Below, one piece after another: positions 1-64,000 of a stretch of 64,000 nt of DNA (positions are counted from its first letter, which is position 1; each line of letters starts with the position of its first letter). The notes under the pieces are model-generated. The model was given only the letters and a program-made list of their open reading frames with translations. It made no database searches and was not told where the DNA came from. The position numbers and the translations under genes were made by a program. The DNA is from a virus. The stretch is taken from positions 1-64,000 of IMG/VR virus record IMGVR_UViG_3300045988_113959; one strand, written 5' to 3'.

Positions 1-26
1 TGGTGTACTACTCAAATAGTACACCA
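1..26 (-). terminator. stem-loop (tggtgtacta / tagtacacca) just downstream of the leftward gene ending at 34
   Basis: Perfect 10-bp inverted repeat with a 6-nt loop, read directly. It lies 8 nt past the TAA of the (-) ORF. Flanking sequence beyond the window edge is not visible. Confidence 0.3.
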
Positions 27-33
27 TACCCCA

Positions 34-525
34 TTAATCTTCGTCGCCTTCGTCGTCATTATTCGCTTTTACGTTTTGCAACTTTTCTAATTCTTTTTCA
101 TCAAGCGGTTTATACCGCTTTTTAGCAATTGCCGATATAACAGACTGTTTTGCAACTGCAAAGCTACTTTCTTTATCTGTTAGAGATAAAACTCTGCGTG
201 TAGACATTGTTTGCTTTGTGCTTACAATTAGCACAGAATCACAAAGCCCGTCCGTTAGTTCTTTAATAGAAAAATCATAGAATTTGAAATTATCTAAATT
301 TTCTTCCACCAAATTTTTAAACTTTTTAAAAAAGTTATCTAAATCGGCTTCCTCATCGTCCCACTCTTTTTGTGGAATTATTAACGATAAATCGAAAACG
401 GCAACGTATGAGTTGTTATACCCAAACATTGCCCCCAAAAGTGGGTTATTGTTTCGTTGCATACGAACAACAATAAACGGCTTTTTCTTAGAGAATCCTT
501 TTGATTTTTTAATACTTACATTCAT
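34..525 (-). CDS. hypothetical protein with acidic C-terminal tail (...NDDEGDED)
   Basis: ORF 34..768 (-) with TAA at 34-36. I place the start at ATG 525-523 (MNVSIKKSKGF...) because the upstream 81 codons are F/C/L/Y-rich and look non-coding. The start is uncertain. Confidence 0.45.
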   Translation of the reverse strand: MNVSIKKSKGFSKKKPFIVVRMQRNNNPLLGAMFGYNNSYVAVFDLSLIIPQKEWDDEEADLDNFFKKFKNLVEENLDNFKFYDFSIKELTDGLCDSVLIVSTKQTMSTRRVLSLTDKESSFAVAKQSVISAIAKKRYKPLDEKELEKLQNVKANNDDEGDED

Positions 526-768
526 AATACATAATACCCATTTACATTTATACGCAACGTGCATACAAACTGGTAGGGGGTCTTTCCTACCAATAGATGA
601 TATAGGGGTCTGATTTATTGCTGTTTCGAGTTTCTGTATATGTAAAATAAAAAATAAAATTTCCGTATTTTTACATGCATAACACAATTTGTAAAATAAA
701 AATTTTTCTTCCGCATTTATATATACACAACTCACACAGAAAAATAAAAAATAAAAATTTTTATTCAA

Positions 769-1347
769 CCCATATACATAACATTCGATTTAAGCCTATT
801 TCCTTGCGTTTTAAGAGGACTTCTCTATCTTTGTGGGTGTTTATATACCTAGTGTGATTATAAGGGCTTAGAGAGGCTTATATTGAATATTACGTATATC
901 TAGTCATAAATACAGCTTATCTTATCATCTATCCTGTAAAACCCTATTTAATTGCGTTCTAACGGCCTATAATTAATCCTGTGGGTAAGTTATCCATAAG
1001 ATGGATTATAACGCGTTAGAATGGCTTAAAATGCGTTATACGGCATATTGTAGATATTTGTATAGTGTTAGGCCAATATACAGCCTGTACAGTTGTACGA
1101 TTAAACTTCCTGCCAATCAGAGGGCTCGCCATGATTGTTGCGAGCCAATACATGCTGTCCAATAGAGAAAAAAGAAGTAGCAAGAATAAAAGAGATTAGA
1201 ACCGAGTAATATAGATATATAGACTATATAACTTAGTATATATATATAAACTATATATACTATCTACACCCCCCCCTCCTAAAAAGAAATATATAAAGAA
1301 AGAAAAGGGTTCCCCCCCTTATAGGCATAAAAATACCCGAAATGAAC
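769..1347. promoter_or_regulatory. long non-coding region between co-directional (-) genes; candidate origin or regulatory region
   Basis: No convincing ORF in any frame, even with TAG read through. Contains DnaA-box-like 9-mers (980-988, 990-998), four CCAAT-containing repeats (1071-1165), three GCGTTnTAnnnGGC motifs (954-1044), an AT-rich TATA-repeat block (1209-1262) and two C7-C8 tracts (1268-1276, 1312-1318). Confidence 0.4.
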
Positions 1348-1632
1348 TTAATCACCTCGGGTTATTAATAACTTGTATATATCGGCTATTATGCCTGTTT
1401 TATCATCTAATTCTCCCATTAGGGCTTTATCACTCATTCGCATAGCTGTCTGTATTGGGCATAATGCGACTTTGTAAAACTATCCTCTACAGCTACACTG
1501 TATATACAACCAATCTTCATCTACACATAGCTCTGTATATAGTCCATTTTCCTTGTGGTATTTGTTTAAGTACTCATGTATTACCTAAAGCTACTTTTTT
1601 AATTTAGATATATAGTAATTTTTATCACTCAT
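1348..1632 (-). CDS. hypothetical 94-aa protein (3 in-frame TAG; absent from the ORF track)
   Basis: ATG at 1632-1630 directly abuts the TAA (1635-1633) of the upstream gene. The frame is open to TAA 1350-1348 apart from 3 TAGs. Translation is MSDKNYYISKLKK-Q-L-Q-VIHEYLNKYHKENGLYTELCVDEDWLYIQCSCRG-Q-FYKVAL... Confidence 0.6.
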
Positions 1633-1899
1633 TTAGTCTTTTAACTGTAATTTTTGTATTATGAATCTCATCGTATTATTCCTCTCTTCTGAGTATAGAG
1701 TTACAGTGTAGTTATCCCTACTTGTAATGTCGTAACCTCTTATATCTTCAAGGTCATAAAATGTACCCTGCTTTACATCGTTAGCATACTCATTCATACA
1801 TTTAAATGCGCTATCATATGTTTTGTAAGCTGCAATTGGGATTAAATCAGTGTAGTAGTCATTACCTAGGAACTCATACGATACTAAAAATATATCCAT
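1633..1899 (-). CDS. hypothetical protein (88 aa)
   Basis: Uninterrupted ORF with a TAA stop, packed 5 nt after the upstream gene. Confidence 0.6.
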   Translation of the reverse strand: MDIFLVSYEFLGNDYYTDLIPIAAYKTYDSAFKCMNEYANDVKQGTFYDLEDIRGYDITSRDNYTVTLYSEERNNTMRFIIQKLQLKD

Positions 1900-1904
1900 A
1901 CAAA

Positions 1905-2270
1905 TTACTTCTTTAACGTATCTTTTATCTCATTAATTTCTTTAGTACACTGCTTTATGTTTTTCCTATTACTAATGCAGAAACTTGTAGCTGTTAGTAA
2001 TGCTATTATATAATTCTTAAATACTAAGTGTGTACCTAAAATAGCGTATGCTATAGAGTTCAATGTATCTGTATTATACGACTCTATTGAACACTTATAC
2101 AATACTCCTGCTGCTACAAGTGTCATGAATCTACCTAATAGTTTATATGTGCTATATTTACCTTTTACAAAGATTTCTTTCAATAGCTCTATTTGCTTGT
2201 CATTTAGCTTGTTAGCTGCCCCTATTATGTTAATTACGTTCATATCTTTAAATCGTTTTATATATTCCAA
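1905..2270 (-). CDS. hypothetical protein (121 aa)
   Basis: Uninterrupted ORF with a TAA stop. It overlaps the upstream gene by 23 nt. Confidence 0.6.
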   Translation of the reverse strand: MEYIKRFKDMNVINIIGAANKLNDKQIELLKEIFVKGKYSTYKLLGRFMTLVAAGVLYKCSIESYNTDTLNSIAYAILGTHLVFKNYIIALLTATSFCISNRKNIKQCTKEINEIKDTLKK

Positions 2271-2511
2271 AAATTAATAATGCCTGTATAATTTGTCCAA
2301 GTATACCACCTATTACAGTGGCTGTTACATCTAACCAGTCAAATATATTACTGTATTGTTTATCTTTATATTCCGCAGCTAATCCAGCTCCTATTGCAGC
2401 AAATACTGTTCCGCACAAGCCAGCATAGAAGCCATATTTTATATGCTTTAGCCTATCACTCTCTACAATCCAATGAAACGGACGCATTATAGATTTAATT
2501 ATTCTTTTCAT
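2248..2511 (-). CDS. small putative membrane protein (87 aa)
   Basis: Two hydrophobic stretches (GFYAGLCGTVFAAIGAGLAA; VIGGILGQIIQALLIFGI). TAA stop. Confidence 0.55.
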   Translation of the reverse strand: MKRIIKSIMRPFHWIVESDRLKHIKYGFYAGLCGTVFAAIGAGLAAEYKDKQYSNIFDWLDVTATVIGGILGQIIQALLIFGIYKTI

Positions 2512-2854
2512 GTTTATCTGCTTTATAACAATTAAGACTACTATTTGTTTCGTTGATTAAAACTTTTAATATCTTGTCAATGTAATCAATTAATTCTTCC
2601 TTTGAAAATATCATACAATGTACTGAATTTATCATCATACTACTGTAAGCATCATTGTATGTTTGACACTTTATTGTGATGAATTGACTTGTTGGAGTTA
2701 TAGAGAACACATGGTCTCTACAACAACTGTTAGCAATTCTAACTTGATTAATTATTACATTTTCTACCATATACTCTTTGTTAGTACAGTGTACGTAACA
2801 AGAAAACTTATCTTTAACAAATAAATGCTTTATTGTTTTAAATAACTTTTTCAT
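2495..2854 (-). CDS. hypothetical protein (119 aa)
   Basis: The start ATG overlaps the ThyX TGA in an ATGA junction at 2851-2854. TAA stop. Confidence 0.55.
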   Translation of the reverse strand: MKKLFKTIKHLFVKDKFSCYVHCTNKEYMVENVIINQVRIANSCCRDHVFSITPTSQFITIKCQTYNDAYSSMMINSVHCMIFSKEELIDYIDKILKVLINETNSSLNCYKADKHEKNN

Positions 2855-3657
2855 AGTTGTTCTTTTATCTTTTCTGCTATGTATTTTGCATCTGGGTGGG
2901 CGTGTTCTGATATTCTTAGTTTAAAGAAGTTATTCCACTGCTCTGTAGTTCCTGTCATGATTAGCTCTGTCTTAAGCTGTAATGGAAGAACATCTCTAGC
3001 ATCTTCGGGTTTTATACCGTCTTTAATAAGCTCCATATAGTCCTTTTCGGCATTGCTCCAAGCTCTTACAAATACATAATTATTAGCATCAAAATTATCC
3101 CAATTTATAGGCTCTACGACTGTTATTTCATTACCAAATTTACCATCATTATAGTTACAATATCTTGTAGATTCCATAAGGAATGAAAATACTCTATGTC
3201 TTACAAAAGAATCAGCTTGAACCCTAGCACATGTAAGTCTAAATGTAGTTCTAAGTTCGTGATACTCAGTGGGTTGGCAGATATATTTCAAGTCATTAAG
3301 TAGGTTGTTTTCAACTAAAACTCTATAGTTTGTAGTTATAGCCCACCAGTTGTTACTTTTATCAGATTCTGTAACTAATTTGCATCTCGTATATTGGTTA
3401 TCTATATAATTACCAGCTACATCTATATTAATAGGAACATTAAGATATACTGTACCGTGTTCTAGTGGGGAGCCATGACCTAGTTTAATCATCTTATCTA
3501 CAAATTCTTTAGCTGTTTTAGACCTACCATTTTCATCATACTCTATTTTATCCAATGACTTATATGCTGTACGTCCGGCTATCTCTATTTGCTCGTAAAC
3601 GCCTAACAAATCATGCTTTTGCTCTAGTTTTTCTACTTTGTTTTTTATTAATCTCAT
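2851..3657 (-). CDS. thyX: flavin-dependent thymidylate synthase ThyX
   Basis: Exact ThyX signature RHRxxSxxxxSxR (RHRVFSFLMESTR), 268 aa, no in-frame TAG, TGA stop. Confidence 0.9.
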   Translation of the reverse strand: MRLIKNKVEKLEQKHDLLGVYEQIEIAGRTAYKSLDKIEYDENGRSKTAKEFVDKMIKLGHGSPLEHGTVYLNVPINIDVAGNYIDNQYTRCKLVTESDKSNNWWAITTNYRVLVENNLLNDLKYICQPTEYHELRTTFRLTCARVQADSFVRHRVFSFLMESTRYCNYNDGKFGNEITVVEPINWDNFDANNYVFVRAWSNAEKDYMELIKDGIKPEDARDVLPLQLKTELIMTGTTEQWNNFFKLRISEHAHPDAKYIAEKIKEQL

Positions 3658-3835
3658 AACGCTCTTTTGCTTGTTTATATATCATGTATTGCTCGCCTCT
3701 TAGCTTAATTATTTCCTGAGCTTCTTCTGTTGTACAAGGAACCCAATCTTTTTCAGGCTCCTTGTATGCGGCATATATTACCTCTACGGCATCAGTAAAC
3801 TTTAGATAATAGTTCTATACTTCTTTCTTCTGCAT
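3611..3835 (-). CDS. hypothetical 74-aa protein (1 in-frame TAG; absent from the ORF track)
   Basis: ATG at 3835-3833 lies 2 nt after the upstream TAA. It fills the otherwise empty 3658-3837 gap and ends at TGA 3613-3611, inside the ThyX 5' end. Translation is MQKKEV-Q-NYYLKFTDAVEVIYAAYKEPEKDW... Confidence 0.45.
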
Positions 3836-3837
3836 AG

Positions 3838-4359
3838 TTAATTCTCCTTGTATTCAACGTACTCCTCTTTATTGTCGTTCACGTCGTACGACTTAGATTG
3901 GATAACTTCTTGTTCGTCGAGGTTGGGTTTAATGGACTCGTCACAAGCTTCCCGTTCTTTATTATTCCCAGACTCTCTAGATATTTGTATGTCTTCTGGT
4001 TTAATATCAGTATTGGTTTCTGAGGTTTTTGGTTGTTCCATTCCTTCAACCCCGTCCGTAAGAGCTCTTCTAACTCCTTCTTTGTCCACACGTAATCTGT
4101 CATTTAAATCTCTTATAAAGTTTTCTTTTTCTTTATTATACTTAGGATTATTATACATTTGCATTAGTACATATGACGCATTGTTGAATCCAACTGGGTC
4201 TTTTATATTACCGTTTTCATCTTTCTCTGTACCAAGTTTATCAACCAAATCTTGAACTTCTTTTAGTGTATATTTTTCTAAAACACCTTTACTGTTACAT
4301 CTTTTCAACAGTACTCCGTTTCTATCATAAAGATTACCGTACTTACCTACTTTCCCCAT
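3838..4359 (-). CDS. hypothetical protein (173 aa)
   Basis: Uninterrupted ORF with a TAA stop and a charged C-terminal half. Confidence 0.6.
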   Translation of the reverse strand: MGKVGKYGNLYDRNGVLLKRCNSKGVLEKYTLKEVQDLVDKLGTEKDENGNIKDPVGFNNASYVLMQMYNNPKYNKEKENFIRDLNDRLRVDKEGVRRALTDGVEGMEQPKTSETNTDIKPEDIQISRESGNNKEREACDESIKPNLDEQEVIQSKSYDVNDNKEEYVEYKEN

Positions 4360-4624
4360 TTTTATTAATATAAATTAAAGTCATTATTGCATAATTGGCT
4401 AGGTCTTTTAAAGAATCCTCTATAGATTCATTAACTTTGTTCTCTTTCTTTGTTATCAAACTGTTTATACGTTCAACTTTATTGTTGAGTGGTATAGCAG
4501 CTGCTAATAAACCAAACTTGTCACATAGAGTTTCAAAACTACTGCCATAGTCGTGATTCTTCTTTTTGTAAGTCTCAAGCATTTCTTCAACAATACTCTT
4601 AAATAATTCTACGTTATCAGTCAT
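4343..4624 (-). CDS. DUF1599-like small protein (nucleotide-metabolism neighbourhood)
   Basis: KKNHDYGSSF ... ESIEDSLKDLANYA resembles, from memory, the DUF1599 pattern often found near thymidylate and folate genes. Not verified by search. Confidence 0.5.
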   Translation of the reverse strand: MTDNVELFKSIVEEMLETYKKKNHDYGSSFETLCDKFGLLAAAIPLNNKVERINSLITKKENKVNESIEDSLKDLANYAIMTLIYINKNGESR

Positions 4625-4662
4625 TTGAGTAGTATTTATTTCTTAGTCTATTTAATTGTTCT

Positions 4663-5166
4663 TTACGAATTAGCTTCAGGGCTTTTATAAATGATTCGTT
4701 TACCGCGGCTTCTTTCAAAGTGAGCAACGTACCTTGAGCATTCTTGTTCTTTTTCTATTCCGTCTTCGTCTAAGACGAACTGGATGTATTTTTGTTTGTC
4801 ATGCCATTTATAATATCTTGAAAACGCGTTCTTTCTATCTATACTTGTACTGTATCTATGTATACACTTTAGCATTTGTTTAGCATTAACAGTTCCGCAA
4901 AACTTTAATTCTGATATATTTTCAATAAAAGACATAACTCCAGATTCTCCAAACTTATTCTTTAGCTAATTATATTCTTCTACAGATTGTTTATAGAATA
5001 CATTATCCGTAGAATAGAATGGACTTAAGTCTACTATAAACGATGCATTTAACGGAGCGTCGTGTATAAAGTAATACTTACAATTATCAGTTACTGGTTT
5101 ACTTGTAGCCTTAAGTGATAGATAATCTGCGTAGTATAATATTGCACTTATCTCTGCGTTATTCAT
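4663..5166 (-). CDS. hypothetical 167-aa protein formed by joining ORFs 4966..5166 and 4663..4935 across one TAG
   Basis: The two track ORFs share a frame and are separated only by TAG (4968-4966) plus 10 sense codons. The start overlaps the upstream TAA (TAATG at 5164-5168). The N-terminus (ISAILYYADYLSLK...YYFIHDAP) weakly resembles DUF4065/Panacea-type domains. Confidence 0.6.
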
Positions 5167-5573
5167 TATGATTTATTTTTAAAGTATGTTTTATAGATAT
5201 TACCTACAATCCAACCCATATAGTAAGCTGCTGGTTCTTGATAATCTAAAGATATATTTTCATTCATCTTACTGTATGTATCTAGTAATACATGTGTAGC
5301 TTCATGGGTTATAGTATTAAGTAAGTCTATATCTCTTTCTTTCTTAGTCTTACCTTCTATATTTAATATTCTAACAAGAGCTGTAGGTGTATAATCTTTA
5401 CGAGATAGTAGATTAATAGTATATCCTCTACAATCACCATTTAAATCATTATCAGTTAACTCTTCTTTAGATAGCTTTACAAATAATTTCTTTATATCAT
5501 TATTACTACACTTACTATTACATACAGCTAAATCTAAACCATACATAGTTGGATATATGTCTATATTATTCAT
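5166..5573 (-). CDS. small HExxH (zincin-like) protein
   Basis: ITHEATHVLLD contains HExxH. 135 aa, TAA stop. First gene of the leftward block. Confidence 0.6.
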   Translation of the reverse strand: MNNIDIYPTMYGLDLAVCNSKCSNNDIKKLFVKLSKEELTDNDLNGDCRGYTINLLSRKDYTPTALVRILNIEGKTKKERDIDLLNTITHEATHVLLDTYSKMNENISLDYQEPAAYYMGWIVGNIYKTYFKNKS

Positions 5574-5776
5574 AGTGTATATTATATATTATATTTATAT
5601 TATAGAGATTATATATACATACAAAACTATACAGTTTAATTATATTATTAACCCCCTATAATCCCCCTAACGATTTTATAATTCCAAAAGTTGCAAATAA
5701 TGAATATTTTTACAGTTTTGCAACCGATATTGTGTACGTATACGTTACGGGGACAAATTCAAAAAAAATAAAAAGC
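5574..5776. promoter_or_regulatory. divergent intergenic region
   Basis: Lies between the first leftward and first rightward genes. Contains tandem CCCCCTA motifs (5652-5658, 5663-5669) and an 8-bp inverted repeat gttgcaaa/tttgcaac (5690-5697 / 5717-5724). Confidence 0.4.
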
Positions 5777-6178
5777 ATGATGAATAAATTGAAAGTTGTT
5801 GACCAATTTTATAATCTTGAAGTTGGTGATGTTTTAACACTATCAGATGATAAGAACTTTTATGAATATAGAGTATCTGAAGGTTCATCTGATAAAGATT
5901 CAAAGTTTACGTTTAATGCTTCATTTAAGATTGATTCAAATTACGCTAAAGAACTTATCAATCAAGGATACTTAGAAGAAGTTGTTGAAAAGCAACAAAC
6001 TTCAGAGTTTAAGAATGTATTTACAGAAATAGATAATCTACTCTCTATATACAATTCGGAACTTAAATCTTTAGATGTTGAATTTGCTGATAAACCAACA
6101 TGTCTTAAAGTTGAAAAGAATACAGTATTAAACAACTTAATTAAAGTTTTAGAACATCTTAAAAATCTAAAGAAGTAA
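5777..6178 (+). CDS. hypothetical protein (133 aa)
   Basis: First ATG of track ORF 5732..6178. TAA stop overlapping the next ATG (TAATG). Confidence 0.6.
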   Translation: MMNKLKVVDQFYNLEVGDVLTLSDDKNFYEYRVSEGSSDKDSKFTFNASFKIDSNYAKELINQGYLEEVVEKQQTSEFKNVFTEIDNLLSIYNSELKSLDVEFADKPTCLKVEKNTVLNNLIKVLEHLKNLKK

Positions 6179-6585
6179 TGGAAGATAACAAAATTATAGA
6201 CCAGTCACAGCTTGCTGAAAGTGTAGCAGAAAAGATACAGTATGATTTTACAGATACATTCTTGGTAAAGTTGTTGGACGTCACAAAAGTTAAGAAAGAA
6301 TTTAGTAAACCAGTTTCAGACACTGCTAAAGCTTCAAAAGATAAAAACGGAGTTGAGGCTGTTGATTATGAAAAAGTTGAAACTGAGGTTAAAGAAGTTG
6401 AGTCTGATTTTCGTAAAGCTGTAGTAATTAAACTACCTGTTTCATACAACAATATGAAAGACCGTCCATACGATGTAAATGTTGGTGATGTTGTTTTGAT
6501 TAGAGAAGGAAGAGGCATATACTTTGATTTACTTAAAGATAGTAAGTTGATTTATTACTACGATATTGTTGCTATTTGCAAATGA
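6178..6585 (+). CDS. hypothetical protein, possibly Cpn10/GroES-like
   Basis: The C-terminal pattern KAVVIKLP...VNVGDVVLIREGRGIYFDLL...YYYDIVAI resembles the GroES beta-barrel pattern. Weak call made by eye only. Confidence 0.5.
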   Translation: MEDNKIIDQSQLAESVAEKIQYDFTDTFLVKLLDVTKVKKEFSKPVSDTAKASKDKNGVEAVDYEKVETEVKEVESDFRKAVVIKLPVSYNNMKDRPYDVNVGDVVLIREGRGIYFDLLKDSKLIYYYDIVAICK

Positions 6586-6797
6586 TAAACATAGATACAA
6601 TATCAAAAGAAATAGCTTAGAAGACAGGATATGATGTTGATGTAGTAAAGAAGGTTTGTTAGCACGTATATATAAAGACTATGAAAATAATGAAGTCTGA
6701 TACTGATACAAGAGATATTCTTTTCAACGGATTATTTAAGTTTAAGCTTAAGCGAAGATATAAAGAAGATAAGACGTTAAAATACAAAGCAAAATGA
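6582..6797 (+). CDS. small HU/IHF-like protein (2 in-frame TAG; absent from the ORF track)
   Basis: ATGA overlaps at both ends (6582-6585 and 6794-6797). Translation is MINIDTISKEIA-Q-KTGYDVDVVKKVC-Q-HVYIKTMKIM...ILFNGLFKFKLKRR, which resembles the HU N-terminal helices plus the G-F-G-x-F strand. Confidence 0.55.
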
Positions 6798-7111
6798 AAA
6801 AGTATACACAAAAAGATTACATTAAGAACAATATAGATTTGTCTAATATTGAAACATTTGATGATTATATTGTAGCAACAGTTGAAGGAAATGTTAAAAA
6901 TGGCAATCCTGTAGACAAGTGGATGTTTAGACAATATAAATTAATCATAGCTCATAAATCTAATGAAGAGCTCATAAACGACGCCCTTAGTTTTAGTGAT
7001 ACAACCTATAATAAAGGAAGTGAACCTAAAACTGAAACAACAAACGAGACTGTTAAGAAAGATTCTTTCTTTAAGAGAATGTGGAATAATATAACTCGTA
7101 AAAATAAGTAA
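6794..7111 (+). CDS. hypothetical protein (105 aa)
   Basis: Uninterrupted ORF, ATGA-coupled to the upstream gene, TAA stop. Confidence 0.6.
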   Translation: MKKYTQKDYIKNNIDLSNIETFDDYIVATVEGNVKNGNPVDKWMFRQYKLIIAHKSNEELINDALSFSDTTYNKGSEPKTETTNETVKKDSFFKRMWNNITRKNK

Positions 7112-7195
7112 TTTAAACAACAGTTCCTCTGCACTGTAAACAGAGAATATATAAAATTTTAATCATTTTATTTAACCTCTATCAAAGAGGAATAT

Positions 7196-7267
7196 CGCGG
7201 CGTATATCAGAGGTAGATTATTAGGCTCATAACCTAAAGGACGGTGGTTCGATTCCACCCGCCGCAA
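7196..7267 (+). tRNA. tRNA with CAU anticodon (Met; initiator-like C1-A72 mismatch)
   Basis: Hand-folded cloverleaf: acceptor cgcggcg/cgccgca, D arm tatc-agaggta-gatt, anticodon arm ttagg-CTCATAA-cctaa, variable aggac, T arm ggtgg-ttcgatt-ccacc. Confidence 0.8.
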
Positions 7268-7516
7268 CAACAGATTTTCATAATTTTAAATACATAAAAG
7301 TTAATTTATACAATCAATGTATATTAGTATAAAATATAATAAAGATGGTGTAGCATCTATAAAACCTGCACATTTATACTCTACAGTGTATGGGCGCAGT
7401 CAGCATCAATATGCAAGACACGTACGATAATGCGCGTTATATAAATAACGTGGTGTAGTTTTAACTCACTAGAGTATAACATTGCCCTATGGTGTAATGG
7501 TAGCACAAGAGATTCT

Positions 7517-8500
7517 TAGAGATTCAATAACTAATAATTGATATGACAAATAAAATATATAAAGAAACGGACGAACAGTTTATTTCTTTAATAAAAGAAA
7601 GCTGCAATATCTCAGAAGTTTTATTTAAATTGGGATATAGTATAACAGGAAATTCTTGGGGTTTTTCACAAGTACGTAGACGAATGGATGAATTACATTT
7701 ATCGCCGTCAGACTTTAAAGGGAAATCTATTTTTAAAGAAAAAGCAAGCGTCTATAAAATAGACCCCAAAAAACTATTAAAAGAAAACTCAAAGCATCAA
7801 AGAACTGTATTACGTAGATACATATTGAATAATAATTTAATTCCATATAGGTGCGCAATATGCGGAATTGTTGAGTGGAATAATAAAACACTTAGCTTAG
7901 AGTTAGACCATATTAATGGTATAAATAACGATAATAGATTAGAAAACCTAAGATTTCTTTGTCCAAATTGTCATAGTCAAACCACTACATACGGAAGTAG
8001 AAACCAACAACGCAATGAATCAAAATATACAATTACAGATGATTTACGAACACTTGTAGAATCTACTTACGATACTTGTAAAAGCGTTAAAAGAACATCT
8101 GCTTTATTAGGAATACGTAGATGTGTTGTTACGCAAATAGTAAATGAGTCTGGTCAAAAACACTCAAATCAAAAGTATGTTATACGTTATGATGCCAATC
8201 ATAATGAAATAAAACGATATGGCAGCTTGGTAGAAACTGCAAAAGATTTAATTGCGAACGACGAGGTTACTACAAAACGTATAAAAACATGTACACGTAC
8301 TATAATGCGAAACAAAGATAACTTTTGGCTAAATAGTTATTGGGTTATATTGGATGGTTGTGGGATAATAAATAATCCACAATTAGAATCTTCTCTAAAT
8401 ATCTCGGAAAACAATGTTGACGAGGCGCAAGCTAAATGCAGCGTGACAGACTGAACGAGAAGACTGACCTTTGGGTTGGATGCAACAGTCGGTTTAACAA
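7517..8500 (+). mobile_element. putative group I-type intron in the tRNA anticodon loop (boundaries +/- 2 nt)
   Basis: Sequence between the two tRNA halves. It carries an HNH ORF. The 3' end (about 8420-8500) is GC-richer with agactga repeats and a gactg/cagtc helix (8462-8466 / 8486-8490). The ribozyme core was not folded. Confidence 0.45.
7543..8454 (+). CDS. HNH homing endonuclease (inside the tRNA insertion)
   Basis: CAICG...LELDHINGINNDNRLENLRFLCPNCH is a classic HNH/zinc-finger motif. 303 codons, no in-frame TAG, TGA stop. Confidence 0.85.
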   Translation: MTNKIYKETDEQFISLIKESCNISEVLFKLGYSITGNSWGFSQVRRRMDELHLSPSDFKGKSIFKEKASVYKIDPKKLLKENSKHQRTVLRRYILNNNLIPYRCAICGIVEWNNKTLSLELDHINGINNDNRLENLRFLCPNCHSQTTTYGSRNQQRNESKYTITDDLRTLVESTYDTCKSVKRTSALLGIRRCVVTQIVNESGQKHSNQKYVIRYDANHNEIKRYGSLVETAKDLIANDEVTTKRIKTCTRTIMRNKDNFWLNSYWVILDGCGIINNPQLESSLNISENNVDEAQAKCSVTD

Positions 8501-8565
8501 GCCCTCTTGGTCTGGGTTCGAATCCTAGTGGGGTAACAAAACAAATATAAATTAAAATAATACGA

Positions 8566-9114
8566 ATGGAACTGAAAATTAAAAGATTGAATAATAAGGC
8601 TATAATGCCTATACGCGCACATAAAGGTGACGCAGGACTTGATTTAACAGCTACAGATATAACACTTGAACAAAATGAATGTGGTCAAACTGTAGTTGTA
8701 TACCATTGCGGTCTAGCTGTAGAAATACCAGAAGGCTATGTTGGTTTGATATTCCCTCGTTCTTCAATTGCTAAGAAATCTATGTTTATGACTAATGCTG
8801 TAGGTGTTATTGACTCTGGTTATAGAGGTGAGATTACAGCAAAGATGCATGTTACAACTGATGCAAGACCAGCTATGTATATGATTGGTGAAAGATTTGC
8901 ACAGCTTATTATTATGCCTTTGATTGATGTAGATATTACAGAGGTTTCTGAACTTAGTGAAACAGAACGTGGAGAAGGTGGTTATGGTTCCAGCGATACG
9001 AAATTGAGCGCACCTGATGCTTCAGAAGTTAGTGTACAAGACGTTGATACTAAAACCAATGAAGATACGACGGTAGCGGCGGACTCAACTGAGGAGTCTG
9101 AGGTAGCCGAGTAA
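8566..9114 (+). CDS. dut: dUTP diphosphatase with acidic C-terminal extension
   Basis: dUTPase motifs GDAGLDL, PRSS, IDSGYRGEI and ERGEGGYGSS. No in-frame TAG, TAA stop. Confidence 0.9.
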   Translation: MELKIKRLNNKAIMPIRAHKGDAGLDLTATDITLEQNECGQTVVVYHCGLAVEIPEGYVGLIFPRSSIAKKSMFMTNAVGVIDSGYRGEITAKMHVTTDARPAMYMIGERFAQLIIMPLIDVDITEVSELSETERGEGGYGSSDTKLSAPDASEVSVQDVDTKTNEDTTVAADSTEESEVAE

Positions 9115-9174
9115 CGCGTGACAACGCTACGGGAAGCGGCGTTATAATTATAGAAGAGCAATGCTTCCATGTTA

Positions 9175-9204
9175 AGGGGATTACAATAAAGTTGTAATTC
9201 CCTT
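9175..9204 (+). terminator. hairpin downstream of dut
   Basis: aggggattacaa-taaag-ttgtaattccct forms a 12-bp stem (one G-U pair), followed by T-rich sequence. Confidence 0.5.
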
Positions 9205-9260
9205 TAACTGTTTAGTAATAAACCTGGGTATGTGTAGTATTTATGATGCTACACATTTCC

Positions 9261-9268
9261 TATGTTTG
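9261..9268 (+). promoter_or_regulatory. Bacteroidota-type -7 promoter box candidate (TAnnTTTG)
   Basis: tatgtttg matches TAnnTTTG exactly and lies 25 nt upstream of the ATG at 9293. No clean -33 TTTG was seen. Confidence 0.3.
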
Positions 9269-9292
9269 TATAATTATATAAAATTATAGCAC

Positions 9293-9763
9293 ATGAAAAA
9301 ATCTAAACTTTTTGGTTCCAGGTTAGTTGAAAATGTATTTCTTCCAAAAACACCAAAGGTTATAATGCTTGCGAATTATGATAACATAAACCAACACTTT
9401 GAAGAAGGTGATATACTTGATGCTAATTCTGTCAAAAGAATGTTGCTTAATAATAAACCAGAATATCAAACTTCTAATGATGTTTATGATTGTTCTCCAA
9501 GAGGGGAAAGATTTGATTTAACACAAGCTATAGAGATATTATACCAAGATGACAAGCGTGATAATTTTAATTTTATTACATTTATAGACTCTGCTACAGG
9601 ATTAAGAGTTGTATATTAGAATTTACACGCTGGTAAAAATACATCTGTATAGAATTGGAAATAGCTTTTAACTGAAGACGATGCGGTTAGTTTAATCGAA
9701 TCAGAAATAAAATTATATATATCTCGAATAACAGAAGTTGAAATTGATAACGAAATAAGATAA
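9293..9763 (+). CDS. hypothetical protein (156 aa, 3 in-frame TAG)
   Basis: Track ORF 9293..9619 continues in the same frame through TAGs at 9617, 9650 and 9662 to TAA 9761-9763. Confidence 0.6.
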
Positions 9764-9772
9764 TGTATAATT

Positions 9773-10195
9773 ATGGTTTAGAAAATATTAGATTTTGATG
9801 GTTTTAAATACTTTGTTAAAGCTATCAAAAAGCACTTATCGCCAAAGCAAAGAATTATTAAAAATAGAAATTATATTGACAACATTACAAATAATGAACT
9901 TGTAATACTTGACAATTCGTAGTTTTCATATACATCTGGTCAAACTTGGTGGGTTAATCCAAAACATAGTATTGTAATAGATAACGACGCTATGAAGAAG
10001 TTTGAGTTTATTGTAATAACTGGGAATAACACTGTTACCGTTTCGTTTGCTGATTATATTTCAGCTAAAGGTAATCCAGGTGTACTTCAAGCAAACTCTA
10101 CATATTTATTTAATGTTTATGGGAGTGAAACACAAGTTCAAGGTGGTCAAACTTATGGTAAAATCATATATATGAATGTGTCAAAAATATCTTAA
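9773..10195 (+). CDS. hypothetical protein with tail-fibre-like N-terminus (140 aa, 2 TAG)
   Basis: ATG 9773 is in frame with track ORF 9992..10195. The N-terminal LDFDGFKYFVKAIKKH parallels the next gene's LDLEGLKHYNGKLK. Confidence 0.55.
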
Positions 10196-10207
10196 TTTTA
10201 TAACTAT

Positions 10208-11431
10208 ATGGAATAGAAGAAATACTTAGACCTTGAAGGTCTTAAACATTATAATGGAAAATTAAAAGATGGTACTATTGTTGTTGGTAAAGCCGCAGCT
10301 GCAAATACAGTTCCATCAACTGGTATTCAATGGGGTACAGATGCAGTCCCATTGGCTAACATACCAAAAGCAGCTTTAGAGAGCTGTTATGTCGTTGCAA
10401 ATGACACTGCTAGATTTGCATTAACAACTACACAAGTACAAAACGGTGATACTGTAAAAGTATCAGATACAAATAAAATGTACTTTGTTAAAGACGATAC
10501 TAAATTAAATAATGAGAATGGTTACGAACCATATACATCTGGCACATCAGTAAATATTCAAAATGTTGACTGGGCTAATGTAACAAATAAGCCAGCTAAG
10601 TTTACTCCAGAAGACCATGGTTCAAATGCAGTTACATCATTAGCAGGTTATACTCCAATGTCTAGTGCTACTGGAGAATATAATAAAATAACTCCTGAAA
10701 AATCTCTGAATGAAGCATTGTTGATGCTTCAACAAAACACAGATAGGATGTTTAAGACTATAAACATTAAAGACTTAGATAATCCAATATCATCAACATC
10801 AGAAAGATTTAGACAACTTGCAAGTGATAACTATGTAATACAATATACGCTTGTTTGTGATGTTAGTGATAAGAAAATGCCATGTGGTGTATTGTATGAG
10901 TTTAGCGATGTTGGTAAAACTAATATTACACAAGTAGCAATAACATCATTACTGCCAAACAACACACAGTCGTCATTTTCAATGCATACGCCTCCAATGA
11001 TGTGGTCTAGAAGATTTAAAGTTAGAAATTATCCAGCAGAACAATTAAATAAATGGAGTATATGGGAGCCATGCGTTGGTGAAGATACCATGAATTTTAT
11101 CAAAAATAAAATAATGATAAAATTTAATGGTTTTGTAAACAATGCTAGCATACAATCATTATCTACATTTAGTACTGATGGTTCTGTAGTGTTTGATGAA
11201 GGTATAAATAAACTATTATATAAAGTTGGTTTTAATTATTATGATGTATGGTCAACATCATATTTATACGGAGAAAGTAATACTGGTCAAACCACTCCAT
11301 TCCAAGATGTACTTTATTGTGATATGAAGAATGGTGGGATATATATATGGGATGGAACTAATTTCAAGCCAATGTTTAATAAGACTGTAGCAATAACTAC
11401 AACTGAGATAGATAATGCAATAAACGGATAA
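10208..11431 (+). CDS. tail fibre protein (407 aa, 1 TAG)
   Basis: ATG 10208 (ME-Q-KKYLDLEGLKHYNGKLKDG...) is in frame with track ORF 10352..11431. Its position at the start of the virion module supports the call. TAA stop. Confidence 0.6.
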
Positions 11432-11435
11432 TATT

Positions 11436-13829
11436 ATGAATAAAGCAAAATTAGTTAATTCCGTACTTACTGGTGGCGGAATAGGAAGCCCTCAGCATCT
11501 CAATGTTGTAATAGGTAATGAAGATAAAGGCTTTCCAAGAGGACATGTATTAGATGCTAATGCTACACTAGCTTTAGCTGGTACTGGTAGAACTACTCCT
11601 AATGATAGTTTTTATGAAGATTTAAAAAAACGCATTAGTACAAGTTATGATTCATTTAGTGTGTCTGAAGTGTTTAATATAAAACCAAAACCTGGTTCTA
11701 ATTATACAAGTATTAATATTTCAAATTATAAAGATGATATTAATAAATTTTCTTACACTAATAGCTTTGGAGGGATTTAGTCTGGATTCTTAAATAGATA
11801 CACTGGTTACGATAGTGTTCTTTTAGGGTCTGGAATATTTACAGATTCAATAGCGGATACTATCGCAGGTAGTAACGGTATAGTTCTAAATGTTGAAAAA
11901 GTACCAAATAATAACAAGTTGTGTTTACGTATTAGTAAAAATAGCTTTGTTTTTAAAGCTTTAAAAGCAGGATTATTGATGATAACTGATTAGTTTGCAG
12001 TTGTTAGAGATAATGATGGTACTATAAAATATACTAAAGTTGGTGGTGGTTATCAAACTATTAGAAATACTGGAGATTATACAATATTAAATGATAACGT
12101 AATATAGTTTAATAATCCATATCTTAATAAATTAAAAGACTGTGATAATGTTTTCGCGTATTCAATATATACTAAAAACTCTAAAAATTCAATACTTTTT
12201 GGTAGGTATATAGCTAGTAATTCTGAAAACTCTATAGCTGTTGGAACTGGTTTAAGCGATAATCTTACACATAGTGGTAAAAGTTTGAACTGTGTATCAT
12301 TATTTGGTAGTTTAAACAGTGTTAAAAACGACGGAGAATTTGCATGTGGTTTTGGTAATTTTTCAAATCTTGTAGAAAATGGAAATATTAGATACTGTAC
12401 ATTATTTTCTATAGGGTCTTACATAAATATGCAAAATTCAAATGCGTTAGAAGTTCTTATAAAAAGAGAAGGTTAGACTGTTACTGATAATAATATGTAT
12501 GTATACGGCATCGGTAATTACGACGGCACTAACGCTACTTCTACTCAATCTAAATCATTACAACAAGTTATTTCTGATATAGAAACAGCAGTTTAGTTGA
12601 ATAGCAATGGTCCTTGGGATATAGATATAACATCAGAGTTTGTTAATGGTAATGTTACTATTAAGCCGTTATCAATGTGGTCTATAAGCCAAGGTGTAAA
12701 ACGTGTTTATTTTACAGCAAATTTAAAACAAGGCGATGTAATTACAATTCCTAATACTCTTAGAATGTACATTGGCTGGAAAAAAGCTGAGAATAGATTT
12801 GGTATGGCAGATTGGGCTACCGCTGGTAAGAAATATACAGTTACAGAAGATAGTTATTATGTAATATTAATAGCTACTGAAAATGATAATCCTGGAGTCC
12901 AAACTAATACACTACCATCTTATGGAAGGGTGATGTTAAGAACATCTAATCCAGAGTTTAAACCTACAGCTAAGACCGATGCTAAGAAAGACCATACTAA
13001 CGATGATAAGGTTATGCGTAGTATAGCTCATCAAGGTTTTCATAAAATGGAGAGACCTAATTCATTAGCTGCATTTAGAGCTGCTGCAAAAGAAGGTTGG
13101 AGGTATGTAGAAACTGATACATATATGACAAAAGATGGTAAGTTTATAGTAAGTCATGATGATAATGTTCCAGTTGGCTATACAAATGGTACAGTAACAC
13201 TTACCGATAAGACTTACAAATATGGAGACCATACATTAGCTGACATACTTGCATTTCACGGACCAAATGGAGAGAAAGTTGATACTCTCGAAGAGTTCTG
13301 TAAAACATGTAAAGAATGTGGTCTGCATCCATATATTGAAATAAAGCAAGGTATGATGTGGGAGGCTAATACAATTGATACTACAAATGGAAGATATAAT
13401 GGTAAACCATATGCTATAAAACTTCTTGATATTGTAAATAGATACGGTTTAAGAGGTAATGCTACATTTATTTCTTCAACTCCATATACATTAAGACTTA
13501 TGGCTCAGTAGGATTAGAGTTACAGATATGGTATTGTGTACTTTGGTTAGATTGGAGTAACAATCCAAGATTGGACTACAGTATTAAGTAAGATAGAAGA
13601 ATTTAATAATGACGCAAATGCATCTAAAGCTTATTTATTTATAGATGTAAATATTGATAATCTTAAAACTGCGGATGCTAACTTTGCAAATTGGTTAGTT
13701 TTAAGAAACTGTGCACTTGAAGTATGGACAGCTAAAACTAAAGAAGATGTTGGTAACTTAGACCCATACATAACTGGCGTTACATGTGATAATATACATG
13801 CAGGTGAAATATTAGCTAATGATATTTAA
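11436..13829 (+). CDS. tail fibre/spike with C-terminal glycerophosphodiester phosphodiesterase (GDPD) domain (797 aa, 8 TAG)
   Basis: Frame 0 is open from 11436 to TAA 13827-13829, joining track ORFs 11436, 12285 and 12597. GDPD pattern: IAHQG...PNSLAAFRAAAKEGWRYVETDTYMTKDGKFIVSHDD ... EVWTAKT. Confidence 0.75.
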
Positions 13830-13831
13830 TA

Positions 13832-14350
13832 ATGTTTGATATACAAGGTGGAAAAATAAAACTTAGCACACAAGATTTAGCTATACCTCCATTTAAACAA
13901 CATTATAATAGTGCGGAGGATAAATCTTAGGCGCTAAAGGAAATTGAATACATTGTATGGCTTTATAAATGGAATAGCCCGTATGAAGCGTACCCAGAGA
14001 AAGATAGACCATCTATAATTGGTAAAGATGTATTCAATGATGAAAAATATAAACCGACAGCAGAGATGAAGATATTAGCAAAAAGGTTCTAGGAGTTTCA
14101 ACAGACTCCTAGCACCAGATTGCTACAATCATCACAATCAGCTGCGGAAGGATTGATTGAAACTCTGAATTAGTATTCAGAAGGTAATATGGATATAGAT
14201 ACAGCCTTAAAGATAACACGAATCCTTAAAGATGTTAGTGGAGTTGTTAAATCTCTAGATGTAGCAATGAAGCAAGCTAAAGCTGAACAGCTTGAGTCTG
14301 GAAAGATTAAAGGTGGTGGTGTTATAGGCATGTATGAAATTGCTAAATAA
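13832..14350 (+). CDS. hypothetical 172-aa protein upstream of terL (possible small terminase; 3 TAG; absent from the ORF track)
   Basis: ATG lies 2 nt after the preceding TAA, and its TAA lies 2 nt before the terL ATG. The frame is open apart from TAGs at 13928, 14090 and 14170. Confidence 0.55.
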
Positions 14351-14352
14351 TT

Positions 14353-17300
14353 ATGGTTGACTTTAATAAGAATATACTCAATAGTGATAAATTTAGACAA
14401 GCTGCTATATTCTTTCAAGAACATGGATGTTACACATTAGCACCAAAAGGTACAACTGATTATGCTAAGTATTGGGACGAAGAAACTAACAGATGTTTAT
14501 ATGGGTATACAGCACCAGATGGTGATTCTATAAGTGGGTATAATTACTTCTACTTGAATTACAGTCCAATTATGAAGTTATAGGAAGTTGAGTATACAGA
14601 TAGATTTGGAGATAAGAGAACAAGACGTGAGCGTATATTTGGTTTCCCTAGATTCTGGGACTATGATTACTATTACTTCAATGCTGTTGATGAAGCTGAG
14701 AGTGCTGGTAAACACATGGTTAACCTAAAGTGTCGTCAAAGAGGATATTCATTTAAAGGTGCGTCAATGTTAGTTAGGAACTATGAGTTGATACCAGGTT
14801 CAAAGAACTTCGCTGTAGCTTCAGAACAGAAGTTCTTAATTGGAGATGGTATTCTTACTAAAGCATGGCAGATAATGGACTTTGTTGATAAACATACAGC
14901 ATGGTCTAAGCAGAGATTAACTAGCACTCGTATGGAAAGAGTGTCTGGTTTTAAGATAACTGATGAGTTCGGTAAACAAACAGAGCAGGGTTATCTTTCA
15001 AGCGTAACTGGAATAACTCTTAAGAACGACCCTGAAAGACTTCGTGGTACTCGTGGTAAGTTAGTATTATTTGAAGAAGGTGGTAAATTCCCAAACTTAG
15101 AAACAGCATGGCGAGTTGAACAACCAGCTGTAGAAACAGACGACGGTGTAGCATTCGGTTTAATGATAGCGTTTGGTACAGGAGGTACCGAAGGTGGTGC
15201 ATTTGATGGTCTTAAGAATTTATTCTATCACCCAGAAGCTTTTAACTGTTTATCATTTCCTAATATATGGGATGATGGTCAAGGCGATACAAAATGCGGA
15301 TTCTTTGTACCAGCTTGGTCTAATATGGAATCTACTGACGAAAATGGACAGTAGAGGTTTATGGATAAAGACGGTAATAGTCTTAAAGAGAAAGCTGTAG
15401 AAGAACTTATAGCTCAACGTAACAAGGTTAAAGACGGAGGAGCCTCACAAACATCTATAGATAGATTCGTATCAGAGCGTCCGTTAAAGCCACAAGAAGC
15501 TGTGTTAGAGCTTGGTAAAAATATCTTCCCTAGGTAGTTGTTAATGAACCAATTAACACGCATTAGAACTAATGAGAAGCTACGAAATATGAAACACATC
15601 GTTGATTTATTTTGGGATGGTAATGGTGGTGTTAGAGCTGAAGAAAAGAAATCTGGAGATATAACAACATATCATTTAAAGAAAGATGATAAACCACATG
15701 GGTCAATTGTAATATGGGAGTATCCTGTAAAAGACCCGCCGTATGGATTATACATAGGGGGATGTTTAACACCTGGAGAAAAGGTATGTACACAAAGAGG
15801 ATTGGTAAACGTAGAAGATGTTACGCTCGATGATAAGCTTATAAATAAAGATGGTTAGTTTGTTGATATACGTAACCTACAGCGTTACGATAAAGAAGAC
15901 GAAGACATATATACTATAAGAACAGCTAATTCGTATAGAACTACAACATTTACTAGAGAACACCCAATATTATGTTCGCCAACATTATATGGAAAATATG
16001 ATTTTATAAAAGCAAAAGATATTCAAACTGGGTATTATTGTAAATTCCCAAATGTATATTATAATACAAATGAAGAATGTAAAGATGCTCCAATGAACTC
16101 TGATTTGTTTTGGTGGTTTGTTGGACTATGGCTTGGAGACGGTTGGTGTGATAGTAAGAAGCATTCAGTATCTATCTCATTCGATGTAAAGCAAAAGTTT
16201 TATTTTGATAAATGTTATAATTTTATACAAAACGAATTAGGTATAGTTCCGTATTATAGAATAAGGAGAAGCACTATAGAGTTAAACTTTACATCCAAAA
16301 AGGTATAGCAATGGCTAAATGGTACATTTGGTAATAGTTGTTATAATAAATCAATACCAGATAGAATTAAAAGGATTAATGATAGATATAAGCTAAATAT
16401 AATAGCTGGCTATCTTGCTTCTGACGGATGTGTCTATAATAGAAATAATACATCAACTGTTGAATTTGTAAGTGTGAGTTTAAACCTGTTGGAAGATATT
16501 CAAGACTTATTATTCGCACTTAAAATAATAAGTGGAATATCAAAACTAAGAGATTGTAGATAGTCTACAATACGCGGAAGAGTTATAAATTAGAGAGAGG
16601 CGTATCATGCAAGAATAGCACAATCTGGCTCTATTCTTTTAAAACGTTTATTTGATAAGTATTGTATAGAAGATGCTGTTAAAGCTAATAAAATTATAGA
16701 TAGGTAGTTGTCAAACCATTCAAATAAACAAATAGTTTTTGATGATGAGTTTAAACATATAATATGTAAAATAAAACAGCTAACTGTTGGTAAATATACT
16801 GGAACTGTTTACAACTTTGAGTGTGATACTCATACATTCATGTGTAGGAATATAATGACTCACAACTGTGACCCGTATGACCACGATGAATCATTCACAA
16901 ACTCTTTAGGTTCAACGTTTATATACAAACGTGTTAAAGCTGGAGAGGCTTGGAACGATGTTATTGTGGCAGAATATTCTGGTAGACCAGACTCAGCTGA
17001 AGAGTATTATGAAAACGTTAGAAAGTTATTGATGTTCTATAACGCAAGACTACTATTTGAGAATGAGCGCAAAGGTATATATCCATACTTTACAAACAAA
17101 CACTGCGATTATCTTTTAGCAGATTAGCCTGATAAGGTTATATCCGAAGTATTTAAAGATTCAAAAGTACAAAGAAGAAAAGGATGTCATATGACTAAAT
17201 CTATACGAGCGTATGGAGAAGGTCTTATACTAGAATGGCTGATGGATGAATTTGAGCCAGGGCGTCCTAATTTAGAAAGAATATACAGCGAACCTTTATT

Positions 17301-17514
17301 AGAAGAACTAATAGAAAACGACGGTAAAAAGAACGTCGATAGAGTCATTGCTTTATGTATGGTAATGATGTATAGAGAAGAATTATATTAGGTAAAGGTG
17401 GCTGAAAGTAAAGAAAAAAACAAATAGGTTGAACTCTTTGAAATGCCATTGTTTAGCCAGTAGTGGTGGGACAGTGACGATAAACAAGACGATATACCTG
17501 TATTTACATTATAA
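14353..17514 (+). CDS. terL: terminase large subunit precursor containing an intein (1053 codons; 685 after splicing; 12 TAG)
   Basis: One frame joins track ORFs 14353, 14716, 15538, 16093, 16708 and 17191. It has an FPRFWDYDYYYF N-terminal region, a KCRQRGYSFKGAS Walker-A-like motif, an LVLFEEGG Walker-B-like motif and an IGG|CDPYD nuclease motif restored after intein removal. Ends in TAA TAA. Confidence 0.85.
15763..16866 (+). mobile_element. intein with LAGLIDADG homing endonuclease (368 aa)
   Basis: Begins CLTPGEKV (Cys1) and has block B TREHPIL. The two LAGLIDADG motifs are FVGLWLGDGWC and IIAGYLASDGCV. It ends VYNFECDTHTFMCRNIMTHN followed by +1 Cys (16867). Five in-frame TAGs lie inside. 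Confidence 0.85.
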
Positions 17515-17519
17515 TAACA

Positions 17520-20000
17520 ATGGAGATAAAAGATAATTTATATAATGCTTCATTTCCACAACAGAAACTTCCACTATCGAAGAAAGATAAACAATGGTAG
17601 GAAAGCTGTGTGGATTATATAATAGGCGAAGGTAATGTTGGGTCTGGTAGAAGAGATACTCAACATGGAGAAATGCAGGTCTATTATAATTTATATAACA
17701 GTATCTTTGATGAAAAGGACTTTAAGCGTATAACAAATCCGTTTAAAGTTGATGATGGTTTTCCAGCAACTCCACAAGACTTTAATATTATTAGACCTAA
17801 GATTGATTTGCTTATAGGTGAAGAAACTAAGAGGCCTTTTAATTTTAGAGTTATTAGAACATCTTAGGAAGCTGTATCAGAATTGCAAGAAAAAGAGAAA
17901 GAGATGTTGATGCAATACATGATGGCAGCTATACAGTCTAAGATGGGTCCAGAGGAGTAGCAACAATTCCAAGAGCAATTACAATCTGGTGAGATTATGC
18001 CTCCAGAAGCTATTGCTAAATATATGGATAAAGAGTATAAGGATGTTGTAGAGAATACAGCATATCATACTCTTGAATACTTGAAGGAAAAACTATCACT
18101 TAAGAATGAGTTCATTAAAGGCTGGAAAGACGGGTTGATTAGCGGAACTGAAGTTTATTACGTAGGAGTTCAAAGCGGAGAACCTTACGCAGAAAGAGTT
18201 AACCCAATTGATTTTGACTATGATAGAAGTCCAGACTTGGAGTTTATAGAAGATGGTTCTTGGTGTGTCAGAAAGATGAGACTACCAATAGCTGAAATCT
18301 ATGATAGATACAATGACAAGCTAACTGAGAAAGACCTCGATAAGATTAATTAGATTCTATCTGGTACGCCTATTGGTGATATGCCATAGAAAGGACCAGT
18401 TGATGATTTTAATCGCATTACAATGCATTTATATGATAATGATGGCGTAAGCTTTCAGAATAAACATAATGTAAATGTATGGCATGTATGTTGGAAGTCT
18501 TTTAAAAAGATATTCTATGTTACAACATTAGATGAATCTGGTGAAGTTCAGGTTACAATTTGTGATGAAACATACAAACAAGTTGGTACAGAACTATCTA
18601 TAGAACCTGGTTGGATTGTAGAAGTTTGGGAAGGATATAGAGCTGGCTCTGATTTGTATTTCGGTATACAGCCTATAGAATATCAGCATGTTAGTATAGA
18701 TAACCCAAACTCTCAAAAACTACCATACTGTGGATGTGTTTACAGTAATACAAATAGTAGACCACGTTCACTTGTTAGTATATTAAAACCATTACAATAC
18801 ATGTATATTGTATTATGGTATAGACTTGAGTTAGCTATAGCTCGTGATAAAGGTAAGGTTGTAAATATGGATATAACATAGATTCCTAAATCTATGAATA
18901 TTACACCAGATAGATGGTTACATTATCTATCATCTGTAGGTGTTAACTTTATAAATCCATACGAAACAGGATTTGACATACCTGGAAGAGAAGGTGGTAA
19001 ACCAGCTTCATTTAATCAGATAACATCATTAGACTTAACAATGTCTCAGGTTATATCTGAGTACATTCAATTAATGGATAAGATAGAACAACTAGCTGGT
19101 ACTATATCTGGTATAACATCTCAAAGAGAAGGTTCTATTAGTACATCTGAACTTGTTGGTAATGTTGAACGTTCTGTTGTACAATCTTCACATATTACAG
19201 AACCTTTATTCTGGGTTCATAACCAGTGTAAGAGACGAGTATTAACTATGTTGTTGAATACAGCAAAGGGCGCTTGGGAAAACACTGGTAAACAAAAGTT
19301 ATCGTATGTATTTGATAATGGAGAAAGAGCGTTCTTAGATTTAGCTAAGAAGTTTTACTATGAAGACATGGATGTGTTTGTAAGTGACTCTACTAAAGAT
19401 TTAGAGAATATACAGAAACTACAATCCCTTATACAACCTGCTATGCAGAATGGAGCTAGCCTGTTAGAAGCATCTGAAATACTTACAAATGATAACTTTA
19501 ATATAATTAAGCAAAAGCTTAAGGATATGCAAACTCGTCAAGAACAATTACAGAAACAACAGCAAGAAGCTGAAGCTCAACAGCAACAACAGTTACAGCA
19601 AATGCAAAATGAAGCTAAACAGCAAGAACTTATGCTTGAAGAGGCTAAGATGGACTTAGAGAGATATAAGATTGATGCTGATAACCAAACTAAGATTGCT
19701 GTAGCTGAGATTAGTGCTTACCGTGGTACTGAAGATAAAGATGCTGACTTCAATGGTATACCTGACCCAATTGAGATAGCTAAAGATGCTACAGCTCAAC
19801 GTAAGATAGACCAGGAAGCTTATTTAAAGCGCTATGAGGCTCGCCAAAAGAGAGAGATAGAAGATGCTAAGATAAGTCTAGAAAAGAAGCGTATGGACCA
19901 CGAAATGGCTTTACAGAAGCAAAAGGATGATGCTGCTCTACAAAGAGAGAAGATTAAAGCTTCAACTGCATTGAAGAATAAAGTAAGTGGGGAGGAATAA
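17520..20000 (+). CDS. portal protein (826 aa, 6 TAG)
   Basis: Frame 0 joins track ORFs 17610, 17997, 18423 and 18894. The call rests on its position immediately after terL, its size, and a Gln/Glu-rich coiled-coil C-terminus. No homology search was run. Confidence 0.65.
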
Positions 20001-20001
20001 T

Positions 20002-21168
20002 ATGGCAAGATTAAAAGCTCCAAAACAAAGTGGTAATAAATTTACAGCTTTTGCTGACAAGTTAGGACCCTTAGTATATGAAGGTCTTAGAAAACGAGGT
20101 TTTACAAGTAGAGCTGCTTATGACAATGTCGTGAGTCAGCTTGCTTGGGAAAGTACTTATGGTACAAGTGATGTAGCAAGGAATAATCATAACTATGGAG
20201 GTTATGGGTATGATGGCAATGGTAATTATACAGTGTTTAAGAACGATAGGGATTTTATTGATGCTTATTTAAACACAATGTCTTCTAGATATAGAAAAGC
20301 TTTACAATCTAATAATGTTTATGATTATGCTAGAGTTCTTAAGACTAAAGGATATTATGGTGATACGTATGAGAACTACTCTAAAGGATTAGCTGGTATG
20401 AGTTCGCTTAGGAAAGCAGCAGCTAAACATTATCATATAATGGGTGAGCCTTATAAAAAGCCTTTAGCGCCAGTTGTTCCTAACATTTTAGATAAACCTG
20501 TACAACAATAGGTTATAGAAGATAACATACAATAGCCTTTTAATTAGGTTTATTTAAAACCTTTTGGAAGTTCTAACCAATAGAAACAAGATTACATATA
20601 TAATTATCAAACACCATAGATTTAGCAAACAATAACACCAGCTCATACCGTAAATACAAATAGAATGCTTTATTTACCTCCTATTGAATAGACTATGAGT
20701 GCTATAATGAATGGATAGCCTTTACTATAGCCAGGATTTGCTAATGGTAAGGATGATGATTAGTATTATAACTATATAATTAAACTTGCTAGAAAGAAAG
20801 CTCGTGATTGGAAAATGGGCGAAGATGAAGCTTTAACACAAATGCTTAATGATAATACATATGATTATCGAATGTTTTATGATAAAGATAGGCGTGACGC
20901 AATAAGAATGCTAAAACGTAATAGTGATGCACACTTTTCAGATATTGGTAAAACTGTATACCATCCAACATTTAGTAATGAGTCTATATACTCTGGCGTT
21001 GTATCTGACGCTAATCCACTAGGTATAGTTGGTGGAACATGGAGTAACAATGGACATGTGTACACACCAAGCGTCGAATAGCTTTCAAATGGGTTTAATT
21101 ATAATAAAACAAGAGACTATTTAAATCATAGTGGTGGTAGAAATGTTATAATAAATATACCACGATAA
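20002..21168 (+). CDS. virion-module protein with N-terminal glucosaminidase/GH73-like domain (388 aa, 11 TAG)
   Basis: VSQLAWESTYGTSDVARNNHNYGG resembles the FlgJ/GH73 catalytic-Glu motif. Frame 1 joins track ORFs 19987 and 20815 through a TAG-dense linker. TAA at 21166. Confidence 0.6.
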
Positions 21169-21219
21169 AATAATACACGCAATTATGCGAAAATAATATT
21201 TAATTATTAATTAATAATT

Positions 21220-22395
21220 ATGGCAAAAAAGAAAGAAAATAAACCATCAGCACTTGATGAAATGCTCGGTTCTATTTATGGAAATGGTGCTGAGACTACA
21301 GATACTACAGATGTAACAAACATGGGTAGACAAGATAGTGTTGTTGAGGTAGATACTGAAAAAGAAACTCCAGACACCGAAGATGGCGACTCTGAGGATG
21401 ACGAAAACAAGGGCGAGTTCACTGTTGGTAATGATGATAGTGATGTCTCAGAACATATTTTAAACAACTCTAAAAAGGATGATGATAAAGATAATACTGA
21501 CATCAATGATGATATTGATGACAGCAATGATTCTGAATCGTCTGAAGAAGAAGTAACTGAAGCTCAACAAGTTTTAGCTCTGTTTGATGCAGTCGGAGAA
21601 TCTTTGGGTTGGAATATGACGGATTTTAACGATGATGACAAACCTGTTACTGTAGACCAGTTTACAGAATATCTTGGTAAAGTTGTTGAACAAAACTCTG
21701 TACCAAAGTATGCTGATGACCGAATCGCTAAACTTGACGAATATGTTAAGAATGGTGGTAAGTTTGAAGACTTCTACGCAAAACAACAGGAATCATTATC
21801 ATTTGAAAACTTAGACCTAGAAAATGAGTCTAACCAAAAGTCTATAATTAGAGAACTATTAAAATATAATGGTTATACTGATGAACAGATTAATAATAAA
21901 ATTAGTAGATATGAAGATGCTGATATGTTGTATGATGAATCAGAAGATGCTCTAGAGCGTTTAAAGTTCATTAGACAGCAGGAAATTGAAGAGAGTAGAA
22001 AGCAGCAAGAAGAGCTTGCTAAATAGCAGGAGGAGCAAAATAAACAGTTCTTCCAAAACGTATCTCAAGATATCAGTAGTTTAGATTCTATTAGAGGTAT
22101 CTCTATCCCAAAAGAAGATAGAGCTGCTCTTTATGATTATATATTTAAAGTTGACCAAGATGGTATTTCTCAATACCAGAAAGACTTTAATGCTAATCTT
22201 TCAAAGAATCTAATAGAATCTGCTTATTTTACAATGAAGGGTGATACTTTAGTTTCTGGTGCTAAGCGCGACGGTGAAACATCCGCTGCTGAAAAACTTA
22301 GAAAACTACTTAGACATACTTCTAAAAACCACACTACATATAACTCACAACAAAAACAAAAAAGTGCGGCTGAATTAGTAAGTGGTCTATTTTAA
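21220..22395 (+). CDS. acidic protein, putative head scaffolding protein (391 aa, 1 TAG)
   Basis: D/E/S-rich N-terminal half and helical C-terminal half, directly upstream of the capsid gene. The function is inferred from position. Confidence 0.45.
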
Positions 22396-22418
22396 GATAA
22401 AATAAATTATAAATAATT

Positions 22419-23423
22419 ATGAATAATACTTTACTTAATGGTTTACAGTTGTACAGAGGAAAACGCTTCTCTGACCTTGTAGACGAAAATATGATTTCTA
22501 ATGCTTTGTTAACAAAGCCTCATGAAGTTGCAGGTATCTTATCTCTTGTATTTGGTACTAAAGATGATGGTGTATCAACTACTATCGATATGATTACTGG
22601 TGGTCTTGGTAAAACAATGACTATCGAAAATAGAGAATATGAGTGGGCTGTTCAAATCGACCAAGACCACGCTGTAAATATTCTCTACGCAAAATGGAAT
22701 GGTCAACTAATCACAGCTGGTACACAGGTTACCGCTGGTATTGGTAACTCTCCAATTTATATAGCTCTTGAAGAGAAGTACTTCGGTCCTGGTGCAATCT
22801 TGTCATTCGACAACTATAGATTCCAGGTTCGTGTTTCTGGTACACCTTATCAAGATGGTAGCGCTTGGGTTTATGAATGCTACGTTGCTGATGCAGGTTC
22901 TGGTGCATATATTCCTTCTGAATACTTGCTCCCAGGTCGTCAGGTAAGTCGTATAGGTTCTGCTTACGAAGAGTATTCAGACGAGGCGGATATCCTGAAC
23001 TATCAGACTCCATTTAAGATGCGTAATAACTTGATGACAATGCGTCTTTCTTACGATATTACAGGTGATGCTTACTCTACTGTATTGGCTATTGCTCTTA
23101 CAGACCCTGAAACGGGTAAGAAGTCTTACTTGTGGGCAGACTATCAGTACTGGTTGGCTCTTCGTGAATGGAAGAAGCGTGAAGAGTATCAATTACTCTT
23201 TGCTAAATCTAACCGCAATGCTGATGGTACATACTCAAATAAAGGTACAAATGGCAGACCTGTTGCTATCTCAGCAGGTTTGTTCGAGCAGATTAGCCCA
23301 GCTAATACTCGTTACTACACAACTCTAACATCAGAATTGCTTGAAGATTACTTGTTTGACCTTTGCTATAATATGCTTGGTACAAACGAACGTAAGTTCA
23401 TTGCATTAACTGGAGAGATGGGT
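22419..23423 (+). CDS. major capsid protein, exon 1 (335 codons)
   Basis: Biased codon usage (ggt/cgt/gct/tct), no TAG, and position after the scaffold-like gene. The reading frame is cut by TAA at 23424 right after ...LTGEMG. Confidence 0.7.
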
Positions 23424-24413
23424 TAAATATAGCTCCTTATAATAGTGATATTATAAAGCAAATTTACTGAATTGCTGGAAAATCTTAAAGAATTTATTAA
23501 CATAGATTAACAATATAAATTATGAACACATAGATGTTTAATAGACAATCAGCAGCTAAGACATTACACAAACCTTTAAGAGGATTTGAGTTTAGGTATA
23601 TAATATATATAGATGGTATAGTTTATGATAGATTTACAAAGAATACTGTAAAGAATATAGATGGTACTGTAACTATATTTGGGTCTAATAATAAACCATA
23701 TAAATATAATATTGGTAAACTTTTAGACAACACATTTAAAGATATTGATTTTTCATAGCATGTAGAACTAAACAATCACCCTGGTTATATAATAAATAAA
23801 AATGGTTCTTTATATAATACTGTTAGTAAAAGATTTGTTGGTACTACTATAAAACACGGTTATATAAGGTATAATGTAGATTGGAGTAGAAGAATGATGC
23901 ATGAAGTTCTTGCTGACCAATTTATACCAAATCCAAATAAATACAATTCTATAGACCATAAAGATTGCGATAAGCTAAATAATAGTTTAGATAACTTAGA
24001 ATGGTGTGATATAGAAGAGAATAAAAGAAGAGCATACGACAATGGACTAATGTACGTTGTAAAACAATCTGTTACATTTTATAATGAATGTGAAAGGTTT
24101 ACATTAATCGGTCTTGAAGATGCTGGAAAGATATTTGGAATAAAAAAATCTACACTGTGTACAATGATAAAAAGATATGGCAATAAAGATATATATATAC
24201 CAAGTGGCTCTATGAAGGGTTATAAAATAAAAACTCAAAAGTGTAAATGTAAAGTTCAACGACTATCCGAAATGGAGTAGGGTTCAAGCGAACTCGAAGT
24301 GGTAAATTACTCAAATGAGTAAAAGATATAGTCTAATCACATATGAAAGTATGTGCGGTGTTAATGGTCTAATACGCCGAGTTTAAAGTAGCGATTTAAA
24401 CTAAATATAAATG
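23424..24413 (+). mobile_element. group I intron (T4 td-like, IA2-type) in the capsid gene
   Basis: The exon ends GGGT|TAA..., as I recall for td, with gctc (23432-23435) able to pair with gggt as P1. The 3' part, ttcaagcgaactcgaag ... agatatagtct ... cacatat-gaaa-gtatgtg ... ataaatg|, parallels the td core as I remember it. Length is 990 nt, ending in G. Confidence 0.65.
23522..24322 (+). CDS. intron-encoded HNH homing endonuclease (3 in-frame TAG)
   Basis: NNHPGYIINKNGSLYN and IDHKDCDKLNNSLDNLEWCDIEEN are HNH_3-type motifs. Track ORFs 23534 and 23894 share one frame. TAA at 24320. Confidence 0.8.
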
Positions 24414-24902
24414 TTCAGAGAATTTGACCGTATCCTTAAAGATAAAGTTGCTAACATGCAGCTCATTGATACTAAGTTCATCACTGGTAATGGTCAAGAG
24501 TTAACACTCGGTGGTCAGTTCACAACTTACAAGATGACAAACGGTATCGAATTGACTCTTAAGAAGTGTGCGTTGTTTGACAACATGGAAATGTTCCGTC
24601 AACTACACCCACTGTCAGGCAAACCATTGATGTCTTACACATTCTTGTTCCTCGACCTCGGTATGCGTGATGGTCAGGCTAATATTGTTAAGGTTTGTCG
24701 TAAGGGTCGCGAATTTGTACAATGGTGTACAGGTGGTTCTGTAATCCCAAGTGGTTACGGTTCTTCAAAAGATACTCTACGTTCTAATAGCCGTGATGGT
24801 TATCAGGTTCACTTCTTAGGCGAAGAGGGTATCATGGTTAGAAACCCATTGGCTTGTGGTGTACTTTACTGCGATGCTGATGATTCAGAATATACAGCCT
24901 AA
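24414..24902 (+). CDS. major capsid protein, exon 2 (162 codons)
   Basis: Same codon bias as exon 1 and in phase with it once 990 nt are removed. TAA stop, followed by a strong hairpin. Confidence 0.7.
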   Translation, partial: FREFDRILKDKVANMQLIDTKFITGNGQELTLGGQFTTYKMTNGIELTLKKCALFDNMEMFRQLHPLSGKPLMSYTFLFLDLGMRDGQANIVKVCRKGREFVQWCTGGSVIPSGYGSSKDTLRSNSRDGYQVHFLGEEGIMVRNPLACGVLYCDADDSEYTA

Positions 24903-24968
24903 TTGAAATAACGAGTCTCGCCTCGACTCTTATATTCCAATCCTGACGGATTGAAATAACGAGTCTCG
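24902..24968 (+). repeat. 19-nt perfect direct repeat (attgaaataacgagtctcg) x2, 48 nt apart
   Basis: Copies at 24902-24920 and 24950-24968, read directly, immediately after the capsid gene stop. Confidence 0.7.
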
Positions 24969-24992
24969 TTCGTCTATATAATGTATAATATA

Positions 24993-25027
24993 AAAAGGGT
25001 TCATGGTTGTTATCACCAGACCCTTTT
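24993..25027 (+). terminator. hairpin terminator after the capsid gene
   Basis: aaaagggt ... tggt-tgttatc-acca ... accctttt forms a nested stem ending in a T-run. Confidence 0.5.
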
Positions 25028-25071
25028 ATATTAACATTATATACGGAACAACACTAATTTAAATAAATATT

Positions 25072-25824
25072 ATGGTAGTTGAATTAAGAATTAAGAAAAA
25101 AAATCCATGGGCTGGCTTATTAAAGTACAGCAGATGTTTTGATTATATCGCCCCTTATTTTACAAGGTCAGGCTCGATATATACTGGACTTACTCCAGAA
25201 GATGAAAAACATTTTGAAAAAGTTTTAGGTTATAATGATGGTCATTTGTCTCGTACAAGTGATTTTTGGACAACCTTCTGTGTAAAAATTGGTGCCAAAC
25301 CATTACTTTTAGATGATTCTATTCCACGTCAGGAAATGATTATTAAATTCCTAACTGGTCATAAAAGAGTTGCTACATCGCTTGATAAGCTTGATGCTGG
25401 TAAAGATTACTTGCTAATTAATCGTCAAGCTGAAGCTGTAGAACAGAATAAGATTAATAAACTTCGTAGAGATGCTATTCGTGAATTTGATAAGCTTAGC
25501 TTAGAGCAAATGCGTAAGTGTCTTAGATTGTTTGGTGTTAAATCAGATGACCTTTCTAACGAACTTGTAGAATCTACATTATTTACACTTGTTGATAAGA
25601 ATCCTAAAAAGTTCTTCGATAAGTGGATTGATAATAAAACTAAAGACACAGAATTTATTATTGAAGAAGCTATTTCTAAAGGTGTTATACGTAAAGATAA
25701 GACGAACTATTATTATGGTTCAGATATGTTTGCTACATCACTTCAAGAAGCTATAGCTTATTTAGATAATAAAAAGAATCAGGATTTAAAGCTTGTTATT
25801 ATTAACGAAGCAAGTAATAAATAA
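25072..25824 (+). CDS. virion-module protein, function unknown (250 aa, no TAG)
   Basis: Uninterrupted ORF ending in TAA TAA, directly downstream of the capsid gene. Confidence 0.65.
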   Translation: MVVELRIKKKNPWAGLLKYSRCFDYIAPYFTRSGSIYTGLTPEDEKHFEKVLGYNDGHLSRTSDFWTTFCVKIGAKPLLLDDSIPRQEMIIKFLTGHKRVATSLDKLDAGKDYLLINRQAEAVEQNKINKLRRDAIREFDKLSLEQMRKCLRLFGVKSDDLSNELVESTLFTLVDKNPKKFFDKWIDNKTKDTEFIIEEAISKGVIRKDKTNYYYGSDMFATSLQEAIAYLDNKKNQDLKLVIINEASNK

Positions 25825-25842
25825 TAAAATTTTAAACGACGT

Positions 25843-26571
25843 ATGACGCACGCAGATATATACGAAAAGTTTATGATTGAATATGACAAGGAAAATGTCA
25901 CCACGTCATATCCGTCGTTAACTGATTATGAGATTGCAACATTACTAGACAAAGCATACTTAGCTCTAATAGCTCAAAAATTTACAGGTAACAATATAAG
26001 GAAGATGCCGTTTGAAGGTGATGAGAAAGCAGTCGAAGATTTACAATAGCTTGTTACATATATCCAAGAAGATTTAAATGGACCAGGTAATATCCAGACA
26101 AACATGTATAGTGTTGTACCATTTGATAAGAATTAGATGTTATATGTTGTAAATGTATATTTAACAAATACAACTAACGGACAACTTGAACCAATTAAAA
26201 TGTAGGCTTATGCTAAGTAGGTAACATCATTACAGTTTAATAAATTTTTATCTAGTATGAATAATAAACCATGGACTAAACACCCAGTTTATTGTATAAC
26301 AGATAAATCTATAATGATTGCTGCTGGCAATGACTTTATAAACGGTACTGGATAGCAAATAATATTCGCAAGTGCTATTGTAGAATATATAAAAATGCCA
26401 AAGAAGTTTGCTGATAAAAACAAACCGATACAAGAACAAAATGATATTGAATTTGAATTATCAGATACTATGGCTGAAGAGCTTATTAACTTAGCTTTAG
26501 TAATGTCTATGGAAACAGTTGAGTCTCCTAGAATGCAAACTAAAGCACAATTGAGAGGGTTTGAATCATGA
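25843..26571 (+). CDS. virion-module protein, possible head-tail connector (242 aa, 5 TAG)
   Basis: Frame 1 is open from track ORF 25843 through TAGs at 26047, 26134, 26203, 26218 and 26353 to a TGA that overlaps the next ATG (ATGA at 26568). Confidence 0.6.
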
Positions 26572-27392
26572 CGATAGAATAGACATACCAATTAGGAATG
26601 GAATTTGAACGTAGGTTAATAGAAATAGACCCTTCGTTTGAGATTGAAAATAAAGTTGATACAGAGACTATTTATAAGTTTCTAAATGAATATTGTCAAC
26701 AATACGTTCAATAGTTAATGATATAGCTTATTCAGGTTAAAGATAGACCAGAAGCAATTCCAAGTATACAAGATAGACTTAGAACTCTTATTAAAACTGA
26801 GAAGTGTAGAGTATTCGATAATCCAATCCAAGAATATAAAGAAGAATATAAGAATGTTAAACACTTCTTACTACCAGCTGATTATTACATGTATATAAAC
26901 AGCTCTTCTATATGTTCTAAATCATATAAACATCCACAAGAAACTAGCGCTGTTTAGCCTGGTGTTGGAATTGTAAAACAAACACACATGTTATCTAATA
27001 AAATTTGTAGTGAGTATGATATTAATGAAGTTATTGATACATTAATAGACAGTGGCGCTATAATGAGAAGTCCAGTAGTTGTGCTAGAATCAATTGCAGA
27101 TAGTTCTGACTAGACTCATAATGCGTAGCTATTTCACGATAAGTATACTGAAGTTGATAGTGTGTATGTTACATATTACTCTTTACCTGGAGAATTTTCA
27201 ATACTAAAAAATCCAGAAGAGCCATGTGAATTGCCATATACAGCATTCTGGGATATAGTTAAAGGAGCTGTAGATTTGTATATTTATACATATAAATATG
27301 GTGTTACATTAGAGAGTCTGAAGCGTAAAGCTAAACAATAGATGTAGGCTCTTAAAGATGCCGCTAATAACAAAAAGGAGGATGAAGAATGA
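26568..27392 (+). CDS. virion-module protein (274 aa, 8 TAG; absent from the ORF track)
   Basis: ATGA-coupled at both ends (26568 and 27389). Frame 0 has no TAA or TGA for 825 nt. Confidence 0.6.
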
Positions 27393-28078
27393 AATACATA
27401 GACATACTTGAAGCCTTTGAAACCGAGATTGGCGTTATAAACGATATCAAGAAGCCAACAACAACAGACTCTTTATTCTGGATTAATCAAGCTGTTGATA
27501 AATTTACTAAGATAAGGTTTAACAGCGACTTTATACATAAAACATCATACGAACAAAATGAGAAGCGTAGGAACGATTTAATTAACTTATATACAAGTAA
27601 AAAGTATACTACGTTTAATTACAACAACAATGACCCATTGTATGATGTATATGAAATTGAAAATTATCCAGATGATTTCTTATTCTCTTTAAATGAAGAT
27701 GTAATAATAACAAATAACGATGGTGGTAATAAATACAGCACTAGTATATTTGAATGTACATCTGATAGTTTTATGTATAGAGTTACAAATAGTCTAACAG
27801 ATTTCCATTATAAGTATGGGATAGCTAGACCATTAAGAGTTTGTACAGCTACTGGTTGTAAACTTCTTACGGATAAAAACTATAAAATATAGGAATACGT
27901 GCTTGGGTATTTAAGAAAGCCAAGCAAGATAACACTTGATAATCCTTTCGAGGAATACCAAGATTTTGATAACATAACAATGCCTGAGATTATTAAAATA
28001 GCAGCACAAATGTATTTAGAAAATACAGGTAATGCTAGATATAAGTCTATAACTCAGGAAGTTATGACACAAGAATAA
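27389..28078 (+). CDS. virion-module protein (229 aa, 1 TAG)
   Basis: Track ORF 27389..27892 continues past its TAG to TAA 28076-28078. Confidence 0.6.
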
Positions 28079-28162
28079 TTTTAACGTGGAAAGCCGTGGT
28101 TGTGTATTATATATACAATGAGTGTGCGGTGAGTAGAAAAAATTAATTTAAAACATTATATT

Positions 28163-29239
28163 ATGATTACATATGTAAATGACGTTTTTGTAAGTAACGT
28201 TGGTGAGCTTATTGCAGCTGACACCTCAACACTTGCTAAAGATAAAGCTGAACAGATTGACAGCGTTGGTAAGCTTATTATAGCTGATATGGAGAATCCA
28301 AACGTTGGTGTTGCTACAGTTAACGCTTCTGCTAAAGCTATTAGAATCGGTCTTGTAACAAAGAAAGTTTCTACAGTAATTGAACCTGATGGCACTATGA
28401 AGTTTGCTCCTGTTATTGATTGGACAAACCCAATTCAAAAGGATGCTATTAAAAACTTCGCTTGTGAAAAATATCAGGCTGACGAAGCTGAAAAAGTTGC
28501 AGTTAACTTTGCTGCTGTTACAGATGTAAATACTGTAGATAAGCTTAAGACTTCTGGTCATAGCGTAGTTCTTCGTATCGTTTACAAAGATATGAATACT
28601 CGTTATCGTAAATGGACAGAATCTTACGAATATGTTACAAAAGAAGGTGATACAGTTGCTAAGATTTCTAAGGCATTTGAAGCTATAATTAATAAGGACC
28701 ACAAGAGGGCTCGTGTTATAGCTAAAGATAACGCTGGTGTTTTGACTCTCGAAGCTATGCCTTACGATGATGATAACTCAGTTAACTCTATCAGTCCTGC
28801 TGCTACAGTACGTTTCAGCGTAAGTGTTTGGGTTGCTTATAACGATATTGCAGGTATTAGCGCAATTGGTTCTAATAAGAAAGTATCTCTCCCTGGTCTT
28901 GAAATTAAGAAGACTCCTGGTAAGGTTTATACAGCGTCTGCTAAGTATGTACGTGACCGTGAAGCTGCTGCTATGGGTTACGATGGTATTCTTAACCGTG
29001 GTAATGGTACTCTTATTGAAGCTAACCTTCCAGAAATGAATGTTAAGCTTGATGGTAAGTATGATGCTATTACTCTTCAGTTTGAGAACATGTATCGTTC
29101 TGCTGATGACCTCCACAGAATTGCTAAACAATCTGTAGAGATTTACCCAATAGAAGGTAAAGGTGCTGCTATTAAGGCAGCTCTTGCTGCTTTTGTTCCT
29201 GCTGATGTTAACGAATCAGTAGCTTCAATTAAGCTTTAA
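28163..29239 (+). CDS. abundant structural protein candidate (358 aa, no TAG)
   Basis: Capsid-like codon bias, TAG-free, and followed by a strong terminator. The exact role (auxiliary capsid or tail) is not determinable here. Confidence 0.65.
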   Translation: MITYVNDVFVSNVGELIAADTSTLAKDKAEQIDSVGKLIIADMENPNVGVATVNASAKAIRIGLVTKKVSTVIEPDGTMKFAPVIDWTNPIQKDAIKNFACEKYQADEAEKVAVNFAAVTDVNTVDKLKTSGHSVVLRIVYKDMNTRYRKWTESYEYVTKEGDTVAKISKAFEAIINKDHKRARVIAKDNAGVLTLEAMPYDDDNSVNSISPAATVRFSVSVWVAYNDIAGISAIGSNKKVSLPGLEIKKTPGKVYTASAKYVRDREAAAMGYDGILNRGNGTLIEANLPEMNVKLDGKYDAITLQFENMYRSADDLHRIAKQSVEIYPIEGKGAAIKAALAAFVPADVNESVASIKL

Positions 29240-29259
29240 TTTTAACTAACACACAATCT

Positions 29260-29296
29260 AGCTGGGGTTGGGCTTAGCCCTACTTCAGCTTTTTTG
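29260..29296 (+). terminator. rho-independent terminator
   Basis: agctggggttgggc-tta-gccctacttcagct forms a 14-bp stem (with G-U pairs), followed by tttttt. Confidence 0.6.
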
Positions 29297-29314
29297 TTAT
29301 AATACAAAATGTAA

Positions 29315-29854
29315 ATGGAAACACCAAAATATACAATAGGTACTGATATTAAACTAACCTTTACATTAGATGAATTATCTGACTTCGATAACACAGCAAT
29401 TAAACAACTTAGATGTTATGTTATGAATATGGATGAAGAAGCGTATGTTAATTTAGACAACTTTAGATATCCACAATATTATTCACCAACAGAATATGAT
29501 TTGAATTATACTGGTAGATTTAGCTACAACTGGCTACCATATAACCAACAAGTATTTAATGGTGGTATGTTTGGTCCAATTGATGATTATCACTTCTTCC
29601 CATCTTATAATGGATTTGGTGTAAGGTCTAAACAGTTTAAAATTATACCAAAAGAATATTTAGCACCTTCTAGAGTTACAGCTAATAAGAATGAGATTGA
29701 GATGTATTTCCCAGCTCAAGATTAGAAGACATTAGGTAGATATAGAGTTGTTATAGTTGTAACATTATATCAGCCTGGATGGGGTTCTAATAATCTTAGA
29801 ACGATGACTATAGATAAAGGTGAACAGTTTATATTAAAGGATTATATTAGATAA
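29315..29854 (+). CDS. hypothetical virion protein (179 aa, 1 TAG)
   Basis: Track ORF 29315..29725 continues past its TAG to TAA 29852-29854. Confidence 0.6.
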
Positions 29855-29873
29855 TCCTATAAAACTTAATTAT

Positions 29874-30299
29874 ATGAAACTAGAGCTTAAACGTATTGCT
29901 CTACGCGATACATATACAATAGGAAAGCTTTATATTGATGGTGAGTACTTTTGTGACACTATTGAGGATAAAGTTAGAGATTTAAATAAGAACGGTGTCT
30001 TCGATAACGGAGAGACAAAGATTAAAGGAAAAACCGCTATTCCATACGGTAAGTATGAAGTAGTGTGGGCTTATTCTCCAAGATTTAAAAGATATACTCC
30101 AAGACTATTAAACGTTAATTCATTTAGCGGTGTATTGATACATGCTGGAAATACAGCAAACGATTCAGAAGGATGTATATTACTTGGATAGAACAAGGTT
30201 ACTGGAAAAGTTATCAACTCAAAACCTTTTGTTGATAAACTATACCCGATTATACGAGATGCTTGTAAAAAAGGAAAAGTAACAATAGAAATATCATGA
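29874..30299 (+). CDS. DUF5675-like / YkuD-like (His...Gly-Cys) protein, putative cell-wall-acting lysis enzyme (141 aa, 1 TAG)
   Basis: TIGKLYIDGEYFCDTIED ... AIPYGKYEV ... LLNVNSFSGVLIHAGNTANDSEGCILLG fits my recollection of DUF5675. It is ATGA-coupled to a holin-like gene. Confidence 0.55.
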
Positions 30300-30601
30300 A
30301 AAGGCATCACAAAGATTTAGTACAATATTCAACTGCCACTATGTCAATAATAAGTGGCATAACACTAGCATTTTTATCTTTCTTTTTAAACCAACATAAT
30401 ATAGAAGATAGTATATTATGGTATATTGCACAAACGTTTGTATATGCTGGAAGTATATTCGGTGTATCAGCATATGTAAATACTAAGGTTGGAGAGATAA
30501 GAGCAATGTTAACTGATAACGGTATTGTAAACAATATAACAGAAAATGAACTTAGCGATGATGATTAGCCTAGTACTAAAAAACAAAAGAATCGCGTATA
30601 A
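30296..30601 (+). CDS. holin-like two-TM protein (101 aa, 1 TAG)
   Basis: Two hydrophobic segments (MSIISGITLAFLSFFL; ILWYIAQTFVYAGSIFGVSAYV). Reading through the TAG adds a basic tail, PSTKKQKNRV, ending at TAA 30599. Confidence 0.5.
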
Positions 30602-31214
30602 GGCATTTATTGGCGTTCTGGTAGGCGTTCTCACCTTTGTTAGTATAAATCTATACAACAGGAATAAACGCCTCTCAGAGAGCCTAGAAATAGCTAATAA
30701 TAACGTTGAAGCCTACCAGAATATATTAAATGGTTCTGAGTAGGCTAATAACGTTTTAAAACTAGATATGTCTTAGTTACGCAATGTAAACGATAAGCTT
30801 ATATAGTAGATAGATAGTGTTAGAAAGGAGTTAAAGATTAAACCTAAGGTCATAAATACAGTCGCAACTCAAACATAGACTATTTACGTTACAGCAAGTA
30901 AGGGGGTTAGGGGGTAGGATATAGTTAAGACTATACTTAGAGATAGTATATATAATGATACTATACAATACAACAACCTAACTAAAGTAGCTTATACTAT
31001 TGGGAAAGATACTGTTAGTATTAACTTAGATGTTAAGAATCAACAGTATTTATTTGTATACAAAAAGAGATAGTATAAGAATAAGAAGAGTTTTATTAAA
31101 CGTCTATTTACTCTAGACTTTAAGAAAGTAAATGTTTATAAGTATGAAATAGTTAATACTAACGACTTACTTAAAACTTCAGATGTTAGAGTAATAGAAT
31201 CAACAGATAAGTAA
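30546..31214 (+). CDS. N-terminally membrane-anchored protein, possible spanin-like lysis accessory (222 aa, 7 TAG including a tandem TAG-TAG)
   Basis: TM segment AFIGVLVGVLTFVSINLY followed by a helical region. Frame 0 is open to TAA 31212-31214. The tandem TAG is at 30804-30809. Confidence 0.45.
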
Positions 31215-31215
31215 T

Positions 31216-31923
31216 ATGACATATATAACACTTAGATAGTTTGTAGACGATATATTACTTCTAGTTCGTAATAATAATATAAGTGAGAGTGAAGACTTAT
31301 CAAGAGAATAGATTAGAAATTGGGTAAAGGAATATAAGAAATACTTTACTAAAGAGCGTCTTGATAAGATTAAAGCTCAGTCTGAAACTATTGATGATTT
31401 ATTAGCAGCTTCAGATGATATATATAAGAAGGAAACTGGACCTCACAAGTTAGAAGATGTTCCTTCTTTAGATAATTTAGCAATATATACAAAAAAGACT
31501 ATTGATAAATTAGAAGGTATATATAACGACAATGAAGATAGTATTCTTGCTATACACGACCAGCAAGGAGAAAATATACAATATATGAATCACATACGTC
31601 GTCATTATAACTATCATCGTAAATACACAGGCGGAGAACTTACAGCATTCTTTAAAGATGGTTATATTTATGTTCAAGGAACACAAGATAACAATATACT
31701 TAAGAATATATGGGTTCTAGCTATATATGAAGATGAGAATGACGATGATTGGGATAAACAAACAGAAGATGATATTAAATTACCAGCGTGGATGTTACCG
31801 CCAATAAAGCAAATGATTATGAGTAAAGAATTACCATTTATGTTAGGTAGACCTAGCGATGATAGTAACAACTCTACATTAGCAAGCGTTAAACCACATG
31901 GACCACAAGACGATGAGGAATAA
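31216..31923 (+). CDS. virion-module protein (235 aa, 2 TAG)
   Basis: ATG lies 1 nt after the preceding TAA and is in frame with track ORF 31585..31923. Confidence 0.6.
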
Positions 31924-31945
31924 GAACTCAATAACATATAGAGAC

Positions 31946-32356
31946 ATGTATAAAGATTTACCCATAGACGTGCCATACGACGCGTATAAGCGCATATTAA
32001 GCGAAATGGGTAATATTATACTATAGTGCGTATTAGACGGCTCAGACGGCTTTAAAATGCCTTTTGGGTTAGGTTATATACAAGTTGGTAAATATAAACC
32101 TAAAACTTACACAGATAAATCATTATCTGTTGATTATAAAGCCAGTAAAGATATTGGGAAACGTATATATCATTTAAATGAACACTCTGACGGGTATAAA
32201 TTTAGGTTACATTGGTCAAAGATACCTCAGACATTTCCAGATAGATACAAATATCAGCTAAGTCTTGTTAGGCGTAATAAAAGAAGACTGGCTCAATTAA
32301 TATTTAACAAAACAGATTATATAAATATAAATGATATACAAGTATATAAAATGTGA
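31946..32356 (+). CDS. small basic protein, possibly IHF/HU-like as in crAss-like capsid modules (136 aa, 1 TAG)
   Basis: ATG 31946 is in frame with track ORF 32057. GFKMPFGLGYIQVGKYKPK resembles the HU/IHF strand motif. TGA stop. Confidence 0.5.
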
Positions 32357-32375
32357 ATCAGTTATAGCTAAGATT

Positions 32376-33245
32376 ATGGCTGATTTAGATTCTTCTGAGG
32401 TAAGGTAGCGTACAAGTGATATTAAGGAGTGGATATTTGAAGCCATAGATAAGATTGGTGCACCTATGCAGTATATCAGTAGACAGTCTGGAGCCGATGG
32501 AGTTCCTGTATATAAATTACAGGATAATTAGATTCCATTGCCTTCAGACTTAGTGTATTTAGATGGGGTAGCCTATTCTACATCGGAAAATGGTCCGTGG
32601 ATTCCATGTAGTACTTAGACTTCTATATTTAAGAAGTAGAATACTACTCAACCTAAACCTATAAAGAATGTACACTTTGAAGATAAAAACTTAGCAAAGG
32701 AAGAATAGATTACAGAAGAGCAAAGAATGTAGCATAAAATGCCAACAGTTCAAGCTCAAATAAATAGACCAAATACTGGAGGTTTCTCTGACTTGTTATA
32801 TAATGACGACTTCTATGAAAAGCCAGAGTACTTTATAAAACCAGGTTGGATTGTAATGAATAAGAAGAATGGGTACATTAAACTTGCATATAAAGCAATA
32901 CCTACAGATGAGAGAGGATACCCTTTAATACCAGATTTAGAATCATACAAAGAAGCTATATACTGGTATGTTAATATGAAGTTGTCATTCCCTAAGTTTA
33001 TGAAAGGATAGCTTGGTGGGAAATTAAAGAGTGCAAACATTACTATATATAACTATATACATAATAGATGGAATTATTATAGAAATCAAGCTTATGCTGA
33101 AGCCATGATGCCAACTCCAGATGATATGTAGAATATAAAGAATGATTGGAATAAACTTATCCCAGATTGGGATGGAGATGATACATTCTTTAATTATATA
33201 GGAAAAGAACAATTAACTTATAATGATTACTACAATGGATTCTAA
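32376..33245 (+). CDS. tail/connector protein (289 aa, 8 TAG)
   Basis: ATG 32376 is in frame with track ORF 32739..33011. The frame is open to TAA 33243-33245. Confidence 0.6.
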
Positions 33246-36200
33246 TAAACAACAAAACATGCAAGTTAACTCGTTTGATGGTGGTATGAATACAGATGTA
33301 GCAGACCATTTAATTAAATCAAATTAGTACAGACTTGCTAAAAACTTAAGATTTATTTAGGGTAGAGATGGTAATACTGGAGAACTTAAAAGTTTAACAT
33401 TGCCAGACCATATATATGATGAAGCAAGTGGTCAACTTGGTACTATTGTAAGTTCTTGCCAGATAAGAGATTATGGTATTTTGTTTGTATCTAAATAGAA
33501 TCCAGAAGGGTAGGATTGTTTATATATATATAGGTTCGATATTCCAAAAGATAATAGTAAGCTTGTTAATTTCGATAGTAATGCAGCAAGTTTGATATTT
33601 GGACCGTGTACTGACTTCAACTCAAAACAAATTGGATTAGAAGCTATATTTAGACAATATAGTATTGTTGGTAGAGTTGAGAATAATGATAATATGAAAC
33701 TATACTTAGCTGATGGCGAACATTAGATAATGATTATTGATTTATTCCCAGACCCAAATAATATACCAACAAGTATTAAATAGATAGAATCTAATAATAA
33801 TTTCATAATGTATCCTCCTAAAGTTGTTGAAGTTACATACGGTAACTTAAAAGCGGGTATGAACCAATATAGTTATCAGTTGTATAGACGTTATAAACAG
33901 GCAACTCAAGTATCACCATTAACAAAGATAATCCCAATTGTAAATAAGAAAAGTGGTAATTTGTACGATGGTGTTTTACAAGGTAATAATACCAATATGG
34001 GAATAAAGCTCAGATTTAACGTTGATAATAATATATACGATACAATAAAGATATTTAGAGTGCATTATGATAAAATAGGAGAGCATCCAGAGATTGATAT
34101 TATATACGAAGGTGATTATGATGGTACGTTTGAATATATAGACTATGGAGGTTAGAGTTTAGGTAAGTTAACAGTCGAAGAGTATAATTCATCATCTGGT
34201 ATACATATAATACCTAGAGTTATAGAAGCTAAAGATGATTATTTATTTGCAGCTTAGATTAAAGAAAAGTCTGTTACAACTGATAAGTTTGATGATATAA
34301 ACACAATATCATTAAGATTCTCTGAACAAGGTTTTGCATTTGCAGCTAATTACTCTGATAGATAGAATAAGTTAGATGGTAAAACCATAAATGATTTAAA
34401 AGCGAGCAATTGGAAGTTGTTTGATGACACTACAAGGAAAACAGATTGTTTTAATATCATTAACGATATGAGTGACTTGTCTGTAAATACAGACGTTTAT
34501 ATGGAAGATATTAGAAAAAATGGAGGTTCTTCTGCATACACTTATTTATTTCAACCAAAGGATAATGGTATTATTTATTATGGTGGTGTTGGTAAGCATA
34601 TAGACTGGAGATTTGTTGTAACATAGATTTCTGGAGATGGTAATCCAGATGGAAACGAAAATACTAACTTTGATGATTCATCATCTAATATAGATGACGT
34701 TTATCTTGGACAGATAGACCCTAAGAAGATTAAGTTAAGTAATAGTACAAAAATACCTGTTAGAAATGTTAGTCCAAATAATAATATAGGTTTTAAAAAA
34801 TACTATATAAATTCTCGTGGAAATTTTGTTGATGCTGGTAAAATAAAAGATAGTGGATTATATACTGGTGCATCTTATAATGACCCAATAGTAGCATCAA
34901 ATCTAAAATCTCTAAGAAGAGGTGAGCTTTACAGATATGGTATTATATTTACAGATAGTCTTGGCAATAAGAGTAATGTAAAATGGATTGCAGATATCAG
35001 AGTACCTGGATTATACATAAATGGATTTAATACGTTTGAAGCTGGTGGTATAAAGACAGAGCTTGGTGTTAATGTTCTTGGTGTTGAGTTTAAATTACAT
35101 GATTTAGATAAATATGATATAGCTCAATATGAAATAGTTAGATGTAATAGAACTATAAATGATATATCAATAGTATCACAAGGAGTTGTATCTAGACCTG
35201 TTAAGAGATTCTCGTTTAAAAATGATAAGAATTATCCGTACACTCCAAACTTTATATTGTCTACAAATAAGTTTATAACATCAGTAGAACTTAATGCAAA
35301 TCCATTAAATGATATACGTGAGACTAATGGAAATAGACAGTTAGGTACAAATATATTTAATGACTAGTTATATCAATTCTTATCACCAGAGTTTTCATTT
35401 ACACCAACAACTGTAACGGATATAATAAAAGGTACAAATGTTAATATAAATACACTTAAATATCTATTCCCAAATTCGTCGTTTGAAAAAAGACAAGATG
35501 AATGGTTTGCTGAAAATCAAAAAAATACACTATTATAGGTAAATCATGATGATAACAATCCTAGAGTTATAGATTCTAATGGTTTTGAAAGAAATGCTAA
35601 AATATACGATAACTATTCTGGTTATAGTATATTTAAATTCGCATACGATTTAAGAATAAGCAAAACTGGTGGTGGTGGAGCACCTGATTACATGGATGAT
35701 GTTAATAAGGTTGTTGATAAATTAAAAACATCTAAACTTGTTTTTAAATATTATAATCAATCATCAGTTGTAACAATGCTTCCACATAGAAAAGGATTTG
35801 TTGATAACATAACATATAAACTTAATGATAAATTATATACATACGGTACTGTTATGTATACCTCTGATAACATATGTGAAATAAAAAACCTTAAATTTGT
35901 AAAAGGAGAGAAGTGGAATGATTTTGGAACATTAGATTCTAAAGGCAACCCATCTTTAAAATATATAGATTAGATAAATATTGTAGGAACTTATCAATTC
36001 TGCAATTGGGTTATGGGTGGTATATATGGACTTAGTGTGAGTGAGATGAATGCATGGTTTGAAAAACACGGCGATGTAGACTATGTGTACCAATCTTTAG
36101 TAGGTCCTGGTTCATCTGGATTATTAATATAGTTGAATAACAAATGGAAACATTCTGACTCATCTCAACTAAATTCAGAGATATATCAATTAACAGATAC

Positions 36201-37899
36201 TATTGGTTCTAAGGTTATACAAGCTGTAGTTTATAATGATGATGGTAGTATTATGCCTGGATTACGCCGATTAGGGTATAATAGTGAAACTATAGGTAAG
36301 CCAGTTAATGATTACGTTATAAACGCACCAAAGTTTGCTAATACATACTTTAGTTATGATGCTACGTATGGACCTGAGAATGAAAATAACATATATTCAT
36401 TTACAACACAAGGTACTTATTTATGCAATATAGTTAAAGAGTGTATTCCTTACGGAGGTTATGAAAAGAATAGTATAGAAAATAGTTTATACTATAGCTA
36501 TTCAGATGTTTATAAGTACAATAAAGGTGCTGAGAATGTAGCAGAAGTATTTAATGGAGATACTTATATATGTCCATTTGAATATGTATCATTACATAAG
36601 TTTGAGTTTAAAGGATTACACGGACCATTAACAACAACTATAGTTAATTATATACCAGTTGAGACTAGTATAAATCTAATGTATACATCTGGAACTCAAT
36701 TTATTAACAATGATTCTGGAGATAATATATCTTGGATTCAAGAAGAGTCTGGTAGAATATTAAATCATCCAGCTCAAGATAAACCTCAATTTGTATATAA
36801 TACAGCATATAGTTCAGACTACAAACTACAGATAAATACTATTAAGTCATCTTTATTAAACAAGAATGATGAGTATTTCGATTATAGATGTAGATATTCA
36901 AATAAGAAGGAAAATGGAGAACTACAAGATTCTTGGACAACGTTCTTAGCTGCAAACTATATAGACGTATCTCCAGATTACGGAAAGATAACAGAGCTTA
37001 AGACTTTTAAGAATAGTTTGGTATTCTTTCAAGAGAGAGCATTTGGATTACTGTCTGTAAATGAAAGAACAACGTTAACAGATAATAATAGTAATTAGCT
37101 ATTACTTGGTTCAGGAGGAGTTCTTGATAGATATGATTATATATCAACTACAAATGGAATGGAAGATGGTAACTTTTCAGACCTCGTTACTAACACAGCT
37201 TTATACTGGATAGACTACGATAATAAAGAATATTGCCAGTATTCTGGCGGTAATTCTTATAGTATAATATCTAGAATCAAAGGTGTTCAAAAAGCAACAG
37301 AGGAAGGTATGTACGACGTTAGACTAGAAGCACCAAAACCAAAGAAAATATTATACAATTCAAAGTATAATGAAGTTATGTTTTGGAATGGAGATAGTAG
37401 AGTTCTTGTTTATAATGATGAGACTCAATTGTTTCATTCTGTATATACAATATCTGCAAACGTTGATAGTATTAACTACTTTGATAGGAATATCATAGTT
37501 AATGGTAATGATAGTTTGGTAGAGTTTGATAAAAGTGGTAATATTAGACATAACGACAACACTAACACTATTAAAGAATTCTAGCTAAAGTATGTAATTA
37601 ATGAGTATTATCAATAGGTTAAAGTATTTGATAATATAATATTTAATGGTAGTCTAGAATTTAAAGATAACATAAAAGAAACATTCGCAACTCAAGGTTA
37701 GGTATCTAATGAATTAACTCCTGAATATATATCATAGAGATATTATGATTATAGAGCTGCAATTCCTAGAGCTTCTAATGCAGGCTTATATGGAAATAGA
37801 ATGAGAGGTAAGTCTATGGAATGTGATATTAAAAATAACATAGCTGATAATATTATTATACAATATATAACAACTAAATATAGAGCTTTATGGAGTTAA
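33223..37899 (+). CDS. large tail structural protein (1558 aa, about 19 TAG)
   Basis: Frame 1 joins track ORFs 33808, 34417, 35692, 36133 and 37159, plus a Met-free stretch of about 1 kb (34627-35691). The N-terminal NSFDGGMNTDVADHLIK...YRLAKNLR is typical of phage tail hub/propeller proteins. TAA at 37897. Confidence 0.7.
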
Positions 37900-37913
37900 A
37901 TTATAGAAGAAGA

Positions 37914-40067
37914 ATGAGAATGCCTATATAGTATCTTCCTGGATTTGCATATGGCACATCATATTTACCATGGTACGCATCAAGGCGTAATATGTATGGA
38001 GATACAAATGATTATTACAATATAGATGGATAGTATAGACCATTAAATGGAAGAAACTCTAATATTAAAGGCGTTGTTGGTAAATTAGGAGATAACGCCA
38101 GTAATATTATGTCTTCAGGAATACAATTCGCTGGAGATTTGGGTAATGCATTTGGTGGCGTTAAGAGTGTAAATGATATACTTGACGAAACTGGAACATC
38201 GTATTCAAATGGTATAGGTTTTGGGTATCAGAGAATAAATGATATAGATAGAGGGGCTTAGCTAACAGAACTTAGAAGATAGAGTCAAAATAATACAATG
38301 AAGACTGTTGGGTCTGGAGCTGCATTGGGTTCAACTATTGGAAGTGTTGCTGGACCAGTTGGAGGATTGATTGGTGGTGCCGTAGGTGCTTTAGGAGGTC
38401 TTATAGGTGGTTTATTTGGTGGTGCTAAAAGAAAGCGTAAAATGCTTAGAAGATTAGAACTGGCAAAAAAAGACGCAGAAGCAACAAATAACTATAATCA
38501 GAGTTCATCACAATCTGACTATATGATTAATGATTATTATAATACAAACGGTACAACTCAAGATGATGTATTGTACGCTAAGCGTGGTAAGGATAAAGGT
38601 TATTCTGCTAATGGTATTAATACAAAAACCAATGTGTACACATCACAAGGAAAAGTTAATACTACACCTAATGCTAGAGTTGCTGCTGGAGAAAGTATTA
38701 TAGATAATATAAATGATACAAGTAAAACAACTGGACATGTTGTTAAAGATGGTAAGTTAGGACAAGATACAAATCTAGCAAACTTAAACGATAGTACAAT
38801 TGTTCTAGGTCAAGATATAGATTGGAGAAATGGAATGACATTTAGAGACCAATCTTTACCATACACACAAGCACTTGAAAAGATTAATAAGAAGTATGAA
38901 AATAGAACAAATAGTTCTATAAATAAACTTAGAGGAACTATAGGTAAACAGAGTGATGAGCTACAACAGCAACAAGTAAATAAATTAAAAGAACCTATCG
39001 TTCAAAAACTTAAAGATTTATCAGAGCAACAAGCTCTTCAACATAGTCAACAAGAAATGCAAAATAACTATAATATGCCTGGATATGCAAAAGGTAAGAA
39101 TAATACGTATGGTTATATAGAACCAATGAGCTGGTATAGTAATGCTGTACCGATGGGTCTTGGAATGCTTACAAGTCTTGGTCAATATTTTGATGCAAGA
39201 GGTTAGAAGATACACACTCCTGATGTATACGCTGGTAACCCATACGAAACTGCTGCATTGAACGAAATGTCAAAGCTGAACGTAAACCCATATAAAGCAA
39301 TACAAGACGTATATAAACAAGATAGAATTAATAGATATGCAATCAATAGAGCTGGTGGTTTAAGTGGTTCTCAGAAGTATTTAGCTAATGTTGCTATGGG
39401 ATTAGGTACTCAAAGTAATATAGCAGATGTGATACAAAAAGCACAAGAAGTTAATAATCAGTATAGAGGTAAGTGGGCTGAAGCCGCACTTAATGCTGGT
39501 AATGCATTAGCTCAACGTAGACAACAAGCTAATCAGTATAACACAGAATACGCATCACAAGCACACGCAGCAAGACAACAAGGTATGCAAATGGGTATCC
39601 GTAACTTTATGGATTACTTACAGCAATACGCAGCAAATGAATATAAGCGTAAGACTGGTAACGGAATGCTTGGATTATATCAGCAACAAGTAGATTTAGA
39701 TAGAGATAAGTTTAATGCTGGCAACAACGGTGATAATATACCTGATAATAATGATAGACCATTCTCTTATTCAAAGTATTATAACTTTATGAATGGTATT
39801 AATAGCAACAATAGTCCTTATAAATTTGTACCAACAATGAGTTTAAATACTGGTGCTAATAATAGTATTTTTGGACAAAAGGAGCCTACTAAACTTATGA
39901 CATACATTAAGAACTACAATCCTAATAGTAATAAAACAACTAAAATAAAACCTGGCACTGTAAGACCAACTGGAGTTACAAATGATGTAGTTATACCTTA
40001 TGCAACATACGTTCCACAGTATATTGATTTTACAAACCCAGACCCAAGATGGTTAAATTGGCAATAA
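37914..40067 (+). CDS. Gly/Gln/Asn-rich virion protein with glycine-zipper segment (717 aa, 5 TAG)
   Basis: ATG 37914 is in frame with track ORFs 38298 and 39258. TAA at 40065. Confidence 0.65.
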
Positions 40068-40078
40068 TTATTTAAAAT

Positions 40079-42166
40079 ATGGTTTACTCGAGAGATTAGT
40101 GGGTCCAGCTCCCAGTTAGAGATTTATACGATTCTCAGATAATGCTGGCATCTATAAACGCTGCAAGAGATATGTATCAGCGAGGTGTAGATGAAATGAA
40201 GGAATTTAAAAGGGAGTATGGAGATTTCTATAGTCCTATACAGAAAGATATGGATTGGTATACAACCAATGTTACTTAGGGTATGAGAGATACCATAGAA
40301 GACTTATATGCTAGAGGAATCGACCCACTTAGGTCTGCCGAAGGTAGAGCCATTATATCAAGGAGAATTAACAATGCTCCTATTGGGGAAATAAATAAAT
40401 TAAAGATGGCTTCTAAAACAGCTCAAGAATATCTCAAAAATAGGGGTGTTCTTGAAGCTCAAGGTAGGTATAATAAAGACTATGAAGACTTTGTCAATGG
40501 TGGTAAGACTATTGAAGATTGGGATACTCTTAGAGATGGTATTTGGACAAGACAAGCTCCATCATAGTTTATGACATTAAAAGAAGCTACAGAGAACTGG
40601 TATAATAATAGAACACCACATTCACTTACACAAAAAGAAGTTGAAGGTTTTGGCGTTAAATACGATAAAAGATATAATTATACAGGATTTACAAAGGACG
40701 ATTTACTTGGCATTGCAGCTAAAAATACTCCAGGTTGGAACGGTTCTCAAATAGCTGACTACTATAGAAATGTAGCAAAGAACTAGTTATTATCAGAAGG
40801 TATTGAAAAGCCAACCAATTAGCAAATAGAATACAGATTGTAGCAGAATGTCGCTGCCGCTAATGACGAGTATAAGATTAAACCTATAGAACAGGTTAAT
40901 CAGTATGCAATGCTCGATAAGCAACAAGCATATCAAACACAAGCTCGTAGAGAAGGCTTTGCTCACGATAGGGAAATGGCAGCATTTAATGCAGCTAAAC
41001 AGAGAGAGATGGCATATCTACAATGGAGGTTATCAAATTCTACTCCAGATGGAAATGGTAATCCTGCACTTAAGAACCAACAACAGCAACCAATTCCTCT
41101 TTCATTTACAGAATAGCTTATAGAGTCTGCAAATAGAAAGAAGACTGATAATATAGCTGGTCCAAAGAACTTCCAAGCAAATACTAAGAAGATATCAGAT
41201 TATTGGTTAGGTAAGGCTTATAGTGTATTAAGTAAAGCCGACAGTAATGGAGATGGTAAACTATCTAAGGACGAACAAGCAAACTGGAAAGTTAGATATA
41301 GTCGTTTATCTCCATATCAAAAGAAACTTTACGATAATGCGATACATCATAGAAATTGGTGGAATAAAGTTTCAGCTGAAGGTTATGGTAACGCTGCCAA
41401 AAACGGACTTATAGATAAGTTTGGTAATGTAACAAGTAGATTTACTAACGCTATGGCTTATTCTGATAAGAATACTGGTAATAATGGTTATAGTGATAAT
41501 GAAAGAAATAGAATAAACTCTAAATACTATAACAATGTATTTACAGATATCAATGAAGAAGGTAGAAAACAAATAATAAATCTTCTTACAGGAGGAAATG
41601 AAGAAAATTATGTAATAGATGAGAAAAAATCTAAGTTTGGAAAGAAACATCCTGTATTAAACTTTTCAGAAAGTGGAGTTTGGTTTGGAAATTATAGAGC
41701 GCATAATGCGTCTACTGGAAGAGATTTAACAAATGGTAGTATAAGTAAAACATTCCAAAATTTCCTCAAGAGAAACAAGGTAAAAGGCTGGGTTGTTAGT
41801 AAAAATGGAATCGGTGTAACAACTGTTCCAAATAGAGGTAAGGGTCAATCCTTGGATATTTTAGCAAATGTTTCAGTACCATATAGTGTGCTTGAAAGGT
41901 ATGCAAATTCTATAGGAGTTGGCTCTTCTAATATTCCTCAATTGATAAGGAGTTTAGGTTTAAGAATGATGAATGTTAATGGTGATACTATAGATAAGAA
42001 AGAAGATAATACGTTTGTAGAAATACCAGTATCTAAGCAGATAGATAACAATGGCGGTCAAGGTTATGGACAAGTAGACACTTCTTATGATAAGAGTTTA
42101 TTTGGCGGAAAAGAAGCCGCAGCAAGAGAAATACAAAGACAATATAAATCTTCATAGACAAGATGA
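40079..42166 (+). CDS. virion (likely ejected/cargo) protein with EF-hand-like loop (695 aa, 8 TAG)
   Basis: Frame 2 joins track ORFs 40283, 40571, 40910 and 41453. It ends at a TGA that overlaps the next ATG (ATGA at 42163). Confidence 0.65.
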
Positions 42167-45100
42167 TTAATATGAGATATAAGAGTTTTAATAATGGTAG
42201 TAAAAATAAAACTTCATATACAACTCCTAGTGCAAACGCATGGTTAGCCAGTTTTGAGCAAAATAAAGCCGCTCAAAACCAGGCTTTCTCTGCGCCTTAT
42301 AATAGTGGTATATATAAAGGAGACGCTACTTCCATTTACAATGCTCCCGCTACGTATAGTTATGTGGACAACGGAGCAAGCATAGAGCAAGATTCATGGC
42401 TCGACAAAGCAAAAAGCTTTATTGATAATTTAAATTCATCAACATTAGCTCTTACTGTTGGTATGGCTATTGGTGATGTTGGTTTTAAAAACACAGCGAG
42501 GGCGTTTACACAAAAAATGCTCGAAACTTCATCTAGTGACGATTTAGCTAAAATAGATGATTATCAGCAAGGTCTTAATGATATATAGCTCGTTGAAGAG
42601 TATAGTAAATTTCAAAATGACAAAAGTAAGCTCGAAGCACTTATGAATTACCATATAAAATCTGGTGGTAGTACGAGTGATATAGAATATCAAACACTTA
42701 AAGTTCAATATGATGAAGCTAATAAGCAAATAAAGAGTCTTGATGATTATTTTACAGGAGAAGGTAGAAATCATCAAGTTGTCAGAAAACTTATGTACAA
42801 TCTTGACAATGTATCAACTTCTGATAAAATTAAAGCAAACGCATCTTATATATTTCAAAACTTAGGTGGAAATGATAAATGGTATGATGGTCCGATTCAA
42901 TTATTAAACCTTGGTAAAAACATTCTAAATTACGGAGCTAATTATTTAGGGAAGCTTGGAAATGCTACAGGATTAACTAATAATTCATATTACAATACAG
43001 CTATAACAGAGCAAGCAATCATGAACTCTGATTCATTCTTAAATCTTTACAAGAAAAATCAAAAACAATACGACGTAAAGAAAGCTCAGGAATGGAAGAA
43101 GTATTTTAAAGATATGATTGCAGAAAAAACCGTAGAATATGAACAAGATAAATATGCTGCAAGAACTGGTAATGTAACACTTGGTTAGATGGCTAGTGCT
43201 ATTCCTGTTATAAGTATGTTATATGATGGAAGTGTGAGTAATTCTCTAAACCTAAAAAGAAATGCTTTAAAAAATAAAGATAATTGGGCTAATGGAACTA
43301 TAAAACTTTATAATCCAGAAGATATTCCAGAATCATTTAAACAAGGTGTAGATAAGTTTGGTGAAAACTGGTATGATTTTATTATACATCCCCAATATGC
43401 TGCTGTACAATCTGCATCTAGCGTTGCTATGATGAAACATACTCTTAATGCTCAAGGTGTAGATGCGTTATTAATGTTTGCTGCTAAAAAACTTCCAGTT
43501 ATAGGTTGGGCTGCAACTGGAGCATCTGTTGCTAATAGTATTAATTCTGCGGTTAAACAGCGCGAGCAAGAAACTGGAATGGAAAAGATTCAAGGTCTTG
43601 GTACAAGAGTATTCTCTGAACTTGCCGCTACAGATGAAAGAAATATAAGTAATGTTATATCTGAAATTAAAGATTATGCAAGAAGAAATAATCTTGATAC
43701 AACAGATATGACTCCTCAAGAACTTATAGAGATGGGTGTTGCTTTTAATGTACAAACAGACAACTCAGCATTTGAACAAATTAAAAAAGATGCAAGAAAG
43801 GGTATAAATAAACTTGTTAATGCGAATAACGCATTAGCTTTGATGGATTATGCTCAACAAATGCCATTCTATTCATTCGGTGGTAAAGCTTTAAATAAAT
43901 TTGCTAAAGCTGTTATTAATAGTAGAGCTAATCAAGCTATAGCTAAATTTTTAAGCCCTTCTTTACGAGCAGCATCATCTAAGCTATCACAACCAGTAAT
44001 GGAAGAACTTGTTGGCGTTCAAGATTATTTACCTACATTTAATGGTATCTTTAATGCTGCTACAGATAAAATAGCAAATAGATTTATAAAGAAAGAAGCA
44101 GCTTCTGCAGAGTAGTTTGCAAGCAATATGACAAAAGGTCTTTATACAAAGTCTTTAGGTAATTATTTAAAAAATAAAAGCAAACTTTTACTCGCAGAGG
44201 GTATTTCTGAAGGAATTGAAGAAGGTCAACAGCAGATATTACAAGATAGATACGCAAGAGGACTTTATGACGAATACGGAAAAGATGCTAATATATTAGA
44301 TATAGATGAAGTATTTGGCAATGTAGGTCTCGCTGGCGAATCTGTTCTTGCTTATTTTGGTTTAAGACCATTTGATAAGAACTTGAATACTGATGAGATT
44401 AGGAAGGCTATGAATATAGGTTTTGCTTCATCTATTATACAAAGTGGAGTTCAGCATTCGCTTAAAAATGTATTACCATCTAAGTTTAGAAATGGTGATA
44501 GTTTTAGAGATTTTGTACAACAAGTAAAATCAGACAGAACTGTAACAAGCCTTATAGGTAAACATTTTGAAGACCTTGACGACCAGTCTCATCTTGAATT
44601 ATTTTATAATGCATTTAGAAGCGGAATTACTGATAAACAGCTTATAACATCTATGAATAGACTTAAGGGTTAGCTTGATGAAAGTAATCCCTTTATAAGA
44701 AAGTCTAATATGGATGCTGATATATAGTTAATGCAAAACGCATATAATTTATATAACAATAAAGAAATCAGAAAGACTTTAAACGAAGCTGGTATTGAAA
44801 CTTTTAGTGATAAATATAAAAACTTCGTAATAACTGGAGCTAAGAGAATAACAGACTATCAGATGAGTAATGATGCTGCTAATCAAAATGCAATAGAAGT
44901 TGATAGGCTTAATCATGAAAGAGCTAATATTGTAGATATGCTATTTGAAGGAACTTTGTCAGATGATGAAATAAATAAGATTCAAAGTGAAAATCCTAAG
45001 CTTGCGAAAACAATTAAAAAACTTAGTGATGAATATGAATCTACTAAAGAGTCTATAGATAAGAAGCGTAAAGATGATTTTAATTTATTTACCAAAGAAC

Positions 45101-48100
45101 TAAGTAACTTTGACTCGTTTAAAAACAATAAACATATAAGAGAGTATGTTTCGCAAAATCATGCAAGTGGTAGGCTTGGAAAAGCTGCATTTGATGAAGA
45201 TATAGCAAGTGTGTTTGGAAATGCTTCTTTAAAAAATTCAGCTATAGAATACGCATTTAGACAAGCTCATAAAGAGCAATTTAATAACTTGTCTAAAAAT
45301 TTCAACGATGCTATAAAAAATAAGTTTATAGTTAAAGCTTTACGTTCTAAACTTAATGCCGAAGTAATATATTCTTCTTTAATTGATAGATTTAAAAACG
45401 ATAAAGATTTTTCTGAAGAGATAAGAAGCATTGCTGAGGATTATGCTTTTAACAACAACGTATCTAAAGCTGAATTTATTAAAGAAAGAATAGCCGTATT
45501 AAATTCTCGTAGACAACTTAATAATATAAGAAAGATATTATCATTATCTGAATCAAGGTTGGAATTTCTTAATTTATATCAAATAGAGACTGGTCTTGAT
45601 ATAGATACAAGTAAGCTTGGAACTCTTATATCAGAACTTAAGAGAATGGAGAAAGGTCTTGTTGATGAACAAAATAGAGTTCTTGGGAATAAGAAAGGTA
45701 AAATAAACTATACATATGATGATTTGTTTGAAGACGACATTGAGGAGTATGAAATAGATAATGATAATTCTTATGACTAGGCTGTTACAAGATACTTTAT
45801 AAATAAAGCTTCTTTGAAATCTCAAAAGATATTAGCTCAAATGTATTCTCTTGCTGGTAATAAAGATATATCTATAAATCCAATATCTCTTAATGAAGCT
45901 ATAAATGGTACAAATAGAACTGACGTGTTTAATGAAGAACTCACCCAGTTTGAGAAGATGAATGCTAGGCTTAATTCTAGGAATGAATTAGAATCTGAAC
46001 ATGTTGATGTGTAGGTTACTCGTAAAGATATGAGCGAAGTTTCTAAAAAAGCTCAATTAAAACAGCTTCTTAAAGACCTTGAAGACCAAGAACATAGATA
46101 TAGAATAGCTAATAGGTTATGGAAAAATGCACCAGTTACAGAAGTAGATTTAAATGATGCTACAGACGGTGATGAAGAAGCTTAGGATAAAGTTGATTCA
46201 GCAGTGGATAAAATCATCAATGCTGCAGATAGCGAAAAATCTAATACTACTGAAGGTGAAGTGCCTGCAAGTAGTGAGCTTATAACTCCTGATACGTTAC
46301 ACCAAGAAGACGAGCTTGCTGAAAGATATATGAATAGAAATAAAACTCGTGATGATAGAAAGCGTAAACAAAAAGAAAAAGCTCTGAATGGTAAAAAGGA
46401 TACAGATGATGTTGAAGATAATAATTCTAAAGAAGAACTTAAAGAAAGCCCAAAAGACCCATTAAGCTCTCTTATTAATGGAATGATGGCTGATGATTCT
46501 GATGTTAACGAAGAGGGTGATGGTGGTGAAACCGTTCCAAGTAAAGATACACCAGCTAAAAAATAGCCAGAAAACAAACCAGCCAAATCTACAAGTACTC
46601 GAGATGAAGATGATATTGATAGTATTATAGATAATGGTGATAAAACAGATTCTGAACTTGATTCTAAAACTGAAAAACAGAAAGATGATTATTTAGAAGA
46701 AGAATTTCCAGATGATGCTGATTATGAAGAACCTGAAGAATATATTGAAGATGATTCTGAAACTCAAGAAGCTGCTGTTGAATTAGAGTTAGAAGACGAT
46801 GATGTTCAATAGACTGCGTCTGAAGTTGAAGCTGAGGTATTAAACGATGAAATTGATATTCAAGAAGCTGCGGCAGAAGCCGAGGCTGAATCTTTTGAAT
46901 ATATAGAAGATGCTAGTGATATTGATACAGAAGATTATAGTACAACCGGAAGGGTAAAATACAAAGATAAAGTTCTATCTAAGAAGCAGTCTAAACAATT
47001 AATGGACGAGCTTATAATATTAGGTAGGGCTGAGATTGATGGATTTGACCAAAAAGAACTTCCAGATGGAACTGTGCAAGATGTTGAGATGTATAGAATG
47101 AATGTTACAGATGATACTATAGGTAGTTTTATAAGCAATACATTCTTCTATCAACCAAATCCAGACTTATTTGAAGAAACTGGAGAATATGAATTAATGA
47201 AGCTTACTGTTAATGGTGAGCAAGTTAAGCTAAATAAACCTTTAGCATCTGGCAAGCAATTGTCTGAAAAGCTTTCTCAAGAAGGTTGGTTACAGTCTAC
47301 AAAAAAATACTATATAGTAACTCAATCTCAACAGTCCGAGAAGAATACTATAGGCGACGTTAGAGACTCAATGACCGTATGTCTTATACTTGAAGATGAC
47401 AATAATACATACGCTACTACTCTTAGAGCTCTTGGATTAATGGTTAGTGATATACCTGGAGACCCAAATGGTAAATATACAGTATCTCAATAGAAGAATT
47501 TAATTGACAGATTAATAACAAAAGGTGTTGATTTTTCTAAGATATTAAAGCCAGGGCAAAGATTACCAAATAGTTATAGCAGAAGGGCTAAGTTAGCCAT
47601 AGATGCTATAAACGCAATGGAAATGAAGCTTGCTAAATCTTGGTGGATTAGTCAGGGTAGAAAAGAAAGTGATTTTGAAAACTGGTGGTTACATAAACCA
47701 TTAAAGAAAGATTATCACAAATCTGAATATGAGAATGAATACAAGCAAGATTTAACAACTTGGAGGAATGTACATACTCAATTTAAAATACTTGCAAGAA
47801 AACATTATCAAAAACCTGGTAAGAAAATGCTTACCGAAGAAGCTATAAAAGACCAAATAAATGGTCTTAGAGAGCTTAGAAATAGTATAATTGATAAGTA
47901 TTTAGAAAAAAGAATTATCAAACAAAATGGTAAAGAAGTTGTTGAATATATATTCCCAGAACATGTTAGAGATGATGTAACTCCATCTTATGTTCAACAA
48001 AGTAATGGTGTTATAGATAATGTTAAAGAGAAGAGAGTTGTTGGTAATAATGGTTCAGCTACAATAGATTAGATACAAACTCAAATAAACGACGGAAGTA

Positions 48101-51100
48101 TTCTTCTTGGATATGGTAAAGGTGCATTAGCAGAGACTTCTGAACAATTTGCAATATATGGTTTATTATCAAAAGATTCTGGAAAGATTTATGATGGTAA
48201 AGGGTTGTCTGGTAAGCTATATTGGCTTGTTAAAGGATTATCTGGAACAGATGCACTTGTACCAATAATGCTACATGAGGAAAGATTCGATACTCAGGAT
48301 TTTATAGATAAGGAAGGACATAGAAAAACTAAGTTCATAGGTTCTAAAGATGATGTTAAACTCACTCTATCATATGACGCTATACAAGGAAAACTCATAA
48401 ATACAAGTAATGGTAAAATTATTCCATCTACTGCTGAGATTTTGATGTATATGCTATGCGGAAGATTTAATTTTGGAACTAATAATAGGACTGAAATTGA
48501 TAATATTGTAGAGTTCTTTATACATAGCGGTGAGAAAACACTATTGAGAAATCAACCAAAAACTGGCGGAGACCCTATGAACTTCTTAGCAAGAAAGCAA
48601 TTATTCTTTGGAGATGTTGATAATAGTGGTATAAATAAGTTACATATAGGTATAGGCGACCCTCTCAACGGTTATCAAGAAAAGATATATACCGAAGATG
48701 AAATATTTGAAGATTCAGAACAAGGAGAAGCTAATAGAAGAGAAATAGTTCATGCTATAGCGACTCAAATGCACTGGAATACTGATATAGATTTTATAAA
48801 CTCATCTATAAAAGTTGGAGATTCTACATCATTAATTGGTAGATTTATACAAAATATGATTAGTGAGTATTTCTCCGGTAAAGGTTTAACTCCAGAACAG
48901 CAGCTTGAAAAAACTATAGATATTCTTGATAATAAACAACTATCATTTAAGGTTAGTGATTTCTTTGAACTTAAGAATGGTAAATTTGCACCAAAGTCAA
49001 ACGTTAGTGTGTTAGCTTGGCTTCTTTCTAATAAAAAAGTAAGTACAGATGTATCTAAAAAGATATTTAAAGACCCATTCGTATTTGCTGGTGGTGTTAA
49101 TTCAGAAGCTCCAGCTCCGTCTAATGGAAAACCGCAATCAACTTCAAAAGTTGAACTTGTTGGTAGTAATAATGATGTTGTTAGTACTGGTTTTAGTGTA
49201 ATAAATCCCGATTTATTCAATAAGGCTAATGAAGCTGCTGGTAGTAAAGTAGAAGATGGTAGTAAAGTGGTAGAGCTTCGTAAAAACATGGGATTCAAAT
49301 CTCCTAAAACACAAGAAGAAAGAGAAGCTTACAGAAAACAACTTGAAGAGGCTCATATAAGTGCTAATAAGAATGGAGGTTTGCAAGATGCTATATATGT
49401 AACAGACCCATATTTAAATACAGACTTTAATAAGTTTAATGTAGGTAATATGGATAAGCTTATAGACCATCTAAACTCTCTTGTAAAAGACTTCTTGGAT
49501 AAGTATAATAAAGAATACGGAACTTCATATAAAATTGAAGACATTGGCGGTATAACAAAAAACACAGCTCTTACAACTATAAATAATATTAGAAATAACA
49601 ACGGTTACCTTAGATTGGATTTGTTTAAAAACGGTAAGGGTAAACTTCAGTTTACAACAAGTACAATGAAAACTTGGAGCCAACCAGTAACTGGTGTATA
49701 TTCTAAACATAAATCAAATGGTAAGTTTGATAAAGATAAGGCTGTTAAGTGGCTTGAAAAACATCTAGGTATAAACAGATATAATATTATAGTTAGAAAC
49801 GGCGTAATGAGAAGTACCGATAACGAATAGGTATTTGGTGTTACGCAGGTGTCTTTAGATAGAATAGCTGGCGAGCTTACAGGTCTTATACAACTTTCAA
49901 CAAATGGTGGTGAAGGTGTTACATATCACGAGGCTTGGCACTATGTAAACTTGTTGCTTAATGATGCTAACACACGTTCTAAAATATGGGATTCATACGT
50001 TAAGACTCATAAAGAACTTAATAGAGATGGCGTAACAAATCTTATGATAGAAGAAGCTCTTGCCGATGAGTTTATGAACTATATAGTTATGCAGCAAGAT
50101 AATTCTCTACCAGGAATGGTTAAGAAGTTGTTTAATAACATACTTGACTTTGTTGTAACATCTCGTAGAAAGTCTGCGTATAGAGCTTTATTTAGATCTA
50201 TAAAAAGAGGTGAGTTTGGTAATACCGAACACCTTGATAAACAATCAGCTAAAGAGTTTGCTGAAAAGTATAAATATGGTGTAAACAAAATAGATTATTC
50301 AGTTCCTGGATTTTCTAATAAGGATTTAAATAATCTTAAGTATATAGATAATCATACAGATTTATTTGCTGTATTAGACGCCGTTGTTAGAAAAGTTATA
50401 TCTGACTTTAATATAGACTCTATAGATAAGATTAAATAGATTTCTGGTGCGTACGATAAGAATCAACAGCTTGATTTTAGTATGCTTCTTGACAAGGTTC
50501 AAGATATGGCTGACGAAGCTGATTCAGAACAAATGTCATCAATGCTTCAAGATATACATGATAACCCAGAATTTTTAAAGCGTAAGCTTGTAGAAACTTT
50601 TGCTGATTTTGGAATAAATGTTAAGATTAGAAGAGAAGAGGATGTTGATGAAGCTGAAGATGCAGAAGAAAGAAATGATTTTGAGTTTGATAAGTTTGAT
50701 TTATCTATAAGTAAAAAAGACAATGCGGCTTTAAGAGTTAAGATGTTTATGTATTCAATACCTAAATACACAAGAGTTTTTAATGAAGATGGTTCAGTAG
50801 ATATACAGATGGTACAAGATGGCTTTGGCTCGTCTTTATTCTGGGATTTCAACGAAGCTTGGACAAAGATTCTTAAAGATTTATGGCAAGCCTCATCTCT
50901 TGACGATGTATATACTGAAGACGTTGTTAAAGATGGAGTTGTTAAATATAATAAGGGTGAATATAAATACAATTCTATATACGGAATGGTTTCTCGTAGA
51001 GCAGAATCGGATGTGTTTTATTACGCACTCAAAGAAAAACTTAACCAATTACTTGCTAATAAAAATCCAGATGTTTAGCTTAGAAGCCAATTGTTTGCTA

Positions 51101-54100
51101 CCATAAATTCAAGCAAACCAAATGTATCTTATATAAAAATATCAGACCCAAAAGATTGGAATAATAACGATGACGAATTTATTGATGATACAGATATAGA
51201 TTCAAGTTTATATCAATTCTCATTAATATCTGATAAACTTAGAGAGTGGAGAATAAATGATGATTCACTTGTATCAACTGAAAGAAATATTGCAAGACAG
51301 TGGTCTAAGAATCTATTTACAAACGGTTTGACAAAGATTGATGGTAATAATGGTATAGTTGTTAGCGATTCTTTTGTTAGTAGCAGGCAAAGAGAACTTG
51401 ATAAAGTTATAAGAAAACTATCTAAACTTCTTGTTAAAAAGAATAAAAGATATATATCAGGCGAATCAACGGTACTATCTAAACTTAATAATACTGGTGA
51501 AGAATCTGCAATAAAGAATGATATTGTTAAATTCTTAAACTCTATAGGCATAGATGCTGATAGACAGTCTATAGATATTTATATATCTATGAACTCCGAT
51601 AATGAGAATGTATCTGGATACGAACAAGCCAAAATACTTCATAGACTTCTTAGTAGCACAGATAAAGCTAAAGGAGGTATAAGTGGTATTATAAATGAAA
51701 CATTATCATCTTCTGTGGGTGAAAATATAATTCAAGCTGATAGTGTTAATGGTTTTGAAAAACAGTTAGATCAAGTATATAACAACTATAACAAAGATTC
51801 ATTTATAGCACAACTTGCTGTATCTTGGGACGCTGTACATCCAGACCCATCAGACTTCTCTGTAAAAGGACCAAGTGGAGAAATGTATTATCCTATAGGA
51901 TAGAATAACTATATATCAAGTAGGGTTAGAAATCTAAACGATGCACAGTCTGAAACTTCTAAAAATCTTAGAAGAGACCCTTATTCAAGACACTCTTTAT
52001 TGCTTGATGCTGCTGACAATGTTAACGAAGATGATTCTAAAACACAGCTTAGGATAAATGCATTTGTCGGTCTTAAAGATGGTGATAGATTAAAAGGTAG
52101 TGATTATTTTGGAATAACAGCTATGGAAGATTATCTTTCAAAGATGTACATGACAGAGAACGACCATCTTATATTACCAACTATGGCTGATAAGAAAACT
52201 TGGTACTCTATAACATCACCAAATCTAAAATTAAGACATGATGTTGTAATATCAGAAATACCAAATAAACTTATTAGAAGTGCTGCTGTTGATGTTTATA
52301 CTGAGAATTTTAAAACTATAAAGAAATTTAAGAGTGATAATAGTATTGTCGAAGTACCAATTAATGAGTTAGATGATTACGAATTAAAGTCTTATGTAAT
52401 GGATTGGTATAGAAGTCTCCCATCTAATAGTTATAATAGAGAAGATATTGAAAGCAGAGCTATTAACCAAATGTATAATGGTTCTAATTTTAATGGCTTT
52501 AGTGTAGATATAAATGGAAATATTATTCCTAAATATTCTAATGATACATTAAATATACTTGCTGGTTATTTTATAGATGAACTAGATGCTCTTATACAGT
52601 ACTATTCTGAAGATAATATAAAATATCTTACTGAAAATCCAAATAAACTTCAAGAAAATTTCCATGGTGTTATAAAGGATGGTAGAATGGACTTTTCTGG
52701 TAATGGTGGTAAATTTAGGTATTTTTACGATATAGTGCCAGAATATATAAATGGGTACAATGTAGAACATAATCTAAACCTAAACCAAATTCTACAGGCA
52801 ATATTTGAAGCTCAGAAAAAGCTTGAAACACCTGGATTTAAGGTTACAGAAGATGACAATTCAGTTATGAATGGTTATAATGTATCACAATTAAGAGCTT
52901 TGCGTTCAGATAAGTCTGAATTAGATGGATTTGAACTTGTTAGAGATTATTTAAAAAAGTTGAGAGAATATGCTGTAGAAGAGGAGAATCTTGGCATTAA
53001 TAAATATTCAAAGGATATTTTAAATAGTGTAAACAACTTTATATATAGAGGTGTTACTAATGAGCTTGAGCTGTTATCTGAGAACGGACCATTGCAAATG
53101 GTAAAGAAAGATAAAAATGGCAGATTTGTACCTACAAATATACCGCAACAATTCTTTAATCCTTATGTTGAAGCTTTATCTAAGACTAAATTATTCTCAG
53201 GCAACGATTTATACGATAACTATTATATTCAAAATAGTGCACTCGTATCTCTTATAAGTAATCATTTTGTAAATAGTATAATTTCAACTGTAGAATTTGA
53301 AAAAGTATTCTCTGGAGACCCTGCTCAATATAAGAATAAAGGTAACAAGAAAGCTCCTTTTGTTAGTACAACATTATCTATTTCTAATGAAAATAATAAC
53401 ATTAGCATCGATGTTGACGTTGACAACCTAGATGATATGCACTCTGATAAAATCAAACGTCTTGGAAGTACATTATCTCCAGGAGAAGAGATTAGAACTC
53501 AGTATAATAAAGATGAAATAGAAAAGCTAAACATACCAAGTCATTCTAAATACACAACACTTGATGTTGAAGATATTAAAACACCATCATTATTCTACGA
53601 CGAAGTAAAACAAAAATTCTTAACTTAGCTTGTTGTAGATTATGTTAGAACTGGTGTTATAAAAGAACAATTTGATAACTTTATATCACATATAGCTGGC
53701 ATTCTTTATAAGAAAGCTAAAGATAGGTCTAATGGCGAAAACATAAAGCCAAAAAGAGTTTCTAAATCACAGGCTATAGATTTATTATATTCTGACAAAA
53801 CTTACTTTGATATTTTATATAATAGTATTCCTAAAGATATAAAAGAAAGGATAGAATCTCAACTTGACCAATAGATGGACCCATATAAGAAAATAAATGT
53901 ATGTGATGCTCAGGTTATAATAAGACCAGATTTGTATAGAAGAGTTAGAATTGGTCTCGGACAGTGGTCTGTAGTTCCAGATGAAACTGGATATTCTGAT
54001 GAAGATGCGTTTAATATAATCGAAAACGGATATTATATAAACGAAGATGGTGAACGTGTAAACATTGGAGAGCAAGATTGGGCTAAAGATAAAAATCTCG

Positions 54101-57100
54101 CATCAAAGATTCAAAAGTTACAGCTATTCCCATTAAAGATGTCTTATTTTGATAATTATTCTCACAAGGAGGGTGATAATTTTAGAAATAGAACATTACT
54201 TAATAAGATGGCTATATTTCCATTGTTTAAATTTAACATGTCTACAAACACGGGTTCTAAACTATATCTAAGAATGAATAGATATGGTGATTGGATAGAT
54301 ATGATTACTTTTAAATCAGCTGTTAAGGTTGGTGCTGTTCAAAAAGGATTACAGTTAATATCTAATGATTCTAATGTTGAAGATGGCGTTTCTAAACTAT
54401 CTTCTTTAGTTGATAGAGATAGTGATACTGCTATAGATTATAAGACCGGAATTGTTATTAATAAAGGTTCTGAAAATTCACTTTCTGTAAAAGTTCAAAG
54501 TTTAGATAATCTTAGAATGCAGTTAAATACAAAAGCTCACGAAACAGACGAACGTATGATTGGTAAGCAGATGTTTAAGCTGGCATTCTCAAACTTAGTT
54601 GATGATGAGAAGTATGGTCATGGTGATAAAAGAAGAACTGGAAAGTCTATTAGAAAGGATATTATGACCACAATTAATCTACTTACATAGTTTGGTGTAA
54701 TATCTGTAAAAGATGAGTTTTTTAACGAAGATGGAGATGTTGATAATTCTTCTGTATCAAGTTTTGTTTAGAGAGTTTGTAGTAGCAATGGTTTAGGCGC
54801 ATCTGCTTTACAAATACTTAGTAAAGGTGGAACTATATCAAGCTTAATGTCAAGAAGAGTATTTGAGAATAGTGTATCTAAGTTTATAAATAAACTTGTT
54901 GTAGATATAAACTCAAAAGGTGGTACTGCTATTCAGCAATCTGTACTTGGATTCTCTGCATTTAAGAAAGGTGATAATTTACTTGGACTTGAACAAGCTA
55001 AAGGTAGAATACCAAAATCAATACAATTGAATAATGGAAACGAATTAAAGTGGAAGACTAATAAAAACTACACCCAAGTGATATTAAGCGAAAACTTCTT
55101 TAGGGATATAGTTCCAGCTAATATTCAACAAATGGGATATGAAGCTATAAGAGCTTGGTTGTTTGAAAAGAATATAATTGGAGAAAATGCAAATCCACTT
55201 GGTGTTGGCTATCGTATTCCTACACAGGGTCAATCGTCAATGTTTGCGCCACAAGTTGTTGATATTCTTCCAAAACAGTCTGGAGATGTTATAATAGTAC
55301 CAAGAGAGTTTACTGGTCAGACTGGTTCCGACTTCGACGTTGATAAGATATTCTTAGCTCTTAAATACTTTAACAAATCAGGTTCTGAACACGATATAGA
55401 TTATGATTTAATAGAGTCTATTTATAATGGCGAATCTAGTAATATGTAGGTCGCTGTTAAAATTATATCTAAAATGTCTGGAAGAAGTGAAGAGGATGTC
55501 GCTAAAGCTATAGAAAGTCAAGACGATGAGTCTATTAATTCTATTGTTGATGATTTAGATATAGAAAAAGCTGTAAAAAATCACCTTATAAATACTTATA
55601 TAGACATTCTTACAGATGATAAAAACTTCTCACTTGCAAGAGGTTCTATTGACGTTGTAACAAATATATTGCAAGACTAGCTTGTTAAGAAGTATCTAAA
55701 AAATACATCTAATGGCTATTCTGTTGGAGGTTATCAACTTAGTCCGTATTTCCAAACTATGAGAAAACTTGAGTTTAGTTCTGGTAAGCAAGGTATTGGA
55801 CCATTTGCTCTTAATGTTACAAACTTATCTCTTACACAGTACACTAGATTAACATTTGACTATGGTGAAAATCCATATGAGTTTGGAAGTCTTGATGCTA
55901 TATATGGAGAAGATGGAATGCGTATTGCTGACTGGCTATCTGCAATGGTTAATGCTAATGTGGACGTTGCTAAAGACCCATATGTGTTTGCTTTAAATGT
56001 AAACCAAGCTACATATAGTCATACTAACTTCTTAATTAGAGCTGGAAAGGGTCTTGGTGTATTTACATTCCTAACACAACCATCTATAAAAGAGTTTGCT
56101 AATATAAAAAACAACTCTGGTAATGTATATGGTTTTAACTTAGAAGGTGATAAGAGTGAAGGTGATTATACTGGCAAGTATGAAAAGAGTATATATAATC
56201 AAATATACTACGGTATTATAAAACAACTTAAAGAGTGTTTATTAGCTGTTGACGATAAGGATTCTCAAAAGTAGATTAGGAGTTTTATAAACTATGTAGA
56301 TTCTTTAATTATAGACAAAAATCACAAAGATATCACACCAGAGGAAAGAAAGTCTATAAAAAGACCATTTTCTAAGAAGTAGATGTTTGATGTTGAACTT
56401 GGAAAGAAATCGTTAGAATTTAGTAATAGTAAACCAGGAGTTAACAAAGCTTCATCGCTTGCGTTCCAAGCTTGTGCACTAAACTCATTTAAAGATGTTG
56501 GTGTTTATGCTAAAAAATTATCAGATTTAGTTAAAGTATCTCAGATTGATACTAAGAAGTTTGGTAATTCTATAGCTCAGCAAATAAACTTTTCAAATCG
56601 TATAGATGTATTTAAAACAACAGATGGATTTACAATAAACAGAAAAGATTTTAAATCTTGGGTTTAGCAGCTCGCTAAAGAAAGAGAGGCTAAGACTGGG
56701 TAGAAAGTATCTTTAGGGAGATTTGAATCTACCGTAGCTATAAATGAATATTTTAAGAACACATTCTTAGGTAGTAAATTTAAAGAGTCTAAAAAGCTAA
56801 CAAGATTATTACTTAAGAATCAATCGTTTACAGCAACAAGACTATTTGATAATATATTCAGAAACATAATGGGTTAGACATTAGGCTTTAAAGATGCAGA
56901 TGAAAATACTGTTAGTTACAAACCTACTTCAAAAGATGAGGTTGTAAACACAATATCTGATTCTATTGATAATGTCTTAAGGTTCTTATCGTTATTTGGC
57001 GTTGGTTCAAGAATTATTAAATCTGCATCATTTAAAGAAAGAAATCCAGACGCTATAGACTTTACAATGGGTGGTGATATAAATCTTGTTAAAGATAAAA

Positions 57101-59199
57101 TTAAAACTATATTGTTTGGTAATAAAGAAGTTGATAATATCTTTTTAAGATTTAACAAACTTAAGAGTGATATGCAAGCTAATCCTTAGAATTACCCAGG
57201 TCTTATAGACCCAGTTACACTTGGTGTTCAGAATGAGCTTTTGAATTATCTAAATCCAATATCAGCTAATGAAAAATCACCTGTTGGTAGATTTGTGTTA
57301 TCTACAAATCAAATGAAAGTTAATCAAAGTAAGAAATAGATTTTATCAAGCGCATTTAGTCAACTGTTATCATATCAAGATGAAAATGTTAGACAACTTG
57401 CTGAAGATTTAGCTTTCTATGCATATTATTCTTCTTATGACCAGAATAGAGTTGACGCATTCTTTGATTTAGTTCCTGTTGAATACAGAGCTCAATATGA
57501 TAAAGCTCTTATGTTTGCTCTACACGATATGAATCGTAGTGAAAATAAACTTGTAAATACAAACAATGATTTATTAAGTTTATATAACTATGATGTTAAT
57601 AATATTGAAGCTGATAGAGCAGAAAATATAATCGATATTATATCAAGAAACTATTGGTACGATGATAATATAGTTAAAACTCACTATATAAAAGAAGATG
57701 AAAGTGTTTTTTTATTAGGAGGAGGTTATGATGTTCTTGGAGAGCCAGTAATTGTTCAAAATGAAGATAATAAGGTTTATCCTAACTTTATAGTTACTAG
57801 CAATTCTGATAGCTCTTATATTAAAATTAAGAGTGGAAAGAATTATATGTTGTATAAAAATATAGGTTCTGTTATTAAATATAGAGATGGTAATATCGTT
57901 GGTATTCAATATGTTTACGCTGCTACAAACAAGGCTGGAATAAAACAAGGTCAAGCAAATATTCTTGAGATGTATGGGTCTTTTGGTGTTGGTTCCATAT
58001 TTGAAAATAATAAACTTGATGAAGAGTTCTCTCATGATAAAGTTGTATCTGATGTAGAAAAGCTTGTAAAAGATAGTAATGAGGCTAATAGCGGTTATGG
58101 TTTTGAATTATCATGGTATAAGCCTGTAATAAAACAATCTACATCATAGTATAAAGATAACTTTATTCAGACTCAAATTGCTAATCCCGAACGTGTTATA
58201 AAAGTTGGTCCAGTTAAGTTAAAGGCTGGTCAAAAAGCTCCAGATAGAGTTGGTATAAACAAAGCTGATGTAGTTATAAATATAGTAAATGATTCTGTTA
58301 AAGAATCAGATTATTATAATACAATAAAGAGTGAAGATGCTAAATAGAAAACCGTTACTGTTAATATGAGTGAAAACCCGTCTAAGTTTATAAATAAGAT
58401 TTTAACCTTAATAAATAAGGATAATGCTATTATACACTTTACAACTCCAATATTTGATTATATATTAGAAAGAGGAGTTAGTGATGATAGAATCAGTAAA
58501 TATATTGAGAGTGAAATTGAAAGACTTGAGAATGTTTTTGATACACAAGATGTGAAAGAAAAAGAAGTGCTTCTTAAACAAAATAGAGAGATGCTTGAAA
58601 GCTTTAAAGCTCGTAGAGTTTTAGCTTTGCAAGACCTACATTCTTTTATTAGAGAAATATTAAACCAACTGTCTATCAATGACGTTAATATAAATAGAAT
58701 ATCAACATCTTCTACTAAAAAAGGAAACTCTAAAAGATATGCTTTAGCAAAATCTGTAGCCGTATTGTCTAATTATATGCAATATACGTTCTCTGGTAAG
58801 AATATAATATACTGTAATAATAATCTTACATCTGATAATAAAGCATTTAGAAATTATATAAAAGAACTTCAGTATGAGGTTGACGATAGTGAAAATTTAT
58901 TAGAAGATGCAGCTATAAATGAGTATATTGATATAAATCAAACATTAGCTAAAGATGTAATGAACTATGACGACAAATCATCTAATATAGTAGAAAGGAC
59001 ATTAAAAGAAAATACTGGCGAAGATTCTAAAACTTAGACAGAAAGTAAAACAGATGATGACGCTAGCAATAATATATCTAGTTTTGATTCGCTAAGTATA
59101 CTTTCTAATGCTATAGACTATAGCTCTGATGATTTCTTGGACGAAGTTTAGGAAGATTTAGAGAATGATTTAGAAGATAATAATCACGAAAAATGTTAA
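42163..59199 (+). CDS. giant virion protein (5678 codons, about 33 TAG) containing a two-barrel RNA polymerase module and an HExxH motif
   Basis: Frame 1 has no TAA or TGA from ATG 42163 to TAA TAA at 59197-59202, joining 21 track ORFs. GYRIPTQGQSS (55210-) and GSDFDVD (DxDxD at 55330-55344) are spaced as in the beta-prime NRAPTLH...NADFDGD motif. HEAWH is at 49927-49941. Confidence 0.8.
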
Positions 59200-59205
59200 T
59201 AATAT

Positions 59206-62200
59206 ATGTTTTGTCCATATTATAAAAATAAAGAAGTGTTTGATGGCTTTAATAGTATGATTCAAGCATTTGGTGGACAACCTATGACGGAAGATGAATT
59301 TAAGTCGGCTAATCTAAGAAATTAGAGAGTCGGCTTAGATTTATATGCTATGGAAGCAGCTTATAGGTTGTATGATAAAAACGGAGGATTGTTTTTAGAT
59401 AAAGTTCCAAACAGTCAATCTAAAGAGAATCCAAACGGTATAGATTCCAGATTATTCTCTGATATTCTTGCTAAGAATAATGGTGATTATCTTAAGTCTA
59501 TAAAAGAAAAAGCTCAATATTATTCTAAAAGGTATATTAATACGTACGGAGATTGGCTTTCAAATAAACCAAATAAAGATTCTTATTTAGATATCAATCA
59601 CGAACCAATAATGAATAATGAAAGAGCTTCGATTGCTCTATTTAGTGCTAATTAGACTTTTGGTGATGGTATTGGTAGGCATGACCCAGTAACAAGGTTA
59701 TTTGCAGGAGAAGTTGTGAGTTCTACATATTTGTTACAATATTTCCTAGATACTAATACGTTTTCTTTAAAGAATAAAATATTAGCCAAAGTTTTATCTA
59801 AGCACGATATTCCAGTAAGGATTAATAATAGTATAAATGCAGACGCTGACAGTGTAATTGTTAAAGGTTATAGATATATACAGTTTAACGGTAATGTATT
59901 AAGAAATTATTCAAATAGATATGTAGCGAATACATTAATACACGAGATTGTGCATCAATTAACAACTGGTGCATTACGTAATCCACAAACTAAAGAAGAA
60001 AAGGATTTATAGAGAAATGTGAAAAAGTTTTATAACTATATAAACAAACACTTTAAAGAGTTTTCTTCTATATTTAGCGACGTGGATGGTGCATTGTACG
60101 CTATGGAAGATGAGTTTGAATTTGTTGCAGAATTAGCATCAGATGAATATACTAGAGAGCAAGTTTATAAAGTAGCAAAATTAATAGACAATAATAAAAA
60201 TATTGTTATACGAACACTTAATAATATAATAAACGCAATATCAAAAATACTTGTTGGTAGAAGTGTAGTAGGTAGTGTTAAAGAGTTTGATAAGCTTAGT
60301 AAGTAGGTTGAAGATTTTTTAATGTCAAGAAATGTAATTGTTAATAAAGAACCTTCAAATTAGGAAGTTATAAATTATTATGATGATATAATGAAAAATG
60401 CATCTGATTATGATATGGCTGGTGAAAACATTATTCATCTTAATAAAGCTGTAGACTATATAGATAGACATTATAAAAAATCATCTAACAATAGTGATAC
60501 TTATTATCAAAATATACAAAATTCACTATCTGTTAGACTTAATGCAATTAGAACATCAAGTTTAGACGCATCGAAGAAAGCTAATCTAATCAACTCAACA
60601 CAATCTTAGATAGACTTGTTTACAATATCAACTATATCTCAATATGATGCCATTACATCGTTTTTGAGACAGGTTGTACCACAATTAATACAAGATAAAC
60701 AAGAAATCTTCGATATTTATTACAAGCATAAAAGTTTTACATCTAATGATTATATGTTTCAAATGCATAGCAATATAAAAATGTATGACTCAATCGTTGA
60801 ACAACTTCAACTCATGCTTAGTGAAGATGGTAACATTCAACAAATTGTAGACTTATATAACAAGGGAAAAATTGACAAAGATAAAATATCAGTAGATGAT
60901 TTACTAAATGTTAAACAAGATGTTGATAATTTGTCATCAGTAACTACAGCTGCTAAGGCTGTATTAGACCACATGTTAGATTCTATAAGCTACGATAAAA
61001 TGAAGGATGTATCAGAATCTGTTGGTGCGAGAGAAGGTGTTAAATATGCAGACTCTTTTGTAATGCATGAGATTATCAATGATGATATAAGTGTTAGACA
61101 GTTGTATGCTGGAGCGTCAGATTCATCAACAAATGAGGCTATTAGAGCAATATCTCATATGGTAAATAAAGCTATAGAGAATGCTGATAATGACGCAATA
61201 CCAGTTGGTTTAGCTATGCTTAATGCTGTTAAGAATCTTAAGCGTGGTGAGTCTCAATTATAGTTATATGAGTTAGATGAAAATGGTCAAACTACAGGTT
61301 ATCTTGTAAGAAATTTAAATTATGGTAAATTCTGGAAAAATTACGATAATGCATTGAAAGATATAAATAGAGCCGTTACTAAAAAATTTAGTAAAGATGG
61401 TCTTATATTAAAAGATGATAATAGATTTCCACCAGATTAGAATGATGATGCAAGAATTATGTGGAATAATATGAGAAATAAATGGCTTGCAGAAAATTCT
61501 CATAGAAAATATACTCCAGAGTATTATAAAATATAGTCAGAGGTTCCATATTCTGCAAGAAAAGCATTAGACCAATATGATTCTCAAATACAGTCGTTAT
61601 TATCTAAACAGGGTGTTATAGATGAGAATGGTATAAAACATTTCGATAAGCTAACAGATGAAGAATGGGACCGTTTAAAGTCAGCTTGGAGAGACAAAGC
61701 AATGCTGTATGAGGATTATACTATATTTGGTGTTTTAAAGACCGGAGAAGAGCTTAAAATAGCTCGCTCACTACAAGACTTCAGAAAGAAATTAAACGAC
61801 TATAGAGAGAAGAAAACAGGTAAGAAATTCGACCCTGTTTATGACCAAAAAGGTTGGCAAAAACAATTTGATAAGATAGTTGAAGAATGTGGCGGTAAAA
61901 AAGCGTTCAACAAGTGGATGCAAGATGGTTACAGTTCTAAGTTTGACGATTAGAAATTCCTTAAGTGGGCAAGAAGAAACGCAAGACTTCAGTTTAAGAA
62001 AGATGAAGATGGTAATGCAATAGTATTTGAGAAAATAAAAGAAGCTATGCGTGGAATTTCAATTGACTTTGGAAAAGAATACGATGAGCTTAAAGAAAAG
62101 AGACAAGCATTACTTAGACCGCATAAAGACCAATATGGTGAAATTGATGGTAATAATATACCAGAATCAGTAAGGAATATATTAATGGATATAAAATCTT

Positions 62201-64000
62201 AGATGCGAGATATTCGCAATAAAGTTTTATCTGAAAATCAACAAATATCAAAACTATATTATAAGTATTCTGAGCTTATGGACGAATATATAACCAGAGA
62301 GAATACAGAATACTATAATGATGTAGAAAGGTCTATAGATGATATGCTTCTTGAAGATGAAATAGACGACCCTGGTGTAAGATATGCAATGCTTCTTGAC
62401 TATGGCTATGACCCAGATGATACTGGAGAGTTTATACAACCAGATGACTGGTGGGTTAAAACTGTAGCTACAGATAAACTTGAGTATATGGAGTTTACAC
62501 CTGGAAAAGGTTGGATGTTACAACAAGACGAATCTGTATTCCTTGACAAAGAGTATGAAAAACTATCTAAGGAAGAAGGAAATAATAGTTCGTTTATACC
62601 GAAAAAGAGTCTGTATGATAACTCCCGCGCGTTTGAAAAGATAAAAAACTCTGAGGGTTTATATAATTTATATAATCTAACATTAGAGTATATGAAAAAA
62701 TCAAACGAAATGTAGACTAATAGAATGTTTACAGATGATTATCTTTTACCACAGATGCAAGGTTCTTTATGGAAGAGATTAAAAAGAAGTAGAACTAAAT
62801 GGGCTACATTTATTGAATGGTTTAAAGAATAGATTGGTATATCTCAAAGTATTGATGATAGTATCCAATACGGAGAGTCTTCTGCATTGGATGAGAATAG
62901 TAATGAGTATGGTAATAAAGAAGTATCAAATATTGGTAAATACCCAGATGGTCGTAGATTTAATATACTACCACAGTATTACACAAGAAAGCTATAGGAC
63001 CCGTCACAATTGTCATCTGATTTAGTTAAAATGATAACAACTTATTATAACATGTCTTCATTATATAAATATAAATCTGAAATTAAAGACGATGTTGAAA
63101 GCTTAATAGATGCTATAGGTAAATAGAAGTTTGCTCAAGATTATGCACAATTTTCTACTAAAAAAACAACTGTAGATGGAATAAACTCAAAGACATTTGA
63201 ATTTATTAATAAGTGGGTTGAAATGAATCTGTATGATAAAGCAAGACTCAAATTTAATTTCAATAAATGGGGTTTAAATATAAACTTTGATAAGACTTTA
63301 CAATTATCAAGGAGATATATCACAGCTAGAAACTTAGGACTTAATCCAAAAGTTGCTGTAGTTGGATTCTTAACAACTATGTATAACCATATAGCTTACA
63401 CACTAACTGGTCAAAGATATAGCGCTAAAGAAACTTTAGCTTCTATGCTCGATATAGCTTCAAGAACACTATTCAAACATTTACTTGGAGCTAGAACTAT
63501 AGGTAATCCATATACTAAAGATAAAATGCTTGTCATAATGAGTAATTTTGGTATGGCTAATCAGTGGGATAACACTATAAGTCATACGAATAGAAATAGG
63601 TTTATACAATCTGCATTTAAACAGTCTATATATGGATTTATGTCTACCACCGATATATTAACTAAACAATAGATAGCGCAATCAACTCTTAGAGCTCACC
63701 ATTATGTAGATGGAGAATTTTTAACAAAGTATGACATAAGAATGCGTCGTGTTAAAAATGGCGAAGATTGGTTTAATAACGCTATGAAGCAATATAATAA
63801 AAATAAATCTTTATGGGATTTAATTGACACTTCAACAGGTTAGATAAAAATAACTGGCGATAATCAAGATTATAAAGCTGCTTATAAAAAGAGTGAATTT
63901 AAAATTAAAAATAGATGTGTTAAATATGCAGAAGAAGCCGACGGTATGGCTACACCATTACAAAGAGCTTTACTTGTACGTAGTTGGGCTGGTGTTCTTG
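59206..64000 (+). CDS. second giant virion protein, 5' part (at least 1598 codons, about 17 TAG), with HExxH motif
   Basis: ATG lies 4 nt after the TAA TAA. Frame 1 is open to the window end, joining track ORFs 59350 to 63223. LIHEIVHQL is at 59941-59955. Confidence 0.75.

What the first reader, a model, noticed from the sequence alone, without database searches (positions are those of the whole stretch)
7483..8536. tRNA gene split by an HNH-carrying intron of about 1 kb; the anticodon is CUN and may be the amber suppressor the recoding needs
Two tRNA halves lie 1 kb apart and fit one cloverleaf, with a 7/7 acceptor pairing (tgcccta/tggggta) and canonical D and T arms. The body looks Gln-like, with U1-A72 and the ATGGTGTAATGGTAGCAC D-arm. 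The 5' half ends with anticodon-loop bases U32 U33 C34 U35. The third anticodon base therefore depends on the splice junction, which I cannot fix by hand. Joining ...TTCT(7516) to A(8500)GC-CCTCT gives a 7-nt loop UUCUAGC, which is anticodon CUA. In that model the 5' exon ends in U, but the intron would end in A rather than the usual G. Using G8501 as the terminal intron base gives loop UUCUUAC (anticodon CUU), with the exon ending in A. In both models the 31-39 pair is A-C. No other CUA tRNA is visible in this window. ORF-bearing introns in tRNA genes are, to my knowledge, unusual for phages. If this is the suppressor, splicing would gate recoding. The embedded 303-codon HNH gene has no TAG, which fits translation without suppression, but at the local TAG density this absence is not statistically significant.
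Basis: partly seen in the sequence, partly recalled or inferred. Interest (0 to 1): 0.85.

Follow-up and report, generated by a model that had tools for sequence, protein, structure and literature searches.

The report
Self-splicing intron inside phage amber-suppressor tRNA
The only candidate amber-suppressor tRNA gene of this stop-codon-recoded crAss-like gut phage is split by a 983-base mobile group I intron carrying an HNH endonuclease, which hides the gene from standard tRNA finders, and the intron ends in A instead of the nearly universal G.

Summary
Window 7483-7516 and 8500-8536 are two halves of one Gln-type tRNA, split by a 983-nt insert (7517-8499).

The junction is now fixed. Intron-less alleles with identical exons exist in about 95%-identical phage genomes, and they differ by an exact insertion between CUCU and AAC. 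The anticodon is therefore C34-U35|A36 = CUA, not the CUU that ARAGORN reports.

The insert is a group I-type ribozyme. P3, P4, P5, P7 and P8 covary, and P3 and P7 form the pseudoknot (98.8% of cells paired, 20 of 28 pairs compensatory). A covariance model built only from non-tRNA relatives hits 8382-8493 at 82 bits. A guide sequence, UUGGA, matches the ligated exons UCU|AA.

The HNH reading frame (7543-8454) sits in the P1 loop and runs through the guide sequence and P2 to P7.

The window is heavily TAG-recoded, with 33 in-frame TAGs in one 5,684-codon frame. No other tRNA-CUA was found.

In 30 distinct related junctions the intron ends in G. In this clade it ends in A, although the G-binding pair is unchanged, so accurate splicing is inferred and not shown. 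"Splicing gates recoding" follows logically, but the patchy distribution of the intron points to a selfish homing element. Verdict: a new variant of a known kind.

The parts
7196..7268 (+). tRNA-Met(CAU), the neighbouring intact tRNA (context only)
   Evidence: ARAGORN; Rfam tRNA model 60.9 bits
7483..7516 (+). tRNA 5' exon: acceptor 5' strand, D arm, anticodon stem 5' strand AGAGA, and loop bases U32 U33 C34 U35
   Evidence: Sequence. ARAGORN with intron search. Orthologous to the 5' part of uninterrupted tRNA-CUA genes.
7517..8499 (+). Group I-type intron, 983 nt. First base U7517, last base A8499 (the omega position).
   Evidence: The boundaries are transferred from exact insertion/absence comparisons in relatives: a 977-nt insert between CTCT and AAC in L031 versus L149 and in L046 versus L131. 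They also rest on the uninterrupted loops CUCUAAC and CUCUAAA.
7524..7541 (+). Small hairpin (UCAAU / AUUGA) immediately before the HNH start codon, inside the P1 loop. Role unknown.
   Evidence: Read from the sequence. Comparable hairpins (for example AUUCGAU...AUUGAAU) occur in relatives. Not tested statistically.
7543..8454 (+). HNH homing-endonuclease reading frame, 303 codons, no in-frame TAG. The last ~35 codons are encoded by the ribozyme core, and the TGA stop (8452-8454) lies in P7.
   Evidence: ORF list. Pfam HNH PF01844, 23.2 bits against a cut-off of 21.4. PHROG 10822 'HNH endonuclease', E 3.5e-43 over residues 2-249. TAG count.
8350..8354 (+). Internal guide sequence 5'-UUGGA-3'. 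GGA pairs with U33 C34 U35 (P1, with G8352.U7516 at the splice site). UU pairs with A36 and G37 (P10).
   Evidence: In ORF-less relatives the guide lies directly 5' of P2 and pairs with the exon end, for example ACCCCU/GGGGGU and AUGCAU/GUGCAU. ATTGGATG is conserved in all tRNA-inserted copies. The pairing in the window itself is inferred.
8358..8382 (+). P2 hairpin with the conserved loop AUAAUAAAUAA
   Evidence: Alignment A1. The stem changes by paired substitutions among relatives: TTGTGG/CCACAA, TAGTGG/CCACTA, CTTAAAG/CTTTAAG.
8389..8395 (+). P3 5' strand (UCUUCUC), pairs with 8457-8463
   Evidence: RNAalifold. All 7 pairs carry compensatory changes.
8403..8444 (+). P4 (8403-8406 / 8421-8424), P5 (a short helix, 8410-8411 / 8417-8418) and P6 (8425-8428 / 8441-8444)
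   Evidence: P4 and P5 covary. P6 is invariant, so it neither supports nor contradicts the fold.
8447..8453 (+). P7 5' strand (C-[A bulge]-GACUG), with the invariant G8449 of the G-binding pair. Forms a pseudoknot with P3.
   Evidence: Pairs in alignment columns 128-134 / 179-184: 4 of 6 carry compensatory changes and G-C (130-183) is invariant.
8457..8463 (+). P3 3' strand (GAGAAGA)
8464..8479 (+). P8 hairpin (CUGAC / GUUGG)
   Evidence: All 5 pairs carry compensatory changes.
8486..8491 (+). P7 3' strand (CAGUCG)
8492..8499 (+). Short 3' tail GUUUAACA with no P9 hairpin. The last base, A8499, sits where relatives have the terminal G.
   Evidence: 3' junction table for relatives
8500..8536 (+). 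tRNA 3' exon: A36 G37 C38, anticodon stem 3' strand CCUCU, variable loop, T arm, acceptor 3' strand and discriminator A. No encoded CCA.
   Evidence: Sequence; ARAGORN; orthologues
8566..9114 (+). dUTPase gene, the syntenic anchor shared with intron-less relatives (context only)
   Evidence: Pfam dUTPase, E 1.9e-23; annotated neighbours in cr124_1 and cr7_1

Best explanation
Window 7483-8536 is the phage's Gln-type amber-suppressor tRNA gene (anticodon CUA). A 983-nt mobile group I-type intron interrupts it between U35 and A36 of the anticodon loop.

Architecture:
- The ribozyme core (guide sequence, P2 to P8, with a P3/P7 pseudoknot) occupies 8350-8491.
- An HNH homing-endonuclease gene sits in the P1 loop. 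It reads through the guide sequence and the 5' half of the core and stops inside P7.

Proposed sequence of events:
1. The pre-tRNA is transcribed with the intron.
2. The guide UUGGA pairs with the loop bases UCU (P1, with a G.U wobble at the splice site) and with the first exon-2 bases (P10).
3. Exogenous G attacks after U7516.
4. The freed exon 1 then attacks after A8499, joining the exons into a 72-nt tRNA that reads UAG, probably as Gln.

Because the genome uses in-frame TAG massively and no other tRNA-CUA is visible, production of the suppressor depends on this splicing step.

At the DNA level, the HNH enzyme would cut intron-less alleles in co-infecting relatives so that repair copies the intron in (homing).

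Shown here: the tRNA halves, the junction, the folded core with covariation, the HNH domain, TAG recoding, and the presence/absence polymorphism.

Inferred: that splicing occurs and is accurate although the last intron base is A instead of G; the identity of the inserted amino acid; endonuclease activity; and the timing of events.
For: tRNA and junction:
- ARAGORN with intron search finds one tRNA spanning 7483-8537. The spliced CUA model folds as a cloverleaf.
- Uninterrupted orthologues with anticodon CTA lie near dUTPase in cr124_1, cr7_1, Dulem virus 42 and cr130_1.
- Ninety uninterrupted family members matched in IMG/VR have the loop CUCUAAC (47) or CUCUAAA (43).
- Genome pairs 94-98% identical in their flanks differ by an exact 977-nt insertion between CTCT and AAC.

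Ribozyme:
- RNAalifold predicts P3, P4, P5, P6 and P8.
- Counting these plus the P7 pseudoknot gives 98.8% paired cells. Twenty of 28 pairs have compensatory changes, 0 of 500 shuffles reach the observed values on four of the five measures, and slid controls give 36-46% paired.
- A covariance model built from 20 non-tRNA relatives only hits window 8382-8493 over its full length at 82 bits, E 1.9e-15. It is the only significant hit in the 64 kb.
- An ORF-less relative matches Rfam Intron_gpI end to end with the same helix assignment, at 22.3 bits, E 0.0014.
- The guide sequence lies next to P2 in ORF-less relatives.

Endonuclease: the HNH domain is confirmed.

Dependence on the suppressor:
- TAG recoding in the window includes a 5,684-codon frame with 33 TAG and a 1,561-codon frame with 19 TAG. 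Sister contigs of the same clade have 1,177-1,179-codon frames with 11-15 TAG.
- No other tRNA-CUA is found in the window or in the complete relative PV686213.

Mobility: the intron is 88-91% identical within the clade, while the exons are 72-88% and the flanks 46-82% identical.
Against: - The last intron base is A, not the G that the second splicing step normally needs, and the P7 G-binding pair is unchanged.
- The window's anticodon arm has three changes not seen in any relative examined: an A31.C39 mismatch, U32 and G37. This could mean reduced function.
- Rfam Intron_gpI does not hit the window even at E<=10, and the family scores below Rfam's gathering score.
- The P1 pairing with the exon is only 3 bp.
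- There are no RNA data.
- Only 64 kb of a genome of about 100 kb is visible.
- The one complete relative, PV686213, has no long reading frames under any code and looks error-ridden. Its lack of another tRNA-CUA is therefore weak evidence.
Confidence: 0.8

Rival explanations
1. The gene is a decaying relic. The A at the intron's 3' end blocks exon ligation, and the window-specific changes in the anticodon arm mark a tRNA no longer under selection. Suppression of TAG would then come from another tRNA outside the 64 kb window or from the host.
For: - The intron ends in A with an unchanged G-binding pair.
- A31.C39, U32 and G37 are seen only in the window.
- About 35 kb of the genome is unseen.
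- Yutin et al. raise host-encoded suppressors as a possibility.
Against: - The A-ending intron is found, intact and 88-91% identical, in at least six different exon backgrounds and about 15 independent contigs. Sister contigs examined are TAG-recoded. A lethal insertion in the only suppressor would not spread like this.
- The HNH frame and every core helix are intact in the window.
- No other tRNA-CUA is found in the window or in PV686213.
- A natural A-ending group I intron is known to splice accurately in vivo (PMC6545197).
Confidence: 0.12
2. The intron is an evolved control point. Splicing efficiency, or competition between translation of the HNH frame and folding of the overlapping ribozyme core, times the appearance of the suppressor and so the switch to TAG-containing late genes.
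For: - The suppressor cannot exist before splicing. This is a logical consequence.
- The HNH frame overlaps the guide sequence and P2 to P7, so ribosomes on it and ribozyme folding should exclude each other.
- The HNH gene and neighbouring genes contain no TAG.
Against: - Genomes 94-98% identical exist with and without the intron, and about 90 uninterrupted copies of the same tRNA family were matched. The intron is therefore dispensable and patchy, as expected for a selfish homing element.
- The same ribozyme family sits in unrelated genes and carries other endonuclease types.
- There are no expression data.
Confidence: 0.15
3. The spliced tRNA carries anticodon CUU (Lys), as ARAGORN reports. 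Exon 1 would end at A7518 and G8501 would be the last intron base.
For: ARAGORN calls tRNA-Lys(ctt) for the window and several relatives. This model restores a terminal G in the window.
Against: - ARAGORN's intron placement is unreliable here. It gives Lys, Leu, Ser or 'Pyl(cta)' for equivalent genes.
- Sister sequences have A, not G, at the position of G8501.
- Intron-less alleles read CTCT|AAC with no ambiguity at the boundaries.
- Exon 1 would end in A, which cannot form the G.U wobble with the guide sequence.
Confidence: 0.02
4. A free-standing HNH gene has simply landed in the tRNA gene. There is no ribozyme, and the tRNA is destroyed.
For: Rfam finds no group I intron in the window.
Against: - A covarying P3-P8 core with the P3/P7 pseudoknot is present.
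- An independent covariance model scores 82 bits.
- A relative aligns end to end with Rfam Intron_gpI.
- The guide sequence is complementary to the ligated exons.
- The insertion lies exactly after a U.
Confidence: 0.02

Closest known systems
Bacterial group I introns in tRNA anticodon loops: cyanobacterial tRNA-Leu(UAA) and tRNA-fMet (the latter encoding I-Ssp6803I in Synechocystis), Azoarcus tRNA-Ile(CAU), and alpha-proteobacterial tRNA-Arg(CCU). This comparison rests on my own knowledge. The Azoarcus pre-tRNA structures are in PMC13168695, which appeared in the search results but was not read.
   Same: - A self-splicing group I intron inserted after a U in the anticodon loop.
- Very short exon-guide pairing, 3 nt as in Azoarcus (CAU/GUG).
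- The anticodon stem flanks both splice sites.
- In the tRNA-fMet case, the intron also carries a homing endonuclease specific for the anticodon region.
   Different: - The host is a phage, not a cell.
- The target is a stop-codon suppressor, on which the phage's altered genetic code depends.
- The endonuclease is HNH. It lies in the P1 loop and overlaps the guide sequence and P2 to P7.
- There is no P9 hairpin.
- The last base is A.
- The core resembles phage-type introns, not the bacterial tRNA-intron type. I did not assign a subgroup.
Phage group I introns with HNH endonucleases in protein-coding genes, for example Bacillus phage SPO1/SP82 DNA-polymerase introns (I-HmuI, I-HmuII) and Staphylococcus phage Twort (I-TwoI). 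Own knowledge. Group I introns in crAss-like Delta-group MCP, PolB and primase genes are described in PMC10136315.
   Same: - A mobile phage group I intron with an HNH homing endonuclease.
- Patchy presence among close relatives.
- The intron is better conserved than its flanks.
   Different: - It interrupts a tRNA gene, not a protein-coding gene.
- Here the endonuclease frame overlaps about 100 nt of the catalytic core.
- No blastn match to any annotated intron in 50,697 phage records.
Hexacoral mitochondrial ND5-717 group I intron
   Same: It ends in A instead of the conserved terminal G, yet gives perfectly ligated exons in vivo (PMC6545197).
   Different: - It is an organellar, obligatory and giant intron carrying host genes in P8, and is thought to depend on unusual processing (back-splicing).
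- It is unrelated in sequence and setting to a compact phage tRNA intron.
'Enigmatic' tRNA introns of Lak megaphages (Devoto et al., bioRxiv 10.1101/356790)
   Same: tRNA genes of gut phages that use an alternative code are interrupted by conserved introns, and standard bacterial tRNA finders miss them.
   Different: - The text seen reports no ribozyme class and no endonuclease gene for the Lak introns. [quoted passage not shown]
- The tRNAs named there are Phe, Gly, Thr and Tyr, not a suppressor.
- Their splicing mechanism was left open.

Membership tests
Group I intron | Conserved core of P3-P4-P5-P6-P7-P8, with P3 and P7 forming a pseudoknot | tested here: met
   98.8% of cells are paired and 20 of 28 pairs have compensatory changes. 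Slid controls give 36-46% paired. RNAalifold finds P3, P4, P5, P6 and P8 independently.
Group I intron | G-binding site: a G-C pair in P7 next to a bulged nucleotide | tested here: met
   G8449-C8490 is invariant in 42 of 42 sequences. It is preceded by a bulged A or C and a covarying closing pair (A-U, C-G or G-C). Its function was not tested.
Group I intron | The 5' exon ends in U, paired to a G of an internal guide sequence (P1). The guide also pairs with the 3' exon (P10). | tested here: met
   U7516 is the last exon base. UUGGA (8350-8354) is complementary to UCU|AA, with G.U at the junction. The guide's position next to P2 is validated in ORF-less relatives. Only 3 exon base pairs form.
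Group I intron | The last intron nucleotide is G (omega-G) | tested here: not met
   The window ends ...GGUUUAACA|AGC, and its whole clade plus L014 end in A. Thirty distinct related junctions end in G. The element is therefore homologous to canonical group I introns but departs from them at this defining position.
Group I intron | Reaches the gathering score of Rfam RF00028 | tested here: not met
   The window gives no hit even at E<=10. Fifteen relatives give none at the gathering score. The ORF-less relative L037 scores 22.3 bits against a threshold of 50, over the full model length.
Group I intron | GTP-dependent self-splicing with exon ligation | not testable with these tools
   Needs an in-vitro transcript or RNA from infected cells.
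Amber-suppressor tRNA (Gln-type) | Cloverleaf after intron removal, with canonical D and T arms | tested here: met
   ARAGORN on the spliced sequence gives a 72-nt tRNA. One flaw is the A31.C39 mismatch at the base of the anticodon stem.
Amber-suppressor tRNA (Gln-type) | Anticodon CUA | tested here: met
   The junction is set by intron-less alleles and exact insertion comparisons. The loop reads UUCU|AGC.
Amber-suppressor tRNA (Gln-type) | Gln identity (charged by GlnRS) | tested here: inconclusive
   - U1-A72, the D arm and the T arm match Bacteroidales tRNA-Gln, 55/72 identical at best. The search pattern itself required a YTG anticodon.
- Orthologues are annotated as tRNA-Gln.
- TAG is read as Gln in crAss-like phages according to PMC10136315.
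- Charging was not tested.
Amber-suppressor tRNA (Gln-type) | The genome needs it: in-frame TAG in long conserved frames | tested here: met
   A 5,684-codon frame has 33 TAG, a 1,561-codon frame has 19, and many others have several.
HNH homing endonuclease | HNH catalytic motif | tested here: met
   Pfam PF01844, 23.2 bits against a cut-off of 21.4. PHROG 10822, E 3.5e-43.
HNH homing endonuclease | Encoded inside a mobile element that is present or absent at one exact site among close relatives | tested here: met
   L031 versus L149 and L046 versus L131 have flanks 94-98% identical and differ by an exact 977-nt insertion. This was shown for relatives, not for the window's own strain.
HNH homing endonuclease | Cleaves the intron-less target DNA | not testable with these tools
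   Needs a biochemical assay on an intron-less allele.

The most novel reading that the evidence does not exclude
Three linked claims make up the novel reading.
- A compact phage group I ribozyme that naturally ends in A (not G), lacks P9 and keeps an unchanged G-binding pocket nevertheless splices accurately. It may be helped by the tRNA anticodon stem holding the 3' splice site in place, or by a phage or host factor.
- This splicing is the obligatory step that makes the only amber suppressor of a TAG-recoded crAss-like phage. The phage's genetic-code switch would therefore depend on a ribozyme.
- The intron family homes specifically into suppressor-tRNA anticodon loops. It would account for at least some of the recoded phage genomes reported to have 'no suppressor tRNA'.
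Probability: 0.5. Interest if true: 0.8.

Novelty: new variant of a known kind. Interest (0 to 1): 0.68.

Why it matters
- **An open puzzle in crAss-like phage biology.** Surveys report that stop-codon reassignment and detectable suppressor tRNAs do not match, and that some recoded genomes seem to have no suppressor (PMC7886860; PMC10136315). Here the suppressor gene exists, but a 1-kb intron hides it from ARAGORN and Rfam. The same situation recurs in dozens of metagenomic contigs. Annotation pipelines should search for split suppressor tRNAs.
- **A dependence of recoding on RNA catalysis.** The intron makes translation of TAG-containing genes depend on an RNA-catalysed step. This can be tested directly.
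- **A natural test of the terminal-G rule.** The clade ending in A, set beside close relatives ending in G, is a ready-made comparison for how strictly the second splicing step needs a terminal G.
- **A tool lead.** An endonuclease that targets the anticodon-loop DNA of suppressor tRNAs could be useful for work on recoded phages.

Tried and rejected
- **Rfam on the window.** Neither the gathering threshold nor E<=10 gives a group I hit. Fifteen relatives at the gathering score give none either. The model is insensitive to this family and to a 900-nt insert in P1. I therefore used covariation counting and a purpose-built model.
- **ARAGORN's anticodon call (CUU).** Rejected. Its intron placement in the anticodon loop is unreliable, and it gives four different isotypes for equivalent genes.
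- **G8501 as the terminal G.** The spliced product is a 70-nt molecule that ARAGORN calls tRNA-Arg(UCU), and sister sequences have A at that position. Rejected.
- **PV686213 as a complete reference genome.** It has no long reading frames under any stop-codon set, so it probably contains many indel errors. I used it only as weak support for 'no second tRNA-CUA'. Its one odd tRNA call (anticodon 'tatg') is a poor cloverleaf and not a CUA tRNA.
- **Search for an annotated, cultured-phage homologue of the ribozyme** (blastn, distant mode). None found.
- **Literature.** Five full-text searches and the papers read from them found no report of a group I intron in a phage suppressor tRNA. The library is incomplete, so absence is not proof.
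- **A compensating change for the terminal A.** I looked in P7, the junction strands and the tail, and found none.
- **My own error.** The first attempt at the model alignment (A2) mis-trimmed one sequence, so I redid it as A3.
Full report
**1. What is at the coordinates**

- Bases 7483-7516 read TGCCCTA-TG-GTGT-AATGGTA-GCAC-A-AGAGA-TTCT.
- Bases 8500-8536 read AGC-CCTCT-TGGTC-TGGGT-TCGAATC-CTAG..., ending with the acceptor strand TGGGGTA and a discriminator A.

Standard ARAGORN and the Rfam tRNA model see only tRNA-Met at 7196-7268 in the whole window. ARAGORN with intron search reports one tRNA spanning 7483-8537 with a 983-nt intron. Between the halves lies a 303-codon reading frame (7543-8454) with an HNH domain. 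Pfam PF01844 scores above its cut-off, and PHROG 10822 gives E 3.5e-43 over residues 2-249.

**2. Context**

The window is a crAss-like phage. The closest record is a Bohxovirus (Crassvirales, Suoliviridae, Oafivirinae), 82% identical over 7173-9200.

The genome reads TAG as sense. When only TAA and TGA are counted as stops, the window shows:
- a 5,684-codon frame (42148-59199) with 33 in-frame TAGs;
- a 1,561-codon frame with 19 TAGs;
- many other frames with several TAGs.

Under the standard code the longest frame is 586 codons. The HNH gene and the dUTPase gene downstream contain no TAG. A review states that crAss-like phages read TAG as Gln (PMC10136315).

**3. Fixing the splice junction**

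Related phages carry an uninterrupted tRNA with anticodon CTA and loop CUCUAAA. In cr124_1, cr7_1 and Dulem virus 42 it lies directly upstream of dUTPase. In cr130_1 it lies one gene further upstream.

A pattern scan of IMG/VR matched 90 uninterrupted copies of this tRNA family. Their loops are CUCUAAC (47 copies) or CUCUAAA (43 copies). Some have exons identical to intron-bearing alleles of the window's own intron clade.

Two genome pairs settle the boundaries: L031 versus L149 and L046 versus L131. Their flanks align at 94-98% identity, and each pair differs by an exact 977-nt insertion between ...CTCT and AAC.... The bases at the two boundaries differ (T versus A), so the junction cannot slide.

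Transferred to the window:
- exon 1 ends at U7516 (U35);
- the intron is 7517-8499;
- exon 2 starts at A8500 (A36);
- the loop is UUCU|AGC and the anticodon is CUA.

ARAGORN's call of CUU reflects unreliable intron placement in the anticodon loop. It gave Lys, Leu, Ser or 'Pyl(cta)' for equivalent genes in relatives. The spliced CUA model folds as a 72-nt cloverleaf.

**4. The insert is a group I-type ribozyme**

Rfam does not recognise it, so I tested the fold directly.

A short core motif (GGCGCAAG...CAGCGTGA) occurs in 44 IMG/VR stretches of DNA. Many come from large phages, where the element is not inserted in a tRNA. On a 42-sequence alignment, RNAalifold predicts P3, P4, P5, P6 and P8. 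I then added P7, which forms a pseudoknot with P3, and counted the pairs:
- 98.8% of cells are paired;
- 20 of 28 pairs show compensatory changes;
- 0 of 500 shuffles reach the observed values on four of the five measures;
- controls with the partner slid by 1-3 columns give only 36-46% paired.

P6 is invariant, so it says nothing for or against the structure. P7 contains an invariant G-C pair next to a bulged base, which is the classical guanosine-binding arrangement.

A covariance model built only from 20 non-tRNA relatives hits window 8382-8493 over its full length at 82 bits, E 1.9e-15. It is the only significant hit in the 64 kb. An ORF-less relative, L037, aligns end to end with Rfam Intron_gpI using the same helix assignment, but at only 22.3 bits against a gathering score of 50.

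In ORF-less relatives the guide sequence lies directly 5' of P2 and pairs with the exon end. Examples are ACCCCU/GGGGGU and AUGCAU/GUGCAU. At the same place every tRNA-inserted copy has AUUGGAUG. Within it, UUGGA is complementary to the ligated exons UCU|AA, with a G.U wobble at the junction. This independently supports the U35|A36 junction.

**5. Anatomy in the window**

| Element | Coordinates |
|---|---|
| 5' exon | 7483-7516 |
| Small hairpin | 7524-7541 |
| HNH frame | 7543-8454 |
| Guide sequence | 8350-8354 |
| P2 | 8358-8382 |
| P3 | 8389-8395 with 8457-8463 |
| P4 to P6 | 8403-8444 |
| P7 | 8447-8453 with 8486-8491 |
| P8 | 8464-8479 |
| 3' tail, no P9 hairpin | 8492-8499 |
| 3' exon | 8500-8536 |

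The endonuclease gene sits in the P1 loop. It reads on through the guide sequence and P2 to P7, and its TGA stop is part of P7. The PHROG family profile ends near residue 249, so the last stretch of the frame looks like read-through of the ribozyme. A ribosome on this stretch and a folded core should exclude each other. This is an inference.

**6. Mobility**

Four observations point to a homing element.
- Near-identical genomes exist with and without the intron.
- Within the window's clade the intron is 88-91% identical, while the tRNA exons are 72-88% identical and the flanks 46-82%.
- A second subfamily has a P9 hairpin and an HNH frame that ends in P2. It sits in the same loop position of CUA tRNAs with different bodies in other phages.
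- The same ribozyme family occurs in other genes and carries a GIY-YIG or another HNH gene on its 3' side.

This is the signature of a homing element that targets the anticodon-loop DNA of suppressor tRNAs.

**7. The unusual point: the terminal base**

In 24 distinct crAss-type junctions and 6 of the second subfamily, the intron ends in G immediately before the first base of exon 2.

In the window's clade the intron ends in A (...GGUUUAACA|AAC; the window has |AGC). This clade comprises the window, seven other distinct IMG/VR junctions and six further metagenome contigs. One separate contig, L014, also ends in A.

I found no compensating change in P7 or elsewhere. Sister genomes of the clade are also TAG-recoded.

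A lethal insertion in the only suppressor gene should not spread across at least six exon backgrounds. I therefore infer that the A-ending intron is spliced in vivo. A natural precedent exists: the hexacoral mitochondrial ND5-717 intron ends in A and still yields perfectly ligated exons (PMC6545197). How the second step works here is unexplained. Candidates are tethering of the 3' splice site by the anticodon stem, or a helper factor.

**8. Cautions specific to the window**

- Its anticodon arm carries three changes seen in no relative examined: A31.C39, U32 and G37. G37 puts a G two bases past the 3' splice site. Using it would give a 70-nt product that is not a suppressor.
- Only 64 kb of the genome is visible.
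- The complete relative PV686213 shows no other tRNA-CUA, but its sequence looks error-ridden.
- I put the chance that this particular copy is non-functional at about 0.12.

**9. Comparison and novelty**

Several related things are already known.
- Group I introns in tRNA anticodon loops of bacteria, including one that encodes an endonuclease (own knowledge).
- HNH-bearing group I introns in phage protein-coding genes (own knowledge).
- Unexplained tRNA introns in Lak megaphages.

I found no report of a group I intron in a phage suppressor tRNA.

The new features are:
- the target, the gene on which the phage's altered code depends;
- the endonuclease frame in the P1 loop overlapping half the core;
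- the missing P9;
- the terminal A.

The finding also offers a concrete answer to the reported mismatch between recoding and detectable suppressor tRNAs in crAss-like phages.

Because the terminal-G criterion is not met, I describe the element as a derived relative of canonical group I introns. It is a new variant of a known kind.

Noticed in passing
L015, L018-L024 (for example L019 around 1430-1500 and 2440-2520): In one subgroup of intron-bearing suppressor tRNAs the D loop lacks the GG and the T loop reads GGCAGCA instead of TTCGAAT (...AAC CCCGG GGGA GTGGG GGCAGCA CCTAC ATGGGCG A). ARAGORN does not detect them even with intron search. The anticodon and acceptor stems still pair.
   Followed up: no
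L014, L027, L080, L092, L104, L108 (3' exons): Another subgroup has a conserved T-arm sequence, CCGGGTTCGA(T/C)TCGATGG, whose middle three stem pairs cannot form. It is conserved across diverged contigs, so it may be an unusual fold and not decay.
   Followed up: no
window 7524-7541: A 5-bp hairpin (UCAAU...AUUGA) ends one base before the HNH start codon. Relatives have comparable hairpins with different sequence (AUUCGAU...AUUGAAU). It may control endonuclease expression.
   Followed up: partly
window 42148-59199: A single 5,684-codon frame free of TAA and TGA but with 33 in-frame TAGs. I did not look at what it encodes.
   Followed up: no
window 7531-9114, 22413-25824, 28133-29239: Blocks of genes with no in-frame TAG sit among heavily TAG-containing genes. 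The intron's HNH gene lies in one of the TAG-free blocks.
   Followed up: partly
L074 + L075 (PV686213.1, complete Bohxovirus genome): The record is annotated with the standard code as 168 features, mostly short hypothetical proteins. The split tRNA is not annotated and the HNH gene is listed as hypothetical. The genome has no reading frame above about 900 codons under any stop-codon set, which suggests many indel errors.
   Followed up: partly
L044, L066, L058 (3' of the ribozyme core): In other phages the same ribozyme family sits outside tRNA genes and carries a different endonuclease gene downstream of the core. L066 has GIY-YIG (Pfam 37.9 bits) and L058 has an HNH_3-like gene just below the cut-off. 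One ribozyme scaffold has therefore acquired endonuclease genes more than once, at different positions.
   Followed up: partly
L004, L032, L050, L067-L072: A second subfamily of the tRNA-inserted intron occurs in other phage contigs of 55-151 kb. It has a P9 hairpin, a terminal G, and an HNH frame that stops in the 5' strand of P2. Where I could read or call the anticodon loop it is CUA, in tRNA bodies with different T arms. ARAGORN's calls were inconsistent or absent for L050 and L068.
   Followed up: partly
window 27727-27773: A weak match to the ribozyme model (12 bits, E 2.8). It covers only the outer parts of the model and is most likely chance.
   Followed up: no

What the first reader, a model, noticed from the sequence alone, without database searches (positions are those of the whole stretch)
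23424..24413. T4 td-like group I intron with an HNH gene interrupts the major capsid gene
The capsid frame stops at TAA right after ...LTGEMG (exon end GGGT). It resumes in phase 990 nt later at FREFDRILK... with the same strong codon bias. The intervening sequence starts |TAAATATAGCTCC. There gctc (23432-23435) can pair with the exon gggt, including the U-G pair, to form P1. It ends ...AAATATAAATG|. Its 3' core (ttcaagcgaactcgaag, agatatagtct, a cacatat-GAAA-gtatgtg hairpin, ggtctaatacgcc) parallels the P6-P7-P8 region of the T4 td intron as I remember it. The HNH ORF inside has 3 in-frame TAGs.
Basis: partly seen in the sequence, partly recalled or inferred. Interest (0 to 1): 0.65.

Follow-up and report, generated by a model that had tools for sequence, protein, structure and literature searches.

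The report
Mobile intron splitting phage capsid gene
The major capsid gene of this crAss-like gut phage is interrupted by a 990-base self-splicing (group I) intron that carries its own homing-endonuclease gene, a selfish insert already reported as typical for this phage group, so it is real but not new in kind.

Summary
Positions 23424-24413 (990 nt) split a crAss-type major capsid gene exactly. Exon 1 covers Pfam Crass_capsid profile positions 2-333 and exon 2 covers 335-495. A 95%-identical allele without the intron (IMG/VR locus L160) matches the predicted ligated exons perfectly over 90 nt.

The insert is a T4 td-like (subgroup IA) group I ribozyme. All helices P1-P9.2 form, including P7.1 and P7.2. 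The 5' exon ends in U paired with G, and the intron ends in G. In a 25-intron alignment, 88.6% of cells pair, against 34-44% in slid controls. A covariance model built without the window hits 24245-24360 at 98.6 bits (E 8e-21). Rfam RF00028 scores only 33.8 bits (cut-off 50), but this reflects the ORF. An ORF-less relative scores 94.7, and T4 td itself gives no hit at E 0.01 or better.

The HNH gene (23522-24322) sits in the P6a loop. Its three in-frame TAGs are sense codons, because the whole late-gene block of the window reads TAG as sense, and a CAA here is TAG in relatives.

Group I introns in capsid genes of Delta-group crAss phages, and recoded intron ORFs, were described by Yutin et al. 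2021. This is a new member of a known kind, at a third insertion site.

The parts
22419..23423 (+). Capsid exon 1 (335 codons, ends ...LTGEMG; last base U23423)
   Evidence: Pfam Crass_capsid profile 2-333, E 6e-143; phrog_11589 major head protein
23424..24413 (+). Group I intron, 990 nt. It starts with UAA in the exon frame and ends with G24413 (omega-G).
   Evidence: Precise presence/absence against the intron-less allele L160 and Bohxovirus L001. G+C is 27.5% against 40-42% in the exons.
23420..23435 (+). P1: exon GGGU plus UA (23420-23425) paired with UAGCUC (23430-23435). The splice-site pair is U23423-G23432. The internal guide sequence is GCUC at 23432-23435.
   Evidence: Recovered in the MFE fold. 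In introns at other capsid sites the guide co-varies with its own exon: GUGGU/GCCAC, CGGU/GCCG, AUGGU/GCCAU.
23437..23456 (+). P2 hairpin UUAUAAUA-GUGA-UAUUAUAA
   Evidence: Compensatory changes in same-site relatives L129, L130 and L131.
23463..23468 (+). P3 5' strand (UUUACU). It pairs with 24301-24306 across the ORF.
   Evidence: P3 is 98% paired in 25 introns, and 5 of 6 pairs show changes on both sides. L129 and L131 carry C-G to U-A.
23472..23555 (+). P4 (23472-23478 / 23549-23555) enclosing P5 (23483-23485 / 23543-23545) and a P5 extension (23486-23542). The extension contains the HNH start codon.
   Evidence: The motif AATTGCTGG...CAATCAGCAGC is shared with more than 120 IMG/VR loci.
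23556..23569 (+). P6 5' strand (C23556, U23557) and P6a 5' strand (23561-23569)
   Evidence: They pair with 24253-24254 and 24241-24250. P6 and P6a co-vary across introns.
23522..24322 (+). HNH homing-endonuclease ORF, 266 codons plus TAA. Sense TAGs lie at 23531-23533, 23756-23758 and 24278-24280. The HNH motif lies at about 23948-24028. The body (23570-24240) is the P6a loop, and both ends overlap the ribozyme core.
   Evidence: HNH_3 28.3-28.7 bits; phrog_59 E 7e-27; weak match to I-HmuI 1U3E. The ORF is intact in 6 same-site introns only if TAG is sense. Substitutions favour third codon positions.
24241..24254 (+). P6a 3' strand (24241-24250, A24246 bulged) and P6 3' strand (24253-24254)
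24261..24333 (+). P7 (GACUA 24261-24265 / UAGUC 24329-24333). It encloses P7.1 (24266-24268 / 24274-24276), P7.2 (24282-24285 / 24290-24293), the P3 3' strand (24301-24306), P8 (24307-24312 / 24317-24322) and J8/7 (24323-24328).
   Evidence: Custom model R1 hit 24245-24360, 98.6 bits, E 8e-21. RF00028 partial hit at 24200-24355. Pair counts.
24338..24355 (+). P9 hairpin CACAUAU-GAAA-GUAUGUG
   Evidence: compensatory changes in L129 and L130
24356..24402 (+). P9.1 (24356-24361 / 24374-24379) and P9.2 (24380-24387 / 24395-24402)
   Evidence: MFE fold. Both stems keep pairing through double changes in L129-L131.
24414..24902 (+). Capsid exon 2 (162 codons plus TAA), starting FREFDR
   Evidence: Pfam Crass_capsid profile 335-495, E 6e-62. 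The joined protein is colinear with crAss001 gp32 (PDB 7QOF) across the junction.

Best explanation
Positions 23424-24413 are a mobile group I intron of the T4 td type (subgroup IA, with P7.1 and P7.2), inserted in the major capsid gene of a crAss-like phage (Suoliviridae/Oafivirinae-like, near Bohxovirus).

Inferred mechanism, by analogy with established group I chemistry:
- The capsid pre-mRNA folds so that the guide GCUC (23432-23435) pairs with the exon end GGGU.
- An external guanosine bound in P7 attacks after U23423.
- The freed exon then attacks after G24413. This joins ...GAGAUGGGU to UUCAGAGAA and yields a single 497-aa capsid protein.
- Ribosomes on unspliced RNA stop at once on the UAA formed by the first three intron bases.

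The P6a loop carries an I-HmuI-like HNH endonuclease gene (23522-24322). Its first and last codons overlap the ribozyme core. It is translated with TAG read as a sense codon (probably Gln), as in all late genes of this phage. The enzyme presumably nicks or cuts intron-less capsid alleles, such as the one in L160, during co-infection. Repair then copies the intron in (homing).

Shown here: the exact split, the ribozyme architecture with covariation, the presence/absence polymorphism, and coding constraint on the ORF. Inferred only: splicing itself, the identity of the residue inserted at TAG, and endonuclease activity and target.
For: 1. Exact split. Pfam profile 2-333 plus 335-495. The join is colinear with the solved single-chain crAss001 capsid 7QOF. 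The intron-less allele L160 (95.2% nt over 1494 nt) is identical to the ligated exons over 90 nt. Bohxovirus reads LTGEMG-M-REFDR without interruption.

2. Ribozyme.
- RF00028 matches the 3' core (E 1.3e-6).
- The ORF-less homologue in cr118_1 scores 94.7 bits against a cut-off of 50. ORF-bearing homologues score 27-41 bits, and T4 td gives no hit at E 0.01 or better.
- The 3' half aligns almost base for base with T4 td.
- In the 25-intron alignment, 88.6% of cells pair against 34-44% when partners are slid. 38 of 55 pairs change on both sides. The covariation score is 0.549 against 0.17 shuffled, with 0 of 500 shuffles reaching it.
- A covariance model built from 24 other introns hits 24245-24360 at 98.6 bits, E 8e-21. 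The next best hit scores 17 bits.
- The MFE fold of the ORF-deleted intron recovers P1, P2, P4-P6a, P7.1, P7.2, P8, P9, P9.1 and P9.2 (z -3.16).
- All 7 curated introns have U before the 5' splice site and G as the last intron base, and each guide sequence matches its own exon.

3. Mobility. The same intron sits at the same site in 7 IMG/VR contigs, in capsid genes 80-99% identical. At least 93 contigs carry the uninterrupted site.

4. ORF and genetic code.
- With TAG as sense, the + strand gives ORFs of 801, 1055, 1560 and 5683 codons containing 8-33 TAGs each.
- The 6 same-site HNH ORFs have 2-4 TAGs each and no internal TAA or TGA.
- ATG 23522 is conserved in all six, whereas ATG 23534 is AAG in L129 and L131. 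The TAG at codon 4 must therefore be read through.
- The window's CAA at 24236-24238 is TAG in L129 and L130.
- Substitutions favour third codon positions in every part of the ORF (33/27/81, 29/9/51 and 73/42/175).
Against: - No RNA or protein data exist; splicing was not observed.
- Rfam's curated threshold is not reached on the native sequence (33.8 bits against 50).
- P1 has only 4 exon-side pairs, and P10 with the 3' exon is at most 1 bp.
- The tested structure was derived from the window's own row. The alignment used cores in which the P5 extension and the P6a loop were replaced by GAAA, which favours the observed pairing.
- No suppressor tRNA lies in the window, so Gln at TAG rests on the CAA/TAG exchange and on the literature.
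- The TAG at 23756 aligns with GAT (Asp), not a Gln codon, in L129-L131.
Confidence: 0.93

Rival explanations
1. The ribozyme is functional, but the HNH gene is a decaying pseudogene. The TAGs act as stops, no full-length endonuclease is made, and the intron is no longer mobile.
For: Under the standard code the ORF breaks into 3-, 74- and 173-codon pieces. The TAG at 23756 corresponds to GAT, not a Gln codon, in L129-L131. No suppressor tRNA is in the window.
Against: TAG is a sense codon throughout the late genes of the window. There is no TAA, TGA or frameshift in 266 codons in any of 6 diverged copies. Third-position bias holds in every segment, including 23759-23893, which would be non-coding under the standard code. 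CAA and TAG exchange at 24236-24238.
Confidence: 0.05
2. The capsid gene is truly split by a free-standing HNH endonuclease cassette. No splicing occurs, and two polypeptides (335 aa and a 163-aa product starting at ATG 24411) assemble into the capsid.
For: An in-frame ATG (24411-24413) directly precedes exon 2. Public records annotate comparable loci as separate 'major head protein' ORFs. Split genes around free-standing endonucleases are known in T4-like phages (own knowledge).
Against: A complete group I core with covariation flanks the ORF. The boundaries obey the U...G rule. The terminal AUG is also present in relatives where it is out of frame with exon 2 (cr118_1). The solved crAss capsid is one chain across this point.
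Confidence: 0.02
3. The insert is another kind of intervening element: an intein or a group II intron.
For: Both occur in crAss-like phages (PMC7886860).
Against: The exon frame hits TAA at once and meets further TGA and TAA stops, so there is no in-frame intein. No Hint domain was found. No group II family appears in the Rfam scans, even at E up to 10, and there is no reverse transcriptase.
Confidence: 0.003

Closest known systems
T4 td intron (group IA2) with I-TevI
   Same: It has the same helix set and order, including P7.1 and P7.2 between P7 and the 3' strand of P3. The J6/7-P7 and J8/7 sequences are near-identical (AACGACUAUCC..., GAGUAGGG, AGAUAUAGUCU). P9 carries a GNRA loop. The 5' junction GGGU|UAA puts a stop codon at the first intron bases. 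The endonuclease ORF sits in the P6a loop and runs into the 3' core.
   Different: - The endonuclease is HNH, not GIY-YIG.
- The host gene is the capsid gene, not thymidylate synthase.
- The P4 sequence differs (UUGCUG/CAGCAG against CGGGG/CCCGU).
- There is a long P5 extension that holds the start codon, so the ORF reads through P5', P4' and P6.
- The ORF uses TAG as a sense codon.
Group I introns in capsid genes of Delta-group (Suoliviridae) crAss-like phages (Yutin et al. 2021, PMC7886860; examples cr118_1, cr131_1, cr50_1, Dulem virus 42)
   Same: Same ribozyme family (cr118_1 scores RF00028 94.7 bits). Same host gene. The HNH proteins are homologous and share the core-encoded N-terminus N(R/G)QSAA(K/E). 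Recoded stop codons inside intron ORFs are reported in the paper.
   Different: The insertion site differs: after capsid residue 335 here, against residue 123 (cr118_1, cr131_1, cr50_1, Dulem intron 1) and residue 281 (Dulem intron 2). The HNH here has an extra segment of about 63 aa near the N-terminus. The paper recognised introns by endonuclease domains, not by ribozyme structure.
I-HmuI (PDB 1U3E), the HNH homing endonuclease of a Bacillus phage SPO1 group I intron
   Same: An HNH endonuclease encoded in a phage group I intron. The match covers the N-terminal beta-strand motif plus the H-N-N catalytic motif (query 89-182).
   Different: The similarity is only marginal (E 0.025). Strand-specific nicking was not tested here.
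Capsid-gene introns of cluster J mycobacteriophages (PMC3706429, known here from title and abstract start only)
   Same: A precedent for an intron in a phage capsid gene.
   Different: Unrelated phage group. The intron sequences were not compared here.

Membership tests
Group I intron (Rfam RF00028) | Score at or above the curated gathering threshold (50 bits) | tested here: not met
   No hit at gathering threshold. A focused search gave 33.8 bits, E 1.3e-6, on the 3' core only. Control: the ORF-less homologue L002 scores 94.7 bits, ORF-bearing homologues score 27-41 bits, and T4 td gives no hit at E 0.01 or better. The shortfall comes from the 671-nt ORF loop, not from a missing core.
Group I intron | Conserved core helices P3-P8 (with the P3/P7 pseudoknot) supported by covariation | tested here: met
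   88.6% of cells pair against 34-44% in slid controls. 38 of 55 pairs change on both sides. P3 is 98% paired. P7 is 100% paired, with U-A exchanged for C-G in 4 sequences. Model R1 hit of 98.6 bits, E 8e-21.
Group I intron | P1 with a U-G pair at the 5' splice site, formed by an internal guide sequence | tested here: met
   U23423-G23432 within GGGU/GCUC. Guide sequences co-vary with the exon at other insertion sites.
Group I intron | Terminal guanosine (omega-G) at the 3' splice site | tested here: met
   G24413. The boundary is fixed by the intron-less allele L160. All 7 curated and 5 same-site introns end in G.
Group I intron | Self-splicing, with exon ligation in RNA | not testable with these tools
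   Only in silico: ligation restores a 497-aa capsid protein colinear with Pfam PF23898 and PDB 7QOF.
Subgroup IA (td-like, IA2) | Extra hairpins P7.1 and P7.2 between P7 and the 3' strand of P3 | tested here: met
   UCC-GAAAU-GGA (24266-24276) and GUUC-AAGC-GAAC (24282-24293). Both align to the td equivalents. The definition of the subgroup comes from own knowledge (Michel and Westhof classification).
HNH homing endonuclease (Pfam HNH_3, I-HmuI-like) | HNH catalytic motif above the family threshold | tested here: met
   HNH_3 28.7 and 28.3 bits against a cut-off of 24.8. phrog_59 E 7e-27.
HNH homing endonuclease | Intact ORF under selection | tested here: met
   Intact only if TAG is sense. 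Six diverged copies lack TAA and TGA. Third-position substitution bias.
HNH homing endonuclease | Cleaves or nicks the intron-less allele near the insertion site | not testable with these tools
   The candidate target is the L160 sequence ACTGGAGAGATGGGT^TTCAGAGAATTTGAC.
Intein | In-frame insertion with a Hint domain | tested here: not met
   TAA at the first intron codon and further TGA and TAA stops in the exon frame. No Hint domain.
Group II intron | Domain V/VI RNA and a reverse transcriptase/maturase | tested here: not met
   No group II family in the Rfam scans at E up to 10. The ORF is HNH only.

The most novel reading that the evidence does not exclude
The phage's late code switch may gate the intron's selfish gene. 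A UAG sits at codon 4 of the HNH ORF and is conserved in all six same-site introns, although the flanking codons vary. Until the phage's suppressor tRNA is present, ribosomes starting at AUG 23522 would stop before entering the P5'-P4'-P6 core. That would both protect ribozyme folding and splicing of the essential capsid mRNA, and restrict endonuclease synthesis to the recoded late phase. This would be a genetic-code-based analogue of the translational control of I-TevI. The evidence does not exclude it and barely supports it. Homologous HNH ORFs at other capsid sites lack an early TAG, and the six copies are too close to each other to prove selection on that codon.
Probability: 0.12. Interest if true: 0.55.

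Novelty: new member of a known kind. Interest (0 to 1): 0.3.

Why it matters
The value is mainly practical.

- Standard pipelines (code 11, no intron model) report this capsid gene as two 'major head protein' fragments plus broken HNH pieces, as public records of related phages do. The capsid protein is a marker gene for Crassvirales taxonomy, so split genes can be missed or mis-scored.
- The case also shows that Rfam's group I model under-scores ORF-bearing phage introns. Even T4 td is missed at E 0.01 or better.
- Biologically, it adds a third insertion site in the crAss capsid gene.
- It gives a clean intron-plus / intron-minus allele pair (window against L160) for testing homing. It could also test whether intron endonucleases mediate competition between co-infecting gut phages, as proposed for PhiPA3 (PMC11620839, abstract only).
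- It is also a homing-endonuclease gene that has adopted its host phage's reassigned TAG codon.

Tried and rejected
- The Rfam gathering-threshold scan of the whole window found only a tRNA. I did not take this as refutation once controls showed that ORF-bearing introns, T4 td included, fail the same test.
- I first assumed the in-frame stop in the Bohxovirus capsid gene was TAG and counted it as evidence of recoding. It is TAA, so I dropped it as evidence.
- I considered ATG 23534 as the HNH start. I rejected it because it is AAG in L129 and L131, while ATG 23522 is conserved in all copies.
- MAFFT on untrimmed cores misaligned the 5' half of td. I therefore replaced the P5 extension and P6a loop with GAAA before the pair counts. 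This is a manipulation and is disclosed as such.
- Motif searches for a second intron of this family in the window found none. The next best hit of the custom model (26697-26756, 17 bits, E 0.02) looks like chance and was not followed up.
- Intein and group II readings were rejected.
- The large protein searches, structure prediction and the metagenome and genome scans were not needed and were not run.

Full report
**1. The observation**

On the + strand, an ORF from 22419 runs 335 codons (...KFIALTGEMG) into TAA at 23424-23426. An ORF in the same frame resumes 990 nt later. Pfam PF23898 (Crassvirus major capsid protein) matches the first piece to profile positions 2-333 (E 5.8e-143). It matches the piece starting at F (24414) to positions 335-495 (E 5.7e-62). 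PHROG 11589 (major head protein) behaves the same way. The joined 497-aa protein aligns without a gap across the junction to the single-chain capsid protein gp32 of crAss001 (PDB 7QOF, E 3e-39).

The closest GenBank relative is Bohxovirus sp. 'endotrachealis' (Suoliviridae, Oafivirinae). It is 86% identical in nucleotides and 94% in protein. Its gene is uninterrupted and reads LTGEMG-M-REFDR.

The decisive comparison is with IMG/VR contig UViG_3300045988_009296 (L160). It carries a capsid gene 95.2% identical over all 1494 nt and lacking the insert. Its sequence is 100% identical to the window's ligated exons for 45 nt on each side of the junction. The insert is therefore exactly 23424-24413, apart from the trivial ambiguity of one T shared by both ends.

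**2. What the insert is**

Rfam at its curated thresholds finds nothing in the window but a tRNA. A focused search gives RF00028 at 24200-24355 with 33.8 bits (cut-off 50, E 1.3e-6). The hit covers J6/7-P7, the 3' strand of P3, P8, J8/7 (AAGAUAUAGUC) and a GAAA hairpin.

I ran the same search on relatives as a control.

| Intron | RF00028 result |
|---|---|
| ORF-less intron in the cr118_1 capsid gene (L002 2308-2605) | 94.7 bits, E 1e-23 |
| ORF-bearing introns of cr50_1, Dulem virus 42 and cr131_1 | 27-41 bits |
| T4 td intron (bona fide) | no hit at E 0.01 or better |

The sub-threshold score is therefore a consequence of the ORF splitting the core.

The T4 td intron was fetched. Its 3' half aligns almost base for base with the window. 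T4 reads AACGACUAUCCCUUUGGGGAGUAGGGUCAAGUGACUCGAAACGAUAG...GGAGAUAUAGUCUGCUCUGCAUGGUGACAUGCAG. The window reads AACGACUAUCCGAAAUGGAGUAGGGUUCAAGCGAACUCGAAGUGGUAAAU...AAAGAUAUAGUCUAAUCACAUAUGAAAGUAUGUG.

The helices in window coordinates are:

| Helix | Coordinates |
|---|---|
| P1 | 23420-23425 / 23430-23435, with U23423-G23432 |
| P2 | 23437-23444 / 23449-23456 |
| P3 | 23463-23468 / 24301-24306 |
| P4 | 23472-23478 / 23549-23555 |
| P5 | 23483-23485 / 23543-23545, plus an extension |
| P6 | 23556-23557 / 24253-24254 |
| P6a | 23561-23569 / 24241-24250; its 671-nt loop holds the ORF |
| P7 | 24261-24265 / 24329-24333 |
| P7.1 | 24266-24276 |
| P7.2 | 24282-24293 |
| P8 | 24307-24322 |
| P9 | 24338-24355 |
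| P9.1 | 24356-24379 |
| P9.2 | 24380-24402 |
| omega-G | 24413 |

An MFE fold of the ORF-deleted intron recovers every helix that is not part of the pseudoknot (z = -3.16).

**3. Covariation**

A scan of IMG/VR for the P4/P4' motif returned more than 120 loci. About 60 of them are ORF-less introns. I aligned 25 cores:
- the window;
- T4 td;
- five crAss capsid-gene introns at other sites;
- 18 ORF-less viral introns.

In these cores the variable P5 extension and P6a loop were replaced by GAAA, which is a disclosed manipulation. On the structure read from the window row, 88.6% of 1344 cells form standard pairs. The figure is 34-44% when partners are slid by 1-3 columns and 67.8% in shuffles. 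Changes on both sides occur in 38 of 55 pairs. The covariation score is 0.549 against 0.17, and none of 500 shuffles reaches it on any measure. The long-range helix P3, which spans the ORF in the window, is 98% paired, with five of six pairs compensatory.

A covariance model of the 3' half (P7, P7.1, P7.2, P8, P9) was built from 24 introns. The window and its same-site relatives were excluded. The model hits the window once, at 24245-24360, full length, with 98.6 bits and E 8e-21. The next hit scores 17 bits.

The guide sequence co-varies with the exon at each insertion site:

| Intron | Exon end / guide sequence |
|---|---|
| window | GGGU / GCUC |
| cr118_1 | GUGGU / GCCAC |
| cr131_1 and Dulem intron 1 | CGGU / GCCG |
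| cr50_1 | AUGGU / GCCAU |

**4. Same-site relatives and mobility**

Seven IMG/VR contigs carry a homologous HNH (78-95% aa identity). In each, the gene lies in an intron after capsid residue 335, and the capsid genes are 80-99% identical to the window's. Five full introns are 78-96% identical to the window's. Their ribozyme parts diverge less than the ORF interior (0.9-16% against 6-25%). Compensatory changes appear in P2, P3, P8, P9, P9.1 and P9.2.

At least 93 other IMG/VR contigs have the conserved site uninterrupted. In the phage collection, four other crAss genomes have capsid-gene introns at residue 123, and one of them has a second intron at residue 281. The intron is therefore sporadic among close relatives and sits in a conserved stretch. 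This is the usual signature of a homing intron.

**5. The HNH ORF and the TAGs**

Under the standard code the late-gene block of the window is chopped at TAG into abutting ORFs. With TAG read as sense, the + strand yields ORFs of 801, 1055, 838, 1560 and 5683 codons containing 6-33 TAGs each. This is the stop-codon reassignment known for crAss-like phages (PMC7886860).

Read this way, the intron ORF runs from ATG 23522 to TAA 24320-24322. It has 266 codons, with TAGs at 23531, 23756 and 24278. It carries an HNH_3 domain above threshold and matches phrog_59. It weakly resembles I-HmuI.

Several observations across the six same-site copies support read-through:
- There is no internal TAA or TGA.
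- ATG 23522 is conserved, while ATG 23534 is AAG in two copies, so TAG at codon 4 must be read through.
- The window's CAA (Gln) at 24236-24238 is TAG in L129 and L130.
- Substitutions are concentrated at third codon positions in every segment, including 23759-23893, which would be untranslated under the standard code.

One caveat remains. The TAG at 23756 aligns with GAT in three relatives, so the TAG-to-Gln equivalence is shown at only one site. No suppressor tRNA lies within the window.

The ORF starts inside the P5 extension, and its first residues, N-R-Q-S-A-A-K, are encoded by P5'-J5/4-P4'-P6. The HNH ORFs of cr131_1, cr50_1 and both Dulem introns do the same. At the 3' end the ORF reads through P6a', P6', P7, P7.1, P7.2 and the 3' strand of P3, and ends in P8, where its stop codon UAA (24320-24322) falls.

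**6. Mechanism**

The mechanism is inferred from established group I chemistry, not observed here. Guanosine attacks after U23423, and exon ligation follows after G24413. The UAA formed by intron bases 1-3 stops ribosomes on unspliced RNA, as in td. The HNH enzyme targets intron-less alleles such as L160 during co-infection. I put this at about 0.93.

The rivals are weaker:
- a live ribozyme with a dead HNH gene (about 0.05);
- a truly split capsid gene without splicing (about 0.02);
- an intein or a group II intron (excluded).

**7. Comparison with what is known, and novelty**

Yutin et al. [quoted passage not shown] They also note that intron ORFs can contain reassigned stop codons. The window belongs to that group (Suoliviridae). 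The finding is therefore a new member of a known kind.

What is added here:
- the ribozyme anatomy (td-like, subgroup IA);
- a third capsid-gene insertion site (residue 335);
- an exact pair of intron-plus and intron-minus alleles;
- direct sequence evidence that the endonuclease gene uses the phage's reassigned codon.

Interest is modest (0.3).

The most novel reading not excluded is that the conserved UAG at codon 4 makes endonuclease translation, and ribosome entry into the ribozyme core, depend on the late suppressor tRNA. I give this about 0.12.

Noticed in passing
window 9176-64000, + strand (e.g. 11424-13829, 14347-17514, 33217-37899, 42148-59199): TAG is used as a sense codon throughout the late-gene block. 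With TAG read through, ORFs of 801, 1055, 1560 and 5683 codons appear, with 8, 12, 19 and 33 TAGs. Genes before about 9 kb and the minus-strand genes have none. The only tRNA in the window is tRNA-Met (7196-7268), so the suppressor tRNA must lie elsewhere in the genome.
   Followed up: partly
window 22419-23423 + 24414-24902: The capsid gene itself has no TAG among 497 codons (8 CAA, 11 CAG), although neighbouring late genes carry several. A very highly expressed gene may avoid the reassigned codon.
   Followed up: no
window 23540-23560 and homologous positions in L003, L005, L006: The N-terminal peptide N(R/G)QSAA(K/E) of the HNH proteins is encoded by the conserved ribozyme core P5'-J5/4-P4'-P6. 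The start codon lies in the P5 extension in every ORF-bearing relative. ORF-less relatives keep the same RNA sequence. The ORF tail likewise reads through P7 into P8, where its stop codon UAA (24320-24322) falls.
   Followed up: partly
window 23585-23780: The window's HNH protein has about 63 extra residues near the N-terminus compared with HNHs of introns at other capsid sites. The segment looks like a second copy of the G-(W/F)-E...Y...G-x-(V/I)-(Y/F/W) beta-strand motif. The TAG at 23756 lies inside it.
   Followed up: no
window 24902-24920 and 24950-24968; 24993-25027: Just after the capsid stop codon there are two 19-nt direct repeats (ATTGAAATAACGAGTCTCG) 48 nt apart. A G+C-rich hairpin with a T run follows (AAAAGGGT...ACCCTTTT), probably the capsid terminator.
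   Followed up: no
L001 (PV686213.1) about 1936-1941: The Bohxovirus capsid gene has an in-frame TAA (TAT TAA GAT) where the window has CAA. The record annotates the gene as fragments. This could be a sequencing error, a defective variant or something else. It is not the TAG reassignment.
   Followed up: partly
L003 (Dulem virus 42, PP511876.1) 3461-4336 and 4811-5683; L002, L005, L006: The crAss capsid gene has at least three independent group I intron sites (after residues 123, 281 and 335). Dulem virus 42 carries two introns at once. Public records annotate them as separate capsid fragments plus endonucleases.
   Followed up: yes
These include jumbo-phage-sized contigs of 200-430 kb and one labelled as a giant-virus MAG. 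About 60 are compact ORF-less introns.
   Followed up: partly
window 26697-26756: This is the second-best hit of the custom 3'-core model (17.3 bits, E 0.02, most of the model deleted). It is probably chance.
   Followed up: no

What the first reader, a model, noticed from the sequence alone, without database searches (positions are those of the whole stretch)
42163..59199. A single 17-kb reading frame (5678 codons) fuses what are normally several large virion proteins
An ATGA-coupled ATG at 42163 opens a frame with no TAA or TGA until a tandem TAA TAA at 59197-59202. About 33 TAGs are the only interruptions. The product would combine four parts. The first is an N-terminal Q/N/S-rich region. 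The second is an extremely acidic low-complexity block (about 46180-46990). The third is an HExxH module (49927). The fourth is an RNA-polymerase-like module (about 52000-57000). crAss-like phages are known to package large RNAP-containing proteins, usually as separate genes. A fusion this large, apparently in one polypeptide, invites the question of whether it is proteolytically processed or partly terminated at some TAGs to give nested products.
Basis: partly seen in the sequence, partly recalled or inferred. Interest (0 to 1): 0.8.

Follow-up and report, generated by a model that had tools for sequence, protein, structure and literature searches.

The report
Giant crAss-phage zincin–RNA polymerase gene
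The 17-kb reading frame is real, but it is the usual giant virion gene of one family of crAss-like gut and oral phages (Suoliviridae): a protease-motif protein joined to the packaged RNA polymerase, read with TAG as glutamine, and already annotated in reference genomes.

Summary
From ATG 42163 to TAA TAA 59197-59202 there are 5,678 codons with 33 in-frame TAG and no TAA or TGA; about 377 would be expected by chance.

The frame encodes a 644-kDa late protein of a TAG→Gln-recoded phage related to Bohxovirus (Suoliviridae). It has three parts:
- aa 1-~2733: equivalent to the 2,310-aa 'RNA-polymerase subunit' of Kehishuvirus, a ΦcrAss001 relative. It contains an acidic block and ends in a conserved HExxH…E module.
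- aa ~2734-~5300: the virion RNA polymerase, homologous to phi14:2 gp66 (PDB 6VR4, E=7e-23), with DFDVD aligned to the catalytic DFDID.
- A tail of about 300 aa.

The third large protein of the block stays separate as the next ORF.

This two-gene fusion is typical of the family. RefSeq already annotates single CDSs of 4,328-5,443 aa in all four Suoliviridae subfamilies. A 98-kb relative has a colinear 5,663-aa ORF at 55% identity, and protein catalogues hold homologues of up to 6,282 aa. Published work already describes fused 'polyproteins', RNAP genes up to ~6,000 aa and TAG→Gln recoding.

Cleavage and nested products remain untested. I found no support for termination at the TAGs.

Verdict: a new member of a known kind, of low interest.

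The parts
42163..59199 (+). Giant late gene of 5,678 codons and 33 TAG (read as Gln). The product is 643.8 kDa with pI 5.3. The stop is TAA at 59197-59199, followed by a second TAA at 59200-59202.
   Evidence: It is colinear with JABZZT010000001.1 (5,663 aa, 55% identity over 5,565 columns). It is also colinear with cr7_1 gp32 (aa 418-5308 against 392-5105).
42163..50361 (+). N-terminal part, aa 1-2733 (309 kDa). It is equivalent to the 2,310-aa 'RNA-polymerase subunit' of Kehishuvirus. By size this matches ΦcrAss001 gp47 (262.5 kDa). By position it matches p-crAssphage gp45.
   Evidence: A profile of 8 Suoliviridae giants hits the Kehishuvirus subunit at 2098-2287, which maps to window aa 2523-2727 (E=5.7e-27), and weakly at 545-949, which maps to aa 942-1420. 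blastp gives E=1.7e-11. The gp47 size comes from PMC10172136. Homology to p-crAssphage gp45 or phi14:2 gp078 was not detected.
46063..46992 (+). Acidic low-complexity block, aa 1301-1610. It is 31% D+E with pI 4.1. The sequence is poorly conserved, but the composition and position are kept in relatives.
   Evidence: Equivalent D/E maxima lie about 900-1,100 aa upstream of the HExxH in JABZZT, Dulem virus 42, cr7_1 and cr125_1.
49729..50343 (+). Gluzincin-like module, aa 2523-2727. HEAWH lies at 49927-49941 and the invariant Glu (E2631, in EEALADEF) at 50053-50055. This is the best-conserved stretch of the protein (87% identity to JABZZT over aa 2501-2600).
   Evidence: H, E, H and the downstream E, A and F are invariant in 8 homologues and nearly invariant in 12 metagenomic fragments. 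A profile search of PDB gives a weak match to Pro-Pro endopeptidase/Zmp1, with HExxH and the E aligned (E=0.04). The fold test failed.
50362..58053 (+). Virion RNA polymerase part, aa 2734-5297. It is homologous to phi14:2 gp66 (GenBank gp077) and to the Kehishuvirus 'putative RNA polymerase'.
   Evidence: phmmer against PDB hits 6VR4 with E=7e-23. The profile maps gp077 121-1812 to window aa 2734-4886 (E=1.7e-69). It maps the Kehishuvirus RNAP 733-2334 to aa 3454-5297 (E=9.9e-44). tblastn finds 137 phage records.
55330..55344 (+). DFDVD (aa 4390-4394), the predicted catalytic Mg-binding motif of the RNAP.
   Evidence: It aligns with DFDID of 6VR4 inside 'TGSDFDvDKif'. There is one DFDxD at the homologous place in each of 7 giants, plus one extra chance DFDSD in cr109_1.
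58288..59196 (+). Lineage-specific C-terminal tail, aa 5376-5678. The end is acidic and poorly conserved.
   Evidence: It lies beyond the matches to phi14:2 and Kehishuvirus RNAPs. Identity to JABZZT falls to 31% with gaps at the end.
59206..64000 (+). Next gene, at least 1,598 aa with 17 TAG, running off the window. It is the third large protein of the block, homologous to cr7_1 gp33 and phi14:2 gp076. It has its own HExxH (HEIVH, aa 246) and an EFxxE motif.
   Evidence: blastp against cr7_1 gp33 gives E=0, and against phi14:2 gp076 E=7e-6. The HExxH aligns with HEIMH of phi14:2 gp076.
37890..42166 (+). Two upstream late genes (37890-40067, 725 aa; 40079-42166, 695 aa). They are homologues of cr7_1 gp30 and gp31. 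By position they correspond to the two smaller cargo proteins of ΦcrAss001.
   Evidence: blastp gives E=4e-45 and 1e-48. Cargo proteins gp45 and gp46 are described in PMC10172136; the equivalence rests on position only.

Best explanation
**What it is**
This is the main gene of the virion-packaged 'transcription block' of a Suoliviridae crAss-like phage. The phage is close to Bohxovirus by its capsid protein. It reads TAG as glutamine in its late genes.

**What it encodes**
One 5,678-codon late gene makes a 644-kDa protein with three parts:
- An N-terminal part of about 2,730 aa, equivalent to the separate 2,310-aa 'RNA-polymerase subunit' of ΦcrAss001-type phages. It carries an acidic low-complexity block and ends in a conserved HExxH…E (gluzincin-like) module.
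- The two-barrel virion RNA polymerase of crAss-like phages (phi14:2 gp66 type), with a DFDVD catalytic motif.
- A variable acidic tail.

**How it most likely works**
These steps are inferred from work on phi14:2 and ΦcrAss001, not shown here. The protein is made late, when TAG is decoded. It is stored as cargo in the capsid together with the product of the next gene. It is pushed through the tail, partly unfolded, ahead of the DNA. It then refolds in the host so that the polymerase transcribes the early genes, which are free of TAG.

**Processing**
I think it more likely than not that the chain is cut into zincin-protein and polymerase parts, possibly by its own HExxH module or that of the next gene. 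This step is inference only.
For: **Frame and recoding**
- The frame and its stop-codon pattern are confirmed.
- TAG recoding restores long ORFs across the whole + strand late block. All genes there end in TAA or TGA.
- Of 142 TAGs in the 55%-identical JABZZT orthologue, 48 align with window Gln and 8 with window TAG. Of the 33 window TAGs, 13 align with Gln or TAG there.
- In late proteins at least 74% identical to Bohxovirus, 44 of 56 Bohxovirus TAGs align with window TAG, CAA or CAG.
- Proteomic proof of TAG→Gln in crAss-like phages is published (PMC9523058).

**Modules**
- RNAP: 6VR4 at E=7e-23 with the catalytic motif aligned. Profile E=1.7e-69.
- Zincin motif: invariant across homologues and the most conserved stretch of the protein.

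**The fusion is a family trait**
- RefSeq single CDSs in four subfamilies.
- Dulem virus 42 has a 5,634-codon ORF and JABZZT a 5,663-aa ORF.
- Catalogue homologues reach 6,282 aa.

**Literature**
- Virion packaging, ejection and early transcription are described in bioRxiv 10.1101/2020.03.07.982082, PMC7886860 and PMC10172136.
- One search also says that fused polyproteins are 'likely cleaved' and that a zincin-like protease might activate the RNAP.
Against: - No Suoliviridae phage has been cultured or its virion analysed (PMC10136315). Packaging, ejection and cleavage are therefore extrapolated from Steigviridae.
- The junction region (aa 2700-2900) is well conserved (57-74% identity to JABZZT). 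It is not a variable linker of the kind often seen at cleavage sites.
- The zincin fold could not be confirmed. Both AlphaFold models had pLDDT near 50, Foldseek gave nothing, and the best profile match to a known zincin was E=0.04.
- No TAG-suppressor tRNA lies in the 64-kb window.
- Pfam and PHROGs recognise none of the protein.
Confidence: 0.8

Rival explanations
1. Nested or separate products. Some TAGs still terminate, or internal starts are used. The locus would then yield several independent virion proteins, for example a zincin protein ending at TAG 50437 (aa 2759) and a separately initiated polymerase, rather than one chain.
For: - One TAG (aa 2759) lies about 25 residues after the mapped junction of the two parts.
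- In other crAss families the parts are separate genes.
- No suppressor tRNA was found in the window.
Against: - With 33 TAGs (one per 172 aa), a TAG within 30 residues of any given point is expected about 30% of the time.
- That TAG is R, Q and S in JABZZT, Dulem virus 42 and cr7_1.
- TAGs align with Gln codons in relatives throughout the protein.
- Relatives carry 142-148 TAGs in the same frame. These would leave no full-length polymerase if TAG terminated appreciably.
- There is no excess of promoter-like or terminator-like sites inside the ORF.
Confidence: 0.05
2. One uncleaved 644-kDa chain. The protein would be packaged, ejected and active as a single polypeptide. The HExxH module would act on host targets such as the cell wall rather than on the protein itself.
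For: - The junction is conserved rather than linker-like.
- The fusion has been kept in all four Suoliviridae subfamilies.
- The literature offers peptidoglycan digestion as an alternative role for the zincin.
Against: - Homologous parts work as separate proteins in phi14:2 and ΦcrAss001.
- The authors of the phi14:2 study consider cleavage of the fusions likely.
- There are no direct data either way.
Confidence: 0.3
3. Artefact. The long frame would result from misassembly, or would be a decaying pseudogene whose TAGs are true stops.
For: None beyond the 33 TAGs under the standard code.
Against: - The frame is colinear end to end with an independent contig at 55% amino-acid identity, and with five RefSeq genomes.
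- No TAA/TGA occurs where about 377 are expected.
- The catalytic motifs are conserved.
Confidence: 0.01

Closest known systems
Giant single CDS of Suoliviridae reference genomes: cr7_1 gp32 (YP_010112776.1, 5,443 aa), cr118_1 gp14 (4,946 aa), cr125_1 gp021 (4,502 aa), cr10_1 gp32 (4,460 aa), cr109_1 gp53 (4,328 aa)
   Same: - Same gene order: two ~600-700-aa genes, then the giant, then a 1,400-1,950-aa gene.
- One HExxH lies 1,500-1,800 aa upstream of one homologous DFDxD.
- TAG is the only in-frame stop (counted in cr7_1 and cr125_1).
- The alignment is colinear.
   Different: - The window protein is the longest of this set.
- It is only 26-39% identical to cr7_1 gp32.
- It uses TAG more sparingly: 33 against 148 in cr7_1.
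- RefSeq names for these proteins ('exonuclease V', 'DprA-like', 'nuclear pore complex protein-like') are uninformative.
Cellulophaga phage phi14:2 gp66 virion RNA polymerase (PDB 6VR4; GenBank gp077, 2,180 aa)
   Same: It is homologous over gp66 residues 121-1812, and the catalytic DFDxD aligns. It is the only member of this group with solved structure and shown function: a packaged enzyme that transcribes early genes.
   Different: In phi14:2 it is a stand-alone gene between two other large virion genes. Here it is the C-terminal half of a fusion.
ΦcrAss001 / Kehishuvirus RNA polymerase-associated cargo proteins (gp47 262.5 kDa, gp50 276.9 kDa, gp49 154.5 kDa)
   Same: - The C-terminal HExxH module of the 2,310-aa Kehishuvirus protein matches window aa 2523-2727.
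- The 2,412-aa Kehishuvirus protein carrying DFDVD matches aa 3454-5297.
- The ΦcrAss001 proteins were detected in virions by mass spectrometry.
   Different: There are three separate genes. The HExxH protein is encoded on the opposite strand from the other two.
p-crAssphage gp45 ('RNAP associated protein fused to zincin protease', 1,957 aa) and gp44 ('RNAP catalytic subunit fused to unknown RNAP subunit', 4,070 aa)
   Same: The block and order are the same. An HExxH lies near the C-terminus of the protein encoded just upstream of the RNAP, and there is a DFDVD motif.
   Different: The fusion partner is the other way round. There the RNAP is fused to the downstream protein and the zincin protein is separate. 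Sequence homology of gp45 to the window N-part was not detectable here.
Other giant virion RNAPs: N4-like vRNAP (~3,500 aa) and the Thermus phage P23-45 tape-measure-fused RNAP (5,002 aa)
   Same: The logic is the same: a very large virion-carried polymerase is ejected to start transcription. In P23-45 a two-barrel RNAP is fused to another virion protein (abstracts).
   Different: These are unrelated lineages and architectures. N4 vRNAP is a T7-like single-subunit enzyme (own knowledge). No sequence similarity to either was seen here.

Membership tests
crAss-like virion RNA polymerase (phi14:2 gp66 type, two-barrel RNAP) | Significant sequence similarity to gp66 across its catalytic core | tested here: met
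   phmmer against PDB hits 6VR4 at E=7e-23. A Suoliviridae profile hits gp077 at E=1.7e-69, covering residues 121-1812.
crAss-like virion RNA polymerase (phi14:2 gp66 type, two-barrel RNAP) | DxDxD metal-binding motif at the homologous position | tested here: met
   DFDVD at aa 4390-4394 aligns with DFDID of 6VR4. There is one homologous DFDxD in each of 7 giants.
crAss-like virion RNA polymerase (phi14:2 gp66 type, two-barrel RNAP) | Two double-psi beta-barrel domains in one polypeptide | not tested
   No structure model of the RNAP part was made. This is inferred only from the alignment to gp66.
crAss-like virion RNA polymerase (phi14:2 gp66 type, two-barrel RNAP) | Present in the virion and transcribes early genes | not testable with these tools
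   Shown for phi14:2 and ΦcrAss001 only. No Suoliviridae phage has been cultured.
Suoliviridae giant zincin-RNAP fusion gene | HExxH module and DFDxD module in one uninterrupted frame, colinear with family members | tested here: met
.
Suoliviridae giant zincin-RNAP fusion gene | Conserved neighbourhood: two mid-sized genes upstream and a gp33-like 1,400-1,950-aa gene downstream | tested here: met
   blastp of the window flanking ORFs against cr7_1 gp30, gp31 and gp33.
Suoliviridae giant zincin-RNAP fusion gene | Phage belongs to Suoliviridae | tested here: met
   The major capsid protein is 93.8% identical to Bohxovirus (Suoliviridae; Oafivirinae) and 82% to cr7_1.
Zincin (gluzincin-like) metallopeptidase | HExxH motif plus a downstream Glu as third metal ligand, conserved in homologues | tested here: met
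   HEAWH at aa 2589-2593 and E2631 are invariant in 8 homologues. They are nearly invariant in metagenomic fragments.
Zincin (gluzincin-like) metallopeptidase | Significant profile match to a known zincin family | tested here: inconclusive
   The best match is Pro-Pro endopeptidase/Zmp1 at E=0.04, with the motifs aligned. No Pfam family matched.
Zincin (gluzincin-like) metallopeptidase | Zincin fold: beta-sheet followed by the active-site helix and a helical subdomain | tested here: inconclusive
   The AlphaFold2 models had pLDDT 50.7 and 49.7. The strand-then-helix order fits, but Foldseek gave no match with E<=0.001.
Zincin (gluzincin-like) metallopeptidase | Proteolytic activity | not testable with these tools
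   Needs biochemistry.
Genetic code 15 (TAG→Gln) late-gene recoding | In-frame TAG in conserved genes, with TAA/TGA the only terminators | tested here: met
Genetic code 15 (TAG→Gln) late-gene recoding | TAG positions correspond to Gln in homologues | tested here: met
Genetic code 15 (TAG→Gln) late-gene recoding | Phage-encoded suppressor tRNA (anticodon CUA) | tested here: inconclusive
   The 64-kb window holds only tRNA-Met. About a third of the genome is unseen. Yutin et al. note that suppressor tRNAs are reported mainly in other crAss groups, beta and zeta.

The most novel reading that the evidence does not exclude
The chain is a self-processing polyprotein. Its own highly conserved HExxH module, or the second HExxH module in the next gene, would cut it near aa 2730-2850 inside the capsid or after ejection. 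This would release and activate the polymerase. Proteolysis would then be the switch that starts the infection programme in a whole family of uncultured human-associated phages.
Probability: 0.3. Interest if true: 0.45.

Novelty: new member of a known kind. Interest (0 to 1): 0.2.

Why it matters
As a discovery it matters little. Giant zincin-RNAP fusion genes, TAG→Gln recoding of late genes and virion packaging of the polymerase are all already described for crAss-like phages.

It has some practical value:
- It shows that standard-code annotation shatters this gene into dozens of 'hypothetical proteins', as in the GenBank records of Dulem virus 42 and Bohxovirus 'endotrachealis'.
- It shows that the RefSeq names for the intact versions are misleading.
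- It gives a residue-level map of the two fused parts and of both HExxH modules. This map would guide the still-missing experiment on whether and where the chain is cut.

Tried and rejected
**Searches that found nothing**
- PHROGs and Pfam scans of the whole protein in four pieces gave no significant family.
- phmmer of aa 1601-2999 against PDB gave nothing.
- The first word-index homologue search, with a 1,209-aa query, gave only one hit because spurious candidates saturated it.
- HMMs of the zincin region did not detect p-crAssphage gp45 or phi14:2 gp078. Equivalence to those two proteins therefore rests on position and motif only.
- The hmmsearch hits are circular, because the targets were in the model, and were not used.

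**Structure**
- Two AlphaFold2 jobs on the zincin module gave pLDDT near 50.
- Foldseek of the second model against PDB was uninformative.

**Other checks**
- The promoter and terminator scan inside the ORF matched chance expectation.
- No hydrophobic segment typical of a membrane helix was found in the 5,678 aa.
- Yutin et al. 2018 and the Nature version of the phi14:2 paper could not be read, nor a 2026 preprint. The 'polyprotein' statement is therefore cited from the bioRxiv version.

**Ideas rejected**
- Introns, inteins or frameshifts inside the giant gene: the frame is continuous and colinear with its relatives.
- Assembly artefact.
- A conserved termination-prone TAG at the module junction.
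Full report
**1. The observation**

The frame that opens at ATG 42163 runs for 5,678 sense codons to a tandem TAA TAA at 59197-59202. It holds exactly 33 TAG and no TAA or TGA. The ATG overlaps the TGA of the upstream ORF (40079-42166) in ATGA, and it is the first ATG after the nearest upstream in-frame TAA at 42145.

Base composition predicts about 377 TAA/TGA in a frame of this length. The other two frames of the same span contain 272 and 851. The open frame is therefore not a chance event.

**2. TAG is a sense codon here**

- Reading TAG as sense merges the fragmented ORFs of the whole + strand block from about 9.2 kb to the window end. The result is a compact set of genes that all end in TAA or TGA. 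The genes at 5.7-9.1 kb carry no TAG.
- The nearest relative found is a 98,139-bp contig binned as a 'Veillonella sp.' MAG (JABZZT010000001.1). It has a colinear 5,663-aa ORF with 142 TAG, at 55% identity over 5,565 aligned columns.
- Of those 142 TAGs, 48 align with Gln and 8 with TAG in the window protein. Of the 33 window TAGs, 13 align with Gln or TAG in JABZZT. Gln makes up about 3% of that protein.
- In late proteins at least 74% identical to Bohxovirus, 44 of 56 Bohxovirus TAGs align with window TAG, CAA or CAG.
- This is the TAG→Gln recoding already described for delta-group crAss-like phages (Suoliviridae) (PMC7886860). It has been confirmed by metaproteomics in crAss-like phages (PMC9523058).
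- No suppressor tRNA lies in the window, which holds only tRNA-Met. The rest of the genome is unseen.

**3. What phage this is**

- PHROGs identify the major head protein, portal and virion structural proteins upstream.
- The capsid protein is 93.8% identical to Bohxovirus sp. 'endotrachealis' and 82% to cr7_1. Both belong to Suoliviridae, subfamily Oafivirinae.
- The giant protein is far more diverged, at about 30-38% identity to Bohxovirus. This fits the reported very fast evolution of crAss RNAPs.

**4. Anatomy of the protein** (643.8 kDa, pI 5.3)

*RNA polymerase part*
- phmmer against PDB sequences finds one entry, 6VR4, the virion RNA polymerase gp66 of phi14:2. The E-value is 7e-23, and window DFDVD (aa 4390-4394, nt 55330-55344) aligns with the catalytic DFDID.
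- A profile built from eight Suoliviridae giants maps gp66 (GenBank gp077) residues 121-1812 onto window aa 2734-4886 (E=1.7e-69).
- The same profile maps the Kehishuvirus 'putative RNA polymerase' residues 733-2334 onto aa 3454-5297.

*N-terminal part*
- The same profile maps the last 200 residues of the separate 2,310-aa Kehishuvirus 'RNA-polymerase subunit' onto window aa 2523-2727 (E=5.7e-27). That protein matches ΦcrAss001 gp47 (262.5 kDa) by size.
- The protein is therefore a head-to-tail fusion of two proteins, with the junction near aa 2730. About 300 lineage-specific residues follow at the C-terminus.

*HExxH module*
- The segment holds HEAWH (aa 2589-2593) and an invariant Glu 38 residues after the second His, in EEALADEF. 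Both are invariant in eight homologues and nearly so in metagenomic fragments.
- It is the most conserved 100 residues of the protein, at 87% identity to JABZZT.
- A profile search of PDB gives only a weak match to Pro-Pro endopeptidase/Zmp1 (E=0.04), with the HExxH and Glu aligned.
- Two AlphaFold2 models were of low confidence, and Foldseek found nothing.
- The zincin assignment therefore rests on motifs and on the published annotation of the orthologous block.

*Acidic block and N-terminus*
- The acidic block (aa 1301-1610, 31% D+E) is poorly conserved in sequence. It recurs at the equivalent position in the closest relatives.
- The N-terminal Q/N/S enrichment is modest.

**5. The fusion is the family norm**

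| Phage (subfamily) | Length of single CDS |
|---|---|
| cr7_1 (Oafivirinae) | 5,443 aa |
| cr118_1 (Uncouvirinae) | 4,946 aa |
| cr125_1 (Uncouvirinae) | 4,502 aa |
| cr10_1 (Boorivirinae) | 4,460 aa |
| cr109_1 (Loutivirinae) | 4,328 aa |

- Each has one HExxH 1,500-1,800 aa upstream of one homologous DFDxD. Each is followed by a gene of 1,381-1,945 aa.
- cr7_1 and cr125_1 carry 148 and 78 in-frame TAG and no other stop.
- Dulem virus 42 has a 5,634-codon equivalent that its GenBank record splits into dozens of small CDSs.
- A full HMMER search of 1.84 billion representative proteins, using a TAG-free 585-aa piece of the N-part, returned 59 hits. About 28 of them are 3,553-6,282 aa long, with the match at the same relative position.
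- The window protein is therefore neither unique nor the largest.

Other families arrange the block differently:
- Phi14:2 has three separate genes.
- Kehishuvirus has three genes on two strands.
- p-crAssphage keeps the zincin protein separate and fuses the RNAP to the downstream protein.

The literature already covers the main points:
- RNAP genes reach 'up to ~6000 aa'.

**6. The next gene**

ORF 59206 onwards (at least 1,598 aa) is the third protein of the block. It is homologous to cr7_1 gp33 and, weakly, to phi14:2 gp076. It carries a second, different HExxH (HEIVH, aa 246) that aligns with the HEIMH of phi14:2 gp076. By gene order, gp076 is the 'gp65' to which the phi14:2 paper assigns a zincin-like domain; the equation of the two numbering systems is my inference. 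This phage therefore has two HExxH modules in its cargo block.

**7. Mechanism**

*Shown here:* gene structure, recoding, homology and motif conservation.

*Inferred from phi14:2 and ΦcrAss001:*
- late synthesis
- storage as capsid cargo
- partly unfolded passage through the tail ahead of the DNA
- refolding in the host
- transcription of early genes

*Cleavage:* whether the chain is cut is unknown.
- For cleavage: the parts work separately elsewhere, and a conserved protease-like module sits at the junction.
- Against: the junction is conserved rather than linker-like.

*Nested products by termination at TAG:* this idea finds no support.
- TAG behaves as a Gln codon throughout.
- The TAG nearest the junction is not conserved.
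- Relatives with about 145 TAGs could not make the polymerase if TAG terminated.

**8. Verdict**

The finding is real, correctly located and correctly sensed as a fusion. It is a divergent new member of a known, already annotated kind, and its interest is low.

The most curious thing met on the way lies outside the window. The close relative Bohxovirus 'endotrachealis' also carries in-frame TAA at Gln positions of its late genes. This is reported under things noticed in passing.

Noticed in passing
Related genome PV686213.1 (Bohxovirus sp. 'endotrachealis'; loci L011-L013), not the window: The late genes of this close relative (capsid protein 93.8% identical) carry in-frame TAA as well as TAG. 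Its giant ORF is open only if both are sense: 5,401 codons with 64 TAG, 31 TAA and 0 TGA. In proteins at least 74% identical to the window's, 14 of 17 in-frame TAAs align with window CAA, CAG or TAG, including sites in the capsid and portal proteins. Yet TAA or TAA TAA also sits at gene ends where the window stops. ARAGORN found no CUA- or UUA-anticodon tRNA in the genome, and I found no paper on TAA reassignment in phages. It could be a TAA+TAG→Gln code, leaky TAA, or a sequence artefact.
   Followed up: partly
window 22419-24902 (+): The major head protein gene is split in two, in the same frame. Positions 22419-23426 match profile positions 3-334 and 24411-24902 match positions 336-492. The ~1 kb between them holds an HNH endonuclease ORF (23759-24277) and a sub-threshold group I intron match (24200-24355, 33.8 bits against a gathering score of 50, E=1.3e-6). 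This is probably the capsid-gene group I intron described for delta-group crAss-like phages.
   Followed up: partly
window 59206-64000 (+): The next giant ORF (at least 1,598 aa, 17 TAG, running off the window) has its own HExxH (HEIVH at aa 246, about nt 59941) followed by a conserved EFxxE. It aligns with HEIMH of phi14:2 gp076, cr7_1 gp33 and cr125_1 gp020. The cargo block therefore holds two distinct zincin-like motifs. cr118_1 and cr109_1 lack the second one.
   Followed up: partly
window 1-64000: The only tRNA in the 64 kb is tRNA-Met (7196-7268), next to an HNH endonuclease gene (7543-8454) and a dUTPase gene (8566-9114). There is no TAG-suppressor tRNA, although about 190 in-frame TAGs occur in the late block.
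   Followed up: no
window 22419-23426 compared with 42163-59199, against PV686213.1: Divergence is very uneven between the window phage and Bohxovirus 'endotrachealis'. Capsid, portal and several tail genes are 82-96% identical. The giant protein and the next ORF are only 30-38% identical. This suggests very fast evolution or exchange of the cargo block.
   Followed up: no
Locus L010 (JABZZT010000001.1, GCA_015264475.1): The closest relative of the giant gene lies on a 98-kb contig deposited as part of a 'Veillonella sp.' MAG. It looks like a complete crAss-like phage genome mis-binned as bacterial. Its gene calls under the standard code are fragments of 45-210 aa.
   Followed up: no
RefSeq records NC_055872, NC_055892, NC_055900 and others: The orthologous giant CDSs carry misleading product names: 'exonuclease V', 'DprA-like DNA recombination-mediator protein', 'nuclear pore complex protein-like protein' and 'DNA helicase'.
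   Followed up: no

What the first reader, a model, noticed from the sequence alone, without database searches (positions are those of the whole stretch)
55210..55344. Two-barrel RNA polymerase catalytic signature inside the giant ORF
GYRIPTQGQSSMFAPQVVDILPKQSGDVIIVPREFTGQTGSDFDVDKIF reproduces the order and spacing of the universal beta-prime double-psi beta-barrel motif NRAPTLH...(about 30 aa)...NADFDGD. The Arg-to-first-Asp distance is 39 residues here versus 35 in E. coli beta-prime. This is the hallmark of the virion-packaged, QDE-1/YonO-like RNAPs described for crAss-like phages. It implies that this phage injects its own polymerase for early transcription.
Basis: partly seen in the sequence, partly recalled or inferred. 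Interest (0 to 1): 0.65.

Follow-up and report, generated by a model that had tools for sequence, protein, structure and literature searches.

The report
crAss-like phage virion RNA polymerase motif
The flagged stretch is the catalytic aspartate motif of the giant virion RNA polymerase that marks crAss-like gut phages, so it is a correct call on a well-described enzyme in a moderately divergent new phage.

Summary
Confirmed and ordinary. Window 55210-55344 (+) encodes YRIPTQGQSS...TGSDFDVD. It lies in one 5,678-codon frame (42163-59199) that is broken only by 33 TAG codons, which are read through, most likely as Gln.

- **Homology.** The region matches one solved structure, the phi14:2 gp66 virion RNA polymerase (6VR4). 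The single sequence gives E=7e-23, a 15-sequence profile 3e-163, and a family HMM 1.6e-219 over gp66 residues 97-2105.
- **Motif.** DFDVD aligns to the mutationally proven DFDID 1361-1365 of gp66. The Asp triad and the upstream Y-R-x-P are invariant or nearly so in more than 100 homologues.
- **Landmarks.** gp66's connector, bridge helix and trigger loop all map onto the ORF.
- **Structure.** An AlphaFold model of a 30%-identical homologue spanning both barrels matches 6VR4 (Foldseek E=1e-36, TM 0.62).
- **Context.** The genome is a Suoliviridae ("delta") crAss-like phage. It has TAG recoding of late genes, an intein in the terminase and an intron-like split of the capsid gene. The nearest deposited genome, cr273_1, has the same 5,794-aa gene.

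Giant DxDxD polymerases, their fusion into polyproteins and virion delivery are already published. Packaging and early transcription are inferred for this phage, not shown. Novelty: a new member of a known kind. Interest is low.

The parts
42163..59199 (+). Giant ORF of 5,678 aa, containing 33 in-frame TAG codons that are read through and ending in TAA TAA. It is colinear over almost its whole length with 4,000-6,400-aa proteins of crAss-like phages.
   Evidence: Only TAG breaks the frame. ORF list with TAG=Q. Colinear with P0008 (5,639 aa), P0010 and others, and with cr273_1 gp35 (5,794 aa) over residues 103-5390.
50320..58014 (+). gp66-like RNA polymerase module (giant aa 2720-5284, aligned to phi14:2 gp66 residues 96-2109).
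   Evidence: The family HMM hits gp66 residues 97-2105 with E=1.6e-219. Residue mapping by hmmalign gives 19% identity over 1,783 matched columns.
50605..50727 (+). Segment aligned to the gp66 cleft-blocking domain (gp66 196-233; giant aa 2815-2855). It is acidic and poorly conserved, so this assignment is the weakest.
   Evidence: Mapping. The domain is defined in the paper.
53251..54504 (+). Region before the connector that aligns to gp66 ~859-1094 and should hold the first (beta-like) barrel. It contains FSGDPAQYKN, DKIKRLG, INVCDAQVIIRP, NKMAIFPLFK and FKSAVKVG. Invariant residues are K3765, R3766, D3915, K4015 and K4055 (gp66 K893, R894, D962, K1027, K1065).
   Evidence: Alignments. Invariance in 107 proteins and in gp66. 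The AF2 model of homologue P0075 is strand-rich there, with pLDDT 80-94. Barrel boundaries are inferred, not measured.
54505..54930 (+). Connector equivalent (giant aa 4115-4256, 142 residues; gp66 1095-1238).
   Evidence: It is helical in the P0075 model.
55207..55353 (+). The finding itself: the beta'-like barrel motif GYRIPTQGQSS...GD.I..P.EFT..TGSDFDVDKIF (giant aa 4349-4397).
55330..55344 (+). Catalytic Asp triad DFDVD (D4390, D4392, D4394), aligned to gp66 D1361, D1363, D1365.
55741..55833 (+). Bridge-helix equivalent (giant aa 4527-4557; gp66 1529-1559), containing the conserved GKxGIGPFALN.
55921..56037 (+). Trigger-loop equivalent (giant aa 4587-4625; gp66 1598-1636), containing the conserved NAxVDxAKDPY.
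49927..49941 (+). HEAWH (giant aa 2589-2593), followed by IEEALADEF. It is a zincin-like HExxH...E motif about 130 residues before the polymerase module.
   Evidence: HExxH is present at this place in 104 of 107 proteins. 'YHEAxHxV...EExLA' appears in the family consensus.
59206..64000 (+). Next ORF (over 1,598 aa, runs off the window). It is an orthologue of cr273_1 gp36 and, weakly, of the phi14:2 zincin-like virion protein. It carries HEIVH at nt 59941-59955.
   Evidence: BLASTP gives E=0 to cr273_1 gp36 and E=3e-6 to phi14:2 GenBank gp076 around the HExxH.

Best explanation
The motif is the magnesium-binding active site of a single-chain, two-barrel DNA-dependent RNA polymerase of the crAss-like phage type (the phi14:2 gp66 family).

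In this phage the polymerase module (aa ~2720-5284) is the C-terminal half of a 5,678-aa late protein. The N-terminal ~2,700 residues have no recognisable fold apart from a zincin-like HExxH motif. The gene is translated late, with TAG decoded as an amino acid, most likely Gln.

By analogy with phi14:2 and crAss001, the product is packaged in the capsid, probably in a self-inhibited and possibly proteolytically processed form. It is ejected with the DNA and transcribes the early genes independently of the host polymerase. D4390, D4392 and D4394 would hold the catalytic Mg2+. The Y-R-x-P-T-Q strand and the invariant Lys/Arg residues before the connector would line the active site, and the bridge-helix and trigger-loop equivalents would drive nucleotide addition.

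Shown here: homology, motif conservation, domain mapping, TAG read-through and genomic context. Inferred: catalysis, packaging, ejection, early-gene specificity and processing.
For: - **PDB, by sequence.** 6VR4 (gp66) is the only match, with E=7e-23 and, with a 15-sequence profile, 3e-163 over gp66 826-1779.
- **Family HMM.** It covers gp66 residues 97-2105 with E=1.6e-219.
- **Landmarks.** DFDVD aligns to DFDID 1361-1365. The connector, bridge helix and trigger loop all map.
- **Conservation.** The triad and YRxP are invariant or nearly so.
- **Structure.** The AF2 model of homologue P0075 (aligned to giant aa 3686-4666, pLDDT 74.9, pTM 0.72) matches 6VR4 with Foldseek E=1e-36 and TM 0.62 over 1,011 columns. 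In BFVD, every match whose source is named is from a crAss-like or other uncultured phage.
- **Abundance.** 3,109 cluster representatives match at E<=1e-3, and most of the top hits are 4,000-6,400 aa long.
- **Taxonomy.** All 101 matching phage records listed or tallied are crAss-like phages or unclassified uncultured phage records.
- **Context.** The upstream genes are terminase, portal, capsid and virion structural proteins on the same strand. The gene order matches cr273_1 gp33-gp36.
- **Recoding.** Read-through is confined to late genes. Homologues are enriched 2.65-fold for Gln at the TAG columns.
- **Literature.** gp66 is a virion-packaged, rifampicin-resistant enzyme that transcribes early genes, and each Asp is essential. 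Fusions into one huge polyprotein are known. Giant vRNAPs of up to ~6,000 aa are called a hallmark of the group.
Against: - Nothing in the window shows packaging, ejection or activity.
- The window's own sequence could not be modelled, because the TAG codons made the structure tool refuse it. The 225-aa stop-free piece folded alone gave pLDDT 33. The structural evidence is therefore from a homologue only 30% identical.
- No suppressor tRNA lies in the window.
- Pfam and PHROGs have no model that recognises the protein.
- Identity to gp66 is only about 19-25%.
- The fourth motif position is Val, not the Gly of cellular polymerases. gp66 likewise has Ile there.
Confidence: 0.9

Rival explanations
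1. The DxDxD string is a chance match inside a very large structural, non-enzymatic virion protein. This is how the nearest RefSeq genome annotates it ('virion structural protein').
For: Six DxDxD strings occur in the ORF by chance alone. Deposited homologues carry labels such as 'virion structural protein', 'nuclear pore complex protein-like', 'DNA helicase' and 'hypothetical protein'. Pfam and PHROGs are silent.
Against: Only this DxDxD aligns to the proven catalytic DFDID of gp66, inside alignments with E of 7e-23 to 1.6e-219 that extend over about 2,000 residues. The triad is invariant across more than 100 homologues. The odd labels are automatic annotations of the same gene family.
Confidence: 0.01
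2. The gene is a decaying pseudogene or a set of separate short genes. On this reading the 33 TAG codons are real stops, and no full-length polymerase is made.
For: Under the standard code the frame breaks into ORFs of at most 542 aa. No suppressor tRNA lies in the window.
Against: - Over 17 kb not one TAA or TGA occurs in frame, while the other two frames are full of them.
- TAG never ends an ORF in the window, and it is also in frame within terminase, portal and tail genes.
- Homologues show Gln enrichment at the TAG columns, with a residue spectrum like that at true CAA/CAG codons.
- All catalytic and structural motifs are intact.
- TAG-to-Gln recoding of late genes is published for this very phage group.
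Confidence: 0.03
3. It is a genuine two-barrel polymerase, but it acts inside the cell after synthesis, as the PhiKZ or AR9 non-virion polymerases do, or as an RNA-dependent polymerase like QDE-1. On this reading it is not an injected early-gene transcriptase.
For: The weak Foldseek tail includes AR9 and PhiKZ non-virion polymerases and plant RDR2 (E 0.15-0.2). According to the paper, gp66 is structurally closest to QDE-1. Nothing in the window tests packaging.
Against: The gene sits at the end of the late structural block on the same strand and shares the late-gene TAG recoding. A protein made only late cannot serve early transcription unless it is carried in the virion. The orthologues in phi14:2 and other crAss-like phages are virion components, and gp66 uses DNA templates.
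Confidence: 0.05

Closest known systems
Cellulophaga phage phi14:2 gp66 (GenBank gp077), virion-packaged DNA-dependent RNA polymerase, PDB 6VR4
   Same: It is homologous over gp66 residues ~96-2109. It has the same DFDxD triad, the same YRIP strand, and the same connector, bridge-helix and trigger-loop blocks. The invariant residues K893, R894, D962, K1027 and K1065 are shared. It sits in the same position, after the tail genes and before a zincin-like protein.
   Different: Identity is about 19-25%. Here the polymerase is fused behind about 2,700 extra N-terminal residues that have no detectable relative in phi14:2 (no HMM hit to the upstream phi14:2 protein). Those residues carry an HExxH motif that gp66 and its upstream neighbour lack. 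The gene here needs TAG read-through.
crAssphage cr273_1 (NC_055904, Suoliviridae, Oafivirinae, Buhlduvirus) gp35, annotated 'virion structural protein'
   Same: The architecture is the same: a 5,794-aa protein colinear with residues 103-5390 of this ORF. It has the same HExxH at residue 2587, the same following gene (gp36) and the same preceding genes (gp33, gp34), and it also has in-frame TAG codons.
   Different: Identity is only 26-34% over the whole protein and 47.5% in the catalytic core. The window therefore represents a different, undeposited lineage. The closest metagenome fragment, P0001, is 87% identical over 650 aa.
Neurospora QDE-1 and plant RDR2 (eukaryotic single-chain two-barrel RNA polymerases), and cellular beta/beta'
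   Same: According to the gp66 structure paper, the fold logic is shared: two double-psi beta-barrels, a DxDxD motif on the second barrel, a bridge helix and a trigger loop.
   Different: No significant direct similarity could be shown here. There was no PDB sequence hit apart from 6VR4. Foldseek E was at least 0.15, and hhalign probability was 6%. The two barrels lie on one chain, unlike in cellular enzymes, and the fourth motif residue is Val rather than Gly.
Coliphage N4 virion RNA polymerase, and the tape-measure-fused virion RNA polymerase of Thermus phage P23-45
   Same: The strategy is the same: a giant polymerase is carried in the virion and ejected to transcribe early genes. In P23-45 it is also a two-barrel enzyme fused to another virion protein (abstracts listed; comparison with N4).
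   Different: As I recall, N4 vRNAP belongs to the unrelated T7-like single-subunit family. No similarity to it was found in the PDB searches. The P23-45 enzyme is N-terminal in a tape-measure protein, whereas here the polymerase is C-terminal in a podovirus cargo protein.

Membership tests
crAss-like phage virion RNA polymerase (phi14:2 gp66 family) | Significant sequence homology to gp66 across the catalytic core | tested here: met
   phmmer E=7e-23. Profile E=3e-163 over gp66 826-1779. Family HMM E=1.6e-219 over gp66 97-2105.
crAss-like phage virion RNA polymerase (phi14:2 gp66 family) | DFDxD motif with all three aspartates, aligned to gp66 1361-1365 | tested here: met
   DFDVD at aa 4390-4394 aligns to DFDID. 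It is conserved in 107/107, 98/99 and 90/90 proteins.
crAss-like phage virion RNA polymerase (phi14:2 gp66 family) | Two double-psi beta-barrels on one chain, joined by a connector of about 140 residues | tested here: met
   Met by homology. The alignment spans gp66 826-1779, and the connector maps to a 142-residue segment. The AF2 model of a 30%-identical homologue covering the same span matches 6VR4 over 1,011 columns (E=1e-36, TM 0.62). The window's own sequence could not be modelled, and barrel topology was not inspected in coordinates.
crAss-like phage virion RNA polymerase (phi14:2 gp66 family) | Bridge-helix and trigger-loop elements after the catalytic barrel | tested here: met
   They map to aa 4527-4557 and 4587-4625, with the conserved GKxGIG and VDxAKDPY blocks shared with gp66.
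crAss-like phage virion RNA polymerase (phi14:2 gp66 family) | Lies in a Crassvirales genome, at the end of the structural block, next to a zincin-like virion protein | tested here: met
   Terminase, portal, capsid and virion protein genes lie upstream. Synteny with cr273_1 gp33-gp36. The downstream ORF matches the phi14:2 zincin-like protein. All 101 matching phage records listed or tallied are crAss-like phages or unclassified uncultured phage records.
crAss-like phage virion RNA polymerase (phi14:2 gp66 family) | The protein is present in the virion and is delivered into the host | not testable with these tools
   This is known for phi14:2 from MS/MS (annotation; paper). Here it is only inferred from the gene's late-gene position.
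crAss-like phage virion RNA polymerase (phi14:2 gp66 family) | Mg2+-dependent, rifampicin-resistant DNA-templated RNA synthesis and transcription of early genes | not testable with these tools
   Shown for gp66 only.
Two-barrel RNA polymerase superfamily (cellular beta', QDE-1/RDR, YonO) | Direct, significant similarity of the catalytic barrel to beta' (NRAPTLH...NADFDGD), to QDE-1/RDR or to YonO | tested here: inconclusive
DFDxD, but with pairwise E=0.006 and probability 6%. Foldseek gives AR9 and PhiKZ nvRNAP, ZmRDR2 and Thermus beta' at E 0.15-4. The profile search of the PDB finds none of them. YonO was not tested. The link rests on the published gp66 structure.
T7-like single-subunit virion RNA polymerase (phage N4 type) | Sequence or fold similarity to the N4 or T7 polymerase | tested here: not met
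   No such hit appears in the PDB sequence searches or in Foldseek against the PDB.

The most novel reading that the evidence does not exclude
In this lineage the polymerase is flanked by two zincin-like HExxH...E modules. One lies in cis about 130 residues before the polymerase module (HEAWH, kept in 104 of 107 proteins, absent from phi14:2 gp66 and its upstream neighbour). The other lies in the next gene. The cis module could be a built-in maturation protease. It would cut the 5,678-aa precursor and remove or release the cleft-blocking segment, switching the packaged enzyme on after ejection. That would be a self-activating polymerase polyprotein.
Probability: 0.2. Interest if true: 0.45.

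Novelty: new member of a known kind. Interest (0 to 1): 0.15.

Why it matters
It adds little to biology. The giant DxDxD polymerase, its virion delivery, its fusion into polyproteins and the TAG recoding of late genes are all published for crAss-like phages.

The practical value is in annotation:
- The gene is invisible to Pfam and PHROGs.
- It is fragmented by standard-code gene callers.
- It is mislabelled in deposited genomes as 'virion structural protein', 'DNA helicase' or 'nuclear pore complex protein-like'.

A residue-level map of this gene onto the 6VR4 landmarks may help annotate the many 4,000-6,400-aa metagenomic homologues. The conserved cis HExxH module just before the polymerase is a small, testable lead on how the packaged enzyme is processed or activated.

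Tried and rejected
- **PHROGs and Pfam.** Scans of the whole giant protein in six chunks gave no PHROGs family and only sub-threshold Pfam noise. These libraries simply lack a model.
- **Single-sequence AlphaFold.** The 225-aa stop-free piece (54772-55446) folded alone gave pLDDT 33, which is useless.
- **Oversized alignments.** A 57-sequence alignment exceeded the aligner's limit, and the 45-sequence alignment A1 was too large for the structure tool. The 30-row alignment A2 with homologue P0075 as first row was used instead.
- **Word-index search.** The homologue search found only 7 proteins. The exhaustive HMMER search was needed.
- **A phmmer run** of the full giant against the fetched proteins timed out and was replaced by BLASTP.
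- **N-terminal 2,800 aa against the PDB.** Nothing was found; the best E was 0.38.
- **Rfam on the whole window.** Only tRNA-Met was found, with no group I intron and no suppressor tRNA.
- **Promoter search.** I considered looking for a polymerase-specific early promoter motif. I dropped it because the phi14:2 study found no common motif upstream of gp66-dependent transcripts.
- I first equated the paper's gp65 with the upstream phi14:2 gene. Record coordinates show that the paper's g065, g066 and g067 are GenBank gp076, gp077 and gp078. The zincin-like gp65 is therefore the gene transcribed after the polymerase, matching the window's next ORF.
Full report
**1. The observation**

Window 55210-55344 on the + strand translates to YRIPTQGQSSMFAPQVVDILPKQSGDVIIVPREFTGQTGSDFDVD. 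The opposite strand has a stop. Under the standard bacterial code the surrounding frame is chopped into ORFs of at most 542 aa.

Every in-frame stop between 42148 and 59196 is TAG, and the frame ends in TAA TAA. Reading TAG as sense gives one ORF from ATG 42163 to 59199, 5,678 aa long. The motif occupies residues 4349-4397, with DFDVD at 4390-4394.

**2. TAG is read through**

- TAG is in frame in nearly all + strand genes from 9176 onward, at 0.25-3.1 per 100 codons. These include terminase, portal and tail genes.
- TAG is absent from the first + strand genes (6163-9114). Among the eight - strand genes (34-5588) only one, 4663-5172, contains a single in-frame TAG.
- TAG never terminates an ORF in the window.
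- At the 27 TAG positions that fall in aligned columns, homologues have Gln 2.65 times more often than background. The residue spectrum (Q, E, K, N, D) resembles that at genuine CAA/CAG codons.
- No suppressor tRNA lies in the window; the only tRNA is tRNA-Met at 7196-7268.
- TAG-to-Gln recoding of late genes is published for the beta, delta and zeta crAss-like groups, including cases with no detectable suppressor (PMC7886860; PMC10136315).

**3. What the motif is**

A phmmer search of residues 2801-5678 against all PDB sequences finds one protein, 6VR4 chain A. This is the virion-packaged DNA-dependent RNA polymerase gp66 of Cellulophaga phage phi14:2 (E=7e-23). GYRIPTQGQSS...TGSDFDVDK lies on GYRIPNQGQSS...TGSDFDIDK.

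- A 15-sequence profile raises the match to E=3e-163 over gp66 826-1779.
- A family HMM built from 45 homologues covers gp66 residues 97-2105 with E=1.6e-219.
- In gp66, DFDID 1361-1365 is the catalytic motif. Alanine substitution of any one aspartate abolishes RNA synthesis (bioRxiv 10.1101/2020.03.07.982082).

Mapping through the HMM places the gp66 landmarks on the giant protein as follows:

| gp66 landmark | Giant aa |
|---|---|
| Whole polymerase module | 2720-5284 |
| Cleft-blocking segment | 2815-2855 |
| Connector | 4115-4256 |
| Asp triad | 4390-4394 |
| Bridge helix | 4527-4557 |
| Trigger loop | 4587-4625 |

**4. Conservation**

An exhaustive HMMER search with the stop-free piece 54772-55446 finds 3,109 cluster representatives at E<=1e-3 and 316 at E<=1e-10. 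Most of the best hits are 4,000-6,400 aa long, with the motif at about residue 3,000-4,800.

- In 153 matched stretches, Y, R and P of YRIP are invariant. The three Asp are present in 151/152, 138/142 and 128/131.
- Among 107 proteins (106 homologues over 3,000 aa plus the window's own), the three Asp are present in 107/107, 98/99 and 90/90.
- Before the connector, K3765, R3766, D3915, K4015 and K4055 are invariant in all 107 and identical in gp66 (K893, R894, D962, K1027, K1065).
Their position in the fold was not checked in coordinates.

**5. Structure**

The 225-aa stop-free piece folded alone gave pLDDT 33.

I therefore modelled P0075, a 1,050-aa homologue that aligns to giant aa 3686-4666 at 30% identity, using the 30-row alignment A2. 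The model has mean pLDDT 74.9 and pTM 0.72. Two strand-rich regions are separated by a helical stretch.

- Foldseek against the PDB gives 6VR4 at E=1e-36, TM 0.62, over 1,011 columns.
- All other hits have E>=0.15, although many are two-barrel enzymes: AR9 and PhiKZ non-virion polymerases, maize RDR2, Thermus beta', Pol I and II, and PolD.
- In BFVD, every match whose source is named is from a crAss-like or other uncultured phage, and many carry odd names such as 'DNA helicase'.
YRIPT lies on NRAPT, there is a 4-residue gap, and DFDVD lies on DFDGD. The statistics are weak (pairwise E=0.006, probability 6%).

The superfamily link therefore rests on the published gp66 crystal structure. That structure has two double-psi barrels, a connector of about 140 residues, a bridge helix and a trigger loop, and is closest to QDE-1.

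**6. Context and identity of the phage**

Upstream on the same strand lie these genes:
- Terminase large subunit (14347-17514, with an intein-like insert).
- Portal (17484-20000).
- Major capsid protein, split.
- A virion structural protein (33217-37899).

DNA similarity to deposited phages is patchy, at 60-80%. A tblastn search of the catalytic core hits 101 records. Those listed or tallied are crAss-like phages or unclassified uncultured phage records. The best is cr273_1 at 47.5% identity.

cr273_1 belongs to Crassvirales, Suoliviridae, Oafivirinae, Buhlduvirus. It has a 5,794-aa 'virion structural protein' followed by a 2,043-aa protein. Both are colinear with the window's giant ORF and the next ORF, and the two preceding genes match as well.

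The whole 5,678-aa architecture is shared with dozens of metagenomic proteins. The closest fragment found is 87% identical over 650 aa.

The delta (Suoliviridae) group is described as having TAG recoding, a terminase intein and group I introns in the capsid gene. The review calls polymerase genes of up to ~6,000 aa a hallmark of the order. The gp66 paper notes that in some phages the polymerase and its two neighbours are fused into one huge polyprotein that is probably cleaved.

**7. Mechanism**

- **Shown.** This is a gp66-family polymerase module with every conserved catalytic element intact. It is encoded as the C-terminal half of a late, TAG-recoded giant protein in a crAss-like genome.
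- **Inferred from phi14:2 and crAss001**. The protein is packaged as capsid cargo, possibly self-inhibited by the cleft-blocking segment. It is ejected with the DNA and transcribes early genes without the host polymerase, while the host enzyme transcribes middle and late genes.
- **Unknown.** Whether the precursor is cut, and by what.

**8. A side lead**

A zincin-like HExxH...E motif (HEAWH at aa 2589, then IEEALADEF) sits about 130 residues before the polymerase module. It is kept in 104 of 107 proteins.

The next ORF carries HEIVH in a region that matches the zincin-like virion protein of phi14:2 (the paper's gp65, GenBank gp076). The two HExxH regions align weakly with each other (hhalign E=0.006). 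phi14:2 gp66 and its upstream neighbour have no HExxH.

A cis-acting maturation protease is therefore possible but untested.

**9. Verdict**

The feature is a new, moderately divergent member of a well-described family, and interest is low. The main practical point is that standard gene callers and domain libraries miss or mislabel this gene.

Noticed in passing
window 9176-64000 (+) versus 34-9114: In-frame TAG codons occur only in the late (+ strand) genes from 9176 onward. They are absent from the first + strand genes and from all but one - strand gene (4663-5172, one TAG). No ORF in the window ends in TAG, and no suppressor tRNA is present; the only tRNA is tRNA-Met at 7196-7268. At the giant ORF's TAG columns, homologues are enriched 2.65-fold for Gln.
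   Followed up: yes
window 22413-24902 (+): The major capsid protein gene is split. 22413-23426 matches positions 3-334 of PHROG 11589 and 24411-24902 matches positions 336-492. The ~985-nt insert between them holds an HNH endonuclease ORF (23519-24322, itself with 3 TAG codons). It looks like a self-splicing intron with a homing endonuclease, as reported for delta-group crAss-like phages. Rfam finds no group I intron at the gathering threshold.
   Followed up: partly
window 14347-17514 (+): The terminase large subunit (1,053 aa) carries an insert of about 285 residues (aa ~471-756). The insert starts with Cys, ends in ...THN followed by Cys, and matches a PHROG profile annotated as anaerobic ribonucleoside reductase large subunit. 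I read this as an intein, in line with published delta-group terminase inteins.
   Followed up: partly
window 49927-49941 and 59941-59955 (+): Two zincin-like HExxH motifs flank the polymerase module. HEAWH lies in the giant ORF and is kept in 104 of 107 proteins. HEIVH lies in the next ORF, which matches the phi14:2 zincin-like virion protein. The two regions align weakly with each other (hhalign E=0.006). phi14:2 gp66 and its upstream neighbour lack any HExxH.
   Followed up: partly
homologues P0017, P0028, P0034, P0040, P0042 (relative to giant aa ~4339, window nt ~55180): Several giant homologues carry an extra 90-115 residues immediately before the GYRIP strand of the catalytic barrel. 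The window's protein lacks this insertion. Whether it is a mini-intein or another insertion was not examined.
   Followed up: no
window 42163-50320 (+), giant aa 1-2720: The N-terminal ~2,700 residues have no hit in Pfam, PHROGs or the PDB and no detectable relative in phi14:2. They include a long acidic low-complexity stretch (aa ~1380-1620). They are nevertheless colinear with other giant crAss-like proteins at 22-30% identity.
   Followed up: partly
L001 (NC_055904.1 cr273_1), locus 3446-26980: The RefSeq CDSs of cr273_1 gp33-gp36 contain 5-36 stops when translated with table 11, so this deposited genome also relies on stop-codon read-through. Its polymerase gene is labelled only 'virion structural protein'. 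Homologues in other records are labelled 'DNA helicase', 'nuclear pore complex protein-like protein', 'exonuclease V' or 'DprA-like'.
   Followed up: partly
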